This document shows, one piece after another, positions 1 through 64,000 of a DNA stretch of 64,000 nucleotides; position 1 is the stretch's first letter, and each line of letters begins with the position of its first letter. The notes under the pieces were generated by a model that saw only the letters and a program-made list of their open reading frames with translations, had not been told where the DNA came from and ran no database searches. The position numbers and the translations under genes were made by a program. Location: contig CAYTVB010000001.1 in the NCBI GenBank assembly GCA_964441735.1, forward strand, positions 1,164 through 65,163, read 5' to 3'. Origin of the DNA: an uncultured Thermotogaceae bacterium. Its GTDB lineage: Bacteria; Thermotogota; Thermotogae; Petrotogales; Kosmotogaceae.

Positions 1-1
1 T

Positions 2-274
2 GAAGAAATGCATGAAGAAGTCACTTCCTCAGGAGTTATGACAAAATTGTTTGTAAATGTTGGAAAGAAGCACAGTGTTAAAGTTGGTGACCTCGTTGGG
101 GCAGTAACAGGAGAAACCGGTCTTCCAGGAAAGGTTCTTGGAGATATTAAAATGCTTAAAAAACACAGCTACATAGAAGTTGAAAGTAATCAGGTAAATT
201 CAGTTTTGCAGGCTTTAAACAGGTGCAATATAAAAGGAAATAAAATAACAGCTGAGCTTTCAAGAGCACGATAA
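2..274 (+). CDS. DEAD-box RNA helicase, C-terminal DbpA-type RNA-binding domain only (5' part outside window)
   Basis: Frame is open from the window edge to TAA 272-274. KLFVNVGKKHSVKVGDLVGAV...HSYIEV resembles the DbpA/CshA C-terminal RNA-binding domain. A terminator hairpin follows. Confidence 0.6.
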   Translation, partial: EEMHEEVTSSGVMTKLFVNVGKKHSVKVGDLVGAVTGETGLPGKVLGDIKMLKKHSYIEVESNQVNSVLQALNRCNIKGNKITAELSRAR

Positions 275-302
275 TATATTAAAAAAAATATGACTTCTAA
301 GA

Positions 303-339
303 AAAACGACTTTTACTTTAACGCAGGAAAGTCGTTTTT
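303..339 (+). terminator. Rho-independent terminator
   Basis: AAAACGACTTT (303-313) pairs with AAAGTCGTTTT (328-338), which ends in a T-run. Confidence 0.6.
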
Positions 340-445
340 ATACTAATATCTAAAGGGTTGCATAGAGCGGTTGATATGCTATGTTATCATAATTTTGAAA
401 ATCTTTTATAATTGCTTTTGAAATATAAAGAGGTGAGAAACACAA

Positions 446-1201
446 TTGAATTTTGAGAAATTACATAAAACTATTTATATAAGGAAATCTGTACGAAAAT
501 TTAAAAACCAATCTCTAACTGAAGATACATTACCAGCTATTAAAAGCAATTTTAAAAAATTAACACCTTTAAATTCCTCAATAAAAACTGAAATACGTAT
601 TGTTTCAAATGATGAAGTAAAGGGTTTGTTTTTCGTCAAGGCCCCTCATTATCTTTTATTCTTCTCAGAGAAAAAAACTGGTTATCTTGCCAACACGGGG
701 TTTTTATTGCAGCAGATGGATCTATATTTTTCATCAACAGGTTATGGTTCATGCTGGCTTGGTTTGACCAAACCAAAAAAGGACTTTTCGGAAAATTCTA
801 ACTTTGAATTTGTTATTACTCTTGCGTTTGGTAACCCAAATGAAGAACTTCACAGAAAAAGCATTTCAGAGTTCAACAGAAAAACAATCAATGAAAACTG
901 CGAAGGTGATAATCACCAGGATATTATAGAAGCAGCAAGACTCGCTCCCTCAGCTACCAATAGTCAACCGTGGTTTTTTATTACTGAACAAAGTTCAATT
1001 CACTGCTACTGTATTAAGCCCGGACTGCTAAAAAAACTGCTATATAAAAAAATGAATCGTATAGATATGGGTATAGCTTTATGTCATCTCTGGTTGGCTG
1101 CCCGGCATAAAGTGTATTCTGTAAACTTTTACATTGATGATAAAGCAAAACAAAATAAACCTGAAGGTTATTATTACTTCAGATCTTTACGTTTAAAATA
1201 A
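446..1201 (+). CDS. Nitroreductase family protein (two nitroreductase-like half repeats)
   Basis: RKSVRKF at residues 13-19. A second RKSISEF plus APSATNSQPWFF lies at residues 137-178. TTG start sits behind AAAGAGGTGA. Confidence 0.75.
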   Translation: MNFEKLHKTIYIRKSVRKFKNQSLTEDTLPAIKSNFKKLTPLNSSIKTEIRIVSNDEVKGLFFVKAPHYLLFFSEKKTGYLANTGFLLQQMDLYFSSTGYGSCWLGLTKPKKDFSENSNFEFVITLAFGNPNEELHRKSISEFNRKTINENCEGDNHQDIIEAARLAPSATNSQPWFFITEQSSIHCYCIKPGLLKKLLYKKMNRIDMGIALCHLWLAARHKVYSVNFYIDDKAKQNKPEGYYYFRSLRLK

Positions 1202-1204
1202 TAA

Positions 1205-2596
1205 CTACCACTCAGTAAGTATTTTATAGAATAGATTCGCGTAAATTTTTGTGAGCAGCATTAAATCATCAATGAGAATTCTTTCATCCGGTTTATGCTC
1301 TGTTTCTTCTCTTCCAGGAAATAGAGCACCAAAAGCAACAGCATTTTTCACCGCTCTGGCATAGGTTCCTCCACCGGTAGTTAAAAGATCGGCTTTATTA
1401 CCTGTCGTTTTTTCATACACTTCAGTAAGCATCTTTACCAGTTCACTATCCGGTGAAACATAATGAGGTTCAAGATGGTGCCCTCCTACAACATCTAATC
1501 CTTTTAACGCTTCCTTCAACTGTGATTGAATTCTCGGTTCATTAAAAAATACTGGATAACGAATATTTATAACTGCCTTAACTAAATTATTTTTCAGTTC
1601 TATGGTTCCAAGATTTACCGTTAAGGCGCCTGACATATCATCGCTTCCTGCAATTCCCAGACTTTTTCCATTTGTTTCGTAGCCTATCCTTTCACTGAGT
1701 TCCTTAATAAAATCTTCCAGCTCTTTGTTGAATAAATCTATTTTAGAAAGCATATCAAGTAGTGGTGCTATTGCATTCACTCCCCGTTCAGGAGTAGATC
1801 CATGTGCTGAATCTCCTTCAACATTGATAATTAACTCATTGCCCTTCTTCTCAAGGTTAACTTTTGAATTATTCTTAGGGCTGTAGGTTTTTAGTAATTC
1901 TTCCACTTCTTCATTAACTCCTTCAAGTACTGCTTTTGCCTGGGCAGGTACCATATTTGAGGCGTTACCACCAGAAAGACCCTTCACATTCACTCCATTT
2001 TTATTTTTAATAATCTCTGCGCTTATCTCGTAATTGACTATTCCTTTTTCAGCGTAAATCAAAGGAAATGCAGCGTCAGGCGTAACAGCCATTTGTGGCT
2101 TCTCTTCATGTTTAAAATACTCGGTTATTCCTCCCCAACCACTTTCCTCATTTGTTCCAATAATAATTCTAATTCTATTTCTAGGGTCCAGTCCAAGTTC
2201 TTTTACTGCCTTTAATGCATACATAGAAGCAATGGTAGGTCCTTTATCATCTATTACCCCTCTACCAAATATGTATCCATCTTTTAGCGTTCCATCAAAT
2301 GGATCAACACTCCAGCCTTCACCTGCCGGTACAACATCCAGATGACCAAGGACACCAAACAGTTTTCCTTTGTTACCAAATTGAATATGGCCGGCATAAC
2401 CATCAACACGGTTTGTATCAAAACCCATTTTTTTCCCCTGCTCCAGTGTGTAATTCAATGCTCTGTTCACTTCTTTGCCAAAAGGTGCATTCTCCTCTGC
2501 TTCTCCTCTTACAGAAGGCATTCTAACCACTTCTTTTATTGATTCCAACAATTCTTCATTCATTGCGTTTATAATCCCTTCTAATTCTTTATTCAC
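1205..2596 (-). CDS. pepV: M20-family dipeptidase, PepV/Sapep-like
   Basis: 463 aa with HLDVVPAGEGWSVDPF, GRGVIDDKGP and NEESGW motifs of M20 metallopeptidases. GTG start 6 nt after GGAGGG. Confidence 0.8.
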   Translation of the reverse strand: MNKELEGIINAMNEELLESIKEVVRMPSVRGEAEENAPFGKEVNRALNYTLEQGKKMGFDTNRVDGYAGHIQFGNKGKLFGVLGHLDVVPAGEGWSVDPFDGTLKDGYIFGRGVIDDKGPTIASMYALKAVKELGLDPRNRIRIIIGTNEESGWGGITEYFKHEEKPQMAVTPDAAFPLIYAEKGIVNYEISAEIIKNKNGVNVKGLSGGNASNMVPAQAKAVLEGVNEEVEELLKTYSPKNNSKVNLEKKGNELIINVEGDSAHGSTPERGVNAIAPLLDMLSKIDLFNKELEDFIKELSERIGYETNGKSLGIAGSDDMSGALTVNLGTIELKNNLVKAVINIRYPVFFNEPRIQSQLKEALKGLDVVGGHHLEPHYVSPDSELVKMLTEVYEKTTGNKADLLTTGGGTYARAVKNAVAFGALFPGREETEHKPDERILIDDLMLLTKIYANLFYKILTEW

Positions 2597-2817
2597 AGCT
2601 ATCCCTCCTTTTGTAATTTCTATAATATTATCTCATAACATATTGTTGTTTATTAGTTTTACTTTATAACACGCAATTTCTGACAAGAACATATTATAAA
2701 GTGTTTAATATTTTTTCAATAAAATTTGTTATAATACTATTACTTTGTATTATATTTTAATCAAATGTATTAATCTATAAATTTTTGTGGTATCATAATA
2801 TCTGGAGGAAGTATGAG

Positions 2818-4530
2818 ATGAGCAAAAAGGGATACCTCTTTCTAAATATTGTCTTGGGCATAATTTCCATTTTGCTTGCAGTGGGATTGTTGTTAACAAC
2901 CCAGAATTTGTCTTTTCCAATTGCAATAGTACCTTTATTAGCCTTCTTTTTGCTGGCTGATTTTATTCCAATAAGAACAAAAGATTTTTCAGTAATAAGT
3001 AATTTTGCAGGTATTATTCCATTGATTATATTCTGGGATCCACACCTTGCACCCTTTGCAAGTTTGCTGTTATTTTTTAAGCCCGTTACAGGAGAAAAAC
3101 TTAAGGTCCAAAGAAAAATATACCGCGTTCTAAATTATTTTCTTATGTACGGTCTTGCGGTATATTTTGTTGACTGGACGGGGAATTTTTACATTTCCCT
3201 TATTCTTTTCGTACTAATCGCCAGAGTTGTAAGCATTGTAACTGCAGATATCCTTTATAGTCTTGTGCTTGGCAGAACAAAGCTCAGTAGAGTTGCTGTA
3301 ATAACAGATCTTATCGAATTTGCCTATTTCATCTTTTTAGCAGTATATGGCGGAATGATGTGGAATCTTTATGAACTGGGTAGAAATTTAGACACATCTT
3401 TGGTCTTTCTTCTTTTCCCCGCCACAACCCTTGGTTTATGGGGATTTGTTCAGTTTATCAATCTTTCAAATGAAAAAGAAGATACCTTGAAAAGGATAGG
3501 TTCTCTAAGGACTAAACTTTCAAAAACACTTGAAATGATTTCTCTGGTTAGATCCGATACGAATTTCCAGAGTGTTTTAAATCAAATATCATCAATTGTC
3601 CATAATTCAATAGGCTATAAATACGTTCTGATAAATCTACTGGATAGAGAAACAAACAAGGTTGAAAGGGTTGCTCAGGCTGGTCTTGAACCTGAAGAAT
3701 TTGAAAAGCTTAAAGATAGGTCTCCCGAAATAGATGATATAAAGCAGTTATTTGATGAAAACTTCAGAGTTAGCAGATCATTTTTCATACCTGAGGGCTC
3801 AAAAGAACTTGACACCACATATACTTATCAGGGAGACTACGACGAGCTCATTGCCGGTCAGGGTGAATGGCGTCCCAACGATGTGCTTATTATTCCAATT
3901 GTTAATCAATCAGATACCATAGGATATATCTCGGTAGATGCACCTTATGATGGCCGTAGACCACGTTATGAAGATATTGAGATATTAGAGATCGTTGCAG
4001 ACATTGTACTTCGTGTATTGGAAGAAGGACAAAAATATCGGAGATTGGTTATGGCAAGCAAGATTGATTCTGCTACCGGGTTATACAACCATACAGAATT
4101 CTTTATTATCCTTGAAAAACTGCTTGAGACTTCGGAAGACCAATTTTCACTTGTTATGATGGATCTGGACAACTTCAAATTATTGAACGATTCTTATGGG
4201 CATATTGTTGGGGATAAGATAATTGAGCAGGTCGCAAATGTCATCAAGAAAAACCTCCGAAAAATAGATATTGGAGCACGCTATGGAGGCGATGAATTCT
4301 GCATCATTGCTGTGGGTTCCAATAAAGGCGAAGCCATAAAGGTTGCTTCAAGGATAGCTGAAAAAATTAAATATGTTGAAGTAGATGGCATTAAGACCGA
4401 GATTTCATGTAGTATCGGAATATCCTCATATCCGGCAGACGGTAAGAATTCAACGGAACTTGTAGAGAAGGCTGACAAAGCTTTATATACTGCGAAACAA
4501 ACCGGTAAAGATAGAATTTACGCTATTTAG
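2818..4530 (+). CDS. Membrane-anchored GAF-GGDEF diguanylate cyclase
   Basis: Multi-TM N-terminus, a central GAF-like region and a C-terminal GGDEF domain (RYGGDEFCII, DLDNFKLLNDSYGH). ATG 2818 lies 9 nt after GGAGG, so it is preferred over TTG 2785. Confidence 0.85.
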   Translation: MSKKGYLFLNIVLGIISILLAVGLLLTTQNLSFPIAIVPLLAFFLLADFIPIRTKDFSVISNFAGIIPLIIFWDPHLAPFASLLLFFKPVTGEKLKVQRKIYRVLNYFLMYGLAVYFVDWTGNFYISLILFVLIARVVSIVTADILYSLVLGRTKLSRVAVITDLIEFAYFIFLAVYGGMMWNLYELGRNLDTSLVFLLFPATTLGLWGFVQFINLSNEKEDTLKRIGSLRTKLSKTLEMISLVRSDTNFQSVLNQISSIVHNSIGYKYVLINLLDRETNKVERVAQAGLEPEEFEKLKDRSPEIDDIKQLFDENFRVSRSFFIPEGSKELDTTYTYQGDYDELIAGQGEWRPNDVLIIPIVNQSDTIGYISVDAPYDGRRPRYEDIEILEIVADIVLRVLEEGQKYRRLVMASKIDSATGLYNHTEFFIILEKLLETSEDQFSLVMMDLDNFKLLNDSYGHIVGDKIIEQVANVIKKNLRKIDIGARYGGDEFCIIAVGSNKGEAIKVASRIAEKIKYVEVDGIKTEISCSIGISSYPADGKNSTELVEKADKALYTAKQTGKDRIYAI

Positions 4531-5947
4531 ACGTTACCAATACTTCCTCAAATGCTTCTACTACCTCTGGATCAAATTTCGTACCTTCATCTTTTTTGAT
4601 TTTATCCAGTGCATATTTCATGCTGAGACCTTCTCCACAGGGTTCGGGTAACACATAGCCCATGTAGCTGGAAACAAGAGAAACAATCTTCGATCTTAAA
4701 GATAGCTTTTCCCCTTTTAGACCATCAGGAAAACCTTTTCCATCAAAACGTTCATGATGATGTCTAACGATATCACACACCAGTTCAAAATCACCTATTC
4801 TTTTAAACATCTCTTCACCGGTGATGGGATGTTTACGATAGAATTCCTCATTGTCATATCTTTTTTTATACTCATAATCAGTTACAAAGACCGTTCCCAG
4901 ATCTACTGCAAGCAATCCAAGCTCTATAGCTTCTAACTCTTCTTTAGAAGTGATCCCCAGTTTTTGAGCGGTTAACAACGCCAGTTCGGTATAATATTCG
5001 ATATCCATCTCATAGTCAAAAAACCTTTTGTAAACACTTGTTGAAAACTCTTGCATCAACCTCCTAAGCTTTAGATAACTCTTTTCTTTGATAGTAGAAA
5101 GTTCTATATTTAATTTTTCGATATCTTTCTTCAAAGAACGAATGGTATCTTCATTTTTACTTTTCTGATAGCGCAAATCATCCAAAAATCTATTGAGCGA
5201 TTCTATATCCTCTATATTGCTTGAAAAACTCTCTCTATGGCTTTTAACCATTCCAATGCCTTTTATTATTTCTTCCAATACCATTGAAGTTCTATCTATA
5301 AAACTCTCAAAATACCATAATAAAATTGTTGCAGTTAGTGCACCAATAAAAACAATCCAGAAAAACAGAGGAGGGATAATATATCCTATACCCAGGGTTA
5401 AATCGTTAGTTAGTTTATATTTAAAGTAATATGTAAGTCTGTTTTTTGTAAAATCTAGAGCACGTGGTTCTACTGCAATTCTTCCTTTTATTGATGTGTT
5501 AAGAATATTTCCATTTGAATCTGCCAGATACCATATAATATCGTCAGTGACTGAAAAAATATGTGTAATCATTCTTAGAGGAACCTCAACCAAAACCTTT
5601 CCGTTTTCCGTATTAACGATTTTTTTGAAGCTGTTTTCATTGATAAATAATCCTTCACCAAATGCCAGCTCTTCTCCAGCAAAGACTTTTTCCATTAGAA
5701 TCCCTTTAACGGTATTATTTTCTACTGGATTGGTGATAACTCTGCTATTATGAAGGTTATCAAATGCATTGTTAAGCGTTATAACAAACTCTTCTTTGTA
5801 ACGCATTGTATGTGTTTGTGAAAAACTCATAAATGTAAAAACCATAGCAATTAGAAAGCCTACAATGCACAATGTAATGATTATTCGTATAACTATTTTT
5901 GTTTTGTTTAACCTGTTAAGACCTCTTTTTAAGCTTAGTCTTCCCAA
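4523..5947 (-). CDS. Membrane sensor protein with degenerate HD-GYP domain
   Basis: N-terminal TM, an extracytoplasmic region, a second TM and a coiled coil. The C-terminus has HHHERFDGKGFPDGL. TTG start 9 nt after GGAGGA. Overlaps the upstream gene by 13 nt. Confidence 0.8.
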   Translation of the reverse strand: MGRLSLKRGLNRLNKTKIVIRIIITLCIVGFLIAMVFTFMSFSQTHTMRYKEEFVITLNNAFDNLHNSRVITNPVENNTVKGILMEKVFAGEELAFGEGLFINENSFKKIVNTENGKVLVEVPLRMITHIFSVTDDIIWYLADSNGNILNTSIKGRIAVEPRALDFTKNRLTYYFKYKLTNDLTLGIGYIIPPLFFWIVFIGALTATILLWYFESFIDRTSMVLEEIIKGIGMVKSHRESFSSNIEDIESLNRFLDDLRYQKSKNEDTIRSLKKDIEKLNIELSTIKEKSYLKLRRLMQEFSTSVYKRFFDYEMDIEYYTELALLTAQKLGITSKEELEAIELGLLAVDLGTVFVTDYEYKKRYDNEEFYRKHPITGEEMFKRIGDFELVCDIVRHHHERFDGKGFPDGLKGEKLSLRSKIVSLVSSYMGYVLPEPCGEGLSMKYALDKIKKDEGTKFDPEVVEAFEEVLVTSK

Positions 5948-6942
5948 ATTCCCGTATCCTCCAATTTAATAATTTGATAATCTCTGTTGGAGAAAAATGA
6001 TTCTGTTATACCAAATTCTCCATCATAGCCATCAAAATAGGTGTTTTTAACTTCATTGAATGCCTTCTGTAAGTCATATCTATAATGCGACAGTATATAG
6101 TTAGCTACAATTAGGGCATTATAGGTACCAACAAAGTTTACAGATTTAGGCTTTTCTTCAGGCATCCGGGCAATCGGTACGAAAAACTTCAAATCTTTAA
6201 TGTTTTCTCTATCAAATAATCTCAGATCGTTGTTAAATGCGTACTCTGTTGCATAAAAATTACCCTCATAACCTTCTTTGCGAAGCATCGACATCAGAAT
6301 TCCCGTCGATAAGGCATCGCTGAAGGAAATAATCCCATCACAATCTTTCATCTCTTCATTTAATTCAATTTCATTTCTGTTTGAAATCTTCTGGATTCCT
6401 GCAATTTTTCCATTGTACTCAAGTCTGAAGTGATCAAGAATTTCTGTGGAAAAGGTTTCATTTATTTCATCGACGAGAATGTAAACCTTCCAGATGTTAT
6501 CCCTTTCAACGGTTCTTGCCAGTCTGTTTGCTCTTAAGCTATTAGGTAAATTCATGGTTAAAAACCTTCCATTAAAACCTACAATAGATCCGGATGTTAC
6601 TGTTGGAGAAATGACAAAAATATTCTTATTATCTCTCATATATGGAATTAACTGATTTGCATCCTCACTGGTTCTGGGTCCAATAATCAAAATGGGCCTT
6701 TTTATAACCAGCGTTTCCATTACACTTTCAATAAAACCTCTTTCGTAATAATATACAGGTACATTTATACTAAAAGAGGTTCTTTCAGCATATGTATTAA
6801 GTGCTTTTTCCATCTCCTTGTTGCCATCACTAATTATTATCATATTGGGGGCATTCAGAAAAAACACAACTGAAATAACTGAAAACAGAAGTATTGATAC
6901 AAGTATTGTTATAAATAGAGTCTTATTACTAAAAAATTTCAT
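5935..6942 (-). CDS. Membrane-anchored type-1 periplasmic-binding-fold protein (LivK/ANF-receptor-like)
   Basis: N-terminal TM helix. IIGPRTSEDANQLIPY...VISPTVTS pattern of Leu/Ile/Val-type binding proteins. Start lies 1 nt after the upstream stop (TGA-A-ATG). Confidence 0.6.
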   Translation of the reverse strand: MKFFSNKTLFITILVSILLFSVISVVFFLNAPNMIIISDGNKEMEKALNTYAERTSFSINVPVYYYERGFIESVMETLVIKRPILIIGPRTSEDANQLIPYMRDNKNIFVISPTVTSGSIVGFNGRFLTMNLPNSLRANRLARTVERDNIWKVYILVDEINETFSTEILDHFRLEYNGKIAGIQKISNRNEIELNEEMKDCDGIISFSDALSTGILMSMLRKEGYEGNFYATEYAFNNDLRLFDRENIKDLKFFVPIARMPEEKPKSVNFVGTYNALIVANYILSHYRYDLQKAFNEVKNTYFDGYDGEFGITESFFSNRDYQIIKLEDTGIWED

Positions 6943-6943
6943 T

Positions 6944-7930
6944 TCAATCGCCTACAGGTTCCGGATTGAAGAAACGAACGCTTTTATTTGAAGAACCATC
7001 TTCTTTAAAACTAATAATTCCAGCATAACCTTCAAAGGAATATTTTTCAGGGGAAGAGAAAAAATCTTCAGGTCGTATATTCTCCCTGTACAGTTCTTCT
7101 ATCACTTTGAACGCTTCATATCCTCCTATATAATTTGGATCCATTTCTTCCACTGAAACGCCTGGTGAGACAGCTATTCCAACTTTTACTTTGCTAACAT
7201 ACTGACCGCCGAAATCAAAAAAGTCCGTCCCAACAGAATAATCCACAGCGTAATATTTCAGACCCGTCATATGCTTTTCAAGCCTTTTCAAAATCACACC
7301 GGTTTTTTTGGGATTCATAATAAGAAGAGCTGCATCTGCCTCTACAGCCTTTTCAAGAGGGATTTCTACGTTAAAAGGATCCTCCACAGCTATAACCTCA
7401 ATAACCTCTCCTATAAATTTTTCGATAAAAAGTTCCGCAAAGTAGTTATTGTAAAGCCTGTTAACCGTTCCTTTGAAAATTAATATCTTTTTCATACCGT
7501 CTTTAGCAGTTTCTTCAGTAAATGCTTTAACAATAAGATCATCAGAAACACCCAGCGTGCAGAAATGATTACTTTTCCCGATAACTTTAGGTGAAGTCAC
7601 CGCAGATGCTATTGCATACAGGTCATACCTTTCAAGTAACGGAATCAGAGATAAAGCATGTGAACTTGTTTTTGGTCCAACAATTATCTTTACCCCGTTG
7701 TCAACAAATTCCTTTAACGATTCTTCAAAATTCTTTTCGTTTATTGTTTGGGAAACGATTTTTATATCTGAATTTGTATTACTTTTGGCATCTTCAACAC
7801 CTTGAATGGTTCTCGAACCAACTTCGTGTAAAACACCTATTACTGGATGTCTGAAGCCCATGAAAATTAAGAAAAATGAAATAACGATAGTTACTACAAA
7901 AAGACTGATTATTAATTTTCTTTTGAGCAT
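6944..7930 (-). CDS. Membrane-anchored type-1 periplasmic-binding-fold protein (LivK-like), paralog of 5935-6942
   Basis: N-terminal TM helix. IVGPKTSSHALSLIPL...AIASAVTSP pattern. First gene of a three-gene operon. Confidence 0.6.
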   Translation of the reverse strand: MLKRKLIISLFVVTIVISFFLIFMGFRHPVIGVLHEVGSRTIQGVEDAKSNTNSDIKIVSQTINEKNFEESLKEFVDNGVKIIVGPKTSSHALSLIPLLERYDLYAIASAVTSPKVIGKSNHFCTLGVSDDLIVKAFTEETAKDGMKKILIFKGTVNRLYNNYFAELFIEKFIGEVIEVIAVEDPFNVEIPLEKAVEADAALLIMNPKKTGVILKRLEKHMTGLKYYAVDYSVGTDFFDFGGQYVSKVKVGIAVSPGVSVEEMDPNYIGGYEAFKVIEELYRENIRPEDFFSSPEKYSFEGYAGIISFKEDGSSNKSVRFFNPEPVGD

Positions 7931-7995
7931 TTTATTATAATCCTCTTTTCCTGAACATAGTAACTGTATTATATAATAAACTAAATCAAATACTT

Positions 7996-8027
7996 AAACA
8001 AAAAACTGACCAGCACATACTGGTCAG
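7996..8027 (-). terminator. Rho-independent terminator of 8049-9380
   Basis: CTGACCAG (8006-8013) pairs with CTGGTCAG (8020-8027). The A-run 7996-8005 gives a U-run on the minus-strand transcript. Confidence 0.7.
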
Positions 8028-8048
8028 TTGATTGAATGATCATTTCAT

Positions 8049-9380
8049 TTATATTTTATACTGTTCAATAAAAGAATCCAATATCTGCTCGAGCGTTGGT
8101 TCTCCAATTTCCTGAAGCTCGTATCTAACTCTAACTGCAGGTTTATCAATGTCTATAACCCTTCTGAGATCAATTGGGGTTCCTATTATCACAAGATCAG
8201 CATCTGACTTGTTAATCGTTTCTTCCAGCTCTTTCATCTGTTTATCGCCATAACCCATAGCTGGCAAGATTTCACTTAAGTGGTTATATTTCTCGTAAGT
8301 GTCTACTATTGAGCCGACAGCATATGGCCTTGGATCAATTATTTCTCTTGCCCCATATTTCCTAGCTGCCACCCATCCTGCACCATATTCCATGCCTCCA
8401 TGAGTTAATGTAGGTCCATCTTCAACAACGAGAACTTTCTTTCCCTTAATTGATTTGCTGTTTTCAACTACAAGCGGTGATGCAGCATCAACTACTGTTG
8501 CATCAGGATTGTATTTTGAAATGTTTTCTCTAACTTCGTCTATACCTTCTGCACTGGCTGTCTCTTCTTTGTTTATAACAACGACATCTGCCATCATGAG
8601 GTTTGCCATTCCTGGATAATAACCAATCTCATGTCCGGGTCTGTGTGGATCAGCAACGGTTATATAAAGATCGGTATGATAGAAAGAGAAGTCATTGTTA
8701 CCGCCATCCCAGAGAATAACATCTGCGTCTTCTTTTTCTGCTTCTCTTAAAATTGCCTCATAATCAACACCAGCATAAACAATTGAACCTCTATCAATAT
8801 GCGGTTCGTATTCTTCGCGCTCTTCAATGGTACATTCGTGTTTATCGAGATCAGAATAATCAGCAAATCTTTGTACCTTCTGCTTTACCAGGTCACCATA
8901 TGGCATGGGATGTCTTATGGAAACTACCTTTTTACCTTTTTCTCTTAGGATATCAAGTACCCTTCGTGTAGTCTGACTTTTTCCACAACCCGTTCTTACA
9001 GCACATACAGAAATAACGGGCTTTGAAGATTTCACCATAGTTTTGTCAGGACCCAGCAATACGAAATTTGCACCGTTTGCAAGAACGACCTGTGCCCTCT
9101 CCATCACATATTGATGTGGTAAATCACTGTAAGAAAGAACGACATCATCAACTTTATAATCTTTTATCAGTTCAGGAAGCCTGCTTTCAGATAAAATGGG
9201 AATTCCATCAGGATAGTTTTTGCCTGCGAGTTCTGCAGGATACTTCTTGTCATCGATGCCTGGAATCTGAGTTGCTGTAAACGCTACAACTTCATAATCA
9301 TCGTTATCACGATAAAACGTGTTGAAATTATGAAAGTCTCTACCTGCTGCACCGAGTATCAATACTCTTTTCTTTGACAC
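8049..9380 (-). CDS. COG2403-type P-loop protein, cyclic 2,3-diphosphoglycerate synthetase-like
   Basis: 443 aa with LILGAAGRDFHNFN, a Walker A-like RTGCGKSQTT, RHPMPYGDL, EEREEYEP and WDGGNND blocks that I recall from this family. GTG start after GGAGGTGA. Confidence 0.6.
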   Translation of the reverse strand: MSKKRVLILGAAGRDFHNFNTFYRDNDDYEVVAFTATQIPGIDDKKYPAELAGKNYPDGIPILSESRLPELIKDYKVDDVVLSYSDLPHQYVMERAQVVLANGANFVLLGPDKTMVKSSKPVISVCAVRTGCGKSQTTRRVLDILREKGKKVVSIRHPMPYGDLVKQKVQRFADYSDLDKHECTIEEREEYEPHIDRGSIVYAGVDYEAILREAEKEDADVILWDGGNNDFSFYHTDLYITVADPHRPGHEIGYYPGMANLMMADVVVINKEETASAEGIDEVRENISKYNPDATVVDAASPLVVENSKSIKGKKVLVVEDGPTLTHGGMEYGAGWVAARKYGAREIIDPRPYAVGSIVDTYEKYNHLSEILPAMGYGDKQMKELEETINKSDADLVIIGTPIDLRRVIDIDKPAVRVRYELQEIGEPTLEQILDSFIEQYKI

Positions 9381-9533
9381 TTAATTCACCTCCGTTTATT
9401 TTATTACTGAAATGATTTTAACAATAAAATCAATAACGAGTAAAAAGGAATCTTTACGAATCTATGGCCTCTATTAAAAATAAGGAATATCTAACGTTGT
9501 TATACATATCTATACGGTGCTATACGCACTACA

Positions 9534-9722
9534 CTATCCGCCACGTGCATTTTCAACAATAATTACAGTGGCCTTCTTTGAAATATTATCATTTGCTTCC
9601 AATTTTTTCCCGTCAGCCAGTACAAAAACTTTCTCTCTGTCTATCATTAATTTGGTCAGTAGTTCATCAACAGACAATTCTTTTTCAAAACACCAGATTT
9701 TTTCATCATATAATACTTTCAT
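9534..9722 (-). CDS. ThiS/MoaD-like beta-grasp small protein ending in Gly-Gly
   Basis: 62 aa from ATG 9722 (AGGAGA upstream). The C-terminus ...VENARGG stop is typical of sulfur-carrier/ubiquitin-like proteins. Confidence 0.55.
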   Translation of the reverse strand: MKVLYDEKIWCFEKELSVDELLTKLMIDREKVFVLADGKKLEANDNISKKATVIIVENARGG

Positions 9723-9855
9723 TGCGTTTCTCCTGAACGACAAAGGGTAGTTGAGATAGTTCATAGTTTACTGAAGAACATTCTGTAATTTAACTACAGA
9801 CAATATCCTGTATATTCTATCACAGCAAACAGATTTAGTCTTCACAGAATGTTCA

Positions 9856-9884
9856 TTGAAAGAGACCTGCCACTGTGCTAGAAT
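9856..9884 (+). promoter_or_regulatory. Sigma-70-type promoter of tRNA-Pro
   Basis: TTGAAA (9856-9861), a 17-nt spacer, then TAGAAT (9879-9884). The tRNA begins 8 nt downstream. Confidence 0.6.
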
Positions 9885-9892
9885 TATATTTG

Positions 9893-9968
9893 CGGGGAGT
9901 AGCGCAGATGGAAGCGTGTCTGCATGGGGCGTAGAAGGTCGCTGGTTCAAGTCCAGTCTCCCCGACCA
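9893..9968 (+). tRNA. tRNA-Pro (anticodon GGG), CCA encoded
   Basis: Hand-folded cloverleaf. Acceptor CGGGGAG/CTCCCCG, D stem GCGC/GCGT, anticodon stem TCTGC/GTAGA with loop ATGGGGC, T arm GCTGG-TTCAAGT-CCAGT, discriminator A plus CCA. Confidence 0.9.
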
Positions 9969-9972
9969 AAAA

Positions 9973-9998
9973 GCGGAGGAAATATCCTCCGCTTTTTT
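9973..9998 (+). terminator. Rho-independent terminator (copy 1, inside the direct repeat)
   Basis: GCGGAGGA-AATA-TCCTCCGC followed by TTTTTT. Confidence 0.75.
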
Positions 9999-10021
9999 CT
10001 TTTTTGTATTTACAGTCTTAT

Positions 10022-10160
10022 TTATTCAATTGTTATCAGGATATCGTCCATTATATATGGTTCGTCCTTTGTTCCACCGCCCAAATGATATGCTTTGGGT
10101 TCAGGGTACAGGTCGCGATACTTTGCTTCGATACCATCAAAGTCCCAGGTAGTTATATAG
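10022..10160 (-). pseudogene. Duplicated 3' fragment (stop plus last 45 codons) of the GH13 amylase gene
   Basis: Lies in repeat copy 1 and matches 12232-12370, which encodes ...YPEPKAYHLGGGTKDEPYIMDDILITIE stop. No upstream coding continuation past 10160. Confidence 0.85.
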
Positions 10161-10478
10161 TTTAATTTTTTAGTTTAAGTAAAATTTCCTATGTTCATTC
10201 TTCCTGAAGAACACTTTACAGAAACTATGTAAAGACTACATGCATTACTGATCTACGATTTTATACAATAAATTGAATATACATTTACGCTGCAATAATT
10301 ATCGAGAGGCTTTTAGTATATGGATACAATGTGAAGTGAAGTATTTATCGAAATCAAAAAAGCTGCTTTTTTGTTGGTTGGGTGTTTGCAGTAATCTATT
10401 AATTCTCATAGATAGGCATAAAATCATATTTACCAAAGCTAAAATAAATACTGAAATTTATTTACTATAAATTTCCAT

Positions 10479-10501
10479 ATACCATCAATTGATGGTATAA
10501 T
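10479..10501 (+). promoter_or_regulatory. Perfect 20-bp palindrome (putative antitoxin operator) overlapping a TATAAT -10 box
   Basis: ATACCATCAATTGATGGTAT at 10479-10498. TATAAT at 10496-10501. Lies 24 nt upstream of the toxin ORF. Confidence 0.55.
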
Positions 10502-10524
10502 GAAGTTGGGTTGTTTAGAAAGGA

Positions 10525-10872
10525 TTGAGGGTATTGTCTTTAGGGATAAAGCTTTTTTTGGAAAAAGTACGAAAATTAATTGAAGATGAGAAATATGAAT
10601 TTCTTAAAGGCAGATCAAAAAATAGAGAAACTTTAATAAAACTAGGTTTGACCGTTGAAAATGCGATAAATATTGTCTTTAACTTAGAAGAACGGGATTG
10701 TATTTCGGGTCCTAATGAAGAACTGAATAGCAATGAAAAAGAAGGAATCATTTATATTTTTATAAAACAACTAGAGGATCAAGAATTCCCGATAAAGCTA
10801 TATATTAAAATAAAAAAAGTAAAAGAGGAAGATATGATCGTTATTATTTCTTTTCACGAAACTTTGGGGTGA
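10525..10872 (+). CDS. MqsR-like toxin (putative mRNA interferase)
   Basis: 115-aa ORF. LEKVRKLIE..., KLGLTVENAINIV and C-terminal IVIISFHE parallel the E. coli MqsR layout (VKKLV..., ELGL..., LIVSFKE). Toxin-first order. Start is uncertain (TTG 10525, 10534 or 10558). Confidence 0.55.
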   Translation: MRVLSLGIKLFLEKVRKLIEDEKYEFLKGRSKNRETLIKLGLTVENAINIVFNLEERDCISGPNEELNSNEKEGIIYIFIKQLEDQEFPIKLYIKIKKVKEEDMIVIISFHETLG

Positions 10873-11906
10873 TGTGCATGATTAAGATAACTAAAAAAAG
10901 AGAAAAGTTATTTTGCGATAACTGTAATGAATATACTGATTATAAAGTAATAAAACGCCAAGAACGAATTGAAATTAAAGATGAAACTATTTCAACAGAA
11001 AGTAAAATAGCTATTTGCAAATCCTGTGGTAATGAACTTTTTGAACCTTACCTAGAAAATGAGAATTTAAAGCAAGTTTATCGTGAATATGCAAGAAGAA
11101 AGAATTTGGTTTTGCCTGATGAAATTAAAAAAATAAGAAAAAAATATGGCGTAAGTCAAAAGCTTTTTGCGATTATTCTTGGTGTAGGAAAAGCAACTAT
11201 AGAAAGATATGAAACAGGAGCTATACCTAGTTCTCTAATTAGTGAATTAATAAAAAAATCTAAGGAACCTCAGTTTTTCTTAGATCTCCTAGAAAAAAAC
11301 AAAGAAAATATTTCTAGAAGTGATTATAAAGAAATAAAGTCAAGAGTACAAAGGTTTATTAATGAAAAAAATCCAGTAAAAGAAATGACAAAGAAAATTA
11401 CAGAGATAATAATGGGACCAATTGAAGATATAGACAAGCTTGTAGGAATAATTACGGAGATTTTGCTTTCTCTTCGTAATAAAGGCTTTGAGTATTCTTA
11501 CCAGACAAAATTATATAAAATGATGTGGTTTGTAGAAGACGAATATAAAAATAGTTATGGTAAACCTTTATTGCCTATAAATTTCGCTCATGCTCCAAAT
11601 GGACCAATCCCAAATATCGGAATAGTTAACATAAATAAAGGTTACCGCTACTTACTGTCTTATTTGGAAGAACGTGGAGCTGTAGAAATCATAACAAATG
11701 AAGAAATTATTAACGGGAAACCTAAAGAAACAACTAAAATAGTGCTTAAAGATGAAAGTATGACTAAATACATTTCTGAAGATGAAAAAGAAATTGTTAA
11801 GAATGTTGTTGAAAAATATGGCCATTTAACTGGTAAAAAATTATCTGATATTTCTCATGAAGACGCAAGGTATAAAAACACAAAAGATGGAGATCCTATT
11901 GAGTAG
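10872..11906 (+). CDS. Antitoxin-like fusion: MqsA-type Zn ribbon + XRE HTH + DUF4065/Panacea-like C-terminal region
   Basis: CDNC...CKSC zinc ribbon. HTH KKYGVSQKLFAIILGVGKATIERYETG. Then KLYKMMWFVE, GKPLLPINFAHAPNGPIP and LSDISHED, as in DUF4065. The start overlaps the toxin stop (TGATG). ATG 10878 is an alternative. Confidence 0.65.
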   Translation: MCMIKITKKREKLFCDNCNEYTDYKVIKRQERIEIKDETISTESKIAICKSCGNELFEPYLENENLKQVYREYARRKNLVLPDEIKKIRKKYGVSQKLFAIILGVGKATIERYETGAIPSSLISELIKKSKEPQFFLDLLEKNKENISRSDYKEIKSRVQRFINEKNPVKEMTKKITEIIMGPIEDIDKLVGIITEILLSLRNKGFEYSYQTKLYKMMWFVEDEYKNSYGKPLLPINFAHAPNGPIPNIGIVNINKGYRYLLSYLEERGAVEIITNEEIINGKPKETTKIVLKDESMTKYISEDEKEIVKNVVEKYGHLTGKKLSDISHEDARYKNTKDGDPIE

Positions 11907-12177
11907 TAATTTCTTTTAATTGTAAAGTAGTTTGAAGATAGTTAATGAGCAACTGCAAAACATGAAATACTGGAAATTTCCATAAAAGCACTTTTAATGG
12001 CAGCCTTTTTTGTAAATAATAAACAAAATCCAAAAAGCTTTAATGATCAAAATTAAATAGAGTTAGCCCTATAATCATTAAGCCTTCCATCAAAACCGAA
12101 ACAATAAAGAAGAAATCAAGGAAGTAAGAGAAGAACAAAAGAATAATAGTGGAAAAATGTTTAAAATCATCGAGATT

Positions 12178-12370
12178 AAAAAGCGGAGGAAATATCCTCC
12201 GCTTTTTTCTTTTTTGTATTTACAGTCTTATTTATTCAATTGTTATCAGGATATCGTCCATTATATATGGTTCGTCCTTTGTTCCACCGCCCAAATGATA
12301 TGCTTTGGGTTCAGGGTACAGGTCGCGATACTTTGCTTCGATACCATCAAAGTCCCAGGTAGTTATATAG
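12178..12370. repeat. 193-bp direct repeat, copy 2
   Basis: Identical to 9968-10160. Contains the terminator and the genuine 3' end of the amylase gene. Confidence 0.95.
12183..12208. terminator. Bidirectional hairpin terminator (copy 2), serving the amylase gene
   Basis: GCGGAGGA-AATA-TCCTCCGC flanked by AAAAA on one side and TTTTTT on the other. Confidence 0.7.
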
Positions 12371-14745
12371 ATATTATATCCTTCAAGGCTTTCCGGTCTA
12401 TCAAGAAGTTCACCGGAGATAATCAATGTTACTTCGTTATTCATTTTGTTAGTTTTAACAAGCGGTGTTGGTGAGATTGGTGTTCCAAAATTATCAGGTC
12501 CACTTCCACTAGATGAATAGGCTACTATTGACCATCCGTTTGCGAATATAAAATAATCCCAGTCATAATCTCCAGGCATTGTTGCATTTAATTTTGGTAG
12601 AACGGTTGCTCCCTCTTTATCAGGATCATCTATAAAAACCTGGAATGTGACATGATCGAAACCATTTTGAGGACTCCATGAAGTGGTAAGATTTTTGGTT
12701 TTCATGGTAATGTTTACACTCGAACCTATTTTCTTCACTGTGACTCCCAGTAAATCCATCTGTTCATTGAATGTTATGTCTGTCGGATATTTGTAATCAC
12801 CGGTTGGTCCATGATCATCACCTTCAGGATCTTCTACCCGGGCAATTGTTTCTTCTGGAATATCCAGTACTACATTGTAGTCTTCAGAGTATTTAGAGTT
12901 TGTTCTCTTCTCTCCGTAAACCTTGAATAATATCGTATGGATTCCTGGATCAAATTTTGAGATATTCCACTCATATGACCATTTATTGTTTTTGACCGTA
13001 ACTTCAACTGCCTGATCAATACGTCTATCAAATATTATCCTCACTCTCTCTGCATTTTTTGTTGTCCCTGTTATTTCATAATTTGACGTTATTTTCATTC
13101 CGTCCTCAAGCTCGGGATAAATCTCTACTGAATGCTCATCAACCTCTCTTTTTTCTGATGTTGCCATACCAACATAAACACAGCGAGGATTCAAAACAAG
13201 ATCAATTTCTCCATCAGCATCAGTTGAATAGCTTTTTGCCAGTGTAGCTTCAGTAAACAAAGGTTTCACTACCGCGCCTGGATCTAAACCTGTTTCAAGA
13301 TTTGCAAGAATACGTCGTTCACTGGAGGTGTTGAAAAACACAAACGCAGTGTTTTCTCCATCATTTAGCTTGTAGGCAAAAACTCCTGGTCCATTGGGAT
13401 TTTCCTTCAATACTTTAACTGAGCCATATCGAAAAATCGGGTAATTCTTTCTCAATTCAGTTAATTCTTGAATATACTTGTACAATTCAAAGTCCCTGTT
13501 GTAGTTATCTTTATCTCCAGATGCATATCCTTCCTTGAACATGGCTGCTCTCGTTTCAGAAAAACCCTGTTCTGTTCCGTAGTAAACCGTAGGAATGCCC
13601 GGGATGGTAAATATAAATGACAGTGCCTGTTTTAGGTTTATCAAACCAGCACCCTGAAGAAATCGTTCCATATCGTGATTGTCCACAAAGGTAACCATTC
13701 GTTCGGGATTTTTATAGATCTTCTCTCTCTGTTCCAGTCTGTAAGCAAGATTTGACGTTGCTTTTCCTTCTTTGAAAACCTGTCTCAAAGCTATATTTAA
13801 TGGGAAATCAAGCATTGCATTCATTCCGTCATCAAAGTACTCTTTTATCTTCTTTTCTGCTGCGTTATCAAAAGCATCAGTGCTTACCCAGGCTTCTCCA
13901 AAGGTTATGAATGTATTTTCATCTTTTCCCGTTTCCCTGGCTGCTTCATATATGCCATCCTCACCCTTCAAGAATTCTTTCCAGAATTCGTGTGGGACGT
14001 AAATTACTGTATCTATTCTAAAACCATCTATGCCCACTTCTTTTATCCAGTGGGTATAGGAATCCTTTAAAGCTTCAATAACTTCAGGATTTTCCGTATT
14101 GAGATCATCAAGACCAGACATCTGGTAATTCAAGCGCTGTTCATCACTTTCAAAATTTGTAATATCTGGCGTCCAGTGATAGATATTTTCATCTTTATCC
14201 TCGTTGTAATTATTTAATGAAAAAGGATATTGAGTGGGAGCACTTGTTGGAGCGCTGTTTTCGTTTAGCTTGAATTCTCCATTAACAAATCGAAAGTAAT
14301 CACCAACATGATTGGTAACTATGTCCTGAATGACATATATGCCTCGTTTGTGAGCTTCGTTAACTAGTTTCTTATAAAGCTCCGTGTCACCAAAATGTTC
14401 ATCTATTTTTTTAAAATCACGTGCCCAGTATCCATGATATCCACCATAGTTTACCCATGGATTCCACCATTGATTGGCAATGGGAGGTGTTATCCATATT
14501 GCAGTAATTCCCAATTCGTCGAGATAATCAAGTTTGTTTATCAGTCCCTGCAGATCTCCACCATTGTAATGTGCGTTGTCAATTCCATATTCACCTTCAT
14601 TAAAATTATCATTTGTCTGGTCTCCATTTGCAAAACGGTCCAACATTAACATATATATAACCTGATCTTCCCATTGTGGTTCTGCAGCATACACTGAACC
14701 AACAATGACAGCAATCATAAACAATAAGATAATTTTCTTATACAC
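12232..14745 (-). CDS. Secreted GH13 alpha-amylase family enzyme with glucodextranase-like C-terminal module
   Basis: Signal peptide. GH13 blocks DRFANGD, GYHGYW, GFRIDTV, GEAW and FVDNHD. A long C-terminal beta-rich extension. GTG start after AAGGGGGT. Confidence 0.85.
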   Translation of the reverse strand: MYKKIILLFMIAVIVGSVYAAEPQWEDQVIYMLMLDRFANGDQTNDNFNEGEYGIDNAHYNGGDLQGLINKLDYLDELGITAIWITPPIANQWWNPWVNYGGYHGYWARDFKKIDEHFGDTELYKKLVNEAHKRGIYVIQDIVTNHVGDYFRFVNGEFKLNENSAPTSAPTQYPFSLNNYNEDKDENIYHWTPDITNFESDEQRLNYQMSGLDDLNTENPEVIEALKDSYTHWIKEVGIDGFRIDTVIYVPHEFWKEFLKGEDGIYEAARETGKDENTFITFGEAWVSTDAFDNAAEKKIKEYFDDGMNAMLDFPLNIALRQVFKEGKATSNLAYRLEQREKIYKNPERMVTFVDNHDMERFLQGAGLINLKQALSFIFTIPGIPTVYYGTEQGFSETRAAMFKEGYASGDKDNYNRDFELYKYIQELTELRKNYPIFRYGSVKVLKENPNGPGVFAYKLNDGENTAFVFFNTSSERRILANLETGLDPGAVVKPLFTEATLAKSYSTDADGEIDLVLNPRCVYVGMATSEKREVDEHSVEIYPELEDGMKITSNYEITGTTKNAERVRIIFDRRIDQAVEVTVKNNKWSYEWNISKFDPGIHTILFKVYGEKRTNSKYSEDYNVVLDIPEETIARVEDPEGDDHGPTGDYKYPTDITFNEQMDLLGVTVKKIGSSVNITMKTKNLTTSWSPQNGFDHVTFQVFIDDPDKEGATVLPKLNATMPGDYDWDYFIFANGWSIVAYSSSGSGPDNFGTPISPTPLVKTNKMNNEVTLIISGELLDRPESLEGYNIYITTWDFDGIEAKYRDLYPEPKAYHLGGGTKDEPYIMDDILITIE

Positions 14746-14759
14746 CTTTAAGACCCCCT

Positions 14760-15326
14760 TTATACAAAAATATTATTGAAAAATTCACCAAGATTTTTGA
14801 CTCTCAACCTGTGTTTGATATCCCTATTGTAAGGCCAGTCGAGAATGTATGTGTTTATTCCGTGGTCGATCAAATTTGTAATATGATGTGGTGCATCATC
14901 AACAGCATATTCTATTCCCAGTACTCTGCAAAGTTCTCCTTTATTAGAAGAAACTATAACTGAACCTGAAACACCCAGGGTCTTCTTAAGCCAATTTTGT
15001 GTTTGTGCCTGAACTGACCTACCTTTTATCGGAAAACGAGATGTAATGAAATAGATATCGTGTTTTCCTTCCTTTAGAATAGTTGAAAGCCTTTCAAGAT
15101 CTTCTTTTGAAGCGTACAGGGGAAGCGTTTCATAAAAATTTTCTGTATTTGTGATTTTCTCCCATACCTTTTCTTCTTTTTCAAGGGTTAATTCAGGGAT
15201 GTTTTTCCAGAAATCCCATTCCTTAACATCAACATTTACGGGTGTTCCATACATTTCATGGGCTACCTTAAGAAATGCTTTATTGAAATTGGTTAAGACA
15301 TCGTCCATATCGATCATTATTCTCAT
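14760..15326 (-). CDS. HAD-superfamily 5'(3')-deoxyribonucleotidase-like protein
   Basis: IDMDDVLTNF (DxDxT) at the N-terminus. 188 aa. NT5C-like layout. Confidence 0.55.
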   Translation of the reverse strand: MRIMIDMDDVLTNFNKAFLKVAHEMYGTPVNVDVKEWDFWKNIPELTLEKEEKVWEKITNTENFYETLPLYASKEDLERLSTILKEGKHDIYFITSRFPIKGRSVQAQTQNWLKKTLGVSGSVIVSSNKGELCRVLGIEYAVDDAPHHITNLIDHGINTYILDWPYNRDIKHRLRVKNLGEFFNNIFV

Positions 15327-15534
15327 TCAATCACCTCTTGTTCAAAAATATTATGTTAGACAAAAAAGTTTTCCAAAAAATTATAACTCAAATGTTTTTT
15401 GTTTATGTGAAGTTGATTTCAAAACGTTTTTTGATTGCAATATTATTATCTAGCTTAGAAAAAGCTGGTTTAACTCTTGCAAATTGTTCAATGTCTTTTA
15501 CAGAAAATGGTAAGCTCATTCAGGAGGTGATTAG

Positions 15535-17334
15535 ATGAAGAAAATATTTATTATTGCGCTTATCTGTTTTTCAATGCTCATTTTTGCCAATGGGTACGAT
15601 GTAGAAACACTTATGAAAAATATTGAGAATGATCCTGGTGACTATGAATCCCTTTCAAAACTGCTTGAGATTTATGAAAACGATGAAGACTATTATGGCT
15701 ATATAGACACTGTGATATCTGTTATCAACAGAATCGACGAGCCATCAAACAAGATATTGCCTTTCGTTCTACAGGCAGCCCGTTATGCTTCTGAAGAATA
15801 CCTGGATCAGGAAGAGATTGACTTATACACATATTTTCTCGTAAACAATCCAAATCTCGGAATTGTACACGAATTCTTTTCGGAATTGTATTATTTGTAC
15901 TTGAGTGATGCCATTAAAAAGGATGCAATACTCGAAATTGCAGAAGCTTTCGGAGATGTAGATGAATTTTTAGAACAAAGATATATGGAATATGAAGGTA
16001 CATACTATACTGATGTGACCAGGTTACTGGGTGAGTTATTGTTTGAAAGAGGAAAAACTGAATATATTATTCCATACATAATATCTGTCTTAAAGGAAGA
16101 AAACTTCGATGAAGTAAAAAGATTACTCAATGAGAATAAAGAAGCGCTGCAGGAAGAACCTGATTATTATTTCATACTGGGTATAATTAATACGTACAAC
16201 AAAGATTTAGAATCAGCTTTAGAGAATTTCACATACGGAAGATCTCTATCATCCAGTAACAAATTTGCTGAGTATCTTGATCTTATGTACTATGTTGAAG
16301 TCCCTGAGTATATTATTGATATCTATGATGCAGTTATAACTGCGGATTCCTCACAAACATTGCAGAATAATCTCCAGGAATATGTTCGTAAGCATTCTGA
16401 GATTCACTGGATTTCAAAATATATCAAAGATCTACCTGAACCTGTACCAATTTCTGAATTGCTTTCAGGTTATGAGGAGTTGTTCTTGATAACTTCATTT
16501 AACCCCGATAGTGAAAAGATACAACTCCTTTTACTCAACAGTGATGGTAAGCAAATTTTTAGATTTTCCAATGTTATCTATGGTAATTTCTTTAGCGATG
16601 GAATTATCTATTCATCAGGTTTTGAACAAGAAAAAATTGTATTCGAAGGAGAAACAAAAGAAACCTGGACAAATTACTCTTATTTTATTTCATCGCCTTT
16701 AAAAGATTCTTTGATACTGGTAAATGATTACGATGGAATACTTACATGTCTAAATGAAGATCTTTCAGTAAAATGGAACCTGGAAGCTGATTACTACGAT
16801 TACAACTCTTCCTGGTCTGCTAACGGAAAGTATTTTACTTTCTGTGATTACGACTACAATTTCTATATCGTAGATACATTATCCGGAACAATAATTGAAA
16901 CCTTTTCATCGGATCTCTATTATGAACAGGTGTTGGTTAGAAATAACGGAGAGATTTATATAATAAACAGCGATGGTAATATCGAAGGAATAAAACCCAA
17001 CAAACCTCTTTTAACCTCTAATACTGCCGTTTGGGCGTCATTTATAGATGATGAAACATTAATGTATCTTGAATCAGTTGAAGAACTCTTCCAGGACATT
17101 ATGAGGGTTAGAATTCATATCTATTCCCTTGAAAATCATACTGATCAAGTAATCGAAGAGTCAATGATTCTCGTTCCTGCACCGATTACCCAGATTGTCC
17201 ATAAAGACAATAAACTCTTCTACACAACATTTGAAGAAATGGCATCAGAATTCAAATATTATGATGTTGACACCGAAGAAACAAGAACACTTTTTACACT
17301 CGATCAGATGTTACTTTTTCCAGATATTTATTGA
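15535..17334 (+). CDS. Secreted hypothetical protein (helical repeat N-half, beta-propeller-like C-half)
   Basis: Signal peptide MKKIFIIALICFSMLIFA. Good RBS AGGAGGTGA. No catalytic motif recognised. Confidence 0.6.
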   Translation: MKKIFIIALICFSMLIFANGYDVETLMKNIENDPGDYESLSKLLEIYENDEDYYGYIDTVISVINRIDEPSNKILPFVLQAARYASEEYLDQEEIDLYTYFLVNNPNLGIVHEFFSELYYLYLSDAIKKDAILEIAEAFGDVDEFLEQRYMEYEGTYYTDVTRLLGELLFERGKTEYIIPYIISVLKEENFDEVKRLLNENKEALQEEPDYYFILGIINTYNKDLESALENFTYGRSLSSSNKFAEYLDLMYYVEVPEYIIDIYDAVITADSSQTLQNNLQEYVRKHSEIHWISKYIKDLPEPVPISELLSGYEELFLITSFNPDSEKIQLLLLNSDGKQIFRFSNVIYGNFFSDGIIYSSGFEQEKIVFEGETKETWTNYSYFISSPLKDSLILVNDYDGILTCLNEDLSVKWNLEADYYDYNSSWSANGKYFTFCDYDYNFYIVDTLSGTIIETFSSDLYYEQVLVRNNGEIYIINSDGNIEGIKPNKPLLTSNTAVWASFIDDETLMYLESVEELFQDIMRVRIHIYSLENHTDQVIEESMILVPAPITQIVHKDNKLFYTTFEEMASEFKYYDVDTEETRTLFTLDQMLLFPDIY

Positions 17335-19361
17335 TAGCAGGGGTTATTACAAACTAAAATTACAACTTCAGCCATTTTAGTTATGCCCCCGGAAGTCACG
17401 TTAACAAATATTGATACATATCCCGTTTCTTCCGGGGCTTTCCATTCTGCTTTATTGTTATCTGTTGAGATTATCTCCCCGGCTTCCGTTGACCAGCTGT
17501 ATTTAAGATTATTAGCATTGGGAGGATTCTTGTACACTGTGCATCTAAGATTACTTATTTCTCCAGGCTTTAAAATGAACGGTTTTGCAGTCAATGAGTT
17601 TATTTCAAATTCTTTCACTTCCACGGGAATTTCAGGATAACTGGGAGATATGTATGTTGCAGATGCCCCGACTGTTCCATATGCAACCGCTAACAATCGT
17701 TTTGTCCCGGGTCTTTTATCTGGAGAGATATATTTAATCCTGTACTGACTGGAAATTTCAACTGCAATTTTATTTATCGTTTCCTTGAATCCTTCTTCAC
17801 TCTTAATACTATAAAAATCACCCGGTACTTCACTTACAAGCTTTTCAAATTCAGGAATATTTTCTGGTGTAACCAGAATCAAACTTGTTCCTGAAGCCAA
17901 AAACTTATTTTGAAGATCTTCTACAGTTGTTTGGGAATATCCGGTACCATCACCTAAATAATGAGGTTTAGCATCGGTTATAAGGATAACAAATTTTTGG
18001 GCTTCTTTTCTAAAATCCATTGACAAACCAGAATAAGCAGCATCTAAAGATATTTCTGGTACATCTCCCCCACCATCAGCACTTTGCTGTTTCAATATAT
18101 GCTTTATATGATCAAAATCCTCGCTGAATTCTTCCCGCAACCTTATCTCATCTCCAAATGTTATAAGTCCTATTCTTGCTCTAATATTAGAATTCTTAAT
18201 AATATCGGTGAATTCGAGCAGGTTGTTTACCATAGCATCAAGTTCCTGTATCATACTGGCTGTTGTATCAAGAACAAACAGAAAATCTGCATCGGATTCT
18301 TTTATATCTCCTAGAGATTCAATAACTAACGCTTCAATTCTGTTATGATCTTCCATAATATTGAAGAAATCAAGTCTTTTTTCTTCTGTTGTTTCCACAG
18401 TTACTATTGCAGTTACGGTAGCAAAATCACTTGTGTCTATGGAGACTATATCCATATCTTCTATTGTGGTCATACCGGGAATCAAGTAATCCATAGAAAC
18501 TGAACCACCATTTTCTTTATTTGTCACTTTTACTGTAACCTGCTCTCCAGAAGTAAAATCTGGATATGAAAGGTTTGAAATATATTCTATGGTTGCGTAA
18601 TATTCATAGAACTCGAACATCTCATTTACTCTATCTACAAAATCTCCACCATTGAACTGAAATAATCTCCCTCCACTTATACGTGCGAGTTCATTAAAGT
18701 ATTCATCTGGAACAGAAAAGAAAGTGAAAACTGTAATATTCTCATCTACAATTCTCTTAATAAGATCGGGAAAAGCATCTTTATTAGCTTCATTCTGTGT
18801 GGTATCTTCATCGGTAAAAAGAATCATTAGTTTAGAAGCAGTCAGTCTAAAGTCATAATTGGAAGCAACCTTCAACGCTTCTATCTGGCACTCATCTCTT
18901 CCTCCCCGATAACTGGCTGCTTCTTCTATCCATTTCTTTGCTTGTTCAACAGAATAGGTAAAATGTGAAAATCCACCCGTAAATTCCGTATTAACTTTAG
19001 AACCAAAGCCAACAACAGAAAAACGAACATTATAACCCTGATCAGTCATCTTTGTAAACAGTTCTTCAGTTCTGTTTTTGACATAATTCATTTTCGGTTC
19101 CATCGTACCCGAATTATCTATTATAAGTACTATATCTATTGGTTTGCTGAGAACACTTGAATGCATTTCTATCGATTCAATTCTTGCGGGAACATTTTCC
19201 TCATAAATCTCAAGATTTTCAATTTCGATCTTTTCACCGCTCAGAGTCATTTTTATATAAGGAAAATCTTTGTTATCTATATTTTGAATGGTTAATGCAG
19301 AAAACACTGTTGCCGAAAGTAGTACAAAAATAACGAAGGATAATTGAAATGTTCTTTTCAT
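17328..19361 (-). CDS. Secreted protein with two von Willebrand factor A domains and a C-terminal Ig-like domain
   Basis: Signal peptide. MIDAS-like IDNSGTM and LDTTASM blocks, each followed by a vWA-like fold pattern. RBS GAGGGGGTG. Confidence 0.75.
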   Translation of the reverse strand: MKRTFQLSFVIFVLLSATVFSALTIQNIDNKDFPYIKMTLSGEKIEIENLEIYEENVPARIESIEMHSSVLSKPIDIVLIIDNSGTMEPKMNYVKNRTEELFTKMTDQGYNVRFSVVGFGSKVNTEFTGGFSHFTYSVEQAKKWIEEAASYRGGRDECQIEALKVASNYDFRLTASKLMILFTDEDTTQNEANKDAFPDLIKRIVDENITVFTFFSVPDEYFNELARISGGRLFQFNGGDFVDRVNEMFEFYEYYATIEYISNLSYPDFTSGEQVTVKVTNKENGGSVSMDYLIPGMTTIEDMDIVSIDTSDFATVTAIVTVETTEEKRLDFFNIMEDHNRIEALVIESLGDIKESDADFLFVLDTTASMIQELDAMVNNLLEFTDIIKNSNIRARIGLITFGDEIRLREEFSEDFDHIKHILKQQSADGGGDVPEISLDAAYSGLSMDFRKEAQKFVILITDAKPHYLGDGTGYSQTTVEDLQNKFLASGTSLILVTPENIPEFEKLVSEVPGDFYSIKSEEGFKETINKIAVEISSQYRIKYISPDKRPGTKRLLAVAYGTVGASATYISPSYPEIPVEVKEFEINSLTAKPFILKPGEISNLRCTVYKNPPNANNLKYSWSTEAGEIISTDNNKAEWKAPEETGYVSIFVNVTSGGITKMAEVVILVCNNPCYQ

Positions 19362-19579
19362 TTACTACACCCCCTCAATAATAAGAAAACAATCTCTGCG
19401 AGAGCATTCAATATCAGCTGTCATCAATAATGTTCGAAGAATACTTCACTTATCGCCTTCAGTTAAGTTTTTCCGATTAATACTTTTCAGGTAAGTATTG
19501 CTTACACTCAGGCGATACTTCTTTAGATTTTGTTAATGCGTTTCTTACAGGATATATACCCTCTTTAACTACTTTTTTG

Positions 19580-20092
19580 TTACTTTTCATCTTTCTTCTG
19601 ATTTTTAAATTCTTCATATCTCTTTCTCGAATCTTCTATAATTTCAATAGCTGATTCTTTGTCTCCCCATCCTTCACTGCCTGTCTCTTTGTTTTCCAGT
19701 TCTTTATATATAGAGAAGAAATGCTCTATTTCTCTGAGCAAATGAGGGGGCACTTCATCTAAATTAGATATATGATTCCATAAAGGATCTTTAACAGGTA
19801 CACAGAGTATTTTTTCGTCAGTGCCTTTTTCATCCCACATTTTAAAAACTCCCACCGGAACCGCTTCTATTAAACAACCCGGGAAAGTTGATTCAGAAAC
19901 AAGAACCAGCGCATCAAGAGGATCATCATCCTTTGCCAGTGTATTTAATATGTAACCGTAGTCACTGGGATAATGGACTGCTGAAAATAGAGTCCTGTCA
20001 AATCTTATCCGCTTTCTTTTTTTGTCATATTCGTATTTATTCCTGCTTCCCTTTGGAATTTCAACCATAATATCAAGAACAGGACCGTTCAT
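19580..20092 (-). CDS. ppa: Inorganic pyrophosphatase (family I)
   Basis: 170 aa. EIPKGSRNKYEYD and DGDPLDALV-like (DDDPLDALVL) signature. Confidence 0.9.
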   Translation of the reverse strand: MNGPVLDIMVEIPKGSRNKYEYDKKRKRIRFDRTLFSAVHYPSDYGYILNTLAKDDDPLDALVLVSESTFPGCLIEAVPVGVFKMWDEKGTDEKILCVPVKDPLWNHISNLDEVPPHLLREIEHFFSIYKELENKETGSEGWGDKESAIEIIEDSRKRYEEFKNQKKDEK

Positions 20093-20228
20093 AACTCCAC
20101 CTCCCTTTTTTATTATACAGCTTTGAACTAATAATCAATAAAAACCGTTAGATAGAGTCCTTAAGAATACTTCTATTTCTATTCATTAGTTGTATACTTA
20201 GTTTGAATAAAATTTGGGGGTGAGTATA

Positions 20229-20666
20229 ATGAAAAAGTTTTTTATCCCGGGTATTATATTGTTAATTGTTTTTCTACTCACTGGTTGTCCAAACATATTC
20301 TATAAATATTCACTAACAACAAACACATATCATTGTAGCTCTGATTTACTTGAAAAGGCCAGAGTAGAATTTGGTTCTACTGCGGTTTTAGCTGATTGGA
20401 AAGATATCAAAGCTTCTTATGGAAATAATATTGCAGCGTTTTGTAATAACATTGGACTGGAAGTTGGAGAAATTAATAGCGCCTTTGTTACCCGAAACGG
20501 GGACTATAAATATGAAAACACAGATCGCCAGTATTATATATCGAGATTTAATGGTGATAAACCCGGTGGTTATCTTGCCCACGATGACATTGACAACAAC
20601 TATCTTTGTTTGGGTTCATGGGATGACTGTACATTTAAAATACTGGTAAAATACAGGATATTTTAA
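20229..20666 (+). CDS. Lipoprotein, hypothetical
   Basis: Lipobox LLTGC after a hydrophobic leader. ATG 20229 follows GGGGGTGAG. Confidence 0.55.
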   Translation: MKKFFIPGIILLIVFLLTGCPNIFYKYSLTTNTYHCSSDLLEKARVEFGSTAVLADWKDIKASYGNNIAAFCNNIGLEVGEINSAFVTRNGDYKYENTDRQYYISRFNGDKPGGYLAHDDIDNNYLCLGSWDDCTFKILVKYRIF

Positions 20667-20673
20667 CAGCACA

Positions 20674-21213
20674 CTAAAGATTCAGGATTTTTCTCGCCCA
20701 GTCACGGGCTTTTTTCATTACCTCTTCTAATTTATTGGTACTCTGGAACTCTGACACGCTTATAATAGTATTGCCTTCGAGTATTTCCTCGAAATCATCG
20801 AAGGTGTCCCCAGCCATTCCTTCGTGTGTACAGAACAAAGCAACCTCTTTATTCATAAAATCTTCCTGATCGAAAAATGTATTGAAAGGTGGCGCATAGG
20901 TTAAAGCCCATACCGGTGTTCCAAGAACTATCAGTTGATAATCATCTGGATCATGGGTTAATTTATCAATTTCTGGTTTTGAATCCATTTCAACTGATTC
21001 CTGACCCCAAATATATTCTTCTTTATCTTCGTCTTTATCATAGCCATCAATTTGCTCGGGGTTTTCAACATGTTGATAGAAGGATCTTTTTCCCCTTTCT
21101 TTTGGCACAAGACTTTGTACATCCGCACCGATTTCACTGGCAATTGTTTCAGCAATTTTCTTTGTAAATTCATCATAGGAGTAATATACCAACAATGCTC
21201 TTTTTTTTGCCAT
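20674..21213 (-). CDS. Flavodoxin-like fold protein
   Basis: N-terminal ALLVYYSYDEFTKKIAETIA pattern of flavodoxin family proteins. RBS GAGGAGG. Confidence 0.55.
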   Translation of the reverse strand: MAKKRALLVYYSYDEFTKKIAETIASEIGADVQSLVPKERGKRSFYQHVENPEQIDGYDKDEDKEEYIWGQESVEMDSKPEIDKLTHDPDDYQLIVLGTPVWALTYAPPFNTFFDQEDFMNKEVALFCTHEGMAGDTFDDFEEILEGNTIISVSEFQSTNKLEEVMKKARDWARKILNL

Positions 21214-21300
21214 TTCATGGCCTCCTCATAATATTTTTCGCTTTATAACCTTTGAAACCTGTCCTCTTAAACAAAGTTTACTACATTTAGAATGCTTGAG

Positions 21301-21339
21301 AAAAACAAAACAGCCTGTCTTTTTTTTAAGGACAGGCTG
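21301..21339 (-). terminator. Rho-independent terminator of the PfpI gene
   Basis: CAGCCTGTC (21311-21319) pairs with GACAGGCTG (21331-21339). A U-rich run follows on the minus-strand transcript (21301-21310). Confidence 0.7.
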
Positions 21340-21349
21340 CAAATACTTA

Positions 21350-21856
21350 TTAAAGAGTTTTTATTACTTCCAGGAATTTTTTCATCCAGATATAAAGGTC
21401 TCCAGGATGTCTTGAACTAACCCAGTTGCGGTCAATAACCACCTCGTTATTTTCATATTGAGCTCCCGCATTTACAACATCATCTTTTATTGTTATAACC
21501 GAAGTACCTTTTCTTCCCTTCAACACTTCTGCAGATATAAGAATTTGTGGTCCATGACAGATGGTAGCAACTGGTTTTTCCTTTTCAAAAAAATGCTTGA
21601 CTATTTCTACTGCTTTTTCATTTAATCTTACAATTTCAGGTGCTTTTCCTCCAGGAATAACCAGGGCATCGTATTCTTCAGGATTAACAGATTCAAATGA
21701 TAAATCAGGTTTAATGCCATATTCATGTTTTCCTGTAATGTTATTAGTATCCTTAGAAGCAATTTTTACCTCATATCCTTCTTCTTTCAAACGGTGCAGT
21801 GGATAAATAAGCTCTAAATCTTCAAAACCATTTCCGGTTATAAATAGAATTTTCAT
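21350..21856 (-). CDS. pfpI: DJ-1/PfpI family protease/deglycase
   Basis: 168 aa. Nucleophile elbow ATICHGPQILI. RBS AAGGAGGA. Confidence 0.85.
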   Translation of the reverse strand: MKILFITGNGFEDLELIYPLHRLKEEGYEVKIASKDTNNITGKHEYGIKPDLSFESVNPEEYDALVIPGGKAPEIVRLNEKAVEIVKHFFEKEKPVATICHGPQILISAEVLKGRKGTSVITIKDDVVNAGAQYENNEVVIDRNWVSSRHPGDLYIWMKKFLEVIKTL

Positions 21857-22415
21857 ATAATCCTCCTTAATACAGATAATAATAGTCTGTATTAATTATA
21901 TCATTATTTTTTCTTAATTGAAGCACTAAAGTTATATACATATACTTTTGAACATACAATCCACAAATTTTGAACAAAAGGTTGTTTATAAAACGTTCAT
22001 AACTCAATAGAAAAAGTGTTCTGCTTTTATTTAAAAGGCTTTGCTGAATGTTCATAAGTCAAATCTTTATAGTTATGACCACCATTAAATAAAAGTCATT
22101 TACCCTAAGCTTGAAATTCGGTTTGAACATTAATGACGATATATTATTAAGTGATTTATTTCCTTTTAGTAAATCCTTTTCTGGTAAACAATCTTAACAT
22201 TTTCATTTATAGACATTCTGTAACCCCTTATTTATAAAACCTGTGTGGGTTATGAACATACAATGTTGAAAACTGTATAATTATAAACATCCATTTTAAT
22301 TTATTACTCAAGTATATTACTAACGGTTTTGAAGAACTTTTAAACATTAACTACTACTGTTACTATTTTTTATTAAATAATAAGAGTAATAAAGCATAGA
22401 GACGAAAATAATATA

Positions 22416-22511
22416 CTATGGTATCAGCCCAACCCTATATCCTAGAAAAATTACTATAAATGTCAGAACAATAATAACTACAACCAAAGAAAAATTCCTT
22501 CTTCTTTTCAT
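22416..22511 (-). CDS. Possible 31-aa single-TM peptide (not in the ORF track)
   Basis: ATG 22511 follows AAGAGGGGA. Translation MKRRRNFSLVVVIIVLTFIVIFLGYRVGLIP. Lies directly downstream of the acyltransferase gene. Confidence 0.3.
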   Translation of the reverse strand: MKRRRNFSLVVVIIVLTFIVIFLGYRVGLIP

Positions 22512-22531
22512 AACAATCCCCTCTTAAAATA

Positions 22532-23611
22532 TCAATTATCTAAAATATTAAAGAAATTATAGATTAGAAACGATGAAAAATCGGTTCTTATCCTTACCAC
22601 ATTACCTTCATAGACAAATTCAATAAATTTCTTTAAAAAAGTCGAAAGTCCTCTAATTTTTTCTATTTGAAACTCATTATCTCCAACCCTAATACCATTT
22701 CTGTCAAAGAGCAATTTTCCTTTAGGTTTTCCTGTGATTTTTCCGTCTTCTCTTCTCCTGACAACACTTTTAACCATACCATCTTCGAATTTACTTTTTC
22801 CGTCAAACCGGGATTTCAATATACCTTTTTGTTCATCAACAATTAAATCAATACCTTTTCCGTTAATATAACCAAAATCATCAACACTGAGCTCAAAATT
22901 ACACTTTGAACACTTTGCTTTATCTTCTGAAGCTTTTATTGTTCTAAAAGAACCACATTCAGGACAGAACCAGATTAACCTTTCCAGTCCGAGTGCCTTC
23001 TTTCTTCCACAAAATCTATATTTTCTTAACTCTTGCCAGTCCCATTCAGAATCGGAAATATAATCGATTACTTCTTCATCTTCAAAAAAATCAAAACTAA
23101 CTTCAATAGTTCCCTTTCTTGATTTATCAGCCCAACGTGGCTTCGTAAGATAACCCCCGTGAATTCTTGCTCCAACAACAGGAACAGTTGATTTATTTAA
23201 CAATTTATCAATACCGGAATAGATCTTTCCTGCTCTCCCATCCCAGGTAACAGAACCTTCAGGAAATAATCCAACAGCACCTCCATTTTTCAGTGCTTTA
23301 AAGATATTTCTTACTGTTTTTATATCAGGAACACCTTTCTGCTTCTCTATTGAATCTGAGAGTTTCAAAGGAATTCCAAGCCACCATGATTGAAAAGTAC
23401 CACGTGCTGCAACCCAGGTAATGGGATTATTTATTGCAGCCATAACAAATATTGGATCAAGGAAATGATTGTGATTTGCCACTAAAATATATGGAGGTTC
23501 TGGCAGATTTTCAGTATTGTATGACTTTATATTGAATTTTTTAACAACGGGTTTATTTAGTAACTTCTTGGATATCCGCCAAAGCCATGTATCTCCTGGT
23601 GTTTTATTCAT
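22532..23611 (-). CDS. PlsC-family lysophospholipid acyltransferase with C-terminal Zn-ribbon-containing extension
   Basis: HX4D motif NHNHFLDP and FPEGS block. CPECGS...CSKC in the C-terminal half. ATG 23611 lies 9 nt after AGGAGG, so it is preferred over GTG 23638. Confidence 0.75.
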   Translation of the reverse strand: MNKTPGDTWLWRISKKLLNKPVVKKFNIKSYNTENLPEPPYILVANHNHFLDPIFVMAAINNPITWVAARGTFQSWWLGIPLKLSDSIEKQKGVPDIKTVRNIFKALKNGGAVGLFPEGSVTWDGRAGKIYSGIDKLLNKSTVPVVGARIHGGYLTKPRWADKSRKGTIEVSFDFFEDEEVIDYISDSEWDWQELRKYRFCGRKKALGLERLIWFCPECGSFRTIKASEDKAKCSKCNFELSVDDFGYINGKGIDLIVDEQKGILKSRFDGKSKFEDGMVKSVVRRREDGKITGKPKGKLLFDRNGIRVGDNEFQIEKIRGLSTFLKKFIEFVYEGNVVRIRTDFSSFLIYNFFNILDN

Positions 23612-23645
23612 AAATAATAGCCTCCTGAAATATGACACGCATTTA

Positions 23646-24590
23646 CTAAGAGCTATTCTTAAAGTGATTAACAGTTTGTCTAAGAATATACTTTTTAAAC
23701 ATTATAGAACTTAAATGTCCTGAAGGTAATTTACACAATCTGGAATTGGGAAGCGCAGCGTTTAACTCCCTGGTTGAAGCCTCCGGTATAAATATATCAA
23801 ATAACGCTTTGAATAATAAGGTAGGTTGTTTGACGAACCTCGCATATGTTAAAGGGTCGTATTCAAAACACGGTTTACATGCAGAATTTACATCTATTTT
23901 CGAATCATCCAGGTTCTTTAAGTATTCTCTGTATTCTTTATTATGGAGATTATTGCATTTTTCTTCGTTACATGTTTCATCCTCTTCATACTTAACTCTC
24001 AAAACTTTTGTAGCAATACTTTTCCATGTTATATGATAAAAATTTCCTCCAGTCACAATAAGAGATAACTTCTCAATATCTTTGCATAAAGCAGCGGTTA
24101 TCACAGATATAAAACCACCGAAGCTGTATCCCATAATATAAATAGGTTTTCTAAATTGTTTCAAATAATTAACTGTAGTAAGGGTGTCCACAACGGCATT
24201 TTCGAATCTATCTCGAAGAAGAGCTGCATTAGTTTCCATAAACAATTCTCCTGACTTATATCCAACCGGCGTTCTATCAAAATGATAAGGAAGTATCATC
24301 ATGATTCCTGAAAATCCATATTTAGGCAAATTCCTTATGAACCAGGACAAATGTTTGAGATTTTTCTGTCCCGTCCCGTGAAGAAAAATAATATTACCCT
24401 TTGATGTATCGGGATCTCCTGAAATTTTAAGAACAAGTTTTTCATTACTTTTGTACTCAGCAGGATAATTAGACTTAAGTACTACGTTTTTTAGACCATC
24501 GTTCATTTCTTCTTCATATAACAATTCTGGTTTACTTGAATATCTGAGTGCAAAATAATTGTTTTGCATTTTAAATTTCAACCCTTTCAT
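23646..24590 (-). CDS. Alpha/beta hydrolase
   Basis: Nucleophile elbow GYSFGG and an HGTG oxyanion region. The ORF is trimmed to ATG 24590 because the longer N-terminus overlaps the divergent gene at 24640. Confidence 0.65.
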   Translation of the reverse strand: MKGLKFKMQNNYFALRYSSKPELLYEEEMNDGLKNVVLKSNYPAEYKSNEKLVLKISGDPDTSKGNIIFLHGTGQKNLKHLSWFIRNLPKYGFSGIMMILPYHFDRTPVGYKSGELFMETNAALLRDRFENAVVDTLTTVNYLKQFRKPIYIMGYSFGGFISVITAALCKDIEKLSLIVTGGNFYHITWKSIATKVLRVKYEEDETCNEEKCNNLHNKEYREYLKNLDDSKIDVNSACKPCFEYDPLTYARFVKQPTLLFKALFDIFIPEASTRELNAALPNSRLCKLPSGHLSSIMFKKYILRQTVNHFKNSS

Positions 24591-24639
24591 GTATAATAAT
24601 AATTCGAAAACCAAACTATCATTGCAACTGGAGGAATAA

Positions 24640-25815
24640 ATGAATACAATAGCTGTAATAACTGGTCTTGCGCTCCTTGCAATCACAATGAGGCTATTTA
24701 AAAGTATAACGCTTTCGTTAATTATAGCAATTGCTACTATTGGTATTATTCTTTTAATACCTATCAATATATATTTTAGCTCATTTGTTACCACAGTTTC
24801 AGAATGGGATTTTTGGAAAGTAATTATCACGATTTTCTCCATTTACCTTCTTGGCGAAACTATGAGTAAAAGCGGAGATTCTAAGAAGTTTACCTCTGCG
24901 ATTAAGGAAATATTCCCCAATCCAAAGGTTTCAATTTCTCTTATGCCAGCCTTGATAGGATTGCTTCCAATGCCTGGAGGTGCAATGTTTTCAGCGCCGA
25001 TGGTTAAAGATATCTCTGATGATACAAATAATATTTCTACAAAAGATGCCCTTGCAACCAATTATTGGTTTAGACATTCAATGGAATATTTTTGGCCATT
25101 GTATCCTGCAATAATAATTGTAGCAAGTATGGCCAATGTATCGTTGAGGTCGATTGTTGTATATATGCTTCCTGTTGGTCTGGCTGCAATAATTACAGGC
25201 TACCTATTGTTGATAAGAAGCGTTCCAAAGATTAAAGTTGAAAAATCTTCAATTTTACAGTTACTCTTTAGTTCATGGCCAATAGTTGTTGTGATAATTT
25301 TTGTCATTCTAAATCAACCGGGCTGGCTTGTTGTTATGCTGACATCAATCATTTATTTGATTACAAAGAAGAACAGGTCTATAGCTTTATTAGGAGTTTT
25401 AAACAAATGGAAAACGTTTTTTCTGCTACTTTCAGTTTTCTATTTTAAATCATTTGTTGAAAATACCGGTGTACATGATTTCATGAGTGAAGAGCTTATA
25501 AGTTGGTCTATCCCCACCATATTGGTTATGATGGTTCTTCCTTTCATTATGGGACAGATGACGGGAATAACCCAGGGAGCTGTAGGATTAAGTTTTCCAC
25601 TTGTAATGAGTATGGCTTCCGAAGGTTCAAGTTTGAGCGTTGCTATCCTGGCTTATACCTTTGCTGTTGCGGGTGTATTACTATCTCCAGTTCATCTTTG
25701 TATAGTATTGACAGTAAATTATTTTAGAGAAAGCTATTCCGCGCTTGTTAAGAGAATAATACTGCCGTTAAGCATTGCGACCGTAACCGGTGTACTGATA
25801 TTTTTGTATATATAA
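24640..25815 (+). CDS. Polytopic membrane protein, possible DUF401/anion-permease-like
   Basis: 391 aa with at least 10 hydrophobic segments. RBS GGAGG. The family name comes from memory only. Confidence 0.5.
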   Translation: MNTIAVITGLALLAITMRLFKSITLSLIIAIATIGIILLIPINIYFSSFVTTVSEWDFWKVIITIFSIYLLGETMSKSGDSKKFTSAIKEIFPNPKVSISLMPALIGLLPMPGGAMFSAPMVKDISDDTNNISTKDALATNYWFRHSMEYFWPLYPAIIIVASMANVSLRSIVVYMLPVGLAAIITGYLLLIRSVPKIKVEKSSILQLLFSSWPIVVVIIFVILNQPGWLVVMLTSIIYLITKKNRSIALLGVLNKWKTFFLLLSVFYFKSFVENTGVHDFMSEELISWSIPTILVMMVLPFIMGQMTGITQGAVGLSFPLVMSMASEGSSLSVAILAYTFAVAGVLLSPVHLCIVLTVNYFRESYSALVKRIILPLSIATVTGVLIFLYI

Positions 25816-25819
25816 AAAT

Positions 25820-26545
25820 CTATTCCATCATATCCAGTAAAGATTCTGCTTTTCTATAGTCTTCAGGTGTATTGACGCCAAGGTATTCCATTTCATCTTT
25901 GAGGACTAAACTTTGAACAGGGTATTTATTATCAATTATTTTGTTTACAAGATCTGCAATATAATATTCTCCAGTATTTGGATCCGGAACAATCTCACCA
26001 ATGTACTCATTGGAAACTGCACTATCCAGGATTATTGGGCCCACATAAAATTCATAGGGGGGTTCTGATTGAGGGAGTTTTTTCTCGTACATTCTTATTA
26101 TCCTGTTATCTTTATTTCTTAATACAAGAGCATATGGATATCGCCTATCGCTGGTACCTGAAAGAAAAGTGACTTTGTTGTTGTTTTTTCTATGTTTTTT
26201 TATAAGTTTCTTTAGTGATTCTTTTCGGATTAGAACAGTGTCAGAATACATTATTAATAATTGTTCACGGTTATTAATATAATCAAGTGCGCATTTCAAC
26301 GCATGCGCCGTTCCAAGTTGTCGGTCCTGAAACACATAATGTAGATCCTTTGAATCTAAATGTTTCTTGAATAGATCATACGTTTCTTTTCTTATAACCA
26401 AAATTATTTCATTTTTTTTGCAAATGAATCGTGTTTTCTCAATAAGATGTTCTACCATAGGCTTACCTTTAATAGAAACAAGGGGTTTTGGGAGCTCTGT
26501 TTTTAAACGTGTTCCCAATCCTGCAGCAAGTATTATCGTTTTCAT
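25820..26545 (-). CDS. Sugar-phosphate nucleotidyltransferase (GlmU N-terminal-like)
   Basis: ILAAGLGTRLKTELPKPLV signature and GTAHAL. 241 aa. Confidence 0.75.
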   Translation of the reverse strand: MKTIILAAGLGTRLKTELPKPLVSIKGKPMVEHLIEKTRFICKKNEIILVIRKETYDLFKKHLDSKDLHYVFQDRQLGTAHALKCALDYINNREQLLIMYSDTVLIRKESLKKLIKKHRKNNNKVTFLSGTSDRRYPYALVLRNKDNRIIRMYEKKLPQSEPPYEFYVGPIILDSAVSNEYIGEIVPDPNTGEYYIADLVNKIIDNKYPVQSLVLKDEMEYLGVNTPEDYRKAESLLDMME

Positions 26546-26639
26546 TATTATCCTCCAGTTAACAGAAATCTTTTTCTATATCATTCAAAACAATTGTATA
26601 ATGAAAAAGAGATAATAACATGACAAAGGGGGAGAACCA

Positions 26640-27572
26640 ATGAAGGAAACAACTGAAAATATCACCGTTGTTTCTACCAGAAAGTTTGTGAAAGTTTCTA
26701 AAACTGCTTTTTTTCTTGCAATACTAATCGGTATACTGGCTGTTTTTTCATCTTTTATGGGGATTTTCTGGATAACCGAAGGTGAATCTTATACCTTTGA
26801 AACACTTAGAGGAGAAACAGTAAAGATATTTGGAAAAGGTGTTTATAGGTATGACAGTGTTTTCCTGGCAAGTGCTTTTCAGGGTCAGGACGTGGTAATT
26901 TTATTTCTTGGTGTTCCACTTTTAATGGTTTCATTATTTGCCTATCGAAAGGAATCGTTACGCTGGTCTCTTTTTTTAAGCGGTGTTCTTGCATTTTTCC
27001 TTTATGTTTATACCTCTACTGCATTTGGAGCAGCTTATAATCAATTATTTCTTGTTTATGTTAGTTTGTTTTCACTGAGCTTTTTTGTTCTTATCCTTAT
27101 TTTTTCTTCTATTAAACTTGAAAATCTGTACAAAGATGAAATTAATAACTTACCCAGGCTGGGACCGGCGATCTTCATGTTCGCAAGTGGATTAGTCACT
27201 CTTTTTGTTTGGCTCGAACCGTTAATAAAGTCAATAATAGAAGAGACTCCACCCGAGTTACTGGGAGCTTATTCAACAATGGTAACAGATGCACTTGATC
27301 TTGGAATAATTACACCTCTAACCATAATTTCAGGAGTATTAATCCTAAGGAAAAAGCCTTTGGGCTATAAGATTGCTTTTCCTTTACTTGGAATAATTCT
27401 TCTTTTATTGCCAACTATTACACTGACTACTTTTATTCAGCTATATAATGGGGTTACTTTTACAACAGCTGAAATTATAGGTCCCATTGCAGGATTCACT
27501 GCATTGGGCGCTTTGTCGTTAGTTATCATGATAATTCTATTACGTAAAATACCTTCAAAAACCGATTCATAA
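26640..27572 (+). CDS. Integral membrane protein, hypothetical
   Basis: 310 aa with about 8 hydrophobic helices. RBS AAGGGGGAG. Confidence 0.55.
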   Translation: MKETTENITVVSTRKFVKVSKTAFFLAILIGILAVFSSFMGIFWITEGESYTFETLRGETVKIFGKGVYRYDSVFLASAFQGQDVVILFLGVPLLMVSLFAYRKESLRWSLFLSGVLAFFLYVYTSTAFGAAYNQLFLVYVSLFSLSFFVLILIFSSIKLENLYKDEINNLPRLGPAIFMFASGLVTLFVWLEPLIKSIIEETPPELLGAYSTMVTDALDLGIITPLTIISGVLILRKKPLGYKIAFPLLGIILLLLPTITLTTFIQLYNGVTFTTAEIIGPIAGFTALGALSLVIMIILLRKIPSKTDS

Positions 27573-27614
27573 AACAACATATTATAATTTTGAAATTATC
27601 TCAGGAGGATTGAC

Positions 27615-28673
27615 ATGAAAAGAGTTACTTTAGTTTTACTGATCGTGATGGCAATGTTCTCAGGATGTTCATTAATTCTAAAGGTTCCAGAGATGGGAGA
27701 AGTAATTAATGAAGACATTGTAGTAAAATCACCTGCTCTTAAGTACTCATTACTGGACAGCCTTCATGAAATATATGTGGCAAATGAATTGTCGCCAGAA
27801 AAATGGGAAGATTATTACTCTGAGGCAGATCCTTCTGGAAAAGAGCACTATGACTGGTTAATAAAAACGTATGGTGAAATGTCTGATAGCATGAAGAAAA
27901 CACTATCTTATATTTTCGAAAGAGTGCACTTATGGAAGCTCATGAATATATCAACAGAACTAACTGATGAAGCAGATATTAATGATATAGTAAATCTTTA
28001 CAGGAGTTCATGGTTCGATCTGCCACCACTTGTAAGAATTAAATTGATACAGCTGCTTCCTGAGTTTTACAATGAACATTTCGAAGAATATTTTGATGTT
28101 AACCAAGAAATATTTACAACATTGGCTTCATCTATGACTGAAGAAGCAATCGAATATCCAAATCCCTTTGAATTCATGGAAGAACTAACAGGAATTGATC
28201 TTCCCGGTGAATACTCATGTATGTTCTACTACACCTTCAGGAAAGTCGGCGCTTTTGGTTTTACATATGGAAGTATAAAAATTTCAACATTGCAGAGAAA
28301 TGTCGATGACATCAGCAAACTTTTTTTCACACCTTTACATGAATACGGGCACGATTTCTTTCAAACCTTCACCAAAAAAAGTGATTTCAAAGAACTTGCA
28401 GAAGACCTTAAAGAAAACGACATCAGTTTTTACGAGTACTGGAAGAATGATGAAGGCTTAAAACAAAGCTACAGCTGGGCGGGTTTTTGTGAAGAGAATC
28501 TTGTTGAAGGTTTTGCCAAGTTCCTGAGAGAAGAATATTATGGAAAAACTGATCATAAAGAGAACTATTATTATGACCTTGATTTTTATGAATATCTTAA
28601 AGAAATAGAATTTAATCCTGATGAAATCAGCTTAAAAGAAGCATCTTTCAGCTTTTATGAGGAAGTTATGTGA
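27615..28673 (+). CDS. Lipoprotein with HExxH motif (putative metallopeptidase-like)
   Basis: Lipobox MFSGC. HEYGH at TPLHEYGHDFF. RBS AGGAGG. Confidence 0.55.
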   Translation: MKRVTLVLLIVMAMFSGCSLILKVPEMGEVINEDIVVKSPALKYSLLDSLHEIYVANELSPEKWEDYYSEADPSGKEHYDWLIKTYGEMSDSMKKTLSYIFERVHLWKLMNISTELTDEADINDIVNLYRSSWFDLPPLVRIKLIQLLPEFYNEHFEEYFDVNQEIFTTLASSMTEEAIEYPNPFEFMEELTGIDLPGEYSCMFYYTFRKVGAFGFTYGSIKISTLQRNVDDISKLFFTPLHEYGHDFFQTFTKKSDFKELAEDLKENDISFYEYWKNDEGLKQSYSWAGFCEENLVEGFAKFLREEYYGKTDHKENYYYDLDFYEYLKEIEFNPDEISLKEASFSFYEEVM

Positions 28674-28701
28674 ATTTGATTTGTAGAAATGGAGTATTCA
28701 T

Positions 28702-29454
28702 TTGGTAGATTTAATAAATGTTTTCATCTATTTGTTTTTTTATCATGCAATAAATATCATAATTCAAGGCACTTTAAGAAAAAGAAGTCACAACCCATAT
28801 AGAATAACTGTCTTTGTTTCGCCAATGAACATTTTTCTGATACTGTTTTTTGCATATCTCACAAATTTGAATGCTGAACAAATGGGTTTTACCCGGGGCG
28901 AACCGTTAATTGGTTTCCTGATGATTGTTATTATTCTTGTATATGTTTTTGTTTCAGTAAGAAGTATTTTAAAGGCTCCTTCACGAGAAATCAAAAAAAT
29001 ACGTTATGGATTAACTTCAAATAAGGTATATCAGTACATATATAGCTGGGTTATTGTTGGAGTAGTTGAAGAATTGTTATTTAGAGGTTATTTACAGGGA
29101 AACCTCGATAAATTTTTTAGTGGAAGTTTTTTGACTGTAAGGGTGTCAACGTTATTGGCCAGTGGTGTATTCGTTCTGGTTCATGTAGGTAATGTTTTTT
29201 CCCGATTTGAAACCTGGAAGCAGTTCATGAAACAGCTACCTTTAAGGTTTTTTGTTACGTTGTTACTTGGGTATACCTTTCAAGTAACTGGAAGTTTGAT
29301 TTATCCTATAATAATGCATAATTTAATAGATGGGCCAAGTATGACTGCGGTTATTTATAGAAAAGAGCAGATAAGACGGGATTCCGAAAAACAGAGAACA
29401 GAAATTGGAGATCCGAGATCAGAAAACCTTAAAACACGAGAAAAACAAAAGTGA
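28702..29454 (+). CDS. CPBP (CAAX/Abi) family intramembrane glutamic endopeptidase
   Basis: VEELLFRGYLQ and later HNLID motifs. Multi-TM. TTG start 6 nt after GGAG. Confidence 0.75.
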   Translation: MVDLINVFIYLFFYHAINIIIQGTLRKRSHNPYRITVFVSPMNIFLILFFAYLTNLNAEQMGFTRGEPLIGFLMIVIILVYVFVSVRSILKAPSREIKKIRYGLTSNKVYQYIYSWVIVGVVEELLFRGYLQGNLDKFFSGSFLTVRVSTLLASGVFVLVHVGNVFSRFETWKQFMKQLPLRFFVTLLLGYTFQVTGSLIYPIIMHNLIDGPSMTAVIYRKEQIRRDSEKQRTEIGDPRSENLKTREKQK

Positions 29455-29691
29455 CGAGAATCCCGAGAAAGTTCTTAAAACATTTGATATGTGTCTTGGG
29501 GAGCAGGCGGATATGCGTGTTATGAAACGTACGGATTTGCGCTTTGTGGATGAAAACCAAAACCACACCTCTAGCTAAGTTAAGCTAGGGTCCATCGAGG
29601 GTGTAATCTTTAGAATCAAAAACGAGTAGTACCAAAGAAACGAGAGTTATGGAGACCTATGTGGGTAATTATATTATAAGAGGGTGATGGC

Positions 29692-31128
29692 TTGCGAAAG
29701 GTTGTAATTTTCTTTTTAGTTGTTTTACTTATAGGTATTAATTCTTTCTCAATAAATTGGAATATAGACAGAAAAAATCACGAGTTAACTAACTATATTT
29801 TATTTGAATTAAATCCTGGGATTACTCTTGGGAATTTCAAAAATGATTTTGTTACCAAATATAATTGGGGTTGGGGTAGACCAACCAACCCTGGTGAAAA
29901 TGTATATTATATTCAGAATGAACTGAAGCCATTAATAAACGCTGTTCTCCATGCAAAACAGGCAGGATTAGAGCTCGAAGTGCATATACCATTTCAGAAT
30001 GAATATGGAGAACGACTACAAAAACCGTCGCAGTTATTTTCACTTAATGTACCTAATCTAAATGAAGTGGATATGAGTTTTCCTTACCTTGGTTATTTAA
30101 AGTATGAAAAGGATAATTGGATTATTTCCATGGGAAGATTTCCTTTAAAGTGGGGCTGGTCAAAGTATCCTCTGACAATATCTCCAACCACCTACCAGGA
30201 TAATATTACCTTTTCTGCAGGATTTTCAAATATTACTTATTATTTTCATGCGATAGCCTCATACCCTCTCCTTTCACCAGCAGAAAGAGATATTCAGGCG
30301 AATTTTTCTGATCAACATACTCCTGGCATCTATTATGATGAATCTTCAAAATACATTTTTGCTCATAGAATAGAATTTGATTTTGATAGTTTTAGTTTTG
30401 GTTTGGGAGAACTGAATGTAGTTGGAGGAAAACATCTTGATTTTATTGATGCAAATCCAGTAGTCATTTTTCATAATACCTATGGAGAAGGATATTCAAA
30501 TGTTCTGGCGTCATTTGATTTACTATATAAGCTAAACGAGAATAACTGGTTTTTTGGAGAGTTTTCAATAGATGACTATGAAGCTTCAACAGAAAAGGGC
30601 TCAGGATATAAGCCAACAGCGTATGCTTATAACCTTGGAGGAAATCTAAATTTTGATAATCTCACACTGTGGTTTGAGTATGATTATGTGAGTGAATGGA
30701 TGTACGTAACAAACTATCTTCCCTATCTCAGGGTAAATATAAGGCAATTTCATCTTAATAATGGTGGTTCAGGAAGGCTACTGGTAGATTATCCATTAGG
30801 ATTTGAATATGGGCCGGATGCAAAAATGATTTCAGCCGGAATAAACGGGAAGATTTTAGATGTTGATTACAGTGTTGTATATAACTATCTTGTAAAAGGA
30901 ACGGTTATGGATGAAGGAGAAACACGTTGGAAATGGTTCTGGGATACCTGGACGAATAATGTAGCTGAAGTTTCACCCGATCCACTGCCCAGAGGAGAAG
31001 ATGATATAGCTAATATAATTACCATAAAACTTGATTATAAGTACTTTTCAGGTATATATAAAACTGTAAATTTATCCCAACATTTTTTGGGATTATTCGG
31101 TAAGTATTCATTTGCTTTTGGAAAATGA
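29692..31128 (+). CDS. Secreted aromatic-rich protein, possible beta-barrel (Wzi-like?)
   Basis: Signal peptide. Alternating aromatic/hydrophobic pattern. MGRFPLKWGWSKYPLTIS resembles the Wzi family. The family assignment is weak. Confidence 0.5.
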   Translation: MRKVVIFFLVVLLIGINSFSINWNIDRKNHELTNYILFELNPGITLGNFKNDFVTKYNWGWGRPTNPGENVYYIQNELKPLINAVLHAKQAGLELEVHIPFQNEYGERLQKPSQLFSLNVPNLNEVDMSFPYLGYLKYEKDNWIISMGRFPLKWGWSKYPLTISPTTYQDNITFSAGFSNITYYFHAIASYPLLSPAERDIQANFSDQHTPGIYYDESSKYIFAHRIEFDFDSFSFGLGELNVVGGKHLDFIDANPVVIFHNTYGEGYSNVLASFDLLYKLNENNWFFGEFSIDDYEASTEKGSGYKPTAYAYNLGGNLNFDNLTLWFEYDYVSEWMYVTNYLPYLRVNIRQFHLNNGGSGRLLVDYPLGFEYGPDAKMISAGINGKILDVDYSVVYNYLVKGTVMDEGETRWKWFWDTWTNNVAEVSPDPLPRGEDDIANIITIKLDYKYFSGIYKTVNLSQHFLGLFGKYSFAFGK

Positions 31129-31465
31129 AAGCATGCAGTTGACGATATAAGTGTAATGCTTAAAGAAAAACAGATGCAAAAATGTAATAATTAGTAGTTA
31201 AGAACACTTGAGAAATAATTTTTGCTATTAAGAATTCATTTTTATAAGAAGCGTTGTATTATAAATATAGTGCGTAAAACCTTTAATTCTTTTATTATTT
31301 TTTCAATTTTATGAGGTCAAAAAGTGGTTTTGAACCTTTCGGTTAACGAAAAACGGTTCACGTGTTTTGAATTAATGGTCTTTCTCGTGTTTTAAAGAAT
31401 GCTCTGTCAGAGCCTTGTTGAACGAGTGCAGCGAGTGGCTATAAGTGTCAGTTTTTTGGTTTCAG

Positions 31466-31493
31466 CTAACACCTAACACCCAACATCTAACAA
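31466..31493 (+). repeat. Degenerate heptanucleotide tandem repeat x4
   Basis: CTAACAC CTAACAC CCAACAT CTAACAA, in the leader region of the VIT1 gene. Confidence 0.7.
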
Positions 31494-31589
31494 CGCTTTT
31501 ATGTTGTAAAGTTAATGGACGCTGAACGTGTTTTGATTTGTTGAAGTCTCACTCTCCGATCGTTAGAATAAAGTAGAAAGGATGATTTG

Positions 31590-32456
31590 ATGGATAAGAA
31601 AATTAAGGAAGCATTGATAATATTCCAAAAAAATGAAATAACGGAATACAACATTTATATGAAACTTTCAAAGAAACTTTCCGGAGAGAATAGAGAAATT
31701 CTTAGAAAAATTGCAGAAGACGAGAAGAAACATTACGAAAAGTGGAAGGAACATTCAGGAATTAGTGTTAAACCCAATAAACTAAAGATATTCTGGTATC
31801 TGCTGATTGCAAAGATCTTTGGTATGACCTTTGCGTTGAAAGCACTTGAAGAAAATGAGGAAAATGCACAGGAGAATTATTATAAATTTGTCACTGATCT
31901 TCCCGATGCTCAGGAGATTCTGGAAGATGAAAATGAACATGAAACACAACTGCTTAACATGCTTGATGAGGAAAAAATTAACTATATAAGCTCTATGGTG
32001 CTTGGCTTGAATGATGCACTGGTAGAATTAACAGGTGCATTAGCTGGCTTAACACTGGCATTACAGAACACAGTAATTGTAGCCCTTTCTGGTTTTATAA
32101 CTGGTGTCGCAGCAGCACTTTCAATGGGTGCTTCTGAATATCTTTCCAAGAAATCAGAAGTAAATTCGGAAAAGCATCCAGCAAAATCAGCGCTTTATAC
32201 CGGGATTACTTATCTGGTGACGGTTATTATTTTGATTTTGCCATATTTACTTATTACCAATATTTTGATAGCACTTGGCTTTACATTGATAGCTGCTGTG
32301 TTAATTATTTTAGCCTTCACGTACTTTGTTTCAGTTGTGAAAGATAGACCCTTTAAAAAGGCTTTTTTTGAGATGTTTAGCATAAGTATGGGAGTAGCAG
32401 CTGTTTCTTTTGTGATAGGGCTGGTTATCAGGGAGGTATTCAATGTTGATGTTTGA
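31590..32456 (+). CDS. Erythrin(ferritin-like)-VIT1/CCC1 family iron/manganese transporter
   Basis: N-terminal rubrerythrin-like helices (EITEYNIY, EDENEHE). C-terminal VIT1 TM domain (GLNDALVELTGALAG). ATG 31590 lies 7 nt after GAAAGGA. Confidence 0.8.
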   Translation: MDKKIKEALIIFQKNEITEYNIYMKLSKKLSGENREILRKIAEDEKKHYEKWKEHSGISVKPNKLKIFWYLLIAKIFGMTFALKALEENEENAQENYYKFVTDLPDAQEILEDENEHETQLLNMLDEEKINYISSMVLGLNDALVELTGALAGLTLALQNTVIVALSGFITGVAAALSMGASEYLSKKSEVNSEKHPAKSALYTGITYLVTVIILILPYLLITNILIALGFTLIAAVLIILAFTYFVSVVKDRPFKKAFFEMFSISMGVAAVSFVIGLVIREVFNVDV

Positions 32457-32471
32457 CCCGTGTGATTTGTT

Positions 32472-33632
32472 TTGAATTTATTTAAGAAATATCCCGAATC
32501 ATTTCTCATTTTTTTCATTTACGCAAGCAGAGCTGCAAAAAACCTGTTTAGCCAGTATTTTGATCAGGAAGGTTTTACGGCGTCTCAAATCGGTATACTG
32601 ATGGCTGTTCTTCCTGTTGTGACCTTATTTGTAAATCCTTTCTGGTTCAAAATGGGCAAGAAATTTTCTGAAAAAATGGTCTATATTTTTCTTGCTGTTT
32701 TGACGGCCTTTACAATATGGGGTGTGTTTATATTTGAGGGGTTTATTTCTAAATTAATTTTCTTTTCTGTTGCATCGGTTTTTTATGCCTCGGTTATCCC
32801 GCTGGGAGAATCTCGAATAATTACATCGCTGAAAATCAAAAAAAGACTATATGGGAGAGTTAGACTCTGGGGAACAATTGGTTTTGGAACTACAGCTGTT
32901 TTAATAGGTATGCTGGTTAAGACAGGATTTTATAGTGTTTTTCTTGTTTTTTCAGGGGTTATGCTTCTTTCTTTACCTTTTTTGAAGAACTTTTCATTCG
33001 ATGAAAAAGGAGAAAATACAGAAGATAATAACCGGGAAAAAAGTGCTGGTAAAGGAACATTTTCAATGTTTTTGTTATTAACAGCCGGAATGTTTTGTGG
33101 AGTAACTATGAACGCTTTTCACAATACATTTATTCCGTTATTGACCAGAGAAAAGGGATTTGATGTGTCTTCAGTGGGTATTGTATTTATGGCTATGGCA
33201 TTTTCTGAAATACCCTTTTTGTTTTTTGCAGATAAAATTGTAAAACGTCTTGGATATCTTCCTGTTTTAACTGCCGGTATCTTTTTCGAAGGGGTTAGAA
33301 TAATTCTGGTTACCCTGAGCAGCTCATTGATTATGTTAATCTTTTCGGAGTTTTTTCATGGAGTTACTTATATACTCGTTTATTTCTCACTTTTTACCTA
33401 CATTCACTATGAACTTCCAAAGAATCAGATTACGAAAGCACAGAGTATTTTCTGGGTAGTCAGGTCAGGACTTACATACATTACAGGTTCGCTTCTGGGT
33501 GGTTTTCTTATAGATATGATAACAACCGTCACCGCATTCCGTATGATGGGTATAATCGCTCTGTCCGTTGCAGTATTTATAACACTAATCTCATTATTTT
33601 CTCGATGGAAAAACAGAATCTATAATGATTAG
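32472..33632 (+). CDS. MFS transporter
   Basis: 386 aa with 12 predicted helices in two halves and a charged central loop. Start is uncertain (TTG, no clear RBS). Confidence 0.65.
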   Translation: MNLFKKYPESFLIFFIYASRAAKNLFSQYFDQEGFTASQIGILMAVLPVVTLFVNPFWFKMGKKFSEKMVYIFLAVLTAFTIWGVFIFEGFISKLIFFSVASVFYASVIPLGESRIITSLKIKKRLYGRVRLWGTIGFGTTAVLIGMLVKTGFYSVFLVFSGVMLLSLPFLKNFSFDEKGENTEDNNREKSAGKGTFSMFLLLTAGMFCGVTMNAFHNTFIPLLTREKGFDVSSVGIVFMAMAFSEIPFLFFADKIVKRLGYLPVLTAGIFFEGVRIILVTLSSSLIMLIFSEFFHGVTYILVYFSLFTYIHYELPKNQITKAQSIFWVVRSGLTYITGSLLGGFLIDMITTVTAFRMMGIIALSVAVFITLISLFSRWKNRIYND

Positions 33633-33635
33633 TTT

Positions 33636-35060
33636 TCATGAATACTTCTGAATATTAGCAAGTTTCGAAAAGGAATTAAGGTTACTGTAGTAAATACTTC
33701 TGTATATTTTAAAAAGTTCAAGATACCTTTCATGTCTGTAACCATCAGGAACAAATACATTTTTTATTTTTACCAGTTCATCACTCATCTCAACGATATC
33801 TTTATCCATCAATGCTGAAATGGCAAATATTGCTGTTCCAAGTAATTCGGATTCATATACATGAGGTAATTCGACTTTTTTATTCAGAACATCTGCCTTT
33901 ATTTGATTTAGGATACTGTTTGTTGCCTGTCCTCCGGTTGTTCTAATTTTAGAAATTTCACCGCCTGATTTTTCCATTCTATTCACAATATCAGCGATAG
34001 AAAAAGCTATTCCTTCCAGAATAGAAACAAGCATGCTGTTTTTATCTGTATCCAGGGTTAATCCAAAAAAAATGCCTCTGGCGTCAGGATTCCAGTGAGG
34101 ACTTCTTTCTCCACTGAGGTAAGGTAAAAAAATGATATTTGTTGGTCGATTTACATTCAGTAAATTTCCTTTCATTTCTCCTAAATCAATACCTGCTACA
34201 TTTGAACAAAACCAATCAATTGCTTTTCCGGAAGTTTTCATAATTCCGCTTAATTTCCAGTGATTTTCAGTGAAATAAGGGGTGGTCATAATGCCATCTG
34301 CTTCAACTTTTTTTGAGGAACAAAGAGTAACACCCTGAGATGTTCCACCACGATCGCACAAATAACCTGCGTTGACCGTTCCTGTACCAACAAGAGCAGC
34401 AGCAAAATCCGGAGCTCCTGAAACAACTATGGCATCTCTTGGAAAATCAAATTCTTTCGATATTTCTTTTGTAATGTTTCCAACAATTTTTCCCGTTGGC
34501 GCTAGTTCAGGAATAATAAATTTATCAGCGAGATTGAATTTTTTTAGATCATTATTGTTCCATGGAATATAACCGGAACAGTCAAAAGTCATGTTCACTA
34601 TTTTTTCAGTTAACTGATAACATATGTAATCAGCTGGTTGTAAAAGATAATGTGGTTCTTCAACTTTCTTACTCAACCAGTTTAGTTTTGCTATAACAGA
34701 AGCGAGCTGGGGATCTTTTTTTTCTTTAGTTATTTTAGTTATATCCAGGGTATGGCTGTTGTCGAGCCAGGTTATTGCTTTCTGATTGAAACCACCTTTA
34801 ATATTCATAGGTACTATTGTAGGCCCCTGACCGGATATGCTTATAGCCCTGATGTTATTTTTTTTATCCTTCGGGATTTTTTTAACAGTGCTCGCCAGTG
34901 CATTCCACCAGACCAGGGGATCTATTCTTTCGCTGCCATTCTGCCTGGTATTTACACATTTTTCTCTTTTAACTATAATCTGGTTACCCTCCAAATCAAA
35001 GAGAGCAATTTTTACATTAGTTGTTCCTATATCAATTGCTAAAACGTAATCAGACAACAC
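33636..35060 (-). CDS. FGGY-family carbohydrate kinase
   Basis: N-terminal YVLAIDIGTTNVK. Also GAPDFAAALVGTG and TTGGQATNSILNQIKADV. GTG start after AGGGAGA. Confidence 0.8.
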   Translation of the reverse strand: MLSDYVLAIDIGTTNVKIALFDLEGNQIIVKREKCVNTRQNGSERIDPLVWWNALASTVKKIPKDKKNNIRAISISGQGPTIVPMNIKGGFNQKAITWLDNSHTLDITKITKEKKDPQLASVIAKLNWLSKKVEEPHYLLQPADYICYQLTEKIVNMTFDCSGYIPWNNNDLKKFNLADKFIIPELAPTGKIVGNITKEISKEFDFPRDAIVVSGAPDFAAALVGTGTVNAGYLCDRGGTSQGVTLCSSKKVEADGIMTTPYFTENHWKLSGIMKTSGKAIDWFCSNVAGIDLGEMKGNLLNVNRPTNIIFLPYLSGERSPHWNPDARGIFFGLTLDTDKNSMLVSILEGIAFSIADIVNRMEKSGGEISKIRTTGGQATNSILNQIKADVLNKKVELPHVYESELLGTAIFAISALMDKDIVEMSDELVKIKNVFVPDGYRHERYLELFKIYRSIYYSNLNSFSKLANIQKYS

Positions 35061-35904
35061 CTTCGTCTCCCTTTCTTTTGTAGTTAATAATATCTTCGAA
35101 TTTTATGTATGTATCCAGAAATCTTTCCTTCCCCAATTCGAGAAGTTTCAAAAATAAGCTGTCAACTACCAGAAGTTGAATATAACGCGTAAGAATTCCA
35201 CCTTCCGGAATCACCTTTGTTTTCGAGTAAGTAGGAAGCTGTATATCTCCCTTTCTGAGAATTTTTGAGTTAGGTGGAGCTATACTGATAATTTTTGATC
35301 CAGCATTTGATGCATAATTCATTGAGTCAATTAAATCACTGGAAGAATGACTGCTAGAGATTGCTATGGCACAACTTTCTTTTGTCATTTGTGAAGCTGA
35401 AACACTTTGCATAAATGCATTCTCGAAAAAGTTTACTTGAAATCCCAAAAATTTCACTTTCATAAAGAGATCTCTTCCTGCAATTGAGTCAAAGCCAAAT
35501 GCCATAATATCAATAATTTTACTGTGTAAAATTAACTCACACCCTTTTCTAATACTCTCTGAAGAAATTAAAGGTAATGTATGATTTAGATTATCTGATA
35601 TATATTGAACCAGATTACGGGAAGTGTTTGAGACTTTATCGAAATCGAGTCTCATCGATTCAATTAATTCTATTTCCTGAGCGATGTTTATTTTCAGGCT
35701 ACGAAATCCATTGAAACCGAGTTTTTTACAAAAATCTACAATGGTTGAGGGAGCGGTATTTGTTTCACTGGCCAGTTCTTTTATGGTTAGATTAATAACA
35801 AGTCTTGGAAATTCCGATATGTATTTTGCTACTCGAAATTGTGCAGGTTTTAGATAGGGTAACTCATCTTTCAAGCTTTGAAAAATACTGTTCTTATCTT
35901 TCAT
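35050..35904 (-). CDS. RpiR/MurR-family transcriptional regulator (HTH + SIS)
   Basis: N-terminal HTH_6-like LKPAQFRVAKYI...TIKELASETNTAPSTIVDFCKKLGFNGF. C-terminal SIS domain. Confidence 0.8.
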   Translation of the reverse strand: MKDKNSIFQSLKDELPYLKPAQFRVAKYISEFPRLVINLTIKELASETNTAPSTIVDFCKKLGFNGFRSLKINIAQEIELIESMRLDFDKVSNTSRNLVQYISDNLNHTLPLISSESIRKGCELILHSKIIDIMAFGFDSIAGRDLFMKVKFLGFQVNFFENAFMQSVSASQMTKESCAIAISSSHSSSDLIDSMNYASNAGSKIISIAPPNSKILRKGDIQLPTYSKTKVIPEGGILTRYIQLLVVDSLFLKLLELGKERFLDTYIKFEDIINYKRKGDEGVV

Positions 35905-36784
35905 AGCTTTTTTTCCTCCGTATTGAATAAATAATCATTGCAACTAATGTTATTACGAAGGGTAACGTTAATAACAACTTTGGTGATAATTCTGTTAAAG
36001 CCTGCAATGTGTTTGAAAAAGCTGAGGCAGCTCCAAAAATAAACGAAGCGATAAATAGACCAACAGGATGTCCCTGGCTAAGTACCACTGCAACAAGAGC
36101 TATCCAGCCACGGCCATTTGTCATACCGCCAACGAAAGTCTGTAAAGGCAATGATAACGCAGCACCACCCATTCCAGCAAACAAACCACTGACCAAAAAA
36201 GCTATCATTCTGTGTTTGAATACTGAAATCCCAACACTGTGAGCAGTCTTTTCGTTTTTTCCAACAGCTCTTAGGTGATAACCATAAGGGGTTTTAAATA
36301 TCAAGTAAAAGCTTATAATTAGCAATATTATTGAAACGTAGGTTAATGCATTATAACCACTAAATATCCTTCCAAAAAAAGGTATTTCATTAATGAATGG
36401 TATTTCAATAACACTCAATTTTGGTGCATTTTGAAAATAGACAGTACCCTTTGAACCACATAGATTGTCAGATAGAAAAACAGTGATTCCCGCAGCAAAA
36501 AGATTTGTTGCAAGTCCAGCAACAAAGACATTGGCTTTGAGTTTTAGGCTTAGATAACCCATGACAAATCCCAAAAGTATCGATATGCTTACACCAGCAA
36601 GAAGGCCTATAAAAATACTCTGAGTTATGCTGGTAACATATACAGATATGAATGCGGAGATCAACATCATACCTTCGAGACCAATATTAAGCATTCCCGA
36701 TAAATTGGTGAACAATCCACCAATTGCCGCAAGTAAAATGGGTGTCATCATCGTGATTGTTGTATGAATAAATTCTTCAATCAT
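35894..36784 (-). CDS. ABC transporter permease (BMP/nucleoside-type, YufQ-like)
   Basis: Polytopic protein, in an operon with the other permease, the ATPase and the BMP binding protein. Confidence 0.75.
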   Translation of the reverse strand: MIEEFIHTTITMMTPILLAAIGGLFTNLSGMLNIGLEGMMLISAFISVYVTSITQSIFIGLLAGVSISILLGFVMGYLSLKLKANVFVAGLATNLFAAGITVFLSDNLCGSKGTVYFQNAPKLSVIEIPFINEIPFFGRIFSGYNALTYVSIILLIISFYLIFKTPYGYHLRAVGKNEKTAHSVGISVFKHRMIAFLVSGLFAGMGGAALSLPLQTFVGGMTNGRGWIALVAVVLSQGHPVGLFIASFIFGAASAFSNTLQALTELSPKLLLTLPFVITLVAMIIYSIRRKKSYER

Positions 36785-37823
36785 CTATTTTCACCTTCTT
36801 GCGACTTTTTATGAAAGAGAGCAATCCTTCAGCCGTAACCAGGTAAAATACCACAGCCTGTATTATCCTTGCCACTTCTGGTGTAATATCTGATAGCAAT
36901 GATCCCACGTTGGCACCACTTTCGAGAAAGGCGAAGAATAAAGCTGCAGGTATCACGAGAAGTGGATTACTCCTTGCCAGTAATGCTACAGCTATACCGT
37001 TCCAGCCGTAACCAGCCGAAAAACCTCTGATAACCCTTCCGTGAATTCCAAACACATCGATCATTCCTGCCAGACCTGCAAGAATACCGCTAATCATCAT
37101 TGAAATGACTATAATTTTACCCACGGATATGCCAGCATACCTGGAAAAATATCTGTTTCTGCCTGTGATACAAATTTCAAAGCCCAGGTTACTCTTTTTA
37201 CAGACAAAGTACATGAATACTACTATTCCTATAGCTATGAAAATTCCAGTATGTAGATTTGAAGGTGAAAGTATTTTCGATAACATAAGATCTTCTGAAA
37301 AATAAGGCGAAGATGAAAGACCTGCCATAGGGTCTTTGAATGGTCCTTCTAGAAAAAAATCGGTTACATATATCAAGGTATAACTAACCAAAAGTGAGGA
37401 AATTAGTTCATTAACATTCCATTTGGATTTTAAATAACCTGAAAAAGCAGCTATTAAACCGCCGACAAAGGCTGAGACGACAAGAACTACTATTATTAAG
37501 AGAAATGAAGGTAATGATGAGAACTTTATCGCGACAAAAGTTCCCGCTAGTGCTGAAAAATAGAGTTGCCCTTCAAGCCCCAGGTTGAAAGCCGATGCTG
37601 AAAACGCTATACTGGCAGCCAGGCCTGTCAATATTAGAGGTACTGATGAAGCCAGCATATTTCCAAAAAAGTATGAATTGCTGAAAGGTCCCCTAAAAAA
37701 AGCATCGATTGCAGTTAATGGTTCAGAACTGGTAAATGAAATCGTTATTATTCCAATAACCAATGAAATGGCAATAGTTATAAAAGCTTTAATCAATTCA
37801 ATTGTTTTATTCATAATGTACAT
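36777..37823 (-). CDS. ABC transporter permease (BMP/nucleoside-type, YufP-like)
   Basis: Polytopic, 348 aa. Overlaps both neighbouring genes. Confidence 0.75.
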   Translation of the reverse strand: MYIMNKTIELIKAFITIAISLVIGIITISFTSSEPLTAIDAFFRGPFSNSYFFGNMLASSVPLILTGLAASIAFSASAFNLGLEGQLYFSALAGTFVAIKFSSLPSFLLIIVVLVVSAFVGGLIAAFSGYLKSKWNVNELISSLLVSYTLIYVTDFFLEGPFKDPMAGLSSSPYFSEDLMLSKILSPSNLHTGIFIAIGIVVFMYFVCKKSNLGFEICITGRNRYFSRYAGISVGKIIVISMMISGILAGLAGMIDVFGIHGRVIRGFSAGYGWNGIAVALLARSNPLLVIPAALFFAFLESGANVGSLLSDITPEVARIIQAVVFYLVTAEGLLSFIKSRKKVKIDD

Positions 37824-39361
37824 TTTCCTTCTTTTTCTTGATGCAAACCCATCATATACTCACCAATTTCAGCTTTCGTAAGATCCTTATTATTTTTGAA
37901 TGATGCGACAATTTTTCCACTGTACATTACCAGAATCCTGTCGGAAAGATTTAGTATTTCGTCCAGATTTCCTGATATCAATAAGATTCCTTTATTTTTT
38001 TCTTTCAGTTTAATAAGAGAAGAATAAACGAATTCTATTGATCTCACATCCAGACCCCAGGTTGGCTCACACACAACAAGAACCTCTGGATCACTTGAAA
38101 ACTCCCTTGCAATAATTAATTTTTGAATGTTACCTCCGGAAAGCATTCCAACATTTATGTTTAATGAAGGGGTTTTGATATTGTATTTTTCTATGAGGTT
38201 TTCTATAAATGAACGTGAATTCTCGAAATCTATCCAGCCTTTATTTGAGAAATCCTCAGTATAATATCTTGTTGCAAGTACATTTTCCAGAACCGATGAA
38301 GAAACTGACACACCAATTTTCATTCGATCTTCAGGAATATAAGAAAGTCCCGCTTCTCTTCTTTGACGTGTATTCATATTTGTGATTTCTTTATTACATA
38401 GTATTATTTGTCCTTCTCCTGGTTTTATTAATCCCATCAGAGATTCAGTGAGATAAAACTGGCCATTTCCCGCAACACCAGCTATTCCAACAATCTCCGC
38501 TTTTCCCACAGTAATATTTACATTTCTTAATCTTTCAATATTCTCTGAATCCATTAAGGAAAGATTATTGACCTCAAGGAGTATTTCAGGTTCTTCTTTT
38601 TTCTCAATGTAAACTTTTTTGTAAATCCCTAATTCTTTTCCTACCATTAAATAAGATATTTTTTCTTTTGAATAATCTTTTATTTCTCCACTTTCAACAG
38701 TTTTACCGTTTCTCAAAATAGTAATATCATCTGATATTTTTTTTACTTCACCAAGTTTATGACTGATAAAGATAATTGTTTTTCCCTGGTCCTTAAGCAT
38801 TCGAACAGTATTGAAGAGCTCCTCTGTTTCCTGTTCGGTCAGGACAGAAGTAGGTTCATCAAGTATGATTATCCTGGCGCCTCTATACAAAACTCTCAGT
38901 ATTTCAACTTTTTGTTTTTCACCTATGGATAAATTTTTTACCTTCAATTCTGGTGTAATAATTAGACCACTTTCATTTGATAAGCGGCAAATTTCTTCAC
39001 TAATAGTTTTATCATCAACTAATCCTTTTTTTGTTTTCTCTATCCCCAGGGAGATATTTTCAGTAATGGTGAAATCTTCTACGAGTCTAAAATGCTGGTG
39101 AACCATTCCCAATCCGTATTTAAAGCCCTGGCGTGGATCAGAAATATTCAACTCTTTTCCTTCGAGTATAATTTCACCTTCGTTTTTATGTTCGATACCA
39201 CAGAGAATTTTCATCATAGTCGTTTTACCAGCGCCATTTTCTCCGACGAGAGCATGAATTCTTGAGCTTTTTACAAGTAGATTTGCTCCTTTTAATGCTG
39301 CTACATTATTTGATTCGTATATTTTGTGTATGTTTTTCATTTGTAGTATGTGGTCTTTCAT
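37811..39361 (-). CDS. ABC transporter ATP-binding protein with duplicated ATPase domains
   Basis: Walker A GENGAGKTT, LSIGEKQKVEI signature and a second LSGGNIQK signature. ATG 39361 lies 7 nt after GGAGG, so it is preferred over the longer ORF. Confidence 0.85.
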   Translation of the reverse strand: MKDHILQMKNIHKIYESNNVAALKGANLLVKSSRIHALVGENGAGKTTMMKILCGIEHKNEGEIILEGKELNISDPRQGFKYGLGMVHQHFRLVEDFTITENISLGIEKTKKGLVDDKTISEEICRLSNESGLIITPELKVKNLSIGEKQKVEILRVLYRGARIIILDEPTSVLTEQETEELFNTVRMLKDQGKTIIFISHKLGEVKKISDDITILRNGKTVESGEIKDYSKEKISYLMVGKELGIYKKVYIEKKEEPEILLEVNNLSLMDSENIERLRNVNITVGKAEIVGIAGVAGNGQFYLTESLMGLIKPGEGQIILCNKEITNMNTRQRREAGLSYIPEDRMKIGVSVSSSVLENVLATRYYTEDFSNKGWIDFENSRSFIENLIEKYNIKTPSLNINVGMLSGGNIQKLIIAREFSSDPEVLVVCEPTWGLDVRSIEFVYSSLIKLKEKNKGILLISGNLDEILNLSDRILVMYSGKIVASFKNNKDLTKAEIGEYMMGLHQEKEGKCTL

Positions 39362-39389
39362 AATCTGTCCTCCAGAAAATAGCGAAAGA

Positions 39390-39413
39390 GGACTCCCGCA
39401 TCTACGGGAGTCC
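39390..39413 (-). promoter_or_regulatory. Intercistronic stem-loop after the binding-protein gene
   Basis: GGACTCCCG-CATCTA-CGGGAGTCC, a 9-bp GC-rich stem between the SBP stop and the ATPase RBS. Confidence 0.55.
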
Positions 39414-39423
39414 AAATTAATAA

Positions 39424-40413
39424 TTATTCCAGGATATCGATTTCTCCGCAGTAAAGTTTGGCGAAAATTAGTCTCATTTTCTCTTTAATTTCAGCGGGAA
39501 TATTGGCAAAATAATTGGGATCTTCAAAGGTAAAATCAATTGCGCCCTCTTTAATTCCCCAGCGTTCGTATGTCCCGTAAGGGAGTTCTCCTTTGTAATC
39601 TCTAATTAGAAGATCTTTGATGGCTTTATCGGCATACTTTAAGCTGCAAGCAAGAATAGTATCTGGGTCAAAATGTATGATATTTGAGTCAACACCTATG
39701 ATGTATTTGTTCATCTCAGCAGCTTTGTTTATAGCACCAACACCTGTTCCACCTGCAATTATATGAAGTATGTCTACTCCCTGTTCAAACTGTGCTTGAG
39801 CGAGCTCCTGACCTTTATTTGGGTCGGACCAGGTTCCTGCTGCTGAGAAGACCAGCTCGATTTCAGGATTTACAGCCTTTGCACCCGCGATATATGCAGG
39901 TCGCATCCTATCAGTCATTGCAGGATAAATATCACCAGCCAGCAATCCAACCTTAAGTTCAGGATTTGCTCGTTCCAAATCACTCTGAGTTATTAGTCCT
40001 GCGAAATAACCTGCAAGATAAGCCATTTCTTCGTCTTTGAATCCTAGAGAAAATACATTTGGAATCGATTCAGCTACCAGGCCATCTACAAGAGCAAAAT
40101 TCTGATTGGGGAACATTCTTGCCACTTTTGCAACACTGTTTGGCATACCTTCTGTAAAGGTAATCACAAGATCGTATTCCCCGGTTGAAGCAAGACTTAT
40201 AAGATTTGGTTCCCATTTTGCTGCGTTATATCCGCCTTCAACTACCTTTAGATCGAATCCCAGTTCCTTTGCTGCTTCTTCAGCTCCAGCCACCATCATT
40301 TCATAGATTGGATTTCCACCGACTTCACCGGTTATCATCAATGCTGCTGTGTAGGAAAAACCCATAGTGATCACAAGAGCCAAGCTTAACAAAACCAACA
40401 ATACTTTACGCAC
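39424..40413 (-). CDS. BMP-family (PnrA/Med-like) ABC transporter substrate-binding protein
   Basis: Signal/anchor sequence and a BMP-like pattern (GFDLKVVEGG..., GVDILHIIAGGTGVG). GTG start after AAGGGGGT. Confidence 0.75.
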   Translation of the reverse strand: MRKVLLVLLSLALVITMGFSYTAALMITGEVGGNPIYEMMVAGAEEAAKELGFDLKVVEGGYNAAKWEPNLISLASTGEYDLVITFTEGMPNSVAKVARMFPNQNFALVDGLVAESIPNVFSLGFKDEEMAYLAGYFAGLITQSDLERANPELKVGLLAGDIYPAMTDRMRPAYIAGAKAVNPEIELVFSAAGTWSDPNKGQELAQAQFEQGVDILHIIAGGTGVGAINKAAEMNKYIIGVDSNIIHFDPDTILACSLKYADKAIKDLLIRDYKGELPYGTYERWGIKEGAIDFTFEDPNYFANIPAEIKEKMRLIFAKLYCGEIDILE

Positions 40414-40442
40414 GTTAATACCCCCTTTGGTATTTATGCTTA

Positions 40443-41228
40443 CTATAGTAGTTCGAGAGCCTGCTTTACTGTATAGTTTTCATGAATAATAGCGCTCAAT
40501 GCCGAGGTCATTTTTCCTGGCTGAGAATGGCCCCAGATATTTCGACCAATTGCAACACCAGATGCACCACAATCTAAAGCATCTTTTACCATTTTTAGTA
40601 ATTCTTCGACATCGCCTGATTTATTACCACCGAGTACAACAATGGGTTTATAGACTCCTCTGACAGTTTCTTTAAATTTATCCATATTTTTTGGATATGC
40701 TGTTTTTATCATATCCGCACCGAGTTCCACACCTATCCTTGCTGCAAGTGCGATATTTTCAGGAGAATGAAGTTCTTTATTAAACCCTCCTGGAAGCATT
40801 TCTGCAAGCACAGGAACATTCCATTTGTGTGCATTGGCACTGATTTGTGAAAGATAATTCAATGTGTTGCTTTCGTCATCCGTTCCTGGTAATCCCATGC
40901 AGCCAACTGCGTCAGCACCTATCCTTAAAGCATCTTCTATAGAGAAAAGCTGACTGTAATGTTTTGAACCAGCACGCAACAAGGATACTCCTCCATCGAT
41001 TCTCAATATAATACCGGTGCCTTTTAAGGTACTCCAGAAATTTTTGACTATACCAAATGTAGTGAGGAAAGCGTCAGCTCCATTATTCACAATTTCTTCG
41101 AGTACTTTTTTTGTTTCTATTAGATCTGGAAACACATTCATTGCACTTCCATGATCCATAGCAACAATCAAACTTCTGTTGTCGTTTCTAAAAATATTGT
41201 ACATTCTTTTCATTGAAAAAATTTCCAT
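40443..41228 (-). CDS. Class I aldolase, DhnA/FbaB/LsrF family
   Basis: LIVAMDHG..., GADAV..., candidate Schiff-base Lys in GADMIKT, and GVAIGRNIW. ATG 41228 lies 9 nt after GGAGAG. Confidence 0.75.
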   Translation of the reverse strand: MEIFSMKRMYNIFRNDNRSLIVAMDHGSAMNVFPDLIETKKVLEEIVNNGADAFLTTFGIVKNFWSTLKGTGIILRIDGGVSLLRAGSKHYSQLFSIEDALRIGADAVGCMGLPGTDDESNTLNYLSQISANAHKWNVPVLAEMLPGGFNKELHSPENIALAARIGVELGADMIKTAYPKNMDKFKETVRGVYKPIVVLGGNKSGDVEELLKMVKDALDCGASGVAIGRNIWGHSQPGKMTSALSAIIHENYTVKQALELL

Positions 41229-41248
41229 ATACAATCACTCTCCGATCA

Positions 41249-42286
41249 TTACGAATTATTGTTTGGTAACACTACTGTTCTTTGATCATTTCCCTCTGGT
41301 TTTCTTAGAAGTTCTTTATCGAGTTCTCCCAGTTCTATAGTTTTGGTAACAAGAGCGGAAATATCAATTATTGATTTTGAAATTATCATGGCTGCTTCTC
41401 TGAAATCTTCCATGGTTCTGCCTTCAGTACCTGTTATTCTTTTTTCTGAGTAATGCAGTTTATTTATGTCAAATGACATTTCATCACTTGGATGTAGTGA
41501 TGTATATATAACAACTGTTCCCATTTTTCTTACGTAGTTCAAAGAATCGTTAATGGCTCTTGCCACAGGCGCTGTTATAAAAACAGCGTCAAATCCAAAC
41601 CCGTTATTCACTAATTTAGACATCTCTTCACATTCATCAGGTTTCATGGTTTTTATTCCAAGGGATGAAATAAAATCACGTCTTTCGTTATTGGGTTCGC
41701 TGATAACCGGAAGTGTCCCAAAAGCTTTGGCTATTTTTGCATGTAAAACACCCATTGTTCCTCCACCAAGTATTAAAACAGTATCCCCCGGTGAAAGTGA
41801 AGCCTTTTTTACACTGTGGATACAACAGGCAAGTGGTTCAGATAAAGAAAGTGTACGAAATTCTGTGTTTTTATCAACCACAAAAACCTGTTTTCTGTTA
41901 ACTATAATTAATTCAGAAAACCCTCCAGCGATAAGGAAAGTATCTCCAAGTTTTCTTCCTTTTCTTGAATTTACACAAAGATTGTCCATTCCGCGCACGC
42001 AGTAATAACAATGTCCACATCTGTTTATTGTATCTAGAGCAGCATAATCACCAATATCGATGTCGTTAACATTGTCACCAATTTCTACAATTTCCCCAGA
42101 AACCTCATGTCCACCAATTACAGGTAAAGGAACCTTTATCTTTCCTCCAAAAATTCTTCTGTCTGTTGTACAAACACCACAGGATTTTACTCTTACAAGT
42201 AATTCATCAGGTTTCAGTTTGGGTATTTCATAACTTTTCAGTTCTCCTTTTCCTGCTTCAGTAATAACAAATGCTTTAGTATTCAC
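41249..42286 (-). CDS. Zn-dependent medium-chain dehydrogenase (sorbitol/threonine dehydrogenase-like)
   Basis: CGVCTTD, GHEVSGEIV, structural-Zn cysteines CGHCYYCVRGMDNLC and GGGTMG Rossmann motif. Confidence 0.8.
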   Translation of the reverse strand: MNTKAFVITEAGKGELKSYEIPKLKPDELLVRVKSCGVCTTDRRIFGGKIKVPLPVIGGHEVSGEIVEIGDNVNDIDIGDYAALDTINRCGHCYYCVRGMDNLCVNSRKGRKLGDTFLIAGGFSELIIVNRKQVFVVDKNTEFRTLSLSEPLACCIHSVKKASLSPGDTVLILGGGTMGVLHAKIAKAFGTLPVISEPNNERRDFISSLGIKTMKPDECEEMSKLVNNGFGFDAVFITAPVARAINDSLNYVRKMGTVVIYTSLHPSDEMSFDINKLHYSEKRITGTEGRTMEDFREAAMIISKSIIDISALVTKTIELGELDKELLRKPEGNDQRTVVLPNNNS

Positions 42287-42450
42287 AATATCACCCCGTA
42301 TTTAATTCGCTAATCATCGAATTTATTTCAATAATGCCATTAAAACAACGATTACTCCAAAAACCACGAGGGCTGATTATATACGATTAGAAGAAATAAT
42401 AATTAATTATTAGCGTCAGAATACATCATACGCAAGCATTGCACCATAGT

Positions 42451-43449
42451 TTACTTATAAATAATCAGAATTAATATTGCAAAAACTATTAAAAGTATGG
42501 TCCATAATAGCGCGGCGTTGCGGAAGCCTTTTCTTGCAGTGTCTTCTTTCCACCAGACTCTTGGTTTGATACCAAATATTCTGAATGTTAAAACACTTGC
42601 AAGATTAATACAGGTAACATTGACAGCAAACAAAAGAAGAGCACCACCGGAAAGCGCAAAATTTCCATTACCCAACAACATTCCGAAGATAACCAGTGGT
42701 GGTAACAATGCTACTGAAACCATTACACCGATGAGAGATGTTAATCGTGCTGAGGTAAAGACGAGAGTACCTGCAAGCCCTGAAGCAAGAGCGAGTACAA
42801 TATCAGAAATATTCAAAAAAGTTCTTGAAGAAATTTCGTAAACGGTAGCATCTATTTCAAAGAGGAAACCAATAAAAATAGAGAAAATGAGTGCAGCAGA
42901 AAAGCGGTAAAGCATTTGTCTTAAGGCTTTGAATGATAGTTTTGTGTCTCCAAGTACTGTTCCCAAAGACAATCCAACATTGGGTCCTAACATGGGCGCT
43001 ATAACCATTGCACCAACAACTATTGCAACATTATTCCTAATTAACCCAATGGCACCAACTATAGATGCAATGATGGTAAAGGCCATTTCTGTAAACGTTG
43101 TCCCGATTGCATCTGAAACATCCGTGTATATTTCGTCGATACTTACTCCGAGCATCTTAAAGCGTTCTTCTTTTTCCTGCTGTTTCTCTTTCTCGGGTTG
43201 TTCTATTCTTGGTAGTGAAGCTTCAAGTGGAACAACCAGCAAACGGAAATTTTCATGAGAGCTAAATTTCTTGTCAAGTTTTTCTATTAATTCACCGCTC
43301 AAAGAAGAATCGATAATTAATTTAATTGCGGAAGTACCTTCATTTGTTGGATAGTACCATGAATGGTCTTTTTCATAATCCTTTACTATTTCTTCAATTT
43401 CTTCCTTTTGTTCATCTGAAAAATGAATTTCCATTAGCCTTAGAGCCAC
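42451..43449 (-). CDS. DUF389/TIGR00341-like membrane protein
   Basis: Soluble N-domain followed by Gly/Ala-rich TM helices (GAMVIAPMLGP). The family name comes from memory. Confidence 0.55.
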   Translation of the reverse strand: MALRLMEIHFSDEQKEEIEEIVKDYEKDHSWYYPTNEGTSAIKLIIDSSLSGELIEKLDKKFSSHENFRLLVVPLEASLPRIEQPEKEKQQEKEERFKMLGVSIDEIYTDVSDAIGTTFTEMAFTIIASIVGAIGLIRNNVAIVVGAMVIAPMLGPNVGLSLGTVLGDTKLSFKALRQMLYRFSAALIFSIFIGFLFEIDATVYEISSRTFLNISDIVLALASGLAGTLVFTSARLTSLIGVMVSVALLPPLVIFGMLLGNGNFALSGGALLLFAVNVTCINLASVLTFRIFGIKPRVWWKEDTARKGFRNAALLWTILLIVFAILILIIYK

Positions 43450-43595
43450 ATGATCGCCTTCTTAGAAGAATTATAGATAACGACAAATATAGGATAGCAC
43501 AGGGAATGTAAATTACAGATATGGTGGAATACTGAAAACTTTTTGAATTTTCGTGAATGTATTGCTTGAAAAAAACTAATTAAATTCAACAATAT

Positions 43596-44291
43596 TCACG
43601 TTATAAAATTAATAACTTCATCGAAGCTTTCCGCTTTTTTACATTCAAGATCTCGCACTTTTCCATCATTTTCAAAAAGAATGAAGTCTATTCCTGCTCT
43701 CCGTGCCCCAAGAAAATCACTTTCAGGGTTATCTCCTATGTATATTGATTTTTCAATAGGGACGCCTGACAGATTCGATGCTTCGAAAAATATCTTTGGA
43801 TCGGGTTTGGGTTTACCAACACGTTCAGAGGTTAGAACAAACTCTATATATTTGTCCAGATTGAGTTTTTTACTCCTGCCTTGCTGAACTCTCTCAACAC
43901 CATTTGTAATGACTGCCATTCTTTGTCCTTTTTGTTTAAGGTATTTCAGGGCGTTTTCAGCGCCTGGCATGAAAAAAGCAAGCCTTGATAATTCATCCAG
44001 ATACTCTTTGGAAGTTAATCCTGGATCACCATTATTTATGCCAGCAGATTCAAAGAATTCTTCAAAACGGGCTACGACGATATAGTCCTTTTTATATTTC
44101 CCCTGAGCAAAATAGCTCCACCACTTTTCGTTTATCTTCTCATACAGTTCTCGCATTTTTTCGTCAACAGTCAATCCATAACGTTTCATGGATCTTTTCA
44201 AGGCTTCTCTCTGCGATTTGTTGAAATCGAGTAACGTATTGTCCAGATCAAAATAAACCATTTCGTACTTCAAGATATCATTCCTTTCCAA
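43596..44291 (-). CDS. HAD-superfamily hydrolase (YjjG-like nucleotidase subfamily)
   Basis: VYFDLDNTLLDF, VITNG and GDNPESD motifs. Start is ambiguous (TTG 44291 or ATG 44261). Confidence 0.7.
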   Translation of the reverse strand: MERNDILKYEMVYFDLDNTLLDFNKSQREALKRSMKRYGLTVDEKMRELYEKINEKWWSYFAQGKYKKDYIVVARFEEFFESAGINNGDPGLTSKEYLDELSRLAFFMPGAENALKYLKQKGQRMAVITNGVERVQQGRSKKLNLDKYIEFVLTSERVGKPKPDPKIFFEASNLSGVPIEKSIYIGDNPESDFLGARRAGIDFILFENDGKVRDLECKKAESFDEVINFIT

Positions 44292-45252
44292 TTTTAAAAA
44301 TTGTTTTCATAGAATTTCTGGCATGTTCAAAGGCTTTTTTGTAATTATCCAGACTAAATTCAGAGTCAACCATGGGAGGAACATTGATTGATTTATTTTT
44401 TAGAGCTTCAATAGCTTCATGAAAATTACCACATCGTGATCCCACAAGTTTAATTTCATTGACCACAGCTGGTGAAAGATTGACACCATCATTACCTGCA
44501 TAGGTGCTTTTTAGAATAATTGTGCCTGTGGGTTTTGTTAAAAAAAGTCCTGCTTTAAGTCCTTTTGAATTCCCCGTTGCTTCAATGATGATGTCAAATT
44601 TCTTTCTGAATTCCGAAACATACTCATATTTATGATTTTTGAAGTTAATATACTTTGTACTCAAAGATGCGATTCTATCCGGATGTTTACCAAATAATAT
44701 ATGTCTTATTTGCTTTGATTCAAGGACCTGTGATATTAAAAGGCCAAGTTTTCCGTCTCCCAGAACTCCTACCATTTTATCTGAAGTAAATTCTGAACAC
44801 TCGAGTACCTGAAATGCAGCTGCCAAAGATTCGACAAATACCGCTTCGTCATCAGAAATATTTTCTGGCAGTACATGCAGGTTTTCGTTGGGCAAAACTG
44901 CGTACTCGGCGAAGACACCATTCCAGTTATCAATGCCAAGAACTCTAATATCTCTACAATGCTTTTTAAATCCTTTTTCACACATATCACAGTGACCGCA
45001 ACCTATATTTATTTCACCAACTACACGTTTGCCTGATAAATTCTTTTGTCTGCTCTTTTCGACAACTCCAACGAATTCATGTCCTGGAATACCTTTAAAA
45101 TCCATGTAACCCTTCATTATTTCCAGATCGGTATCACAAATAGCGGCCTTAATAACCTTGATCAATGAATGTGTATTGATGCCATAGTCTTTAAGATCGG
45201 GTTTTTCAATTTCCCTAAGGTGCATTTTTTTATCAAAGAACAAAGCTTTCAT
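44278..45252 (-). CDS. Zn-dependent medium-chain alcohol dehydrogenase
   Basis: ICDTDLE, GHEFVGVV and CGHCDMCEKGFKKHC. ATG immediately follows the upstream stop (TAAATG). Confidence 0.75.
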   Translation of the reverse strand: MKALFFDKKMHLREIEKPDLKDYGINTHSLIKVIKAAICDTDLEIMKGYMDFKGIPGHEFVGVVEKSRQKNLSGKRVVGEINIGCGHCDMCEKGFKKHCRDIRVLGIDNWNGVFAEYAVLPNENLHVLPENISDDEAVFVESLAAAFQVLECSEFTSDKMVGVLGDGKLGLLISQVLESKQIRHILFGKHPDRIASLSTKYINFKNHKYEYVSEFRKKFDIIIEATGNSKGLKAGLFLTKPTGTIILKSTYAGNDGVNLSPAVVNEIKLVGSRCGNFHEAIEALKNKSINVPPMVDSEFSLDNYKKAFEHARNSMKTIFKIGKE

Positions 45253-46440
45253 TTAAACACCTTCCATTGCCTGTTTAACATCAGAAATTATATCCGCTGA
45301 ATTTTCAAGACCTGCTGAAATTCTGATCGTTTTCTTTTTAAAACCAAATTCATGAAGCTTTTCTTCAGGGTAATCTCTGTGTGTCATTAAAGCAGGAATT
45401 TCTACAAGTGTTTCAGCATCTCCAAGACTAACGGCTAATTTCAACATTCTCAGTCGCTTTACAAAAGTTTTTGCAATATCAAGATTTCCCTTTAATTCAA
45501 AACTAACTATGCCTCCGAACCCCGACATTTGCTTGAGTGCAATTTGATGTCCGTGATGACTTTCAAGAGATGGATGTAATACCCTTTCAACGTTTGAATT
45601 GTTTATTAGATAATTCGTTAACTCCAGTGCGTTACTGTTATGCCTTTCCATACGAAGATGAAGGGTCTTTAACCCACGCAGAAGAAGCCATGCATCAAAG
45701 GGGCTCACAACACCTCCAAGTTCGCACATAAATCCAAATTTCAGTTTGTGTATATAATCTTGATCCCTTGATATTGCTATACCCCCGACCACATCACCGT
45801 GACCTGAAATATATTTAGTGGCACTATGGACTACTACATCAACACCGTATTCCAGAGGTCTTTGAAAGTAAGGTGTTGCAAATGTATTATCGACAACAAC
45901 TGTGATATTATGTTTCCTGGCTAACTGAACAATCGCTTTAATGTCAATGATTTCCATTGATGGATTGGTAGGGGTCTCGAAAAAAATGACTCTGGTTCTG
46001 TCTGTTATCAATGTCTCTATTTTGTTGATGTCAGTCATATCTGTAAAAACTGTTTTTATTCCATAATTGGGCAATAAAGAATTAAGTGCTGAAAATGTTG
46101 AACCATATAGATTTCTGTGGGCTATAATTTCTTCATCTTTTTTGGCAAGAGATAAAAGAACGGTTGTTATCGCAGCCATTCCAGATGAAAAAGCAACTGA
46201 ATCAATACCATTTTCTAAAGCAGCCATCCTTCGTTCAAGCAGATTTATTGTTGGATTACCGCCACGGGTATACACGTAGGCTTTTCTTTTAAAGTCAAAT
46301 GTATCTTCTGCTTGCTTAATGTCCTTAAAAGTGAATGTAGAGGTCAGATATACAGGATTATTCAGGGCTTGATGCTGGTCTTCTTCTTCACCTGCATGAA
46401 TGGCAAGGGTATCGAAGTTAAATTTTTTTCTTTTATTCAT
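45253..46440 (-). CDS. PLP-dependent Cys/Met-metabolism enzyme (methionine gamma-lyase / O-acetylhomoserine sulfhydrylase-like)
   Basis: FDTLAIHAG plus the PLP-lysine block HSATKYISGHGD. ATG 46440 lies 8 nt after AAGGGG. Confidence 0.8.
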   Translation of the reverse strand: MNKRKKFNFDTLAIHAGEEEDQHQALNNPVYLTSTFTFKDIKQAEDTFDFKRKAYVYTRGGNPTINLLERRMAALENGIDSVAFSSGMAAITTVLLSLAKKDEEIIAHRNLYGSTFSALNSLLPNYGIKTVFTDMTDINKIETLITDRTRVIFFETPTNPSMEIIDIKAIVQLARKHNITVVVDNTFATPYFQRPLEYGVDVVVHSATKYISGHGDVVGGIAISRDQDYIHKLKFGFMCELGGVVSPFDAWLLLRGLKTLHLRMERHNSNALELTNYLINNSNVERVLHPSLESHHGHQIALKQMSGFGGIVSFELKGNLDIAKTFVKRLRMLKLAVSLGDAETLVEIPALMTHRDYPEEKLHEFGFKKKTIRISAGLENSADIISDVKQAMEGV

Positions 46441-46489
46441 AAAAACAACCCCTTTTTTCATAAATACGAACTAAACTAAAAGTCATTTT

Positions 46490-46681
46490 TTAGCTGTTCA
46501 TTTTTATAAAGTACTTTATACTCCTATCCCATGTTTTTTCCTGTTCATCGGTGAAGTAACATGCAGGTAATTCACCGCGACGTTGATGGTACTCTATACA
46601 TTCACAACATTTGCCTTTTCTCGGACAACCAGGATAGGTGCAGTTGCATTTTTTAAGATTTTCATTAAGTGAGCATTCCAT
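46490..46681 (-). CDS. Small Cys-rich protein (8 Cys in 63 aa)
   Basis: [32 protein letters not shown]... Strong RBS GGAGG. Confidence 0.6.
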
Positions 46682-46758
46682 TATATAACCTCCTGTCTTG
46701 ATATTCGTGTGATATTATTTTACCAAAGAAAAGGAATATGGAGTGGGAGGATTATTAA

Positions 46759-47823
46759 ATGAAACATTTTACTCTTATCGTAATTTTGTTTTTCTTAACA
46801 ATAACAGTTTTAACTCAACCCGTTATTCCTGAAGCAGTCTCTGACCACTGGAACCAGTTAATAGGAAAATATGCCTTACAGTGTGGGGATCATTTTTATG
46901 TAAGAGAGAATGATGGCGCTTTAGAAATGCTTTATAACCTGTATGAAGGAGAAGATATTGAAGGAGAAGAGATTTATTTCAATGGAGCAGACTACCTTAT
47001 AATAGCCCTCAAAGAAATAACTGAAAACGAATACCAGCTGACTGATGATAACTTATTTGCAGCAGACAGGATTGTTTTTTATAGAAATGAGGAAGGTATT
47101 GGAATGTCGTGTAAGGTGGGCAAAGCCTTCTACAATCGCAGTCTATTTGGAGGAGAACCCTTTAATGAAAAAGGTGGGTTCAGAATAGATCCTGTTGAAC
47201 CTGTTGGGTCGTTAAAACCATCTGCTTTAAAAGCAAATCCACCAATAGAAGAAGGAGACTTTTTGAAACCTAACCTCGTCAACTTAAAAGAACTTGATGC
47301 CTCAATACTGCTTGATATTAGATATGCAACAGAAAATAACTTTATGGGCAGTAAAATGTACGAACTAGCCAGAGCTTATATGCAAAGCCCTGCTGCGGAA
47401 GCACTTGTAAGGGTTAGCAATAAACTAAAGGAGTATGGATTGGGCTTGATAGTATATGATGCATATAGACCCTGGTATGTGACAAAATTGTTCTGGGATG
47501 CAACTCCCGATGATATGAAAAATTTTGTGGCTAATCCTGCATCCGGATCAAGGCATAACAGAGGATCAGCAGTTGATCTTGGTTTATACGATCTTGATAC
47601 GGGTAAACCGCTAGAAATGATATCCGGATTTGACGAATTCTCAGAAAGAGCTTATCCTGATTATCCTGGCGGAACAACTAGAAAGAGATTCTTAAGAGAC
47701 CTGTTGATTGATGAAATGAAAAAAGAATGCTTTACTGTTTACCTGTATGAATGGTGGCATTTTGATTATTATACCTGGAAAAATTACGGTATCTTAAATA
47801 TTACTTTTGAAGAACTGGAGTAA
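46759..47823 (+). CDS. Secreted D-Ala-D-Ala dipeptidase (VanX/DdpX, M15D) with N-terminal extra domain
   Basis: Signal peptide. SRHNRGSAVDL (SxHxxGxAxD) and EWWHF motifs in the C-terminal ~200 aa. Confidence 0.8.
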   Translation: MKHFTLIVILFFLTITVLTQPVIPEAVSDHWNQLIGKYALQCGDHFYVRENDGALEMLYNLYEGEDIEGEEIYFNGADYLIIALKEITENEYQLTDDNLFAADRIVFYRNEEGIGMSCKVGKAFYNRSLFGGEPFNEKGGFRIDPVEPVGSLKPSALKANPPIEEGDFLKPNLVNLKELDASILLDIRYATENNFMGSKMYELARAYMQSPAAEALVRVSNKLKEYGLGLIVYDAYRPWYVTKLFWDATPDDMKNFVANPASGSRHNRGSAVDLGLYDLDTGKPLEMISGFDEFSERAYPDYPGGTTRKRFLRDLLIDEMKKECFTVYLYEWWHFDYYTWKNYGILNITFEELE

Positions 47824-47840
47824 ACATATTTTAAAGCAAA

Positions 47841-47865
47841 AGCCGCTCAGTAGAGCGGCTTTTTA
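47841..47865. terminator. Bidirectional hairpin terminator
   Basis: AGCCGCTC-AGTA-GAGCGGCT followed by TTTTT and preceded by an A-rich tract. Lies between convergent genes. Confidence 0.75.
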
Positions 47866-47866
47866 T

Positions 47867-49546
47867 TTACATGTCTCCAGAAAGAAGTCTATGCGTTCTA
47901 TCAACTGCAATTTTCCATAGATAAAATGAACCACCTAAACTGACTAAAACAAGTAAAAGACTCATTAACCAGGGCTGAATATAATCCCTTGAAAAATAAC
48001 CAAGTGCAGCCATACCTGCAACGTAGCCAAAAATTATTAGTATAGAAAAGGCTACGTTCAAATTTTGTTTCATTGCCTTTTGAGGATTATCCCATTCCAG
48101 CATGGGCCTGATAGCATCTATGATGAACTGGATGATATTAAGAAATGTTACATTTAGCGCTGAAATTATGAAGGCAAGAATAATCTCGAATACACCTACA
48201 TTTAGTATTATTCCTATGGCTATCGTTCCTATAAGAGGACCAATAAAGCTGATAGTGCTTACATGTAAAAGTTTTATTGTCAGTATAGTTTGAGACTTAA
48301 CCGGGACTATTTTTAATTCGGGTAAATATTTGCCCTCTCTACTGAAAATTGATGAGGCAAGCCCATTTATTCCACCGCCCAGGATACCAACAAGAGTAGC
48401 TAATGGAATAAAATATGGGCTTAATAATTGTATATAACTCTCAAACTGTTCCAGCTGGCCTGACTTATAGGTACTCAGTAGAATAATTATCATTACAGGA
48501 AACACGACTACATTTCCAAATCCGTTAAATGTAAACGATGGTACTCTCAGGAAGTACTTCCATTCTCTGGAATAAAGTGCAGAGAATCTACTTTTTTGTT
48601 TCTGCAGGAAATGTGCGATTTCATCTGCTTTAAATGTCTTTTTTCCAGCGAAATGTTCCTGGAGTTGATTGTACATATTGTAGTATAATTTTCTTCCTAT
48701 CCACAGGAGCGCACCAAATAAAGCCACATGCAACAAAATATAAAGGAAAAACCATAAAAGCCCGGAAAAACCTTTACTAATTAATGCCTTTGAAGCCAGT
48801 ATTGCAGGTGGATATGCCCTTCCAATTCTGACCAGCAACCCTTCAGGGTTTGAAAACATTTCCATTATTTGTGCAGGTGACATATCACCTGACATTCCCT
48901 GTGCATTAATAAGTGCCACGAATATAATGATAGCTACGAGCAATAATGAACTTATGAAATATATGAGAAAATCTCTGTGCTTGTTAAATCTGAAAATCCT
49001 TGCCAGTGGAAATACCACCAGCGCTGTTATGGTAACGGGTAAAATCTGGGACAAAAGGAAAATTATTATTCCGTAAATCCAGAATATTATTCCCGCAGAT
49101 GTCTGAATTCCAAAGTATATTAATGGGGGCAAAAGGGTGACCAAAGAGATTATCATCTGGTCAAGGATAACCGTACTAAATTTTGCTGACATAACCTCTT
49201 CTGGTTTTAGTGGAAGTGTTATAAGAATTCTCATGTCCTTTGAAAACAGCATGGCTCCAATCATTAAAAAGATACCAAAAAAGAATCCGAGTAACCCGGT
49301 TACTACCATAAATTGAAGAAGGAAAAGTTCCAGAACACCCAGCTGCGAATATTGTTGGTATGCATTTGTTATTAGTGATCCATACAGGGGAACCAGCCCC
49401 AGAGCACTCGTGCCAAATGCAAAAATAATTATAAGTGGTTCCCAGACTCGTTCCTTCTTTTCTATGTAATAGTAGTGCTTTTTTGATAATCCGTAATGCG
49501 AATTAATCAGCGTCCAGGTAAGAGAAATCCATTTCTTTAGTTTCAC
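47867..49546 (-). CDS. Large polytopic ABC-2-type permease-like membrane protein
   Basis: 559 aa with many TM helices. GTG start 6 nt after AGAGGTGA. Overlaps the ATPase gene by 44 nt. Confidence 0.65.
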   Translation of the reverse strand: MKLKKWISLTWTLINSHYGLSKKHYYYIEKKERVWEPLIIIFAFGTSALGLVPLYGSLITNAYQQYSQLGVLELFLLQFMVVTGLLGFFFGIFLMIGAMLFSKDMRILITLPLKPEEVMSAKFSTVILDQMIISLVTLLPPLIYFGIQTSAGIIFWIYGIIIFLLSQILPVTITALVVFPLARIFRFNKHRDFLIYFISSLLLVAIIIFVALINAQGMSGDMSPAQIMEMFSNPEGLLVRIGRAYPPAILASKALISKGFSGLLWFFLYILLHVALFGALLWIGRKLYYNMYNQLQEHFAGKKTFKADEIAHFLQKQKSRFSALYSREWKYFLRVPSFTFNGFGNVVVFPVMIIILLSTYKSGQLEQFESYIQLLSPYFIPLATLVGILGGGINGLASSIFSREGKYLPELKIVPVKSQTILTIKLLHVSTISFIGPLIGTIAIGIILNVGVFEIILAFIISALNVTFLNIIQFIIDAIRPMLEWDNPQKAMKQNLNVAFSILIIFGYVAGMAALGYFSRDYIQPWLMSLLLVLVSLGGSFYLWKIAVDRTHRLLSGDM

Positions 49547-50459
49547 TGCCCGTCACCTCTAAGAATAGTTTTTCAAGACTGCCTTTACCTCTTAATTCCT
49601 TAAGTTCATCAAATGTTCCCACAAATTCCAGTTTCCCCTTACTGATTATTCCCAGCCTGTCACATACCTTTTCAGCAATTTCCATAACGTGTGTTGAAAA
49701 GAAAATAGTATTACCGGCATTAGCATGTCTGCGCATCATAAGCTTAAGTATGTATGCAGATTCTGGATCTAATCCCACTATCGGTTCATCAAGAATCCAC
49801 AGATCAGGGTTATGGACCAGAGCAGCTATTAATGAAAGCTTCTGTTTCATACCATGAGAATATGAGGAAACGGGATCATTTATCGCATCAATTAATTTAA
49901 AATCTCTCAGAAGTCTTTCAATTCTTTCTGCCCTTTTATCAGCAGGTACCTCAAACATGTCAGCTATAAATTTTAGATACTCTATACCTTTTAGTTTTTC
50001 CATTATAAGCGGTTCATCTGAAACATATCCCATTATTGATTTTGCTTTTTCGGGTTCTTTCTGAACATTATTATTTCCTACAAATACTTTTCCCCTGGTA
50101 GGGCTTAAAAGACCAACAATCATCTTTATTGTTGTGGTTTTTCCAGCACCATTGGGGCCCAGGAATCCAAATATCTCACCCTTTTTAACATCCAGGGAGA
50201 TATCATTTACTGCTGTAATCCCTCCGCTGTAAACCTTGGTTATGTTTTTTAAGCTGATCAATGAAAACACCTCTCTATTAGTGTATTTATTTTTATCTGG
50301 TAAAATAATGTTCATTACTCTTCCATCGACAAATCCTATTTTCCCTGAACTGTTTTTTATGAATTTCATATGTAACATCATAATCTTTTCAAAAAATAGT
50401 TGGCCAACTGTATAACTCTCTTTAAAGTGAGTTAGAAGATGCTTAATATGAACAAACAA
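49503..50459 (-). CDS. ABC transporter ATP-binding protein (start uncertain)
   Basis: Walker A GPNGAGKTT, YSHGMKQKL signature and Walker B LWILDEP. Possible starts are TTG 50459, ATG 50315 and TTG 50261; the last follows AGAGAGG and gives a canonical N-terminus. Confidence 0.8.
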   Translation of the reverse strand: MFVHIKHLLTHFKESYTVGQLFFEKIMMLHMKFIKNSSGKIGFVDGRVMNIILPDKNKYTNREVFSLISLKNITKVYSGGITAVNDISLDVKKGEIFGFLGPNGAGKTTTIKMIVGLLSPTRGKVFVGNNNVQKEPEKAKSIMGYVSDEPLIMEKLKGIEYLKFIADMFEVPADKRAERIERLLRDFKLIDAINDPVSSYSHGMKQKLSLIAALVHNPDLWILDEPIVGLDPESAYILKLMMRRHANAGNTIFFSTHVMEIAEKVCDRLGIISKGKLEFVGTFDELKELRGKGSLEKLFLEVTGSETKEMDFSYLDAD

Positions 50460-50479
50460 GTAGAGCTCTTTAAATATCG

Positions 50480-51376
50480 TTACTCCTTCGTGGTGTTTGA
50501 AAATAAACCTGAATTTAGTCCGCCCCGGATAATTAACTGGAAAAACTTTTCGAGGTCACAATTATCAACTTCTATTCCCTTGATTTTTGATAACCTATCC
50601 CATTGGTCATGATCGTTTGAAATAACAGATATTTTGTCTTTTTCTTCGACAACAGCATAGAATGATTCATCGCTTAATTCTTCATAGACCTTCTCCGGTA
50701 TATAAAAAACCCTGTACATTTCTCTCAATTCGTCAATTGAACCTGAATAATGAATCTTTCCTTTATGCATTATGTACATCCTGTCTGCAATTTTTTGTAC
50801 TTCCGGGATTATGTGTGATGTGTAAAGCACGCTTTTTCCGTCAATGACCAGTTGCCTAATCATTTCAAGAACATCGTCACGTTTTATAGGATCCAATCCC
50901 CATGTTGGTTCATCCAATATATATAAATCCACATCCTGGGCAAAAGCAAAACTTAAATATGCGCTGGTTTTCATACCGTTTGAAAAGCTTGATATTTTCT
51001 TGTTTCTGGGTAAATCAAAATAATCAACAAGTTCTTCAGCTCTCTTATTGTCAAAATTCGTCAGTGTTTTATTCAAAATCTTTAGGGATTGATTAATGTC
51101 CATATTTTCATAGAATTTCTTTTCTTCTGGAACAAAAGAAATCCTGTTTTTAACTTCCTGTATAGGTTTTCCAAAAATTGCTATGTCACCGTTATAACTC
51201 ACGAAATCAAGAATTGATTTCAACGTTGTTGTTTTCCCCGCACCGTTTGGGCCAAGAAGTGCGCAAACTTCCTGAGAATCCAGATGAATATCTATTCCTT
51301 TAACTGCTTTTACGCCATTTTTGTAGGTCTTTTCTAGATTATTAACCTCAAGTATCACATCTTGTTTTCTTTCCAT
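50480..51376 (-). CDS. ABC transporter ATP-binding protein
   Basis: Walker A GPNGAGKTT, FSNGMKT signature and LYILDEP. RBS GGAGGTGA. Confidence 0.85.
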   Translation of the reverse strand: MERKQDVILEVNNLEKTYKNGVKAVKGIDIHLDSQEVCALLGPNGAGKTTTLKSILDFVSYNGDIAIFGKPIQEVKNRISFVPEEKKFYENMDINQSLKILNKTLTNFDNKRAEELVDYFDLPRNKKISSFSNGMKTSAYLSFAFAQDVDLYILDEPTWGLDPIKRDDVLEMIRQLVIDGKSVLYTSHIIPEVQKIADRMYIMHKGKIHYSGSIDELREMYRVFYIPEKVYEELSDESFYAVVEEKDKISVISNDHDQWDRLSKIKGIEVDNCDLEKFFQLIIRGGLNSGLFSNTTKE

Positions 51377-51732
51377 ATTGTTTTTGTCACCTCCAAAACT
51401 TCTTCAAATGAAAGACCAAGTTTTTGGTATTTAATTAAATAATCGGATAGATCTTTTTTTAGATCATTCAGGATCATTTTTCTAATGTGCTTTTTGTCTG
51501 TAATGATTATGTATCCCATACCCTGTCGCGCCATAACTGTTTCTTCGTTTTCCATTTCACGATATGCTTTAGCCACCGTATTTGGATTCACTCTGATAGA
51601 TGAAGCCATGTCCCTTATCGAAGGAAGCATTTCACCATCTTTTATCTCTCCACTTAAAATGGCTTCATAAATGTTTCTTTTAATTTGTTTGTATATAGGA
51701 ACTAAAGAACGCATATCGATGTTAAACCACAT
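51355..51732 (-). CDS. GntR-family transcriptional regulator, YtrA subfamily
   Basis: 125 aa. PIYKQIKRNIYEAILSGEIKDGEMLPSIRDMASSIRVNPNTVAKAY winged-helix and a short C-terminal tail. Confidence 0.85.
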   Translation of the reverse strand: MWFNIDMRSLVPIYKQIKRNIYEAILSGEIKDGEMLPSIRDMASSIRVNPNTVAKAYREMENEETVMARQGMGYIIITDKKHIRKMILNDLKKDLSDYLIKYQKLGLSFEEVLEVTKTIWKENKM

Positions 51733-51745
51733 TTTTATCTCCTAT

Positions 51746-52516
51746 CTAGAATTCCTTTATCATAAACAATTTTCTGTCAACAAAAATCAACACAAAACTT
51801 ATAGCAAGAAGCACAATAGAATAGTTCCAATCGATTCCAAGGTTGTTTATTATCCTTTGTCCCATTAAATACGGATAAATATTAAGGAATGAAAGTGATT
51901 CTACAAAAGAGAAAATGGGCATAATAAAAATGGTGACCAGACCGACTAATATGGGTTTAACCTGATCATTGAAAATAATTGAGAACATTATATAAAGCGA
52001 ATAAAGAAAGAGCATGGCAAATATTTCATGTACAAGTATCAAAAGTGGTTTGGTAAAATGAACGTTGTAACCCGCAATTCGCATTCCCAGCGGACCAAGC
52101 AATGTAAGTATACCCAGGAGTGTTTTAGTAAATGACAAACCTGTTATGTACTTCGACCAGAATAGTTTCTCGCGTTTCATTCGAGATAGAAAGAAATAGA
52201 TCGTTTTCTTCTCTGTTTCCCTTGCAAAGATGGGAAAAGCAATTATCAATGCGATAATTGGTAAAAACTGTCCCAGGTTTTTACCGTACCATTGGCTGAG
52301 TAGGTAATAGTCATCGTTTTTGAGTTGATTCAGCATTTTGGGATCACCAATCAGGTTTTTTAGAAAATCTGGTAAATTTCCAAATTGCTCAGATATTTCA
52401 TCCATCATTGTTGATGTGTAGGGTCTCATTGCTATGGTCATGATGAGCATAAAGATAAACACTATAAGTATTATGAAAAATCTTAATCTCAAATCATACC
52501 ATTCTTTCCAGAACAC
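51746..52516 (-). CDS. ABC-2-type permease-like membrane protein
   Basis: 256 aa with 6 hydrophobic helices. GTG start 6 nt after GGAGGG. First gene of the operon. Confidence 0.6.
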   Translation of the reverse strand: MFWKEWYDLRLRFFIILIVFIFMLIMTIAMRPYTSTMMDEISEQFGNLPDFLKNLIGDPKMLNQLKNDDYYLLSQWYGKNLGQFLPIIALIIAFPIFARETEKKTIYFFLSRMKREKLFWSKYITGLSFTKTLLGILTLLGPLGMRIAGYNVHFTKPLLILVHEIFAMLFLYSLYIMFSIIFNDQVKPILVGLVTIFIMPIFSFVESLSFLNIYPYLMGQRIINNLGIDWNYSIVLLAISFVLIFVDRKLFMIKEF

Positions 52517-52546
52517 AAAAATCCCTCCAAACCAAAACTGTTTATC

Positions 52547-52578
52547 TGTACTATATCAAATAGTACAATTTTTGTCAA
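52547..52578 (-). promoter_or_regulatory. Promoter (TTGACA-17-TATAGT) with overlapping 8-5-8 inverted repeat (putative YtrA operator)
   Basis: On the minus strand, TTGACA at 52578-52573 and TATAGT at 52555-52550. TGTACTAT (52547-52554) and ATAGTACA (52560-52567) form a perfect inverted repeat. Confidence 0.6.
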
Positions 52579-52660
52579 TCTTTTGATATTATTTGATTTT
52601 GCATAGAAATAATTGCTATATTATTTTGTAATACTTCGATTTTGAAAGGAGTGAAAAGAA

Positions 52661-53731
52661 ATGAAAAGGATTTTATTGTTATTATTTGCACTCTTTATTT
52701 CAACTGCTTTTTGTTTTAAAGTTGGTTTTATCTATATTGGTCCGATAGAAGATTGCGGATGGTCATATGCCCATGAATTAGGAAGGCAGTATATAGAAAC
52801 AATGGTCACTGACCTTGAAACTGAATACTACGAAAATATACCTGGTGGAGAGAAATCCACAGAAAAATTACGTAAGCTGGCTGATAATGGTTGTGATCTA
52901 ATATTCGCAACAAGTTATGACTACATGGATTCAGTGCTTAAAGTTGCTGCTGAATATCCTGAAGTAATTTTTATGCATTGTTCAGGAAATATGCGTTCTG
53001 AAAATGTTGGGACATATTTTGGAAGGATGTATCAGGCAGATTTTCTTGCCGGACTTGTAGCGGGAAAAATCAGTAAAACAAATACAGTAGGTTATGTTGC
53101 CCCCGTTAAGATTCCAGAAGTGATAAGAGGCGTAAATGCTTTTGCAATAGGAGTCATGAAAGCCAATAGCAATGCGAAAGTTCTTTTAGAATGGATTGGT
53201 GACTGGACTGATAAAGAGAAGGAACTTGCAGCAACTGAAAATCTTATTGAACAGGGAGTAGATGTTGTTGCTCATGGTATGGATTCAGAAACAGTTAATA
53301 TTACTGCTGATAAGTATGGAGTATGGTCGATAGGCTATAACCATGATATGTCAAGATATGCTTTAGATACTCACCTTACCGCTCCTGTCTGGTACTGGGG
53401 AGTGTTGTATCTTGATATTGTTGAAAGTGTTATGCATGGAACCTGGAAGAGTGAAGCTTTATGGTCAGGAATAGAGTCAGGAATAGTAGAATTAGCACCG
53501 TTAAATGCTGTTGTTTCATCAGATACAAGAAGACTCATCGAAAAATATCGTATTGATATGATGCTTAAAAGATTTCATGTATTCGAAGGTCCTTTGAATA
53601 ATCAATCGGGAAAAATTGGAATTGAAGAGGAGACAATTCCTGATGATCAATATCTTTTGACCATGGAATGGCTGGTTGAAAATATTGTAGATGAAGGAGA
53701 AATATCTGAAAGAGTACCTCATGTTCACTAA
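52661..53731 (+). CDS. BMP-family substrate-binding lipoprotein (no adjacent permease genes)
   Basis: Signal peptide. KVGFIYIGPIEDCGWSYAH... pattern of BMP/PnrA-like proteins. RBS AAAGGAGTGA. Confidence 0.75.
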   Translation: MKRILLLLFALFISTAFCFKVGFIYIGPIEDCGWSYAHELGRQYIETMVTDLETEYYENIPGGEKSTEKLRKLADNGCDLIFATSYDYMDSVLKVAAEYPEVIFMHCSGNMRSENVGTYFGRMYQADFLAGLVAGKISKTNTVGYVAPVKIPEVIRGVNAFAIGVMKANSNAKVLLEWIGDWTDKEKELAATENLIEQGVDVVAHGMDSETVNITADKYGVWSIGYNHDMSRYALDTHLTAPVWYWGVLYLDIVESVMHGTWKSEALWSGIESGIVELAPLNAVVSSDTRRLIEKYRIDMMLKRFHVFEGPLNNQSGKIGIEEETIPDDQYLLTMEWLVENIVDEGEISERVPHVH

Positions 53732-54546
53732 ATGTCTTTTCTTTTTAAAGTGAGCAGGTAAACAGAAATAAATGCAAAGAAAAGAACCACAACTATTGAT
53801 GGGCCCGGTGATATTTCAAATTCATATGCGCCCCATAGTCCCAGAATTGACGATAAAAGGCTGAAGATAATGGCAGTAAATATTATTCCTTTAAATGTTC
53901 TTGCCAATCTTTTTGAAATAACCGCAGGTGTTACCAGAAAGGCTGTTACAAGTATTATACCGGCGATTTTTACCGAAGCCACTATACTCACTGATACACC
54001 AATAAGAATAAAGAAATTGACCAGGGAAACATTAATTCCTGAGTGTCTTGCCAGGGTTTCATCAAAAGAATAATATAGAACTTCTCTGTGAAATAGCAGG
54101 AAAGCAATCCCTGAAATTGCAGCGATTACTGCAAGTATCCATATATCTAATGTTGAAACAAGCAAAATATTTCCGAAAAGATAACTCATTACATCCGGTG
54201 TATAACCTTCAACAAAGGATAGAAAGATAATACCAAGAGCCATGGAAAAAGGCAACAAAATACCAATCATACTGTTTTCACTTATATACCCCTTTTTACT
54301 GAAAAGATTAATAGTAACTGCAAAAACTACAGCGGTTAATATGGCTATCAATCTGGTATTAACGCCAATCAAAAATCCTAAAGCCAGACCACCAAAGGCT
54401 GCATGAGCAACGCCATCACCAATGAACTCGATTTTTCTTAACACTACGACAGTTGAAAAGAGACCCGTCAAGAAACTAACGAGTAAGGTTGCTATAAATG
54501 CCTGAAATAGGAAATCCAAAGCGAAAATATCTGTAAAAAAACTCAT
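53728..54546 (-). CDS. znuB: Metal (zinc) ABC transporter permease
   Basis: 272 aa ZnuB/TroD-like polytopic protein, in an operon with ZnuC, ZnuA and Zur. Confidence 0.75.
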   Translation of the reverse strand: MSFFTDIFALDFLFQAFIATLLVSFLTGLFSTVVVLRKIEFIGDGVAHAAFGGLALGFLIGVNTRLIAILTAVVFAVTINLFSKKGYISENSMIGILLPFSMALGIIFLSFVEGYTPDVMSYLFGNILLVSTLDIWILAVIAAISGIAFLLFHREVLYYSFDETLARHSGINVSLVNFFILIGVSVSIVASVKIAGIILVTAFLVTPAVISKRLARTFKGIIFTAIIFSLLSSILGLWGAYEFEISPGPSIVVVLFFAFISVYLLTLKRKDI

Positions 54547-55286
54547 AGTTTATGCTCCTTTTTTGCATGTTCTTTTCCTCTGAGAATAAGATCGAAGTCA
54601 GGGGAGAAAATTCCGGTTAGATCTTCTGGAGATACATTTTCAGATGCTTTATGACAATGCAACGTTTTGTTCAGGCAGAGAATACTATCGCAGGCATCAA
54701 AAACCATTCCTATATCATGGCTTACCATAAGGATAGAAATGTTTTTGGATTTTTTCAGGTTGTCAAGTAGATTGTAAAATGAAGCCTTTCCCATTTCGTC
54801 GATTCCGGCTTCTGGTTCGTCGAGAATCAAAAGGTCAGGATGTTTTGCGAGAGCTCTTGCCAGCATTGCTCTTTGGTATTCGCCACCGGAAAGTGTGCCA
54901 ATTCTTCTGTTTTTGAGATGTCTTATTCCAACATTTGAAAGAAGTTCTTCAATTTCTTTCCAGTCTTCTTTTTTGAAGTAGCGTAAGGGACCCCTCTTTT
55001 CGTACAAGCCCATAGCTACTATTTCCCTTACAGTGATAGGAAAAGAACGTTCAAAATCGTTTCGTTGAGGGAGGTAACCTACTTTTCCATTTAGTTTAAC
55101 TGTTCCCGTATAGTCCTCAAGATCTCCTACAATTGCCTTAACCAGGGTTGTTTTTCCTGCGCCATTTGGTCCGATTATTCCTATGAGGATTCCTCTATAT
55201 ATATCAAAGGAAACATTCTTAAGAATTATATTATTTCCAACACTGTAAGAAATGTTCTTTACCTCCAGTAATTTATCGTTATTCAT
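54543..55286 (-). CDS. znuC: Metal (zinc) ABC transporter ATP-binding protein
   Basis: Walker A GPNGAGKTT, LSGGEYQR signature and LLILDEP. Confidence 0.8.
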   Translation of the reverse strand: MNNDKLLEVKNISYSVGNNIILKNVSFDIYRGILIGIIGPNGAGKTTLVKAIVGDLEDYTGTVKLNGKVGYLPQRNDFERSFPITVREIVAMGLYEKRGPLRYFKKEDWKEIEELLSNVGIRHLKNRRIGTLSGGEYQRAMLARALAKHPDLLILDEPEAGIDEMGKASFYNLLDNLKKSKNISILMVSHDIGMVFDACDSILCLNKTLHCHKASENVSPEDLTGIFSPDFDLILRGKEHAKKEHKL

Positions 55287-56133
55287 TAAGAGCCTCCCTT
55301 ATTTGTTTGAGGTTGTATTTGAATAACTCAACAATGCTTTGACTTTCAACGCCCAGTGGGTCAAGAATACTCATATTTAGATCGGTGGAATTAACAATTA
55401 CCTGAACGGGTTCAATATTCTGTTGCTTTTCACCGAAAATGGCTATAAATTCACCATTGTTAGCTTTTTCAATGTAAGATTTCAATTCTTTTATAGTTGG
55501 TTCATCGCCATGACCTTCAAATATCGCATATTCATTTATATCAAAATCATTAAAAAAGTATTCAAAACTCGGATGGGAAAGCAGTACATTTGTTCCTGAA
55601 TAACCCTTTAACATGTCAGAAGCTTCATTTCTAATCGTTGCCAATTCATTGAGTAATTTCTCTGAACGATTTTTATAAAAAGCTTCGTTATTTGGATCCA
55701 TTTCAATAAGTTTATCTGTTAATCCCGGAATGATCTTTTCAATCATGTAATCAAGACTAAGCCATAGATGGGGATTTATATGTTCACCTTTTTCTTCGTG
55801 TTCATCATGAATCAAATCTTCAACGAAATCAGAAATGTAAAGAACACTGGAGTTATTATTGTCAATATCCCTTAGTGTATCCTGCAGGTATAGTTCCAGG
55901 GAAAGGCCATTAGCAATTATTAGATCAGCGGATCTTAATTTTTTGACATCACCTATGCTTGGGGAATAGGTGTGAGGGTTTTCACCAGGTTCGATGATCA
56001 CATTTATAGTCGCTTTGTCATCAGCAAGGTCTTTTATTAATAAATAATATGGGTTTATTGTTGTAACTATATTTATTGAGAAAACCGAATAAATTAACAA
56101 CAAGAAAATTATCAGTGAGATCTTTAATCGCAT
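55279..56133 (-). CDS. znuA: Metal (zinc) ABC transporter substrate-binding protein
   Basis: TroA/ZnuA-like fold pattern. A His/acid-rich loop HDEHEEKGEHINPHLW is typical of ZnuA. Confidence 0.75.
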   Translation of the reverse strand: MRLKISLIIFLLLIYSVFSINIVTTINPYYLLIKDLADDKATINVIIEPGENPHTYSPSIGDVKKLRSADLIIANGLSLELYLQDTLRDIDNNNSSVLYISDFVEDLIHDEHEEKGEHINPHLWLSLDYMIEKIIPGLTDKLIEMDPNNEAFYKNRSEKLLNELATIRNEASDMLKGYSGTNVLLSHPSFEYFFNDFDINEYAIFEGHGDEPTIKELKSYIEKANNGEFIAIFGEKQQNIEPVQVIVNSTDLNMSILDPLGVESQSIVELFKYNLKQIREALNE

Positions 56134-56516
56134 TACCTTTCACCTCTTTTCATACATTCTTCACAAATACCAATAAAGTAGAAAACGTGATCGGTAATAT
56201 GGAAGTCGTGAGTATCTTCAATACTTTCTTGGATTTCCTTTGCGAAACAAACATCAAAACTCTCCGTTTTTCCACATATTTTGCAATAAAGAAAATGATA
56301 GGGATGTTTTTTTGGGATGTAATAATAGTTTACTTTTGAATCAAAGGTTAAGGATTTGATCATATCGTTTTTTTCAAGATAGTTTAAAGCTCTGTAAATT
56401 GAAGAAAGATCAGGTTTGCTGTCCATGTTTTTGTAAATCACATTGGCATTTACTGGTGAATCTGATTCTTCTATCATGTTGTAGATTTTCTTTCTCAATG
56501 GAGTGAATCCTTTCAT
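56133..56516 (-). CDS. zur: Fur-family metalloregulator (likely Zur)
   Basis: Fur-like winged helix. HxH...CxxC and CEEC cysteine pairs. ATG 56516 lies 6 nt after GAGGTG. Precedes znuACB. Confidence 0.75.
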   Translation of the reverse strand: MKGFTPLRKKIYNMIEESDSPVNANVIYKNMDSKPDLSSIYRALNYLEKNDMIKSLTFDSKVNYYYIPKKHPYHFLYCKICGKTESFDVCFAKEIQESIEDTHDFHITDHVFYFIGICEECMKRGER

Positions 56517-56528
56517 TAATAACACCTC

Positions 56529-56554
56529 GCAATTTATTTGCGCAAATCATTTGC
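56529..56554. promoter_or_regulatory. Two adjacent 13-bp palindromic boxes (putative Zur operator)
   Basis: GCAATTTATTTGC (56529-56541) followed directly by GCAAATCATTTGC (56542-56554). Lies 13 nt upstream of the zur start codon. Confidence 0.55.
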
Positions 56555-56614
56555 ATATATTTTACAATAATTCCTGTTACAGGTCAATGCTTTGATTAGA
56601 ATACATGAGTTATT

Positions 56615-57142
56615 TTATGTTCTCTTTATCCGGGGGTCAGTAAAAATATCATATTCATCCCTGCTTGTTGTGGAGAATTCGGAAACTACAGCGCCTTCTT
56701 TTCCAGCTTGAAACCAGTGTAAAGTTTCAGGTTTTATCGTATATTGATCGCCCGGTCTAAGAGTTATTTCATGAAGCACGGTGAAATAATTACTAAATTC
56801 TTCGTAGACAATTGCTTTTGGTTTTTTGACAGGTTCGCCTGGAACGTAAAGGTATACAGTTCCCCACCGACAGCGAAAGGTTTCTTCTTTACCCAGATCT
56901 TTTTTAACCGGTGGATGTTTGTGCTCGGGGCAGGTCTGAAATGGAAACAGGATAAGTTCTTTGGCGCAAACTCTTTTTGTATTTATATACACAAGGAGTT
57001 GTAATCCGACTTTTTCATGACAACCAAGGCCGAAATCTGTAATTTCCATATTATTTATTTCTTTTTCTTTAACTGCAATACACGCTTTATTTAAGTAATC
57101 AGCAGCTCTCTTTCGTGATATAAGTATTGTTTGGTTATCCAT
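56615..57142 (-). CDS. D-lyxose/D-mannose ketol-isomerase (cupin)
   Basis: RKRAADYLNKA..., KELILFPFQTCPEHKHPP and EETFRCRWGTVYLYV resemble the YdaE-type lyxose isomerase family. ATG 57142 follows GAGGGGTGA. Confidence 0.7.
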   Translation of the reverse strand: MDNQTILISRKRAADYLNKACIAVKEKEINNMEITDFGLGCHEKVGLQLLVYINTKRVCAKELILFPFQTCPEHKHPPVKKDLGKEETFRCRWGTVYLYVPGEPVKKPKAIVYEEFSNYFTVLHEITLRPGDQYTIKPETLHWFQAGKEGAVVSEFSTTSRDEYDIFTDPRIKRT

Positions 57143-57218
57143 ACGATCACCCCTCAAAAATGAAATGAATGGTGTATATAATAGTTGTATCATATGATTA
57201 AGCTTGATAACTGGAGTG

Positions 57219-58007
57219 ATGGTTGTGGATGAAAAGATCCTTGTATTTGGTGGAACATTTCTGGATGTATTTATCTATGGAAATAAACCTCATGATGTAA
57301 AGATAATTGAATCTCCGGGAGGTTCGGGTTTAAACATTGCTTTTGGATTATTCAGACTTGGGTTTGATGTTGAATTCATAGCAAATATTGGAAATGATTG
57401 GAAAGGAAAGGAAATCCTTTCGCGATTAAGAGAGTTTGGATTCAATATTCATGGAATAAACGTTTTGGAGGAAAGAACGGGTTACCATATTTCAAAAGAA
57501 GACATTCCTATTGCAGTGGATCGCGGAGTCAATAAATTACCTTTAAGAATAGCAAAAGATTCACTTGATAGAGCAGATATTGTTATTATAAATACAGAGA
57601 TAGCTTTGCATTCACTCAAAGAGATCTGTAGTAATTTTACAGGCAAATTGTTTATTGATATGGGACCTTTATTTAATATCAAAAGAGCAGATATAAATAT
57701 AAACAAAAATACTGATGTAGTGATTATTGGTAACCATAATATGGGAGATATTGAAGACTTTGATGTTGTCAAGAAAGGAGCCAATGGGGCTTCATGGGAT
57801 AATATTGAAGTTAAAGGCGATGGGAAGGATTATCCTTATAGAGTCGGAGCTGGAGATGTTTTTGATGTTGTACTTATTTCCTCACTTCTTATGGGAAAAG
57901 CAGAAAAAGAGAGTCTCGAAAGCGGAGTAAAGTTTTCACAGGATATGGCGAAAGAGGTTAAGGGAGCTTTCAACAAAGTACTTAATTTGCACAAGATTAT
58001 CTTCTAG
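57219..58007 (+). CDS. PfkB-family carbohydrate kinase (short form)
   Basis: GGSGLNIAFGL N-terminal motif and C-terminal GAGDVFD motif. Start is ambiguous (TTG 57204, ATG 57219 or GTG 57225). Confidence 0.7.
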   Translation: MVVDEKILVFGGTFLDVFIYGNKPHDVKIIESPGGSGLNIAFGLFRLGFDVEFIANIGNDWKGKEILSRLREFGFNIHGINVLEERTGYHISKEDIPIAVDRGVNKLPLRIAKDSLDRADIVIINTEIALHSLKEICSNFTGKLFIDMGPLFNIKRADININKNTDVVIIGNHNMGDIEDFDVVKKGANGASWDNIEVKGDGKDYPYRVGAGDVFDVVLISSLLMGKAEKESLESGVKFSQDMAKEVKGAFNKVLNLHKIIF

Positions 58008-58047
58008 TAAATGATGTATCGATTATTCAAAGTTATGGGAGGTTTAT

Positions 58048-59523
58048 ATGAAAAAATATTTGGGAATAGATATCGGTACGACAGGAATTAAAGCGCTTGT
58101 AGTGAATGAAGCGGGTAATGTTCTTGATATGTACAATTATGATTTGAAATTAAACACTCCAAAACCAGCCTGGGCTGAGCAAAATCCGGAGGACTGGTTT
58201 GAAGGAACATTTCAATTGCTCAAGATGATTTCAAAAAAACACAATATTTCAGCGTTAAGCTTTTCAGGACAGATGCATAGTTTGGTTCCCCTTGATAAGA
58301 AGAATAATGTAATAAGACCAGCCATTCTCTGGTGTGATCAAAGAACAACCGTAGAATGCAAAGAAGCCACAGAGGCTCTGGGTGGTGAAGAAAAGGTTAT
58401 TAAAAGAATAGGGAACCCAATACTTGAAGGATTTACACTTCCCAAGATTCTTTGGCTCAAGAAAAATGAGCCTCATAATTTTAGTAAAATGGATAGTTTT
58501 TTGCTTCCAAAGGATTATGTAATTTATAGATTAACAGGAGTTAAAGGGATTGAATGGTCGGATGCTTCTGGAACAGCAGTTTATAATGTTAGAACGCGCA
58601 AATGGGATGATGAGCTTATTGAAAAACTTGGCCTTTCGGAAACCCTTTTCCCTGAGATTCTACCCAGTAATTCTATTAGGGGTTATATAAGAAAAGCCAT
58701 TTTAAATGAGCTTGGTTGGAAAAAAGTTCCGGTTATTTCTGGTGGAGCAGATAATGCTTCAGCTGCACTGGGAATAGGTGTGGCAAGGACAGGTGATACC
58801 ATGATAAGTATTGGTACATCTGGAACTGTGCTTACCGTAACTGATTCCAGCCAACCTGATATAAGTGGGAAAATCCATTATTTCAACCATGTACTTGCAG
58901 AAAAATCTTATTACATGGGTGTTATGCTTTCAGCAGCACATTCAGCAAACTGGTTTAAGGATGAATTTTTTGAGGAAAAAACATGGAAAGATATAGAAGA
59001 GATGATTTCGAAAAGCCCTGCAGGTGCCAGAGGTCTAATTTTTCTACCTTACCTGAATGGAGAAAGAACACCCCATAGAAATCCTAATGCAAGGGGTGTA
59101 CTTTTTGGACTTTCATCGGTAAATGATCGGAAAGATGTTATGAGAGCAGTAATTGAAGGGATTACGTTTGGATTAAAAGACTCCTTTGAATTAATAAAAA
59201 ACAAGACGGAAATTAAACGGGTGAGAATTGTTGGTGGGGGAGCAAAAAATCCAGAGTGGTGCAAGATAGTGGCCTCCATATTTGATCATGCCATCGAGGT
59301 TCCCGAAATAGATGAAGGTGGTGCCTATGGTGCTTCCATGCTTTCAGCTATGGGAGATGGAATGAATTTAGATGATGTACTTTCCTGGGTTAAGATAGAC
59401 AGGGTTGTCGAACCTGATGTTGAAGTAGCAAGGATTTATGAAGAAATTTATCCCGAGTTTAATGAATTGTACAATGATCTGACCGAGAGATTTGATAGTA
59501 TTCTGGATAAATTTAGGTATTAG
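58048..59523 (+). CDS. xylB: Xylulokinase (FGGY family)
   Basis: YLGIDIGTTGIKALV, GGADNASAALGIG, FLPYLNGERTP and GGGAKNPEWCKIVASI. Confidence 0.8.
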   Translation: MKKYLGIDIGTTGIKALVVNEAGNVLDMYNYDLKLNTPKPAWAEQNPEDWFEGTFQLLKMISKKHNISALSFSGQMHSLVPLDKKNNVIRPAILWCDQRTTVECKEATEALGGEEKVIKRIGNPILEGFTLPKILWLKKNEPHNFSKMDSFLLPKDYVIYRLTGVKGIEWSDASGTAVYNVRTRKWDDELIEKLGLSETLFPEILPSNSIRGYIRKAILNELGWKKVPVISGGADNASAALGIGVARTGDTMISIGTSGTVLTVTDSSQPDISGKIHYFNHVLAEKSYYMGVMLSAAHSANWFKDEFFEEKTWKDIEEMISKSPAGARGLIFLPYLNGERTPHRNPNARGVLFGLSSVNDRKDVMRAVIEGITFGLKDSFELIKNKTEIKRVRIVGGGAKNPEWCKIVASIFDHAIEVPEIDEGGAYGASMLSAMGDGMNLDDVLSWVKIDRVVEPDVEVARIYEEIYPEFNELYNDLTERFDSILDKFRY

Positions 59524-59586
59524 ATAATCGAAGATTTTCTATAACATGAAATCACTATCAGTCCATAGTGTATACGAGGTGATTTG

Positions 59587-60549
59587 GTGAAAAGGGTGCT
59601 GTGTTTTGGAGATATTCTGATCGATTTTATTTCAAAGAGTAAAGGAAAATCAGTGGCGGAATCGAATGTATTTGAAAAAAGGGCAGGAGGGTCGATATTT
59701 AACGTTGCAGTTGGACTTTCAAGACTGGGAAATGATGTCTCGTTTCTGGCAAAAATCGGTGACGATGAATTTGGCAAATATCTTCGGAATGTTTTAAAAA
59801 AAGAGAATATTGACGATTCGTGGCTAATTCAGGTTACTGATTTAAATACCACCCTCGCTTTTGCTTCTGTCGATTCAGAAGGAAAACCTTCCTTTGATTT
59901 TCATAAAGATAAAAGGGAAATAGCTGAGGTCAATATCGAAGATTGTTCAGAAATCCCCACTGAAGAATTTGATTTGTTCCATTTTGGTTCAACGACAATA
60001 CTTGAAAATAAAACTGCTGAAGCAATGGAGTATTTATCAAAGAAAATGAAAGAAAAGAAGGTATTTGTGACCTTTGATCCCAACGTAAGGCCTTCCTTGA
60101 TCAAGGATAAAGATTCATTTTTTGAGTGTGTAAAGAATTTAATAAATAACGTTGATGTTTTGAAGTTAAGTGACGATGATCTTCAATATCTTACGGGAAC
60201 TAAAAACTTTCCCCGTGCGAAAAGTGAACTTGAAATAAACGATGAGACAATTGTTATTTTGACAATGGGATCAAAGGGAGCGAGATTATTCTTTGGAAAT
60301 ATGGAATTATATGAAGAAGGTTATGATGTTGATGTATCAGAAACCACAGGCTGCGGGGATTCCTTTATGGCGGCTTTGATTTCAGGCTTACTTGAATATA
60401 GTGATCAAAAAAATATGAGTATAGATTCCTTTGAAAAGGTTCTGAGAAAGGCAAATGCTTCAGCAGCTATGGTTGCAACCCGTATTGGTGCTGCAAACTC
60501 GATGCCTTACAAAAACGAGCTTATGAATTTTATTGAACAACAACGATGA
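59587..60549 (+). CDS. PfkB-family kinase, fructokinase-like
   Basis: LCFGDILIDF, GGSIFNVAVGLSRLG, DPNVRPSL and TGCGDSFMAALI. GTG 59587 lies 7 nt after GAGG. Confidence 0.75.
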   Translation: MKRVLCFGDILIDFISKSKGKSVAESNVFEKRAGGSIFNVAVGLSRLGNDVSFLAKIGDDEFGKYLRNVLKKENIDDSWLIQVTDLNTTLAFASVDSEGKPSFDFHKDKREIAEVNIEDCSEIPTEEFDLFHFGSTTILENKTAEAMEYLSKKMKEKKVFVTFDPNVRPSLIKDKDSFFECVKNLINNVDVLKLSDDDLQYLTGTKNFPRAKSELEINDETIVILTMGSKGARLFFGNMELYEEGYDVDVSETTGCGDSFMAALISGLLEYSDQKNMSIDSFEKVLRKANASAAMVATRIGAANSMPYKNELMNFIEQQR

Positions 60550-60587
60550 AATATATTTTAATACAATATTGGATTTGAGGTGAAATC

Positions 60588-61982
60588 GTGTTGTTTCGTA
60601 CAGATACCGAAAATATCGTTGATTATATTGCAATAAATATCGATCAAGAACATGTTGATATCTTAAACGAAGTTATAAGTATTAATAGTAAACATGATAT
60701 TGAATGGCTTGCAGAAACGATTAATCGACTTGATTCACCCGAGGACATAAAAAAATTGTATGAATTCCAGAGAAACAAAATTGACAAAGCAGGGGGTTTT
60801 TATGGAGTTATTTCTGAACCAATTAAAAATGTAAATGATATTCCCTTACCTGGTGCTTTGGAATCATTTGTGGATTTAATAAAATATCTGGTAAATACCA
60901 GAGAGAGCCAGCGTAAAGAAGTTGAAGAAACTGGATATCCTTTGAATTTTGCTGAGAAAACGTATGAACCGGCTACTGCTTCCTCAACCGATAAAATAAA
61001 GATAACACTTGATCTAACGGCCATAAGACAAGTAGTGGATTATTTTTCTTGTGAATATCCAACAAAAGAAGATGCTAAAAAAATCGCTAATTCAGAGATC
61101 TTTGCCGAAATTATAAAACACAGAAATTCTTTGGGTTATGTACCCGGACCAGAAATGACAACAGACTTTTTGGCATATTTTATTTATTTAGGAGCGAAGA
61201 AAGACCCAATAAGTGTTATTTGGAAATGGCTGAATCCCTGGAACTGTTTCAATTTCGCAGATATTTTTATGAATCTTGAGCGTTATAGAGAACTTTTAAG
61301 AAATCTGGAAGTTAACAAGAAGGGTATTGAACGTTTCGTATCGTCGAGGATCGAACCTTTTGTACCTGAAAATTTTGAATTTAAAGAACGTTTCGCACTC
61401 GGTATAGAATGGGCAATAAGAGGCTGGGCTACCTCGAAATTTGGTGGAATAAACATCGAACATGTTAAGGATAATTATGAGTTTTTAGTAAATACCATCG
61501 TTCACGAAACCTACCATAGAATTCAGGCTATGCTGTATCCAGGCAATGTGGGGAAAGATTTCAATATGTTGGATGAGTCACTTGAAGACAGTAAACTGGA
61601 TGGTATCTACAAAGCCATGACCTATGTTTTCCTTGAAGGAACTGCTACATATGTTCAACATGGTTCAAGGATTAACAATAAAAAAGAAACGATTGTTGAA
61701 GCAATAAATTTGTTTCAGCAAATTGAAGAGTTTTCAACACAAAAAAATGAATTGGAGAATGTTGAAGAATTACTGAACACAGGCCTAAGATCAAATGGCT
61801 CTTTTTATACATTGGGGCAATACATGTCCAAAAAAATAGAAGAAGCATATGGAAAAGAAAAACTGGCTACCTGTCTGAAAAAAGGTAGCCCAGAATTTTT
61901 CGATCTATTTATTAGACTGGATAATAAGAATATTTTTTCTAAAGAGTTAAAGGAAACTTTTAAAAAAATCACTTTACCATAA
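60588..61982 (+). CDS. Hypothetical protein with HExxH motif (DUF5700-like putative Zn peptidase)
   Basis: IVHETYHRIQ motif. No signal peptide. GTG start after GAGGTGA. The family name comes from memory. Confidence 0.55.
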   Translation: MLFRTDTENIVDYIAINIDQEHVDILNEVISINSKHDIEWLAETINRLDSPEDIKKLYEFQRNKIDKAGGFYGVISEPIKNVNDIPLPGALESFVDLIKYLVNTRESQRKEVEETGYPLNFAEKTYEPATASSTDKIKITLDLTAIRQVVDYFSCEYPTKEDAKKIANSEIFAEIIKHRNSLGYVPGPEMTTDFLAYFIYLGAKKDPISVIWKWLNPWNCFNFADIFMNLERYRELLRNLEVNKKGIERFVSSRIEPFVPENFEFKERFALGIEWAIRGWATSKFGGINIEHVKDNYEFLVNTIVHETYHRIQAMLYPGNVGKDFNMLDESLEDSKLDGIYKAMTYVFLEGTATYVQHGSRINNKKETIVEAINLFQQIEEFSTQKNELENVEELLNTGLRSNGSFYTLGQYMSKKIEEAYGKEKLATCLKKGSPEFFDLFIRLDNKNIFSKELKETFKKITLP

Positions 61983-61985
61983 GTT

Positions 61986-63236
61986 TTAGTATACAACCAT
62001 ATACTTTCTGTAAATTAAGGGTGTTTGTATGCCCAATCGTTCTGTAAAAGTGTAAGAAGATGTTGGGGCATTATTACCCTTTATTTTCATAAAACATTTA
62101 TCGAAAAGTGCAGGTAAGTTGTCTATACTATACATTGAAGCATAGTCTGTAACTTCACCCCAGTGAGCAGCTGATGTAAAATATTCAATATTTTTCAGAA
62201 AATCGCTTGTCCATTCCACATAAACATCAGAAGTATCATAATCTGTCATACCTTCACCATAATCAACATCTGCATAAGCACTCAAAGCAGCTGTTGTAGT
62301 TGTAATACCAAGAATCAAGTTATCACAGCTTGTAAGAGATAATGGATATTGAATCCAGCTTCCAGCATGACAGGATTCAATAATAATATTGAACTGAACG
62401 TTGGGGTACTCATTCATAAGGGCTATTAGTGTCGAGGGAGACATACTATATCCGCCTATGTTCATACTGTCAGTACCTCCATGAGCGATTATATAGATTG
62501 TAAGCCGATTTACTTTCATTTCAAGTATCAAATATTCTACGGCATCTACAATATCTGATGAATAGTTATCGGGATAATCAACCTTAACCACTCGATTTTC
62601 GCTAATTAAATCGACCATTGCGTCATAAACCATGTCGTGAATCTGAGAAGCCTCGTAGTACAGGTTTTGTGAAGGTGTTAAACCATTAACAACGACTGCT
62701 CCATATATTTTGAATAGTCTGGCAACAATGCTTATGTCAATCACTGGAATTAAGGGTTTTTTAACTTTGTAATTGTTCCAGAACACAGCCTGATAATATT
62801 TTTTATCGGTAGGAGATTTGATAACTTCAGGAACCTCGTTATTAAGTACAGGCCAGCCCTGTGTTTCCTTTTCATAAAGTGCTTCTCCGTTTTCATCCAT
62901 TACTACAATTTTTCCAGGATGATTGTAAAATGCGCCGGGTGCTAAATCCAAATAGAATAAAAATCCTGGTTTGCTAATAGTGGGTGCAACATCTTCTGCT
63001 TTGTATTGTTGGTCTGGACTAGGAACATAATCATATACCATATCTCCAGCTTTTACCGGACCAAGATACAGAGCTACAGCTGGTTCCTCGGGTTCATCTT
63101 CTTCGATTATTTTTGTTATAAACTCTTGCTTTGCCAGTTCAAGTTTGATAAATTCTATTGTTCCGGGACAACCTGAAAGTATTAGTAAAAGAAATAATAC
63201 GCCAGCTATCAGGAAAAACATGTTTCTTCCTTTCAT
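61986..63236 (-). CDS. Lipoprotein with clan-CD (legumain/C13-like) His-Cys dyad pattern
   Basis: Lipobox ILSGC. YIIAHGG and, 37 residues later, IIIESCHAGS, each preceded by a hydrophobic strand. RBS AAGGGGGGA. Confidence 0.6.
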   Translation of the reverse strand: MKGRNMFFLIAGVLFLLLILSGCPGTIEFIKLELAKQEFITKIIEEDEPEEPAVALYLGPVKAGDMVYDYVPSPDQQYKAEDVAPTISKPGFLFYLDLAPGAFYNHPGKIVVMDENGEALYEKETQGWPVLNNEVPEVIKSPTDKKYYQAVFWNNYKVKKPLIPVIDISIVARLFKIYGAVVVNGLTPSQNLYYEASQIHDMVYDAMVDLISENRVVKVDYPDNYSSDIVDAVEYLILEMKVNRLTIYIIAHGGTDSMNIGGYSMSPSTLIALMNEYPNVQFNIIIESCHAGSWIQYPLSLTSCDNLILGITTTTAALSAYADVDYGEGMTDYDTSDVYVEWTSDFLKNIEYFTSAAHWGEVTDYASMYSIDNLPALFDKCFMKIKGNNAPTSSYTFTERLGIQTPLIYRKYMVVY

Positions 63237-63655
63237 TTTTATCCCCCCTTCTGCTAGAGAGAGTTTATTCCTTATGATTCATTTCCATGTTTATCTTTAA
63301 AAGTAGATTTCATTACATATTCACAAAAATTACAGTAATAAGTTTTAAAAAAAACAAAAATTATGCATATAACTTAAGATCATACGTTTGAATATAAATG
63401 GTCATAAAATAGAATAAGAATAATAATAATTATAAAATTGTTAAGGAAGCAACATCAATTTTATATATATATAATGCACTTCCGAAAATTTATAAACTGA
63501 AAATCTATTGCAGGTATTATAAATAACATAATTATCGGTTTTTTGAGTACTATTGAATAATGAAACGAAAGCTTTAAAAAAAGAGACGAAATAGAAGGAC
63601 ATACTTATCGGTTAATGACGATATAATATTAGTGTATGAAAAGTGGTGAACATTC

Positions 63656-64000
63656 ATGATTGTTACAAGGGTAAACAACAAAAGCAAGATGAGTAAGTTT
63701 ATCAAACTTCCTTATGAAATCTATGAAGATTATCCTGCATGGATTCCTCCCTATTTGTTTGATGAAAGAGAGATCATTAAAAAAGGTTCATCAGTCATGA
63801 ACGAAGATCGAGAATTCTTTATAGTTCTTGATGGGACTCAACCAGTAGCAAGACTTGCTGTTTATATTAATAAAAATTCCGATAATGCTAAGCCCAGAGG
63901 TTACTTCACATTATTCGAAAGTTATAACGATGAATTAGCTGTCAATATGCTCTTTGCAATGGCTGATAGCTGGTTTATGATGAGACAAATTGATAGCTAT
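63656..64000 (+). CDS. Hypothetical protein, 5' part only (GNAT-like N-terminal region?)
   Basis: ATG 63656 follows GGTGA. My own translation is open for 115 codons to the window end (MIVTRVNNKSKMSKFIKLPYEIYEDYPAWIPPYLFDE...). Confidence 0.5.
   Translation, partial: MIVTRVNNKSKMSKFIKLPYEIYEDYPAWIPPYLFDEREIIKKGSSVMNEDREFFIVLDGTQPVARLAVYINKNSDNAKPRGYFTLFESYNDELAVNMLFAMADSWFMMRQIDSY

Follow-up and report, generated by a model that had tools for sequence, protein, structure and literature searches.

A toxin–antitoxin cassette between perfect 193-bp direct repeats downstream of tRNA-Pro in an uncultured Thermotogaceae bacterium

Organization of the tRNA-Pro/amylase locus

The window analysed here is a stretch of 64,000 nucleotides of contig CAYTVB010000001.1 from an uncultured Thermotogaceae bacterium. 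[quoted passage not shown] The features of the locus are as follows.

9856–9884, + strand: predicted tRNA-Pro promoter-like site, TTGAAA-17-TAGAAT with TG (consensus scan)
9893–9968, + strand: tRNA-Pro, anticodon GGG, CCA encoded (ARAGORN; Rfam tRNA 55.2 bits)
9968–10160, no strand: left 193-bp copy, with terminator 9968–9997 plus T-run and an orphan amylase 3′ fragment
10161–10471, no strand: left non-coding arm, 27% GC, no match in anything searched
10470–10507, + strand: putative TA promoter/operator, an inverted repeat with arms 10470–10488 and 10489–10507
10534–10872, + strand: toxin gene, 112 aa, probably MqsR-like, equal to P0020 in NCBI
10872–11906, + strand: antitoxin gene, 344 aa, predicted MqsA-type zinc-binding domain, HTH and C-terminal Panacea (SocA-like) domain, equal to P0001
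11907–12177, no strand: right non-coding arm, 27% GC, no match in anything searched
12178–12370, no strand: right 193-bp copy, with terminator 12178–12207 and the functional amylase 3′ end
12232–14745, − strand: GH13 alpha-amylase with Glucodextran_C module, 837 aa, intact

The two copies of the repeat are the same at 193 of 193 bases with an offset of 2,210, and the DNA between them spans 2,017 bp at 10161–12177; the gain at this locus also includes the second 193-bp copy. When the whole window was compared with itself by megablast, this pair was the sole repeat found (E about 1e-98), meaning that the 64 kb contain no other repeat down to a length of about 28 bp. The GC content was 28.2% for the insert, 38.3% for the repeat, 37.9% for the amylase gene and 35.0% for the window, and the boundaries between 28% and 38% were sharp. 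Both the perfect direct repeats and the low-GC insert of foreign composition, as given in a preliminary description of this DNA, were thus confirmed. No inverted repeats were found at the insert termini, and the microhomology at either insert junction was 1 nt or less.

The first base of the repeat was found to be the final A of the tRNA-Pro CCA, as had been claimed, and it is the sole tRNA base inside the repeat. Each copy opens with a hairpin, AAAAAGCGGAGG-AAAT-ATCCTCCGCTTTTT, and a T-run comes next; this terminator is predicted to be bidirectional because an A-run and a T-run flank it. The copies continue with the amylase stop codon, 45 codons and 1 nt, so that the earlier account of their content (a shared hairpin terminator with the stop and last 45 codons of the amylase gene) holds. 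In the left copy, the amylase fragment has its stop at 10022–10024 and 45 codons on the − strand; the frame, read by hand, meets a TAA five codons upstream of 10160 and contains no start codon, and the fragment is therefore considered non-coding. The right copy supplies the 3′ end of an amylase that aligns to its orthologues over residues 1–837 with 86–88% identity, and its terminator (12178–12207) is now common to the TA operon (+) and the amylase gene (−). The tRNA, the terminator and the amylase gene are all intact, and the insertion is functionally scarless, as originally described.

The left arm (10161–10471) showed no match in plasmids, phages, related loci or TA-family loci, and its 65-aa ORF (10273–10470) had no Pfam or PHROG match. 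The right arm contains a 7-codon ORF stub (ATG at 12157) that reads into the repeat. For the arms, the ideas of a structured RNA and of an origin were both rejected, the fold z-scores being 0.0 (left) and −1.1 (right) and the Rfam hits sub-threshold and terminator-driven only. Separately, a dif-like (Xer) site near 12370, judged by eye only, was dropped, as it bore only a weak resemblance to the dif consensus.

The toxin–antitoxin cargo

The insert ORFs match TA domains alone, in line with the initial claim that a TA pair is the only cargo. The toxin gene comes first, and the antitoxin start overlaps the toxin stop (TGATG). The product of 10534–10872 is probably an MqsR-like toxin, as judged from its sequence. 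It matched the Pfam family MqsR_toxin (PF15723) with an E-value of 2.3e-4 and 21.9 bits, which is under the gathering score of 26.2; the same model matches 2 of the 6 toxin family members. When aligned with E. coli MqsR by hhalign, the two could be matched end to end with an E-value of 0.006, yet with a probability of 6.2%, and the C-terminal motif Y-x-K-I...SF(K/H)E of the toxin was lined up with E. coli MqsR. For the toxin, a profile search of the PDB did not return MqsR, the single-sequence AF2 model (pLDDT 69) had no significant PDB fold match, a word-index search returned the toxin itself alone, and PADLOC held no family for the pair. Every homologous antitoxin has a conserved partner of ~110 aa encoded upstream.

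The domain assignment of the antitoxin is supported by scores above the cut-offs for TIGR03830 (99 bits versus 61.8), PF15731 (37 versus 30), HTH_3 (25.6 versus 23) and Panacea (PF13274; 61.4 versus 25.7, residues 215–333), and two CxxC motifs are present in the P0001 sequence. Its nearest relatives are 45% identical or less. The Panacea domain PF13274, by which PanA-type antitoxins are recognised, is thus found here, and the order of zinc-binding domain, HTH and Panacea has been validated by experiment in B. fungorum MqsR:PanA (PMC10440598). The MqsR/MqsA gene order and an antitoxin with zinc-binding domain and HTH are present, as is a palindromic putative operator in the promoter.

The inverted repeat in front of the operon overlaps the extended −10 (TGGTATAAT) of a promoter with the structure TTTCCA-18-TATAAT with TG. 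The operator core ATACCATCAATTGATGGTATAAT corresponds to 10479–10501, and the 22-mer TACCATCAATTGATGGTATAAT inside this core was found exactly in 22 viral/metagenome loci. The palindrome over the promoter is kept in the homologous loci and is presumably the site at which the antitoxin represses the promoter of its own operon.

The empty site and the relatives of the cassette

Four related Kosmotogaceae genomes (L001, L002, L003 and L009; amylase 86–88% aa identity) have an empty site, in which tRNA-Pro(GGG) is followed by a single bidirectional terminator and the amylase 3′ end. Colinearity with the window extends over >20 kb in three of them (L002, L003 and L009), where the overlap between the two alignment blocks on the subject genome equals the repeat exactly. 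The 193-bp repeat is orthologous to the single copy in all four, and the mature tRNA-Pro differs from theirs at one position (alignment column 55, T in the window and C in the relatives). Since the four relatives have the empty site, it is the window that gained the 2,017 bp and a second 193-bp copy, and the proposed insertion into the tRNA-Pro/amylase locus is thereby upheld. The collections searched contained no conspecific genome, no amylase of >88% aa identity (best 87–88%), no second genome with the cassette and no close copy of it. Exact-protein look-ups returned no record for the amylase, the antitoxin start variants (GTG/ATG 10878/P0001), the NT5C protein or the pyrophosphatase, and a look-up by cluster yielded no accession. 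A repeat-specific 25-mer was absent from the metagenome contigs scanned, and the viral contigs scanned contained neither the terminator 20-mer, nor the tRNA-Pro 3′ 25-mer, nor relatives of the antitoxin.

All the relatives found are metagenome-assembled genomes (MAGs), so the source of the window is probably a MAG too. This bears on the possibility that the chromosome is empty and that a separate 2,210-bp circle, either released by excision or maintained as a very small replicon lacking Rep, was threaded in during assembly through the shared 193 bp. Both topologies would give the same four junctions, the repeats are perfectly identical and the cassette was found in no second genome. However, a 2.2-kb circle with no replication gene or recognisable origin is unlikely to persist and had no PLSDB match, the arms contain no repeats or structure, and the circle would itself have to derive from an integrated copy. 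A 193-bp repeat within a contig of 121 kb, the length of the source contig, is, moreover, presumably resolved by read pairs or long reads in most cases. Such an ambiguity of assembly is considered quite unlikely.

The comparison of the insert with plasmids and viruses, which the preliminary description had proposed, gave no match in PLSDB and a sole DNA match to the TA module of Marinitoga phage MPV1 (MPV1_17 to MPV1_19, OZ018341.1). The nucleotide identity was 69% over parts of the module, the toxins and antitoxins were 38% and 44% identical in amino acids, respectively, and the operator/promoter core was the same at 23 of 23 nt. Judged by these sequences, the TA module of the cassette is a member of the gene pool of Thermotogota temperate phages represented by MPV1. 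The MPV1 module lies inside the 43.7-kb genome of a siphovirus, between a sigma-factor gene and the phage tRNA-Pro(TGG)/terminase region, and its antitoxin is annotated as two ORFs, whereas here the module occurs alone with unrelated flanks and the antitoxin is one 344-aa ORF. In the phage, the module lies ~24 kb from the integrase end and away from the prophage ends, and the integrase is annotated as a serine recombinase. A tie between the phage tRNA-Pro and the host tRNA-Pro was rejected, as the sequences are unrelated and the anticodons are TGG and GGG, respectively. Group 1 proviruses of Thermotogota are reported to insert beside tRNA genes, with tRNA-Pro as the neighbour in two cases, of which one is in Mesotoga (bioRxiv 10.1101/2020.11.07.368316).

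Adjacency to a tRNA or duplication of host DNA as a property of the whole TA family was also rejected, since no tRNA lies near the other cassettes, whose repeats are all intergenic, short and diverged. In L016, one homologous cassette, the flanks are 36-nt terminator-like direct repeats that are 86% identical and 2,127 bp apart; these come after two different small ORFs and resemble ordinary similar terminators. A new transposition-like mechanism, with very long (193 bp) target-site duplications or targeting of intrinsic terminators, could be read from these repeats together with the terminator hairpin that opens the repeat of the window. This idea is barely plausible, as it rests on one instance with no enzyme candidate, the element ends are not conserved and the arms are unique, and such duplications are absent in other family members, the L016 repeats looking like ordinary terminators.

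Origin of the insertion and likeness to known systems

Genes for an integrase, an excisionase, a transposase or a Rep protein are absent from the insert, and the window ORFs of 110 aa or more gave no hit to a recombinase or transposase domain; the domain and repeat scans thus agree with the earlier statement that the insert lacks an integrase, a transposase, a replication gene and terminal inverted repeats. The flanking direct repeats and the empty site in relatives are features of an integrative element, but the element-encoded integrase is absent, and as attL/attR the repeat is atypical in being unusually long, perfect and host-like in composition. An IS or DDE transposon is not indicated, with no transposase, no terminal inverted repeats and a duplication of 193 bp. 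As for an integron cassette, no recombinase was found in the window and no attC-like imperfect inverted repeat at the cassette end in a general repeat scan; of plasmid traits there was no Rep domain and no PLSDB match, and the arms showed neither iterons nor unusual structure. An origin of the repeats by reverse transcription, as in LTRs, was dropped, the repeat being host single-copy sequence in the relatives.

The cassette could still descend, as a remnant or a satellite, from a site-specific prophage or integrative element that encoded its own integrase, targeted the amylase 3′ end and brought a replacement 3′ end and terminator, and from which deletions left the TA pair alone; or it could be a CIME-like, integrase-less att-flanked element moved by an integrase encoded elsewhere in the genome. 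Direct repeats do bracket foreign DNA beside a tRNA, the repeat stops at the end of a transcription unit as expected of a gene-restoring segment, e14 in icd/icdC (~165 bp) shows that an element can bring a 3′ gene end with it, and the TA pair has an origin in the phage pool; TA modules typically outlast the decay of a prophage. Against this, neither the insert nor the 64-kb window yielded an integrase or excisionase, the 100% identity and host-like GC would need a very recent capture (the e14 repeats are ~92% identical), and at least one large deletion would be needed, or two if the TA module was internal as in MPV1. In addition, when a tyrosine integrase targets a tRNA gene, the resulting repeat normally extends into the 3′ part of the tRNA, whereas this repeat holds no tRNA sequence except the last A. 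We regard such an element as an unlikely source.

The explanation that we prefer, and to which we give about an even chance, is a genuine, recent, lineage-specific insertion-duplication by Campbell-type single crossover of a circle with captured host DNA. A circle of ~2.2 kb would have carried the foreign low-GC MqsR-like/MqsA-Panacea operon and a 193-bp piece of the same chromosome, and a single crossover within this piece, with RecA dependence as the simplest route, would give the order tRNA-Pro, 193 bp, cassette, 193 bp and amylase. Identical repeats of a host segment do flank the foreign DNA, and the segment is single copy in the uninserted state. This reading is favoured because the repeat is perfect, unique in the 64 kb and host-derived, and because the relatives have the empty site and synteny while mobility genes are absent. 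The host-like GC and 100% identity suggest that the repeat copy of the element was captured recently from the same chromosome, and with such a capture homologous recombination fits better than an old dedicated att site.

The capture of the 193 bp was probably the result of a recent imprecise excision, in the lambda-gal manner, of a larger element at the tRNA-Pro 3′ end, for which an MPV1-like Group 1 provirus is the candidate parent; unequal sister-chromatid exchange followed by excision of the larger element would be an equivalent route. In this case, 12177/12178 would be the fossil element/host junction and 10160/10161 an illegitimate join. The capture step is favoured because the cargo comes from the phage pool and tRNA-adjacent Group 1 proviruses exist, and a repeat boundary exactly at the tRNA 3′ end is expected if the element/host junction stood there. 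The tRNA end is, however, also the start of the terminator, and the boundary could therefore reflect the end of a transcript or terminator instead of a former att junction. It counts against the capture that the searches revealed neither a circle nor a donor or parent element and that the insert arms match nothing, and the MPV1 module being far from the prophage end, a differently organised parent would be needed. Serine integrases, as the MPV1 enzyme is annotated to be, use short att sites with no long att homology and would not themselves yield a 193-bp repeat.

In a one-step origin, a linear fragment taken up by transformation or transduction would recombine illegitimately or with the help of homology: one end would be anchored by homology in the amylase/terminator region and the other joined illegitimately on the “wrong” side, which gives a duplication. 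Recombinase genes were not found, the microhomology of 1 nt or less at the junctions is compatible with end joining and natural competence is reported in Thermotoga, all of which are compatible with this route. Homology-facilitated illegitimate recombination, however, normally produces insertion-deletions and not clean duplications, a donor with the cassette already abutting the terminator would still be required and the boundary at the tRNA end is not explained by itself; we consider this course distinctly improbable. It is very improbable that the 2,210-bp unit is a minimal enzyme-less mobile module, cycling between circle and chromosome through host homologous recombination or a recombinase in trans, with the captured host piece as its “attachment site”, the TA pair punishing loss and spread among close relatives by transformation or transduction.

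Because the homologous cassettes elsewhere have no tRNA linkage and no long host duplication, the event is seen as a one-off: the cassette is a real, tidy recombination product and not a new kind or class of mobile element. It is not self-mobile. RecA could delete it precisely between the repeats, and a stable toxin should poison the cells that lose it, which would explain its retention. The repeat-flanked cassette therefore offers a testable set-up for TA addiction, in which the repeats should delete the cassette at a measurable frequency. The locus is a clean natural case of a phage-type TA module that became chromosomal with no dedicated integration machinery, and its acquisition left the tRNA, the shared terminator and the neighbouring gene undamaged. 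If the capture model is true, it would document a specialised-transduction-like aberrant excision with homologous re-insertion in Thermotogota, a phylum known for extensive lateral transfer whose vehicles are still debated.

Among the known systems, the predicted TA pair is most readily compared with MqsR:PanA of Bacillus fungorum and L. rossiae (Ernits et al. 2023, PMC10440598), with which it has in common the toxin-first order with overlapping stop and start, the antitoxin with two CxxC, HTH and C-terminal Panacea, and the palindromic operator over the promoter. The toxin here is very divergent, under the Pfam gathering score. CIMEs likewise consist of recombinase-less foreign DNA between direct repeats at a tRNA-adjacent site. 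The att repeats that bound a CIME are short sites, specific to a recombinase and inherited from an ICE or IME, whereas the present repeat is long, host-derived and perfect, with no cognate integrase known. In e14/phage 21 in E. coli icd, foreign DNA also lies between gene-3′-end repeats (~165 versus 193 bp) and the gene is kept intact, but e14 encodes intE and xisE and its ~92% identical repeats end at the stop codon, while the repeats described here lack an integrase between them, are 100% identical and continue through the terminator to the tRNA end. In comparison with the Campbell insertion-duplications of suicide plasmids and lambda-gal/bio-type transducing DNA, the present locus arose naturally, with a cargo of 2 kb, no vector functions and a putative circle; in common with them, it has identical repeats of a homologous segment around foreign DNA, an arrangement that homologous recombination reverses and that is scarless when the fragment has the 3′ end of the gene.

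Repeat, insert and the empty site in relatives

The cassette at 10161–12177 is bracketed by two copies of a 193-bp direct repeat, and the features at this locus are as follows.

9893–9968, tRNA-Pro(GGG), identified by ARAGORN and Rfam
9968–10160, left copy of the 193-bp repeat
10534–10872, toxin ORF of 112 aa, matching NCBI protein P0020
10872–11906, antitoxin ORF of 344 aa, matching NCBI protein P0001
12178–12370, right copy of the 193-bp repeat
12232–14745, minus strand, GH13 amylase with a Glucodextran_C module, 837 aa

The two copies are equal at 193 of 193 bases with an offset of 2,210 bp, and as the self-comparison of the whole 64-kb window returned no further repeats, the pair does not reflect background repetitiveness. 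Because tRNA-Pro ends at 9968, the left copy begins on the final base of its encoded CCA. At the start of both copies is the hairpin AAAAAGCGGAGG/CCTCCGCTTTTT, whose flanking A- and T-runs make it a bidirectional intrinsic terminator; beyond it lie the stop codon of the amylase gene and its final 45 codons. In the left copy the amylase frame is an orphan fragment; read by hand, it terminates at a stop five codons inside the insert. The GC content was found to be 28.2% for the insert versus 38.3% for the repeat and 37.9% for the amylase gene. Thus, the perfect repeats, their content and the low-GC, foreign nature of the insert, as claimed in a preliminary description of this DNA, were all borne out. 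The exact amylase protein was absent from a collection of 15 billion proteins, in which P0001 and P0020, encoded on the same 121-kb NCBI contig, are present; in the NCBI record its start may be annotated differently, or the gene may not have been called.

The comparison with related genomes that the preliminary description had suggested was made by scanning one genome per species with the amylase protein, and relatives with an unoccupied tRNA-Pro/amylase locus were found in four Kosmotogaceae/Thermotogota MAGs (L001, L002, L003, and L009; amylase 86–88% identical). In each of these MAGs, the amylase gene converges on tRNA-Pro(GGG), with ~55 bp and a single terminator hairpin separating the amylase stop from the tRNA. 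In whole-region alignments, L003, L009, and L002 were colinear with the window over >20 kb at 73–82% nucleotide identity. One aligned block ends at 10159 and the next begins at 12178; on the subject their overlap equals the repeat exactly, and the intervening 2,017 bp have no counterpart in these three loci. The empty site indicated that the lineage of the window gained the insert and the second 193-bp copy after its divergence from these relatives. The copies show 0 differences against ~20% divergence between species in the same region, so either the event was recent or homogenisation of the copies is ongoing. A conspecific genome was not found in the collections searched, the best amylase there having 87–88% amino acid identity.

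Toxin–antitoxin cargo and its relatives

Within the insert, neither an integrase, transposase or Rep gene nor an excisionase-like ORF was found, inverted repeats are absent from its ends, and its ORFs match toxin–antitoxin (TA) domains only; the preliminary description held for the integrase, transposase, replication gene, inverted repeats and TA-only cargo. When every ORF of at least 110 aa in the 64-kb window was scanned with Pfam, no recombinase, transposase or phage structural domain was detected, and the ORFs with family matches were housekeeping or transport genes. About 10 sizeable ORFs (150–599 aa) had no Pfam family above threshold, including those at 5935–7930, 8049–9380, 15535–17334, 20214–20666, 26640–28673, 29692–31128, and 61986–63236; the 443-aa ORF at 8049–9380 was also without an NCBIfam match, and the DNA there is colinear with related genomes. 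The non-coding arms of the insert (10161 to about 10466–10470, and 11907–12177) are not unusually structured and gave no match in anything searched. Neither the terminator of the repeat nor the tRNA 3′ end was present in IMG/VR viral contigs, and a repeat-specific 25-mer was absent from the metagenome collection. An empty chromosome accompanied by a free 2,210-bp circle would give the same four junctions as the assembled structure; a Rep-less 2.2-kb circle would, however, itself have to derive from an integrated copy, and such an assembly ambiguity is considered unlikely.

The toxin and antitoxin ORFs overlap at TGATG. The palindrome ATACCATCAATTGATGGTAT, a putative operator, precedes the operon and overlaps an extended −10 box, and the right copy of the terminator lies 271 nt past the antitoxin stop. 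The antitoxin scored 99 bits against TIGR03830 (cut-off 61.8), with two CxxC motifs and an HTH, and has a C-terminal Panacea/SocA domain (PF13274, 61 bits); on these matches its assignment to the MqsA family is clear. The toxin could be assigned to MqsR only weakly. It scored 21.9 bits with Pfam MqsR, under the gathering score of 26.2, and its profile-sequence alignment with E. coli MqsR ran end to end (E 0.006) at only 6% probability, lining up the C-terminal motif Y-x-K-I...S-F-(K/H)-E; neither a profile search of the PDB nor an AlphaFold model built from the single toxin sequence gave a match. The pairing of a ZBD-HTH-Panacea antitoxin and an MqsR toxin has experimental validation from Bacillus fungorum and L. 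rossiae, truncations of the B. fungorum system showed that the zinc domain neutralises the toxin, and Panacea was proposed as a sensor (PMC10440598). As judged from its sequence, the cargo adds a new and divergent member to the MqsR:PanA TA systems.

The cassette stands apart from everything closely related: in a set of 5.8 billion proteins the next-best antitoxin was 45% identical, and the toxin search retrieved only the toxin itself. When the insert was compared with plasmids and viruses, as the preliminary description had proposed, PLSDB gave no match, and the only DNA match among phage genomes was the TA module of the Marinitoga temperate siphovirus MPV1 (~69% nucleotide identity over parts of both genes), in which the 23-nt operator core ATACCATCAATTGATGGTATAAT is identical to that of the window. 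The 22-nt operator stretch TACCATCAATTGATGGTATAAT (10480–10501) has exact matches in 22 loci, 5 from IMG/VR and 17 from metagenomes, and the majority carry the same two-gene module at ~36–45% protein identity. In longer contigs, the module occurs within TA/defence islands beside RES-Xre, HepT-MNT, and KAP NTPase genes. The homologous TA loci examined showed no tRNA adjacency and no long host-DNA duplication, only short, diverged intergenic repeats.

Several features of individual loci were also noted. About 10 of the 22 operator-bearing loci had no tblastn match to the TA pair of the window, and in one of these 22 (L025) TACCATCAATTGATGGTATAAT lies ahead of a 174-aa ORF with a resemblance, judged by eye, to an HNH-type homing endonuclease. 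The island in Thermosipho LBEY01000022.1 (L015) contains RES-Xre, MqsR-PanA, HepT-MNT, KAP NTPase, and ATPase genes and looks like a cassette array, its cassettes being separated by repeated 45–130-bp intergenic elements; a TGTGAC-rich 45-mer there looks similar by eye to the stretch that directly follows the TA module in MPV1. In another compared locus (L016), a homologous cassette lies between two 36-nt direct repeats that look like terminators (86% identical, 2,127 bp apart), and each repeat comes after a different small ORF; the geometry echoes that of the window, and the repeats are probably ordinary similar terminators. GC-rich repeated elements (for example, GCGCCCTTCCCCCGCTCCCCACCC...GGGACCTGCAGTCCC) flank the TA-cassette region in two metagenome contigs (L042 and L035).

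L015, 7093–7226, 8006–8194, 8289–8333, 9566–9610, and 9638–9769, repeated intergenic elements
L016, 5422–5457 and 7549–7584, 36-nt direct repeats
L042, 661–756 and 4387–4481, repeated intergenic elements
L035, 867–924 and 2847–2904, repeated intergenic elements

In MPV1, a tRNA-Pro(TGG) (L014 7215–7286; OZ018341.1 10170–10241) immediately follows the homologous TA module. This shared neighbourhood was rejected as a link, as the phage TGG and host GGG tRNAs are unrelated in sequence and their common position is a coincidence.

Mechanism of insertion

Foreign DNA enclosed by identical host repeats, of which the empty site has one copy, is the signature of a single reciprocal crossover between the chromosome and a circle bearing that host segment (Campbell-type). 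The 193 bp on the incoming DNA is read as host DNA because it has host GC, is orthologous to the single copy of the relatives and is 100% identical, whereas the cassette beside it is 10 GC points lower. This argues for a recently captured fragment and homologous recombination rather than an old dedicated att site. Thus, of the two origins offered by the preliminary description, Campbell-type or site-specific at a long att, the scarless foreign insertion stood and the homologous route is preferred. A decayed or trans-mobilised site-specific element of the e14/icd or CIME type would fit the observed geometry, but it requires an integrase that is missing, extensive deletions and an att whose perfection and host-like character are implausible, and is somewhat doubtful. 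One-step homology-facilitated illegitimate recombination of a linear fragment appears quite unlikely. A new long-duplication transposition mechanism is very unlikely, because it would rest on one instance that lacks both an enzyme and conserved ends.

As regards the proposed capture of the host segment, one boundary of the repeat falls exactly on the 3′ end of tRNA-Pro. MPV1-like Group 1 Thermotogota proviruses have been reported next to tRNA genes, two of them, including one in the Kosmotogaceae genus Mesotoga, adjoining tRNA-Pro (bioRxiv 10.1101/2020.11.07.368316). A parent element at the tRNA-Pro end could have yielded the 2,210-bp circle by imprecise excision, in which a point inside the element (now 10161) became joined to host DNA (now 10160) 193 bp past the element's right junction, or equivalently by unequal sister exchange followed by normal excision. 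Homologous re-insertion of this circle would produce the structure seen in the window, in which 12177|12178 would be a fossil element/host junction. The searches did not find a parent element, and the internal rather than terminal position of the MPV1 TA module is a weakness of the capture proposal. The terminator also starts where the tRNA ends, and hence this boundary could have another cause.

Consequences and comparison with e14

The following consequences were drawn from what is known about recombination between direct repeats and about type II TA systems. The tRNA would keep its terminator, and the amylase gene its 3′ end and terminator, in agreement with the functionally scarless insertion described earlier, and the TA operon would acquire a terminator from the event. 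RecA could delete the cassette precisely between the repeats; cells losing it would face the longer-lived toxin, and the insertion would thereby be stabilised. The structure is a natural example of a known recombination outcome, and there is only a slim chance that it represents a minimal enzyme-less addiction cassette using a captured host segment as its attachment site. In e14 of the E. coli icd gene, the best-known element carrying a host gene 3′ end, the repeats are ~165 bp, ~92% identical and end at the stop codon, whereas those of the window are 193 bp, 100% identical and include the terminator up to the tRNA end.

What the first reader, a model, noticed from the sequence alone, without database searches (positions are those of the whole stretch)
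10525..11906. MqsR-like toxin paired with a tripartite antitoxin (Zn ribbon + HTH + Panacea/DUF4065-like)
- **Toxin:** the 115-aa upstream ORF follows the MqsR layout by eye. It has an N-terminal LEKVRKLIE helix, KLGLTVENAINIV, and a C-terminal hydrophobic strand ending ISFHE. E. coli MqsR has VKKLV, ELGL and LIVSFKE.
- **Antitoxin N-terminus:** the downstream ORF is translationally coupled (TGATG). It begins like MqsA, with a CxxC...CxxC ribbon and an XRE HTH.
- **Antitoxin C-terminus:** E. coli MqsA is 131 aa, whereas this protein runs to about 344 aa. The extra C-terminal region carries DUF4065/Panacea hallmarks (KLYKMMWF, GKPLLPINFAHAPNGPIP, LSDISHED).
- **Why it matters:** in MqsA the Zn domain neutralises the toxin. 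The Panacea domain has been described as a portable neutralisation domain for many unrelated toxins. I do not recognise a characterised system with both modules in one polypeptide.
- **Possible meanings:** dual neutralisation, a second unseen partner, or a sensor role for one module, for example phage-triggered release.
Basis: partly seen in the sequence, partly recalled or inferred. Interest (0 to 1): 0.75.

Follow-up and report, generated by a model that had tools for sequence, protein, structure and literature searches.

The report
MqsR toxin with MqsA-Panacea antitoxin
This is a real two-gene toxin-antitoxin cassette whose antitoxin joins a zinc ribbon, a DNA-binding domain and a Panacea domain, but that design was already described and dissected experimentally in 2023, so this is an ordinary new member.

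Summary
Window 10534-10872 encodes a 112-aa MqsR-family toxin. Window 10872/10878-11906 encodes a 342-344-aa antitoxin with three domains: Zn ribbon, XRE HTH and Panacea (DUF4065). The toxin stop overlaps the antitoxin start (TGATG).

The domain assignments are supported by Pfam, NCBIfam, profile-profile comparison and predicted structures. The novelty claim is not supported:
- Kurata et al. 2022 list MqsR-like toxins as the commonest recognised partner of Panacea antitoxins.
- Ernits et al. 2023 validated Bacillus fungorum and Lactobacillus rossiae MqsR:PanA pairs with this same architecture.
- They showed that the Zn domain alone neutralises the toxin and Panacea alone does not, and they proposed that Panacea is a sensor.
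- At least 317 protein clusters and 78 species genomes carry the fusion.

New details found here:
- A 23-nt palindromic operator/promoter (10479-10501) is identical in all Thermotogota-type loci, and its core ATCA-WW-TGAT recurs across the family.
- The cassette is a 2017-bp, low-GC insertion next to tRNA-Pro, bracketed by a perfect 193-nt duplication. It is absent from three syntenic Kosmotogaceae genomes.
- The closest named relative sits in the Marinitoga phage MPV1.

Verdict: new member of a known kind, low interest.

The parts
9893..9968 (+). tRNA-Pro(GGG). This is chromosomal context; the duplicated segment starts at its last base.
   Evidence: ARAGORN; Rfam tRNA 55.2 bits. The same tRNA is present at the empty site in L084.
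9968..10160 (.). Direct repeat copy 1 (193 nt). It holds the tRNA terminator hairpin plus a duplicated fragment of the 3' end of the glycoside-hydrolase gene.
   Evidence: 100% identical to 12178-12370. Terminator-like hairpin at 9968-9997. The segment is single-copy in L084, L085 and L086.
10161..12177 (.). Foreign insert of 2017 bp with 27-29% G+C. It carries only the toxin-antitoxin operon and has no recombinase gene.
   Evidence: No counterpart in three syntenic relatives. G+C is 0.27-0.30 against 0.37-0.40 in the flanks. ORF lists.
10472..10501 (+). Promoter-like site: -35 TTTCCA, 18-nt spacer, extended -10 TGgTATAAT.
   Evidence: Consensus scan, 10 of 12 matches with TG. The same layout occurs with better -35 boxes (TTGACT, TTGAAA, TTGATT) in L004, L001 and L002.
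10478..10499 (.). Perfect palindrome TATACCATCAATTGATGGTATA. Inferred operator for the HTH dimer; it fills the promoter spacer and overlaps the -10 box.
   Evidence: Single occurrence in the window, 0.05 expected by chance. The 23-mer ATACCATCAATTGATGGTATAAT is shared with L001/MPV1, L002 and L004. The 16-nt core ACCATCAATTGATGGT also occurs in L005. The surrounding non-coding DNA is not alignable. The core ATCA[AT][AT]TGAT is in 25 of 66 toxin-upstream regions, against 0.005 expected per region.
10534..10872 (+). MqsR-family toxin, 112 aa (longest ORF starts at 10525). Inferred RelE-like endoribonuclease.
   Evidence: AF2 model pLDDT 93.9 with MqsR-like element order. All family-conserved residues are present: L51, G59, P60, F76, Y90, K92, S106, F107, H108.
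10878..11102 (+). Antitoxin N-terminal Zn-ribbon domain (MqsA ZBD; CxxC at aa 13/16 and 47/50 when counting from ATG 10878). Inferred toxin-neutralising domain. Alternative starts are 10869 and 10872.
   Evidence: TIGR03830. Invariant cysteines. Foldseek top PDB hit is E. coli MqsA 3gn5_A, E=7e-5. ZBD is sufficient for neutralisation in B. fungorum (PMC10440598).
11103..11363 (+). Antitoxin XRE-type HTH domain. Inferred dimerisation and operator binding.
   Evidence: Pfam HTH_3 and MqsA_antitoxin. Foldseek hits to HigA2 and the MqsA C-terminal domain at rmsd 1.2-2.0.
11421..11906 (+). Antitoxin C-terminal Panacea (DUF4065/SocA-like) domain plus stop codon. Role unproven; the literature hypothesises a sensor or accessory function.
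   Evidence: PF13274 at E=1.9e-16, aa 215-333 of the 345-aa ORF. The AF2 model is confident over this domain. BFVD hit to a 'SocA-like Panacea domain-containing protein', prob 1.00, TMt 0.65.
12178..12370 (.). Direct repeat copy 2 (193 nt). This is the copy in the original context, overlapping the true 3' end of the glycoside-hydrolase gene 12232..14745 (-).

Best explanation
**What it is.** A type II toxin-antitoxin operon of the known MqsR:PanA class, in a Thermotogota (Kosmotogaceae/Petrotogales-like) chromosome.

**How it most likely works.**
- The first gene encodes an MqsR-family, RelE-fold endoribonuclease toxin. This step is inferred from homology.
- The second gene is translationally coupled to the first and encodes a three-domain antitoxin.
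- The MqsA-type Zn-ribbon domain binds and neutralises the toxin. This is inferred from E. coli MqsRA and from the truncation experiments on the B. fungorum homologue.
- The XRE HTH domain dimerises and binds the perfect palindrome TATACCATCAATTGATGGTATA. That palindrome fills the promoter spacer and overlaps the -10 box, so binding would repress the operon. The position and conservation of the site are shown; binding itself is inferred.
- The Panacea domain is not needed for neutralisation in the studied relative. It is most likely an accessory or sensor module that controls release or turnover. This is a hypothesis from the literature and is untested.

**How it got here.** The operon arrived as a 2-kb low-GC insertion next to tRNA-Pro, with a 193-nt target duplication. 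Its nearest named relative is carried by the temperate Marinitoga phage MPV1, so it is a horizontally moving cassette.
For: **Domain identities.**

**Gene pairing is conserved.** 64 of 79 fused-antitoxin genes in 78 species genomes have an upstream, same-strand MqsR-like ORF. The same holds in the Marinitoga, Thermosipho and metagenome loci.

**All conserved residues are intact.** This applies to both proteins.

**Operator.** The 23-mer is identical in the window, L001/MPV1, L002 and L004, and its 16-nt core also occurs in L005, even though the proteins are only about 40% identical and the flanks are unalignable. The core motif is enriched roughly 80-fold upstream of toxins across phyla.

**Published experiments on the same architecture.** PMC10440598 and PMC8832971. 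E. coli MqsR:MqsA structure and mutagenesis: PMC2791442.

**Insertion.** Perfect 193-nt repeat, a G+C drop, and empty sites in L084, L085 and L086.

**Phage link.**
Against: - The toxin scores below Pfam's gathering threshold (21.9 against 26.2 bits).
- A Foldseek search of PDB with a confident toxin model did not return MqsR or any RelE-like toxin.
- Of the four E. coli MqsR residues needed for toxicity (K56, Q68, Y81, K96), only Y81 is conserved. K96 is replaced by a family-invariant His, and the K56 and Q68 positions are variable. The chemistry may therefore differ.
- No complex model, toxicity test, neutralisation test or DNA-binding test was possible here.
- The experimentally studied relatives are only about 24% identical to this antitoxin (using a B. 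fungorum paralogue).
- In Kurata et al. 2022, one MqsR paired with a PanA (Herbaspirillum frisingense) was toxic but was not rescued by its PanA in E. coli.
Confidence: 0.85

Rival explanations
1. The cassette is chiefly an anti-phage (abortive infection or superinfection exclusion) module. The Panacea domain senses a phage cue and frees the MqsR-like RNase. This is compatible with the best explanation but makes defence the selected function.
For: The closest named homologue lies inside temperate phage MPV1, between the replication and packaging modules. The Thermosipho homologue sits among RES, HepT/MNT and KAP-NTPase genes. Full-length relatives occur in human-gut phage contigs. Ernits et al. 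2023 favour a sensor role for Panacea.
Against: Neither protein gives a full-length match to a PADLOC defence model: the toxin has no hit, and the antitoxin's weak RmrA (E=2e-4) and HTH_VI matches cover only about 80 residues around its HTH (aa 72-162). No phage-challenge data for any MqsR:PanA pair were found in the papers read. In this window the cassette is a lone insertion among housekeeping genes, not in a defence island.
Confidence: 0.3
2. Dual neutralisation: in this clade both the Zn ribbon and the Panacea domain contact and inhibit the toxin, or Panacea neutralises a second, unlinked toxin.
For: Panacea alone neutralises toxins directly in single-domain PanA proteins (PMC10440598). 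The type to which this antitoxin belongs lacks the C-terminal ~47 profile positions of the longer type. Its model also has a beta-hairpin at 269-290. It could therefore behave differently from B. fungorum PanA.
Against: In the only dissected ZBD-HTH-Panacea protein, Panacea alone and HTH-Panacea fail to neutralise, while ZBD alone suffices. The 2-kb insert has no second toxin-like ORF, only two hydrophobic ORFs of 26-32 aa of doubtful reality.
Confidence: 0.1
3. The pair is a decaying, non-functional remnant of a phage or island, or the repeat-flanked insertion is an assembly artefact.
For: There is no recombinase. The source is a 121-kb contig of an unnamed Thermotogota genome whose close protein relatives are all from metagenome-assembled genomes. 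A 193-nt exact repeat could be mis-resolved by an assembler if a 2.2-kb circle coexisted with the chromosome.
Against: Both ORFs are full length and keep every family-conserved residue. The promoter and operator are intact and identical to those of relatives. The overlap between the two genes is preserved. The repeat copies are 100% identical, which suggests a recent event rather than decay. Either topology, integrated or circular, still implies a real cassette.
Confidence: 0.05

Closest known systems
Bacillus fungorum and Lactobacillus rossiae MqsR(D2):PanA (Ernits et al. 2023, PNAS; PMC10440598)
   Same: - Same gene order, toxin first.
- Same MqsR-like toxin.
- Same antitoxin architecture (ZBD-HTH-Panacea) and size (349 aa against 342-344 aa).
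- A B. fungorum paralogue locus (L063) aligns over ZBD-HTH and into Panacea. Its toxin matches the toxin-family profile at 98.5% probability.
- That paralogue also has an ATCAATTGAT palindrome upstream.
   Different: - Only about 24% identity to the B. fungorum paralogue; I could not retrieve the published pair itself (accessions differ).
- The toxin here is shorter: 112 aa against about 141-143 aa.
- The Panacea domain here lacks the C-terminal ~47 profile positions of the long type, and its model shows a beta-hairpin at 269-290.
- The host phylum is Thermotogota, not Bacillota.
- Nothing has been tested experimentally for this member.
E. coli MqsR:MqsA (YgiU:YgiT; PDB 3HI2, 3GN5; Brown et al. 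2009, PMC2791442)
   Same: - Toxin-first operon.
- RelE-like toxin with three helices and a beta-sheet.
- Antitoxin with a CxxC...CxxC Zn domain that neutralises and an XRE HTH that binds a promoter palindrome.
- Best structural hit of the antitoxin model is 3gn5_A.
- Y81 and the C-terminal S-F-x-E motif of the toxin are conserved.
   Different: - MqsA is 131 aa and has no Panacea domain.
- The toxicity residues K56 and Q68 are not conserved, and K96 is His here.
- The operator sequence differs: here TACCATCAATTGATGGTA, whereas from my own recollection the E. coli mqsRA palindromes are of the ACCT-N-AGGT type.
- The model here lacks the N-terminal strand beta1 of MqsR.
Marinitoga phage MPV1 genes MPV1_17 to MPV1_19 (same genes as Marpi_0317 and its upstream neighbour in M. 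piezophila KA3)
   Same: - Closest named relative: antitoxin 42-44% identical, toxin 38%.
- Identical 23-nt operator/promoter.
- Toxin and antitoxin genes overlap by 4 nt.
   Different: - It lies inside a 43.7-kb temperate siphovirus, between the replication genes and terminase.
- Here the cassette is alone, flanked by a 193-nt host duplication.
- Non-coding flanks are unrelated.
- It is annotated only as 'putative toxin' and 'putative antitoxin'.
Single-domain PanA / SocA (type VI) antitoxins
   Same: Share the Panacea/DUF4065 fold (PF13274).
   Different: - Single-domain PanA proteins neutralise through Panacea itself.
- SocA acts as a ClpXP adaptor for SocB.
- The SocA equivalog model scores 15.6 bits against a cut-off of 190, so this protein is not a SocA orthologue.

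Membership tests
MqsR toxin family (Pfam PF15723) | Significant match to the family profile. | tested here: inconclusive
   The protein itself scores 21.9-22.1 bits, E=2e-4, below the gathering score of 26.2. However, 76 of 100 of its relatives match (best 2.9e-10). The family profile against E. coli MqsR gives 95.5%, E=1.5e-8, and against PDB the top hit is 3hi2_B, E=0.003. Taken together this supports distant membership.
MqsR toxin family (Pfam PF15723) | RelE-like fold: three helices plus an antiparallel sheet in MqsR order (Brown 2009). | tested here: inconclusive
   The AF2 model has pLDDT 93.9. Its element order (H, E, H, H, E, E, E, E) matches alpha1-beta2-alpha2-alpha3-beta3-beta6 of MqsR without beta1. 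Foldseek against PDB gave no hit with E<0.001, and MqsR was not in the top 50.
MqsR toxin family (Pfam PF15723) | Toxicity residues K56, Q68, Y81 and K96 of E. coli MqsR. | tested here: not met
   Only Y81 is kept (Y90 here). K96 aligns with a family-invariant His108. The K56 and Q68 positions are Ser and Ile here and are variable in the family. The active site is a variant of the E. coli one.
MqsR toxin family (Pfam PF15723) | Growth inhibition and mRNA cleavage. | not testable with these tools
   This needs expression and cleavage assays. Relatives from B. fungorum and L. rossiae are toxic in E. coli (PMC10440598).
MqsA antitoxin family (TIGR03830 / PF15731) | CxxC...CxxC Zn ribbon followed by an XRE HTH, scoring above the curated cut-offs. 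| tested here: met
   TIGR03830 scores 99 bits against 61.8. PF15731 scores 37 against 30. HTH_3 scores 25.6 against 23. The four cysteines are invariant.
MqsA antitoxin family (TIGR03830 / PF15731) | MqsA fold. | tested here: met
   The Foldseek top hits are 3gn5_A and 3gn5_B, E=7e-5 and 1e-4, prob 1.00, 130 columns. BFVD YgiT-family hits reach E=1.2e-8.
MqsA antitoxin family (TIGR03830 / PF15731) | Palindromic operator in its own promoter. | tested here: met
   A perfect 22-nt palindrome lies between the -35 and -10 boxes. It is conserved in relatives and enriched family-wide. Binding itself is not testable here.
Panacea / PanA (Pfam PF13274, DUF4065) | Profile match above the gathering score. 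| tested here: met
   61.4 bits against 25.7, E=1.9e-16, profile positions 1-110 of 113.
Panacea / PanA (Pfam PF13274, DUF4065) | Compact mostly helical fold (alpha1-alpha7, beta1-beta2; Ernits 2023). | tested here: inconclusive
   The model for residues 182-342 is confident, with 7-8 helices, two short strands and an extra hairpin. It hits a viral 'SocA-like Panacea' model at prob 1.00, TMt 0.65, but E=0.015. No solved Panacea structure was among the PDB hits.
MqsR(D2):PanA with ZBD-HTH-Panacea antitoxin (Ernits 2023) | Three domains in this order, about 330-350 aa, encoded directly downstream of an MqsR-like gene. | tested here: met
   The same arrangement occurs in 64 of 79 homologous genes from species genomes.
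MqsR(D2):PanA with ZBD-HTH-Panacea antitoxin (Ernits 2023) | ZBD is sufficient and Panacea dispensable for neutralisation. | not testable with these tools
   This needs truncation and co-expression assays or at least a multimer model.
SocA (type VI antitoxin, ClpXP adaptor) | Match to the SocA equivalog model. | tested here: not met
   NF047745 scores 15.6 bits against a cut-off of 190, over aa 294-331 only.

The most novel reading that the evidence does not exclude
The cassette is a recombinase-less mobile unit shed by MPV1-like Thermotogota phages. It protects its carrier against other phages. The Panacea domain acts as the phage-sensing switch that releases a His-type MqsR RNase, and the 193-nt flanking duplication allows reversible pop-out as a 2.2-kb circle. 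The defence idea is already a published hypothesis for PanA. The Thermotogota setting, the variant active site and the insertion mode would be the new parts.
Probability: 0.15. Interest if true: 0.5.

Novelty: new member of a known kind. Interest (0 to 1): 0.18.

Why it matters
It matters little as a discovery, because the fused MqsA-Panacea antitoxin paired with MqsR is already catalogued and has been dissected experimentally.

This locus still has three modest uses:
- **A thermophile member for structural work.** It belongs to a short-toxin, short-Panacea subtype that could help settle the open question of what the Panacea domain does.
- **A concrete test site for autoregulation.** The operator is perfectly conserved, with a family-wide core ATCA-WW-TGAT, which gives a defined DNA site for testing autoregulation in this class.
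- **A natural example of recent cassette movement.** The clean contrast between occupied and empty sites, with a 193-nt duplication and no recombinase, shows how a bare toxin-antitoxin cassette moves between a phage and a chromosome.

Tried and rejected
- **Toxin against PDB sequences (phmmer).** Only spurious myomesin hits, E>0.1. This was superseded by the profile search.
- **Word-indexed homologue search with the toxin.** It found only the toxin itself. The exhaustive representative search was needed.
- **Foldseek of the toxin model against PDB.** No significant hit; cystatin and CorA noise at rmsd 10-20. I treat this as a failure of the fold test, not as evidence of a different fold, because the element order matches MqsR.
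- **L063 as the published pair.** I first took the Bacillus fungorum locus L063 for the published pair. The accessions (WP_099686571.1 and WP_099686570.1) show it is a paralogue, so I use it only as a same-species relative.
- **Exact-sequence look-ups of window proteins.** P0001, the glycoside hydrolase and the 443-aa neighbour are not on record.
- **Metagenome scan for an empty site.** The empty site was instead reached through a neighbour-protein cluster.
- **Plasmid DNA search with the insert.** No match.
- **tRNA-Pro recombination idea.** I considered that the MPV1 tRNA-Pro next to its TA pair explains insertion at the host tRNA-Pro. The two tRNAs have different anticodons (TGG and GGG) and are dissimilar, so I rejected this as a recombination substrate.
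- **Shared flanks or ends between cassettes in different genomes.** None beyond the coding sequence and the operator.
- **PADLOC.** No defence-system assignment.
Full report
**1. What is in the sequence**

On the + strand there are two tightly packed ORFs. The first runs 10525..10872. NCBI's product for it (P0023, 112 aa) starts at TTG 10534, and the alignment with homologues agrees. The second runs 10869..11906. ATG 10872 gives the 344-aa database product P0001. ATG 10878 gives MIKIT..., which is how most homologues begin.

**2. Toxin**

Pfam gives a single hit, MqsR_toxin. It spans almost the whole profile (positions 6-95 of 95) but scores 21.9 bits, below the curated 26.2. I therefore collected the family.

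- An exhaustive phmmer search of 1.84 billion representatives found 144 proteins of about 100-140 aa.
- Of 100 aligned members, 76 hit MqsR_toxin and no other family recurs.
- The family profile aligns to E. coli MqsR at 95.5% probability, E=1.5e-8.
- Its best match among all PDB sequences is MqsR 3hi2_B, E=0.003.

An AlphaFold2 model built on this alignment is confident (pLDDT 93.9). Its elements run helix, strand, helix, helix and then four strands. That is the MqsR order described by Brown et al. 2009 (PMC2791442), minus the N-terminal strand. A Foldseek search of PDB with this model returned nothing significant, so the fold test by structure search is inconclusive.

The active site is a variant of the E. 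coli one. Of the four E. coli residues needed for toxicity (K56, Q68, Y81, K96), only the tyrosine is kept (Y90 here). K96 is replaced by a histidine that is invariant across the 100 relatives. Other near-invariant residues are G59, P60, F76, K92, S106 and F107. The window protein has all of them, so it looks functional.

**3. Antitoxin**

- NCBIfam TIGR03830 (MqsA family, CxxCG_CxxCG_HTH) matches aa 16-139 at 99 bits, above its cut-off of 61.8.
- Pfam finds MqsA_antitoxin, HTH_3 and, at aa 215-333, SocA_Panacea (E=1.9e-16). All three are above their gathering scores.
- The four cysteines are invariant.
- A model built on 50 diverse homologues has pLDDT 91.9, with three well-defined domains and a weaker linker around residues 160-185.
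- Its best PDB hits are the two chains of E. coli MqsA, 3gn5 (E=7e-5, prob 1.00). The HTH alone superposes on HigA2 and the MqsA C-terminal domain at 1.2-2.0 A.
- Among viral models it hits YgiT-family proteins (E=1.2e-8) and a 'SocA-like Panacea domain-containing protein' (prob 1.00, TMt 0.65, E=0.015).
- It is not a SocA orthologue: 15.6 bits against a cut-off of 190.

**4. Is the architecture new? No.**

- Kurata et al. 2022 (PMC8832971) surveyed DUF4065/Panacea neighbourhoods. MqsR-like was the commonest recognised toxin domain (n=90), and 343 PanA proteins carried an N-terminal HTH.
- Ernits et al. 2023 (PMC10440598) validated B. fungorum MqsR(D2):PanA and L. rossiae MqsR(D2):PanA. Both antitoxins are listed as 'Panacea; ZBD (MqsA); HTH'.
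- The B. fungorum antitoxin is 349 aa, with ZBD-HTH at 1-174 and Panacea at 175-349.
- ZBD alone and ZBD-HTH neutralise the toxin. Panacea alone and HTH-Panacea do not. A catalytic Tyr mutant of the toxin is non-toxic.
- The authors conclude that Panacea is probably a sensor.

The fusion is also common. They are mostly Bacillota and are annotated as 'MqsA family' or 'SocA domain-containing'. A scan of species genomes gave 78 loci. In 64 of the 79 antitoxin genes in those loci, an MqsR-like ORF sits directly upstream on the same strand. Several of the remaining cases lie at contig ends or have fragmented toxin genes.

One caution: the B. fungorum locus I fetched (L063) is a paralogue of the published pair, not the pair itself. 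Its antitoxin is 24% identical to the one here. Its toxin matches the toxin-family profile at 98.5%.

**5. Regulation (new detail)**

A sigma-70-like promoter lies upstream of the toxin: -35 at 10472-10477, an 18-nt spacer, and an extended -10 TGgTATAAT ending at 10501. The spacer and the -10 box are occupied by a perfect palindrome, TATACCATCAATTGATGGTATA (10478-10499). It is unique in the window, with 0.05 occurrences expected by chance.

The 23-mer ATACCATCAATTGATGGTATAAT is identical upstream of the toxin in three other sources:
- Marinitoga piezophila / phage MPV1
- Thermosipho sp. 1223
- a metagenome locus

. In the Thermotogota MAG locus L005 the 16-nt core ACCATCAATTGATGGT is present at the same place. 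The proteins in these loci are only about 40% identical, and the rest of the non-coding DNA does not align.

Across the species-genome loci, the core ATCA[AT][AT]TGAT occurs in 25 of 66 toxin-upstream regions. The background is 0.005 per region of that size (palindromes listed). This fits HTH-dimer autorepression by promoter occlusion. Binding itself is inferred, not shown.

**6. Genomic setting (new detail)**

The operon lies in a 2017-bp stretch (10161-12177) of 27-29% G+C, within DNA of 37-40%. The stretch is bracketed by a perfect 193-nt direct repeat, 9968-10160 and 12178-12370. The repeat begins at the last base of tRNA-Pro(GGG). It contains the tRNA's terminator hairpin and the last 46 codons of the convergent glycoside-hydrolase gene 12232..14745.

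Neighbouring proteins place the window in Thermotogota, close to Kosmotogaceae/Petrotogales MAGs. Three syntenic relatives were fetched:
- L084, 81% nucleotide identity
- L085, about 78.5% nucleotide identity
- L086, about 78.5% nucleotide identity

In each relative, tRNA-Pro, the terminator and the hydrolase 3' end appear once with nothing in between. The single segment aligns to both repeat copies of the window, and the insert has no match.

The cassette is therefore an insertion with a 193-nt target duplication and no recombinase gene. My inference is a Campbell-type single crossover of a circular DNA that carried the 193-nt segment. This is untested.

The nearest named relative of the pair is inside the temperate Marinitoga phage MPV1, between the RusA/sigma-factor genes and the terminase. 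There the genes are annotated 'putative toxin' and 'putative antitoxin'. The Thermosipho copy sits among other TA and defence-like genes.

**7. Mechanism and confidence**

I put 0.85 on the following reading: a type II MqsR:PanA module in which the Zn ribbon neutralises the toxin, the HTH autoregulates the operon, and Panacea is accessory.

- *Shown here:* the domain identities, the conserved pairing, the intact conserved residues, the operator conservation and the insertion.
- *Inferred from relatives:* RNase activity, neutralisation by the ZBD and DNA binding.
- *Open:* what Panacea does.

A defence or sensor role is possible (0.3, and not exclusive of the main reading) but has no direct support. 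Neither protein gives a full-length match to a PADLOC defence model; the antitoxin's only hits are weak RmrA (E=2e-4) and HTH_VI matches over about 80 residues around its HTH. I found no phage-challenge data for this class. Dual neutralisation gets 0.1, and a dead remnant or assembly artefact gets 0.05.

**8. Verdict**

This is a new member, in a new phylum and of a short subtype, of a known and experimentally dissected kind. Interest is low. The operator motif and the occupied-versus-empty-site contrast are the only additions of note.

Noticed in passing
window 9968-10160 and 12178-12370; L084 12961-13154; L085; L086: A perfect 193-nt direct repeat brackets the 2017-bp TA insert, starting at the last base of tRNA-Pro(GGG). 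Three syntenic Kosmotogaceae/Thermotogota genomes carry the segment once and lack the insert. No recombinase is present, and how a 193-nt target duplication arose is unexplained.
   Followed up: yes
window 10478-10501; L001 5637-5659; L002 5630-5653; L004 5609-5632; L005 5620-5635; many of L005-L082: The window, L001/MPV1, L002 and L004 share an identical 23-nt operator/promoter element, and L005 carries its 16-nt core. The palindrome core ATCA[AT][AT]TGAT recurs upstream of MqsR-like toxins paired with ZBD-HTH-Panacea antitoxins in several phyla (25 of 66 regions). I did not find this motif described in the papers read.
   Followed up: partly
window 12040-12170, minus strand: Two tiny hydrophobic ORFs lie in the tail of the insert: 26 aa (MILNIFPLLFFCSSLTSLISSLLFRF) and 32 aa. 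They could be chance ORFs in AT-rich DNA or a small membrane peptide.
   Followed up: no
L083 (MPV1 OZ018341.1) 4069-5096 and L001 6001-7029: The phage record splits the antitoxin into two CDS (MPV1_18, 66 aa, and MPV1_19, 276 aa). The KA3 chromosome copy is one 342-aa ORF. This is either a frameshift or sequencing difference, or an annotation choice.
   Followed up: no
L083 5215-5286 / L001 7148-7222; window 9893-9968: In MPV1 a tRNA-Pro(TGG) directly follows the TA pair. In the window a tRNA-Pro(GGG) directly precedes it. The two tRNAs are dissimilar, so this is probably coincidence.
   Followed up: yes
L004 5422-5457 and 7549-7584: In a metagenome relative the cassette is bracketed, 2127 nt apart, by two 86%-identical terminator-like hairpins (AAGAGGCCGAAAGGCCTCTTTTTT). 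This is reminiscent of the repeat-flanked layout in the window.
   Followed up: no
L005 7387-8146: An irregular array of 66-177-nt repeats lies just downstream of the antitoxin gene in a Thermotogota MAG. Its nature is unknown.
   Followed up: no
L006 5644-6993 and 9918-11406: A Desulfitobacterium MAG carries two MqsR/ZBD-HTH-Panacea pairs 4.4 kb apart. One is the short-Panacea type (profile positions 1-287) and the other the long type (1-334). The two subtypes therefore coexist in one genome.
   Followed up: no
window 9534-9764, minus strand; L084 13402-13590: A small conserved ORF (62-76 aa) lies between the 443-aa gene and tRNA-Pro in all the syntenic genomes. Its function was not examined.
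   Followed up: no
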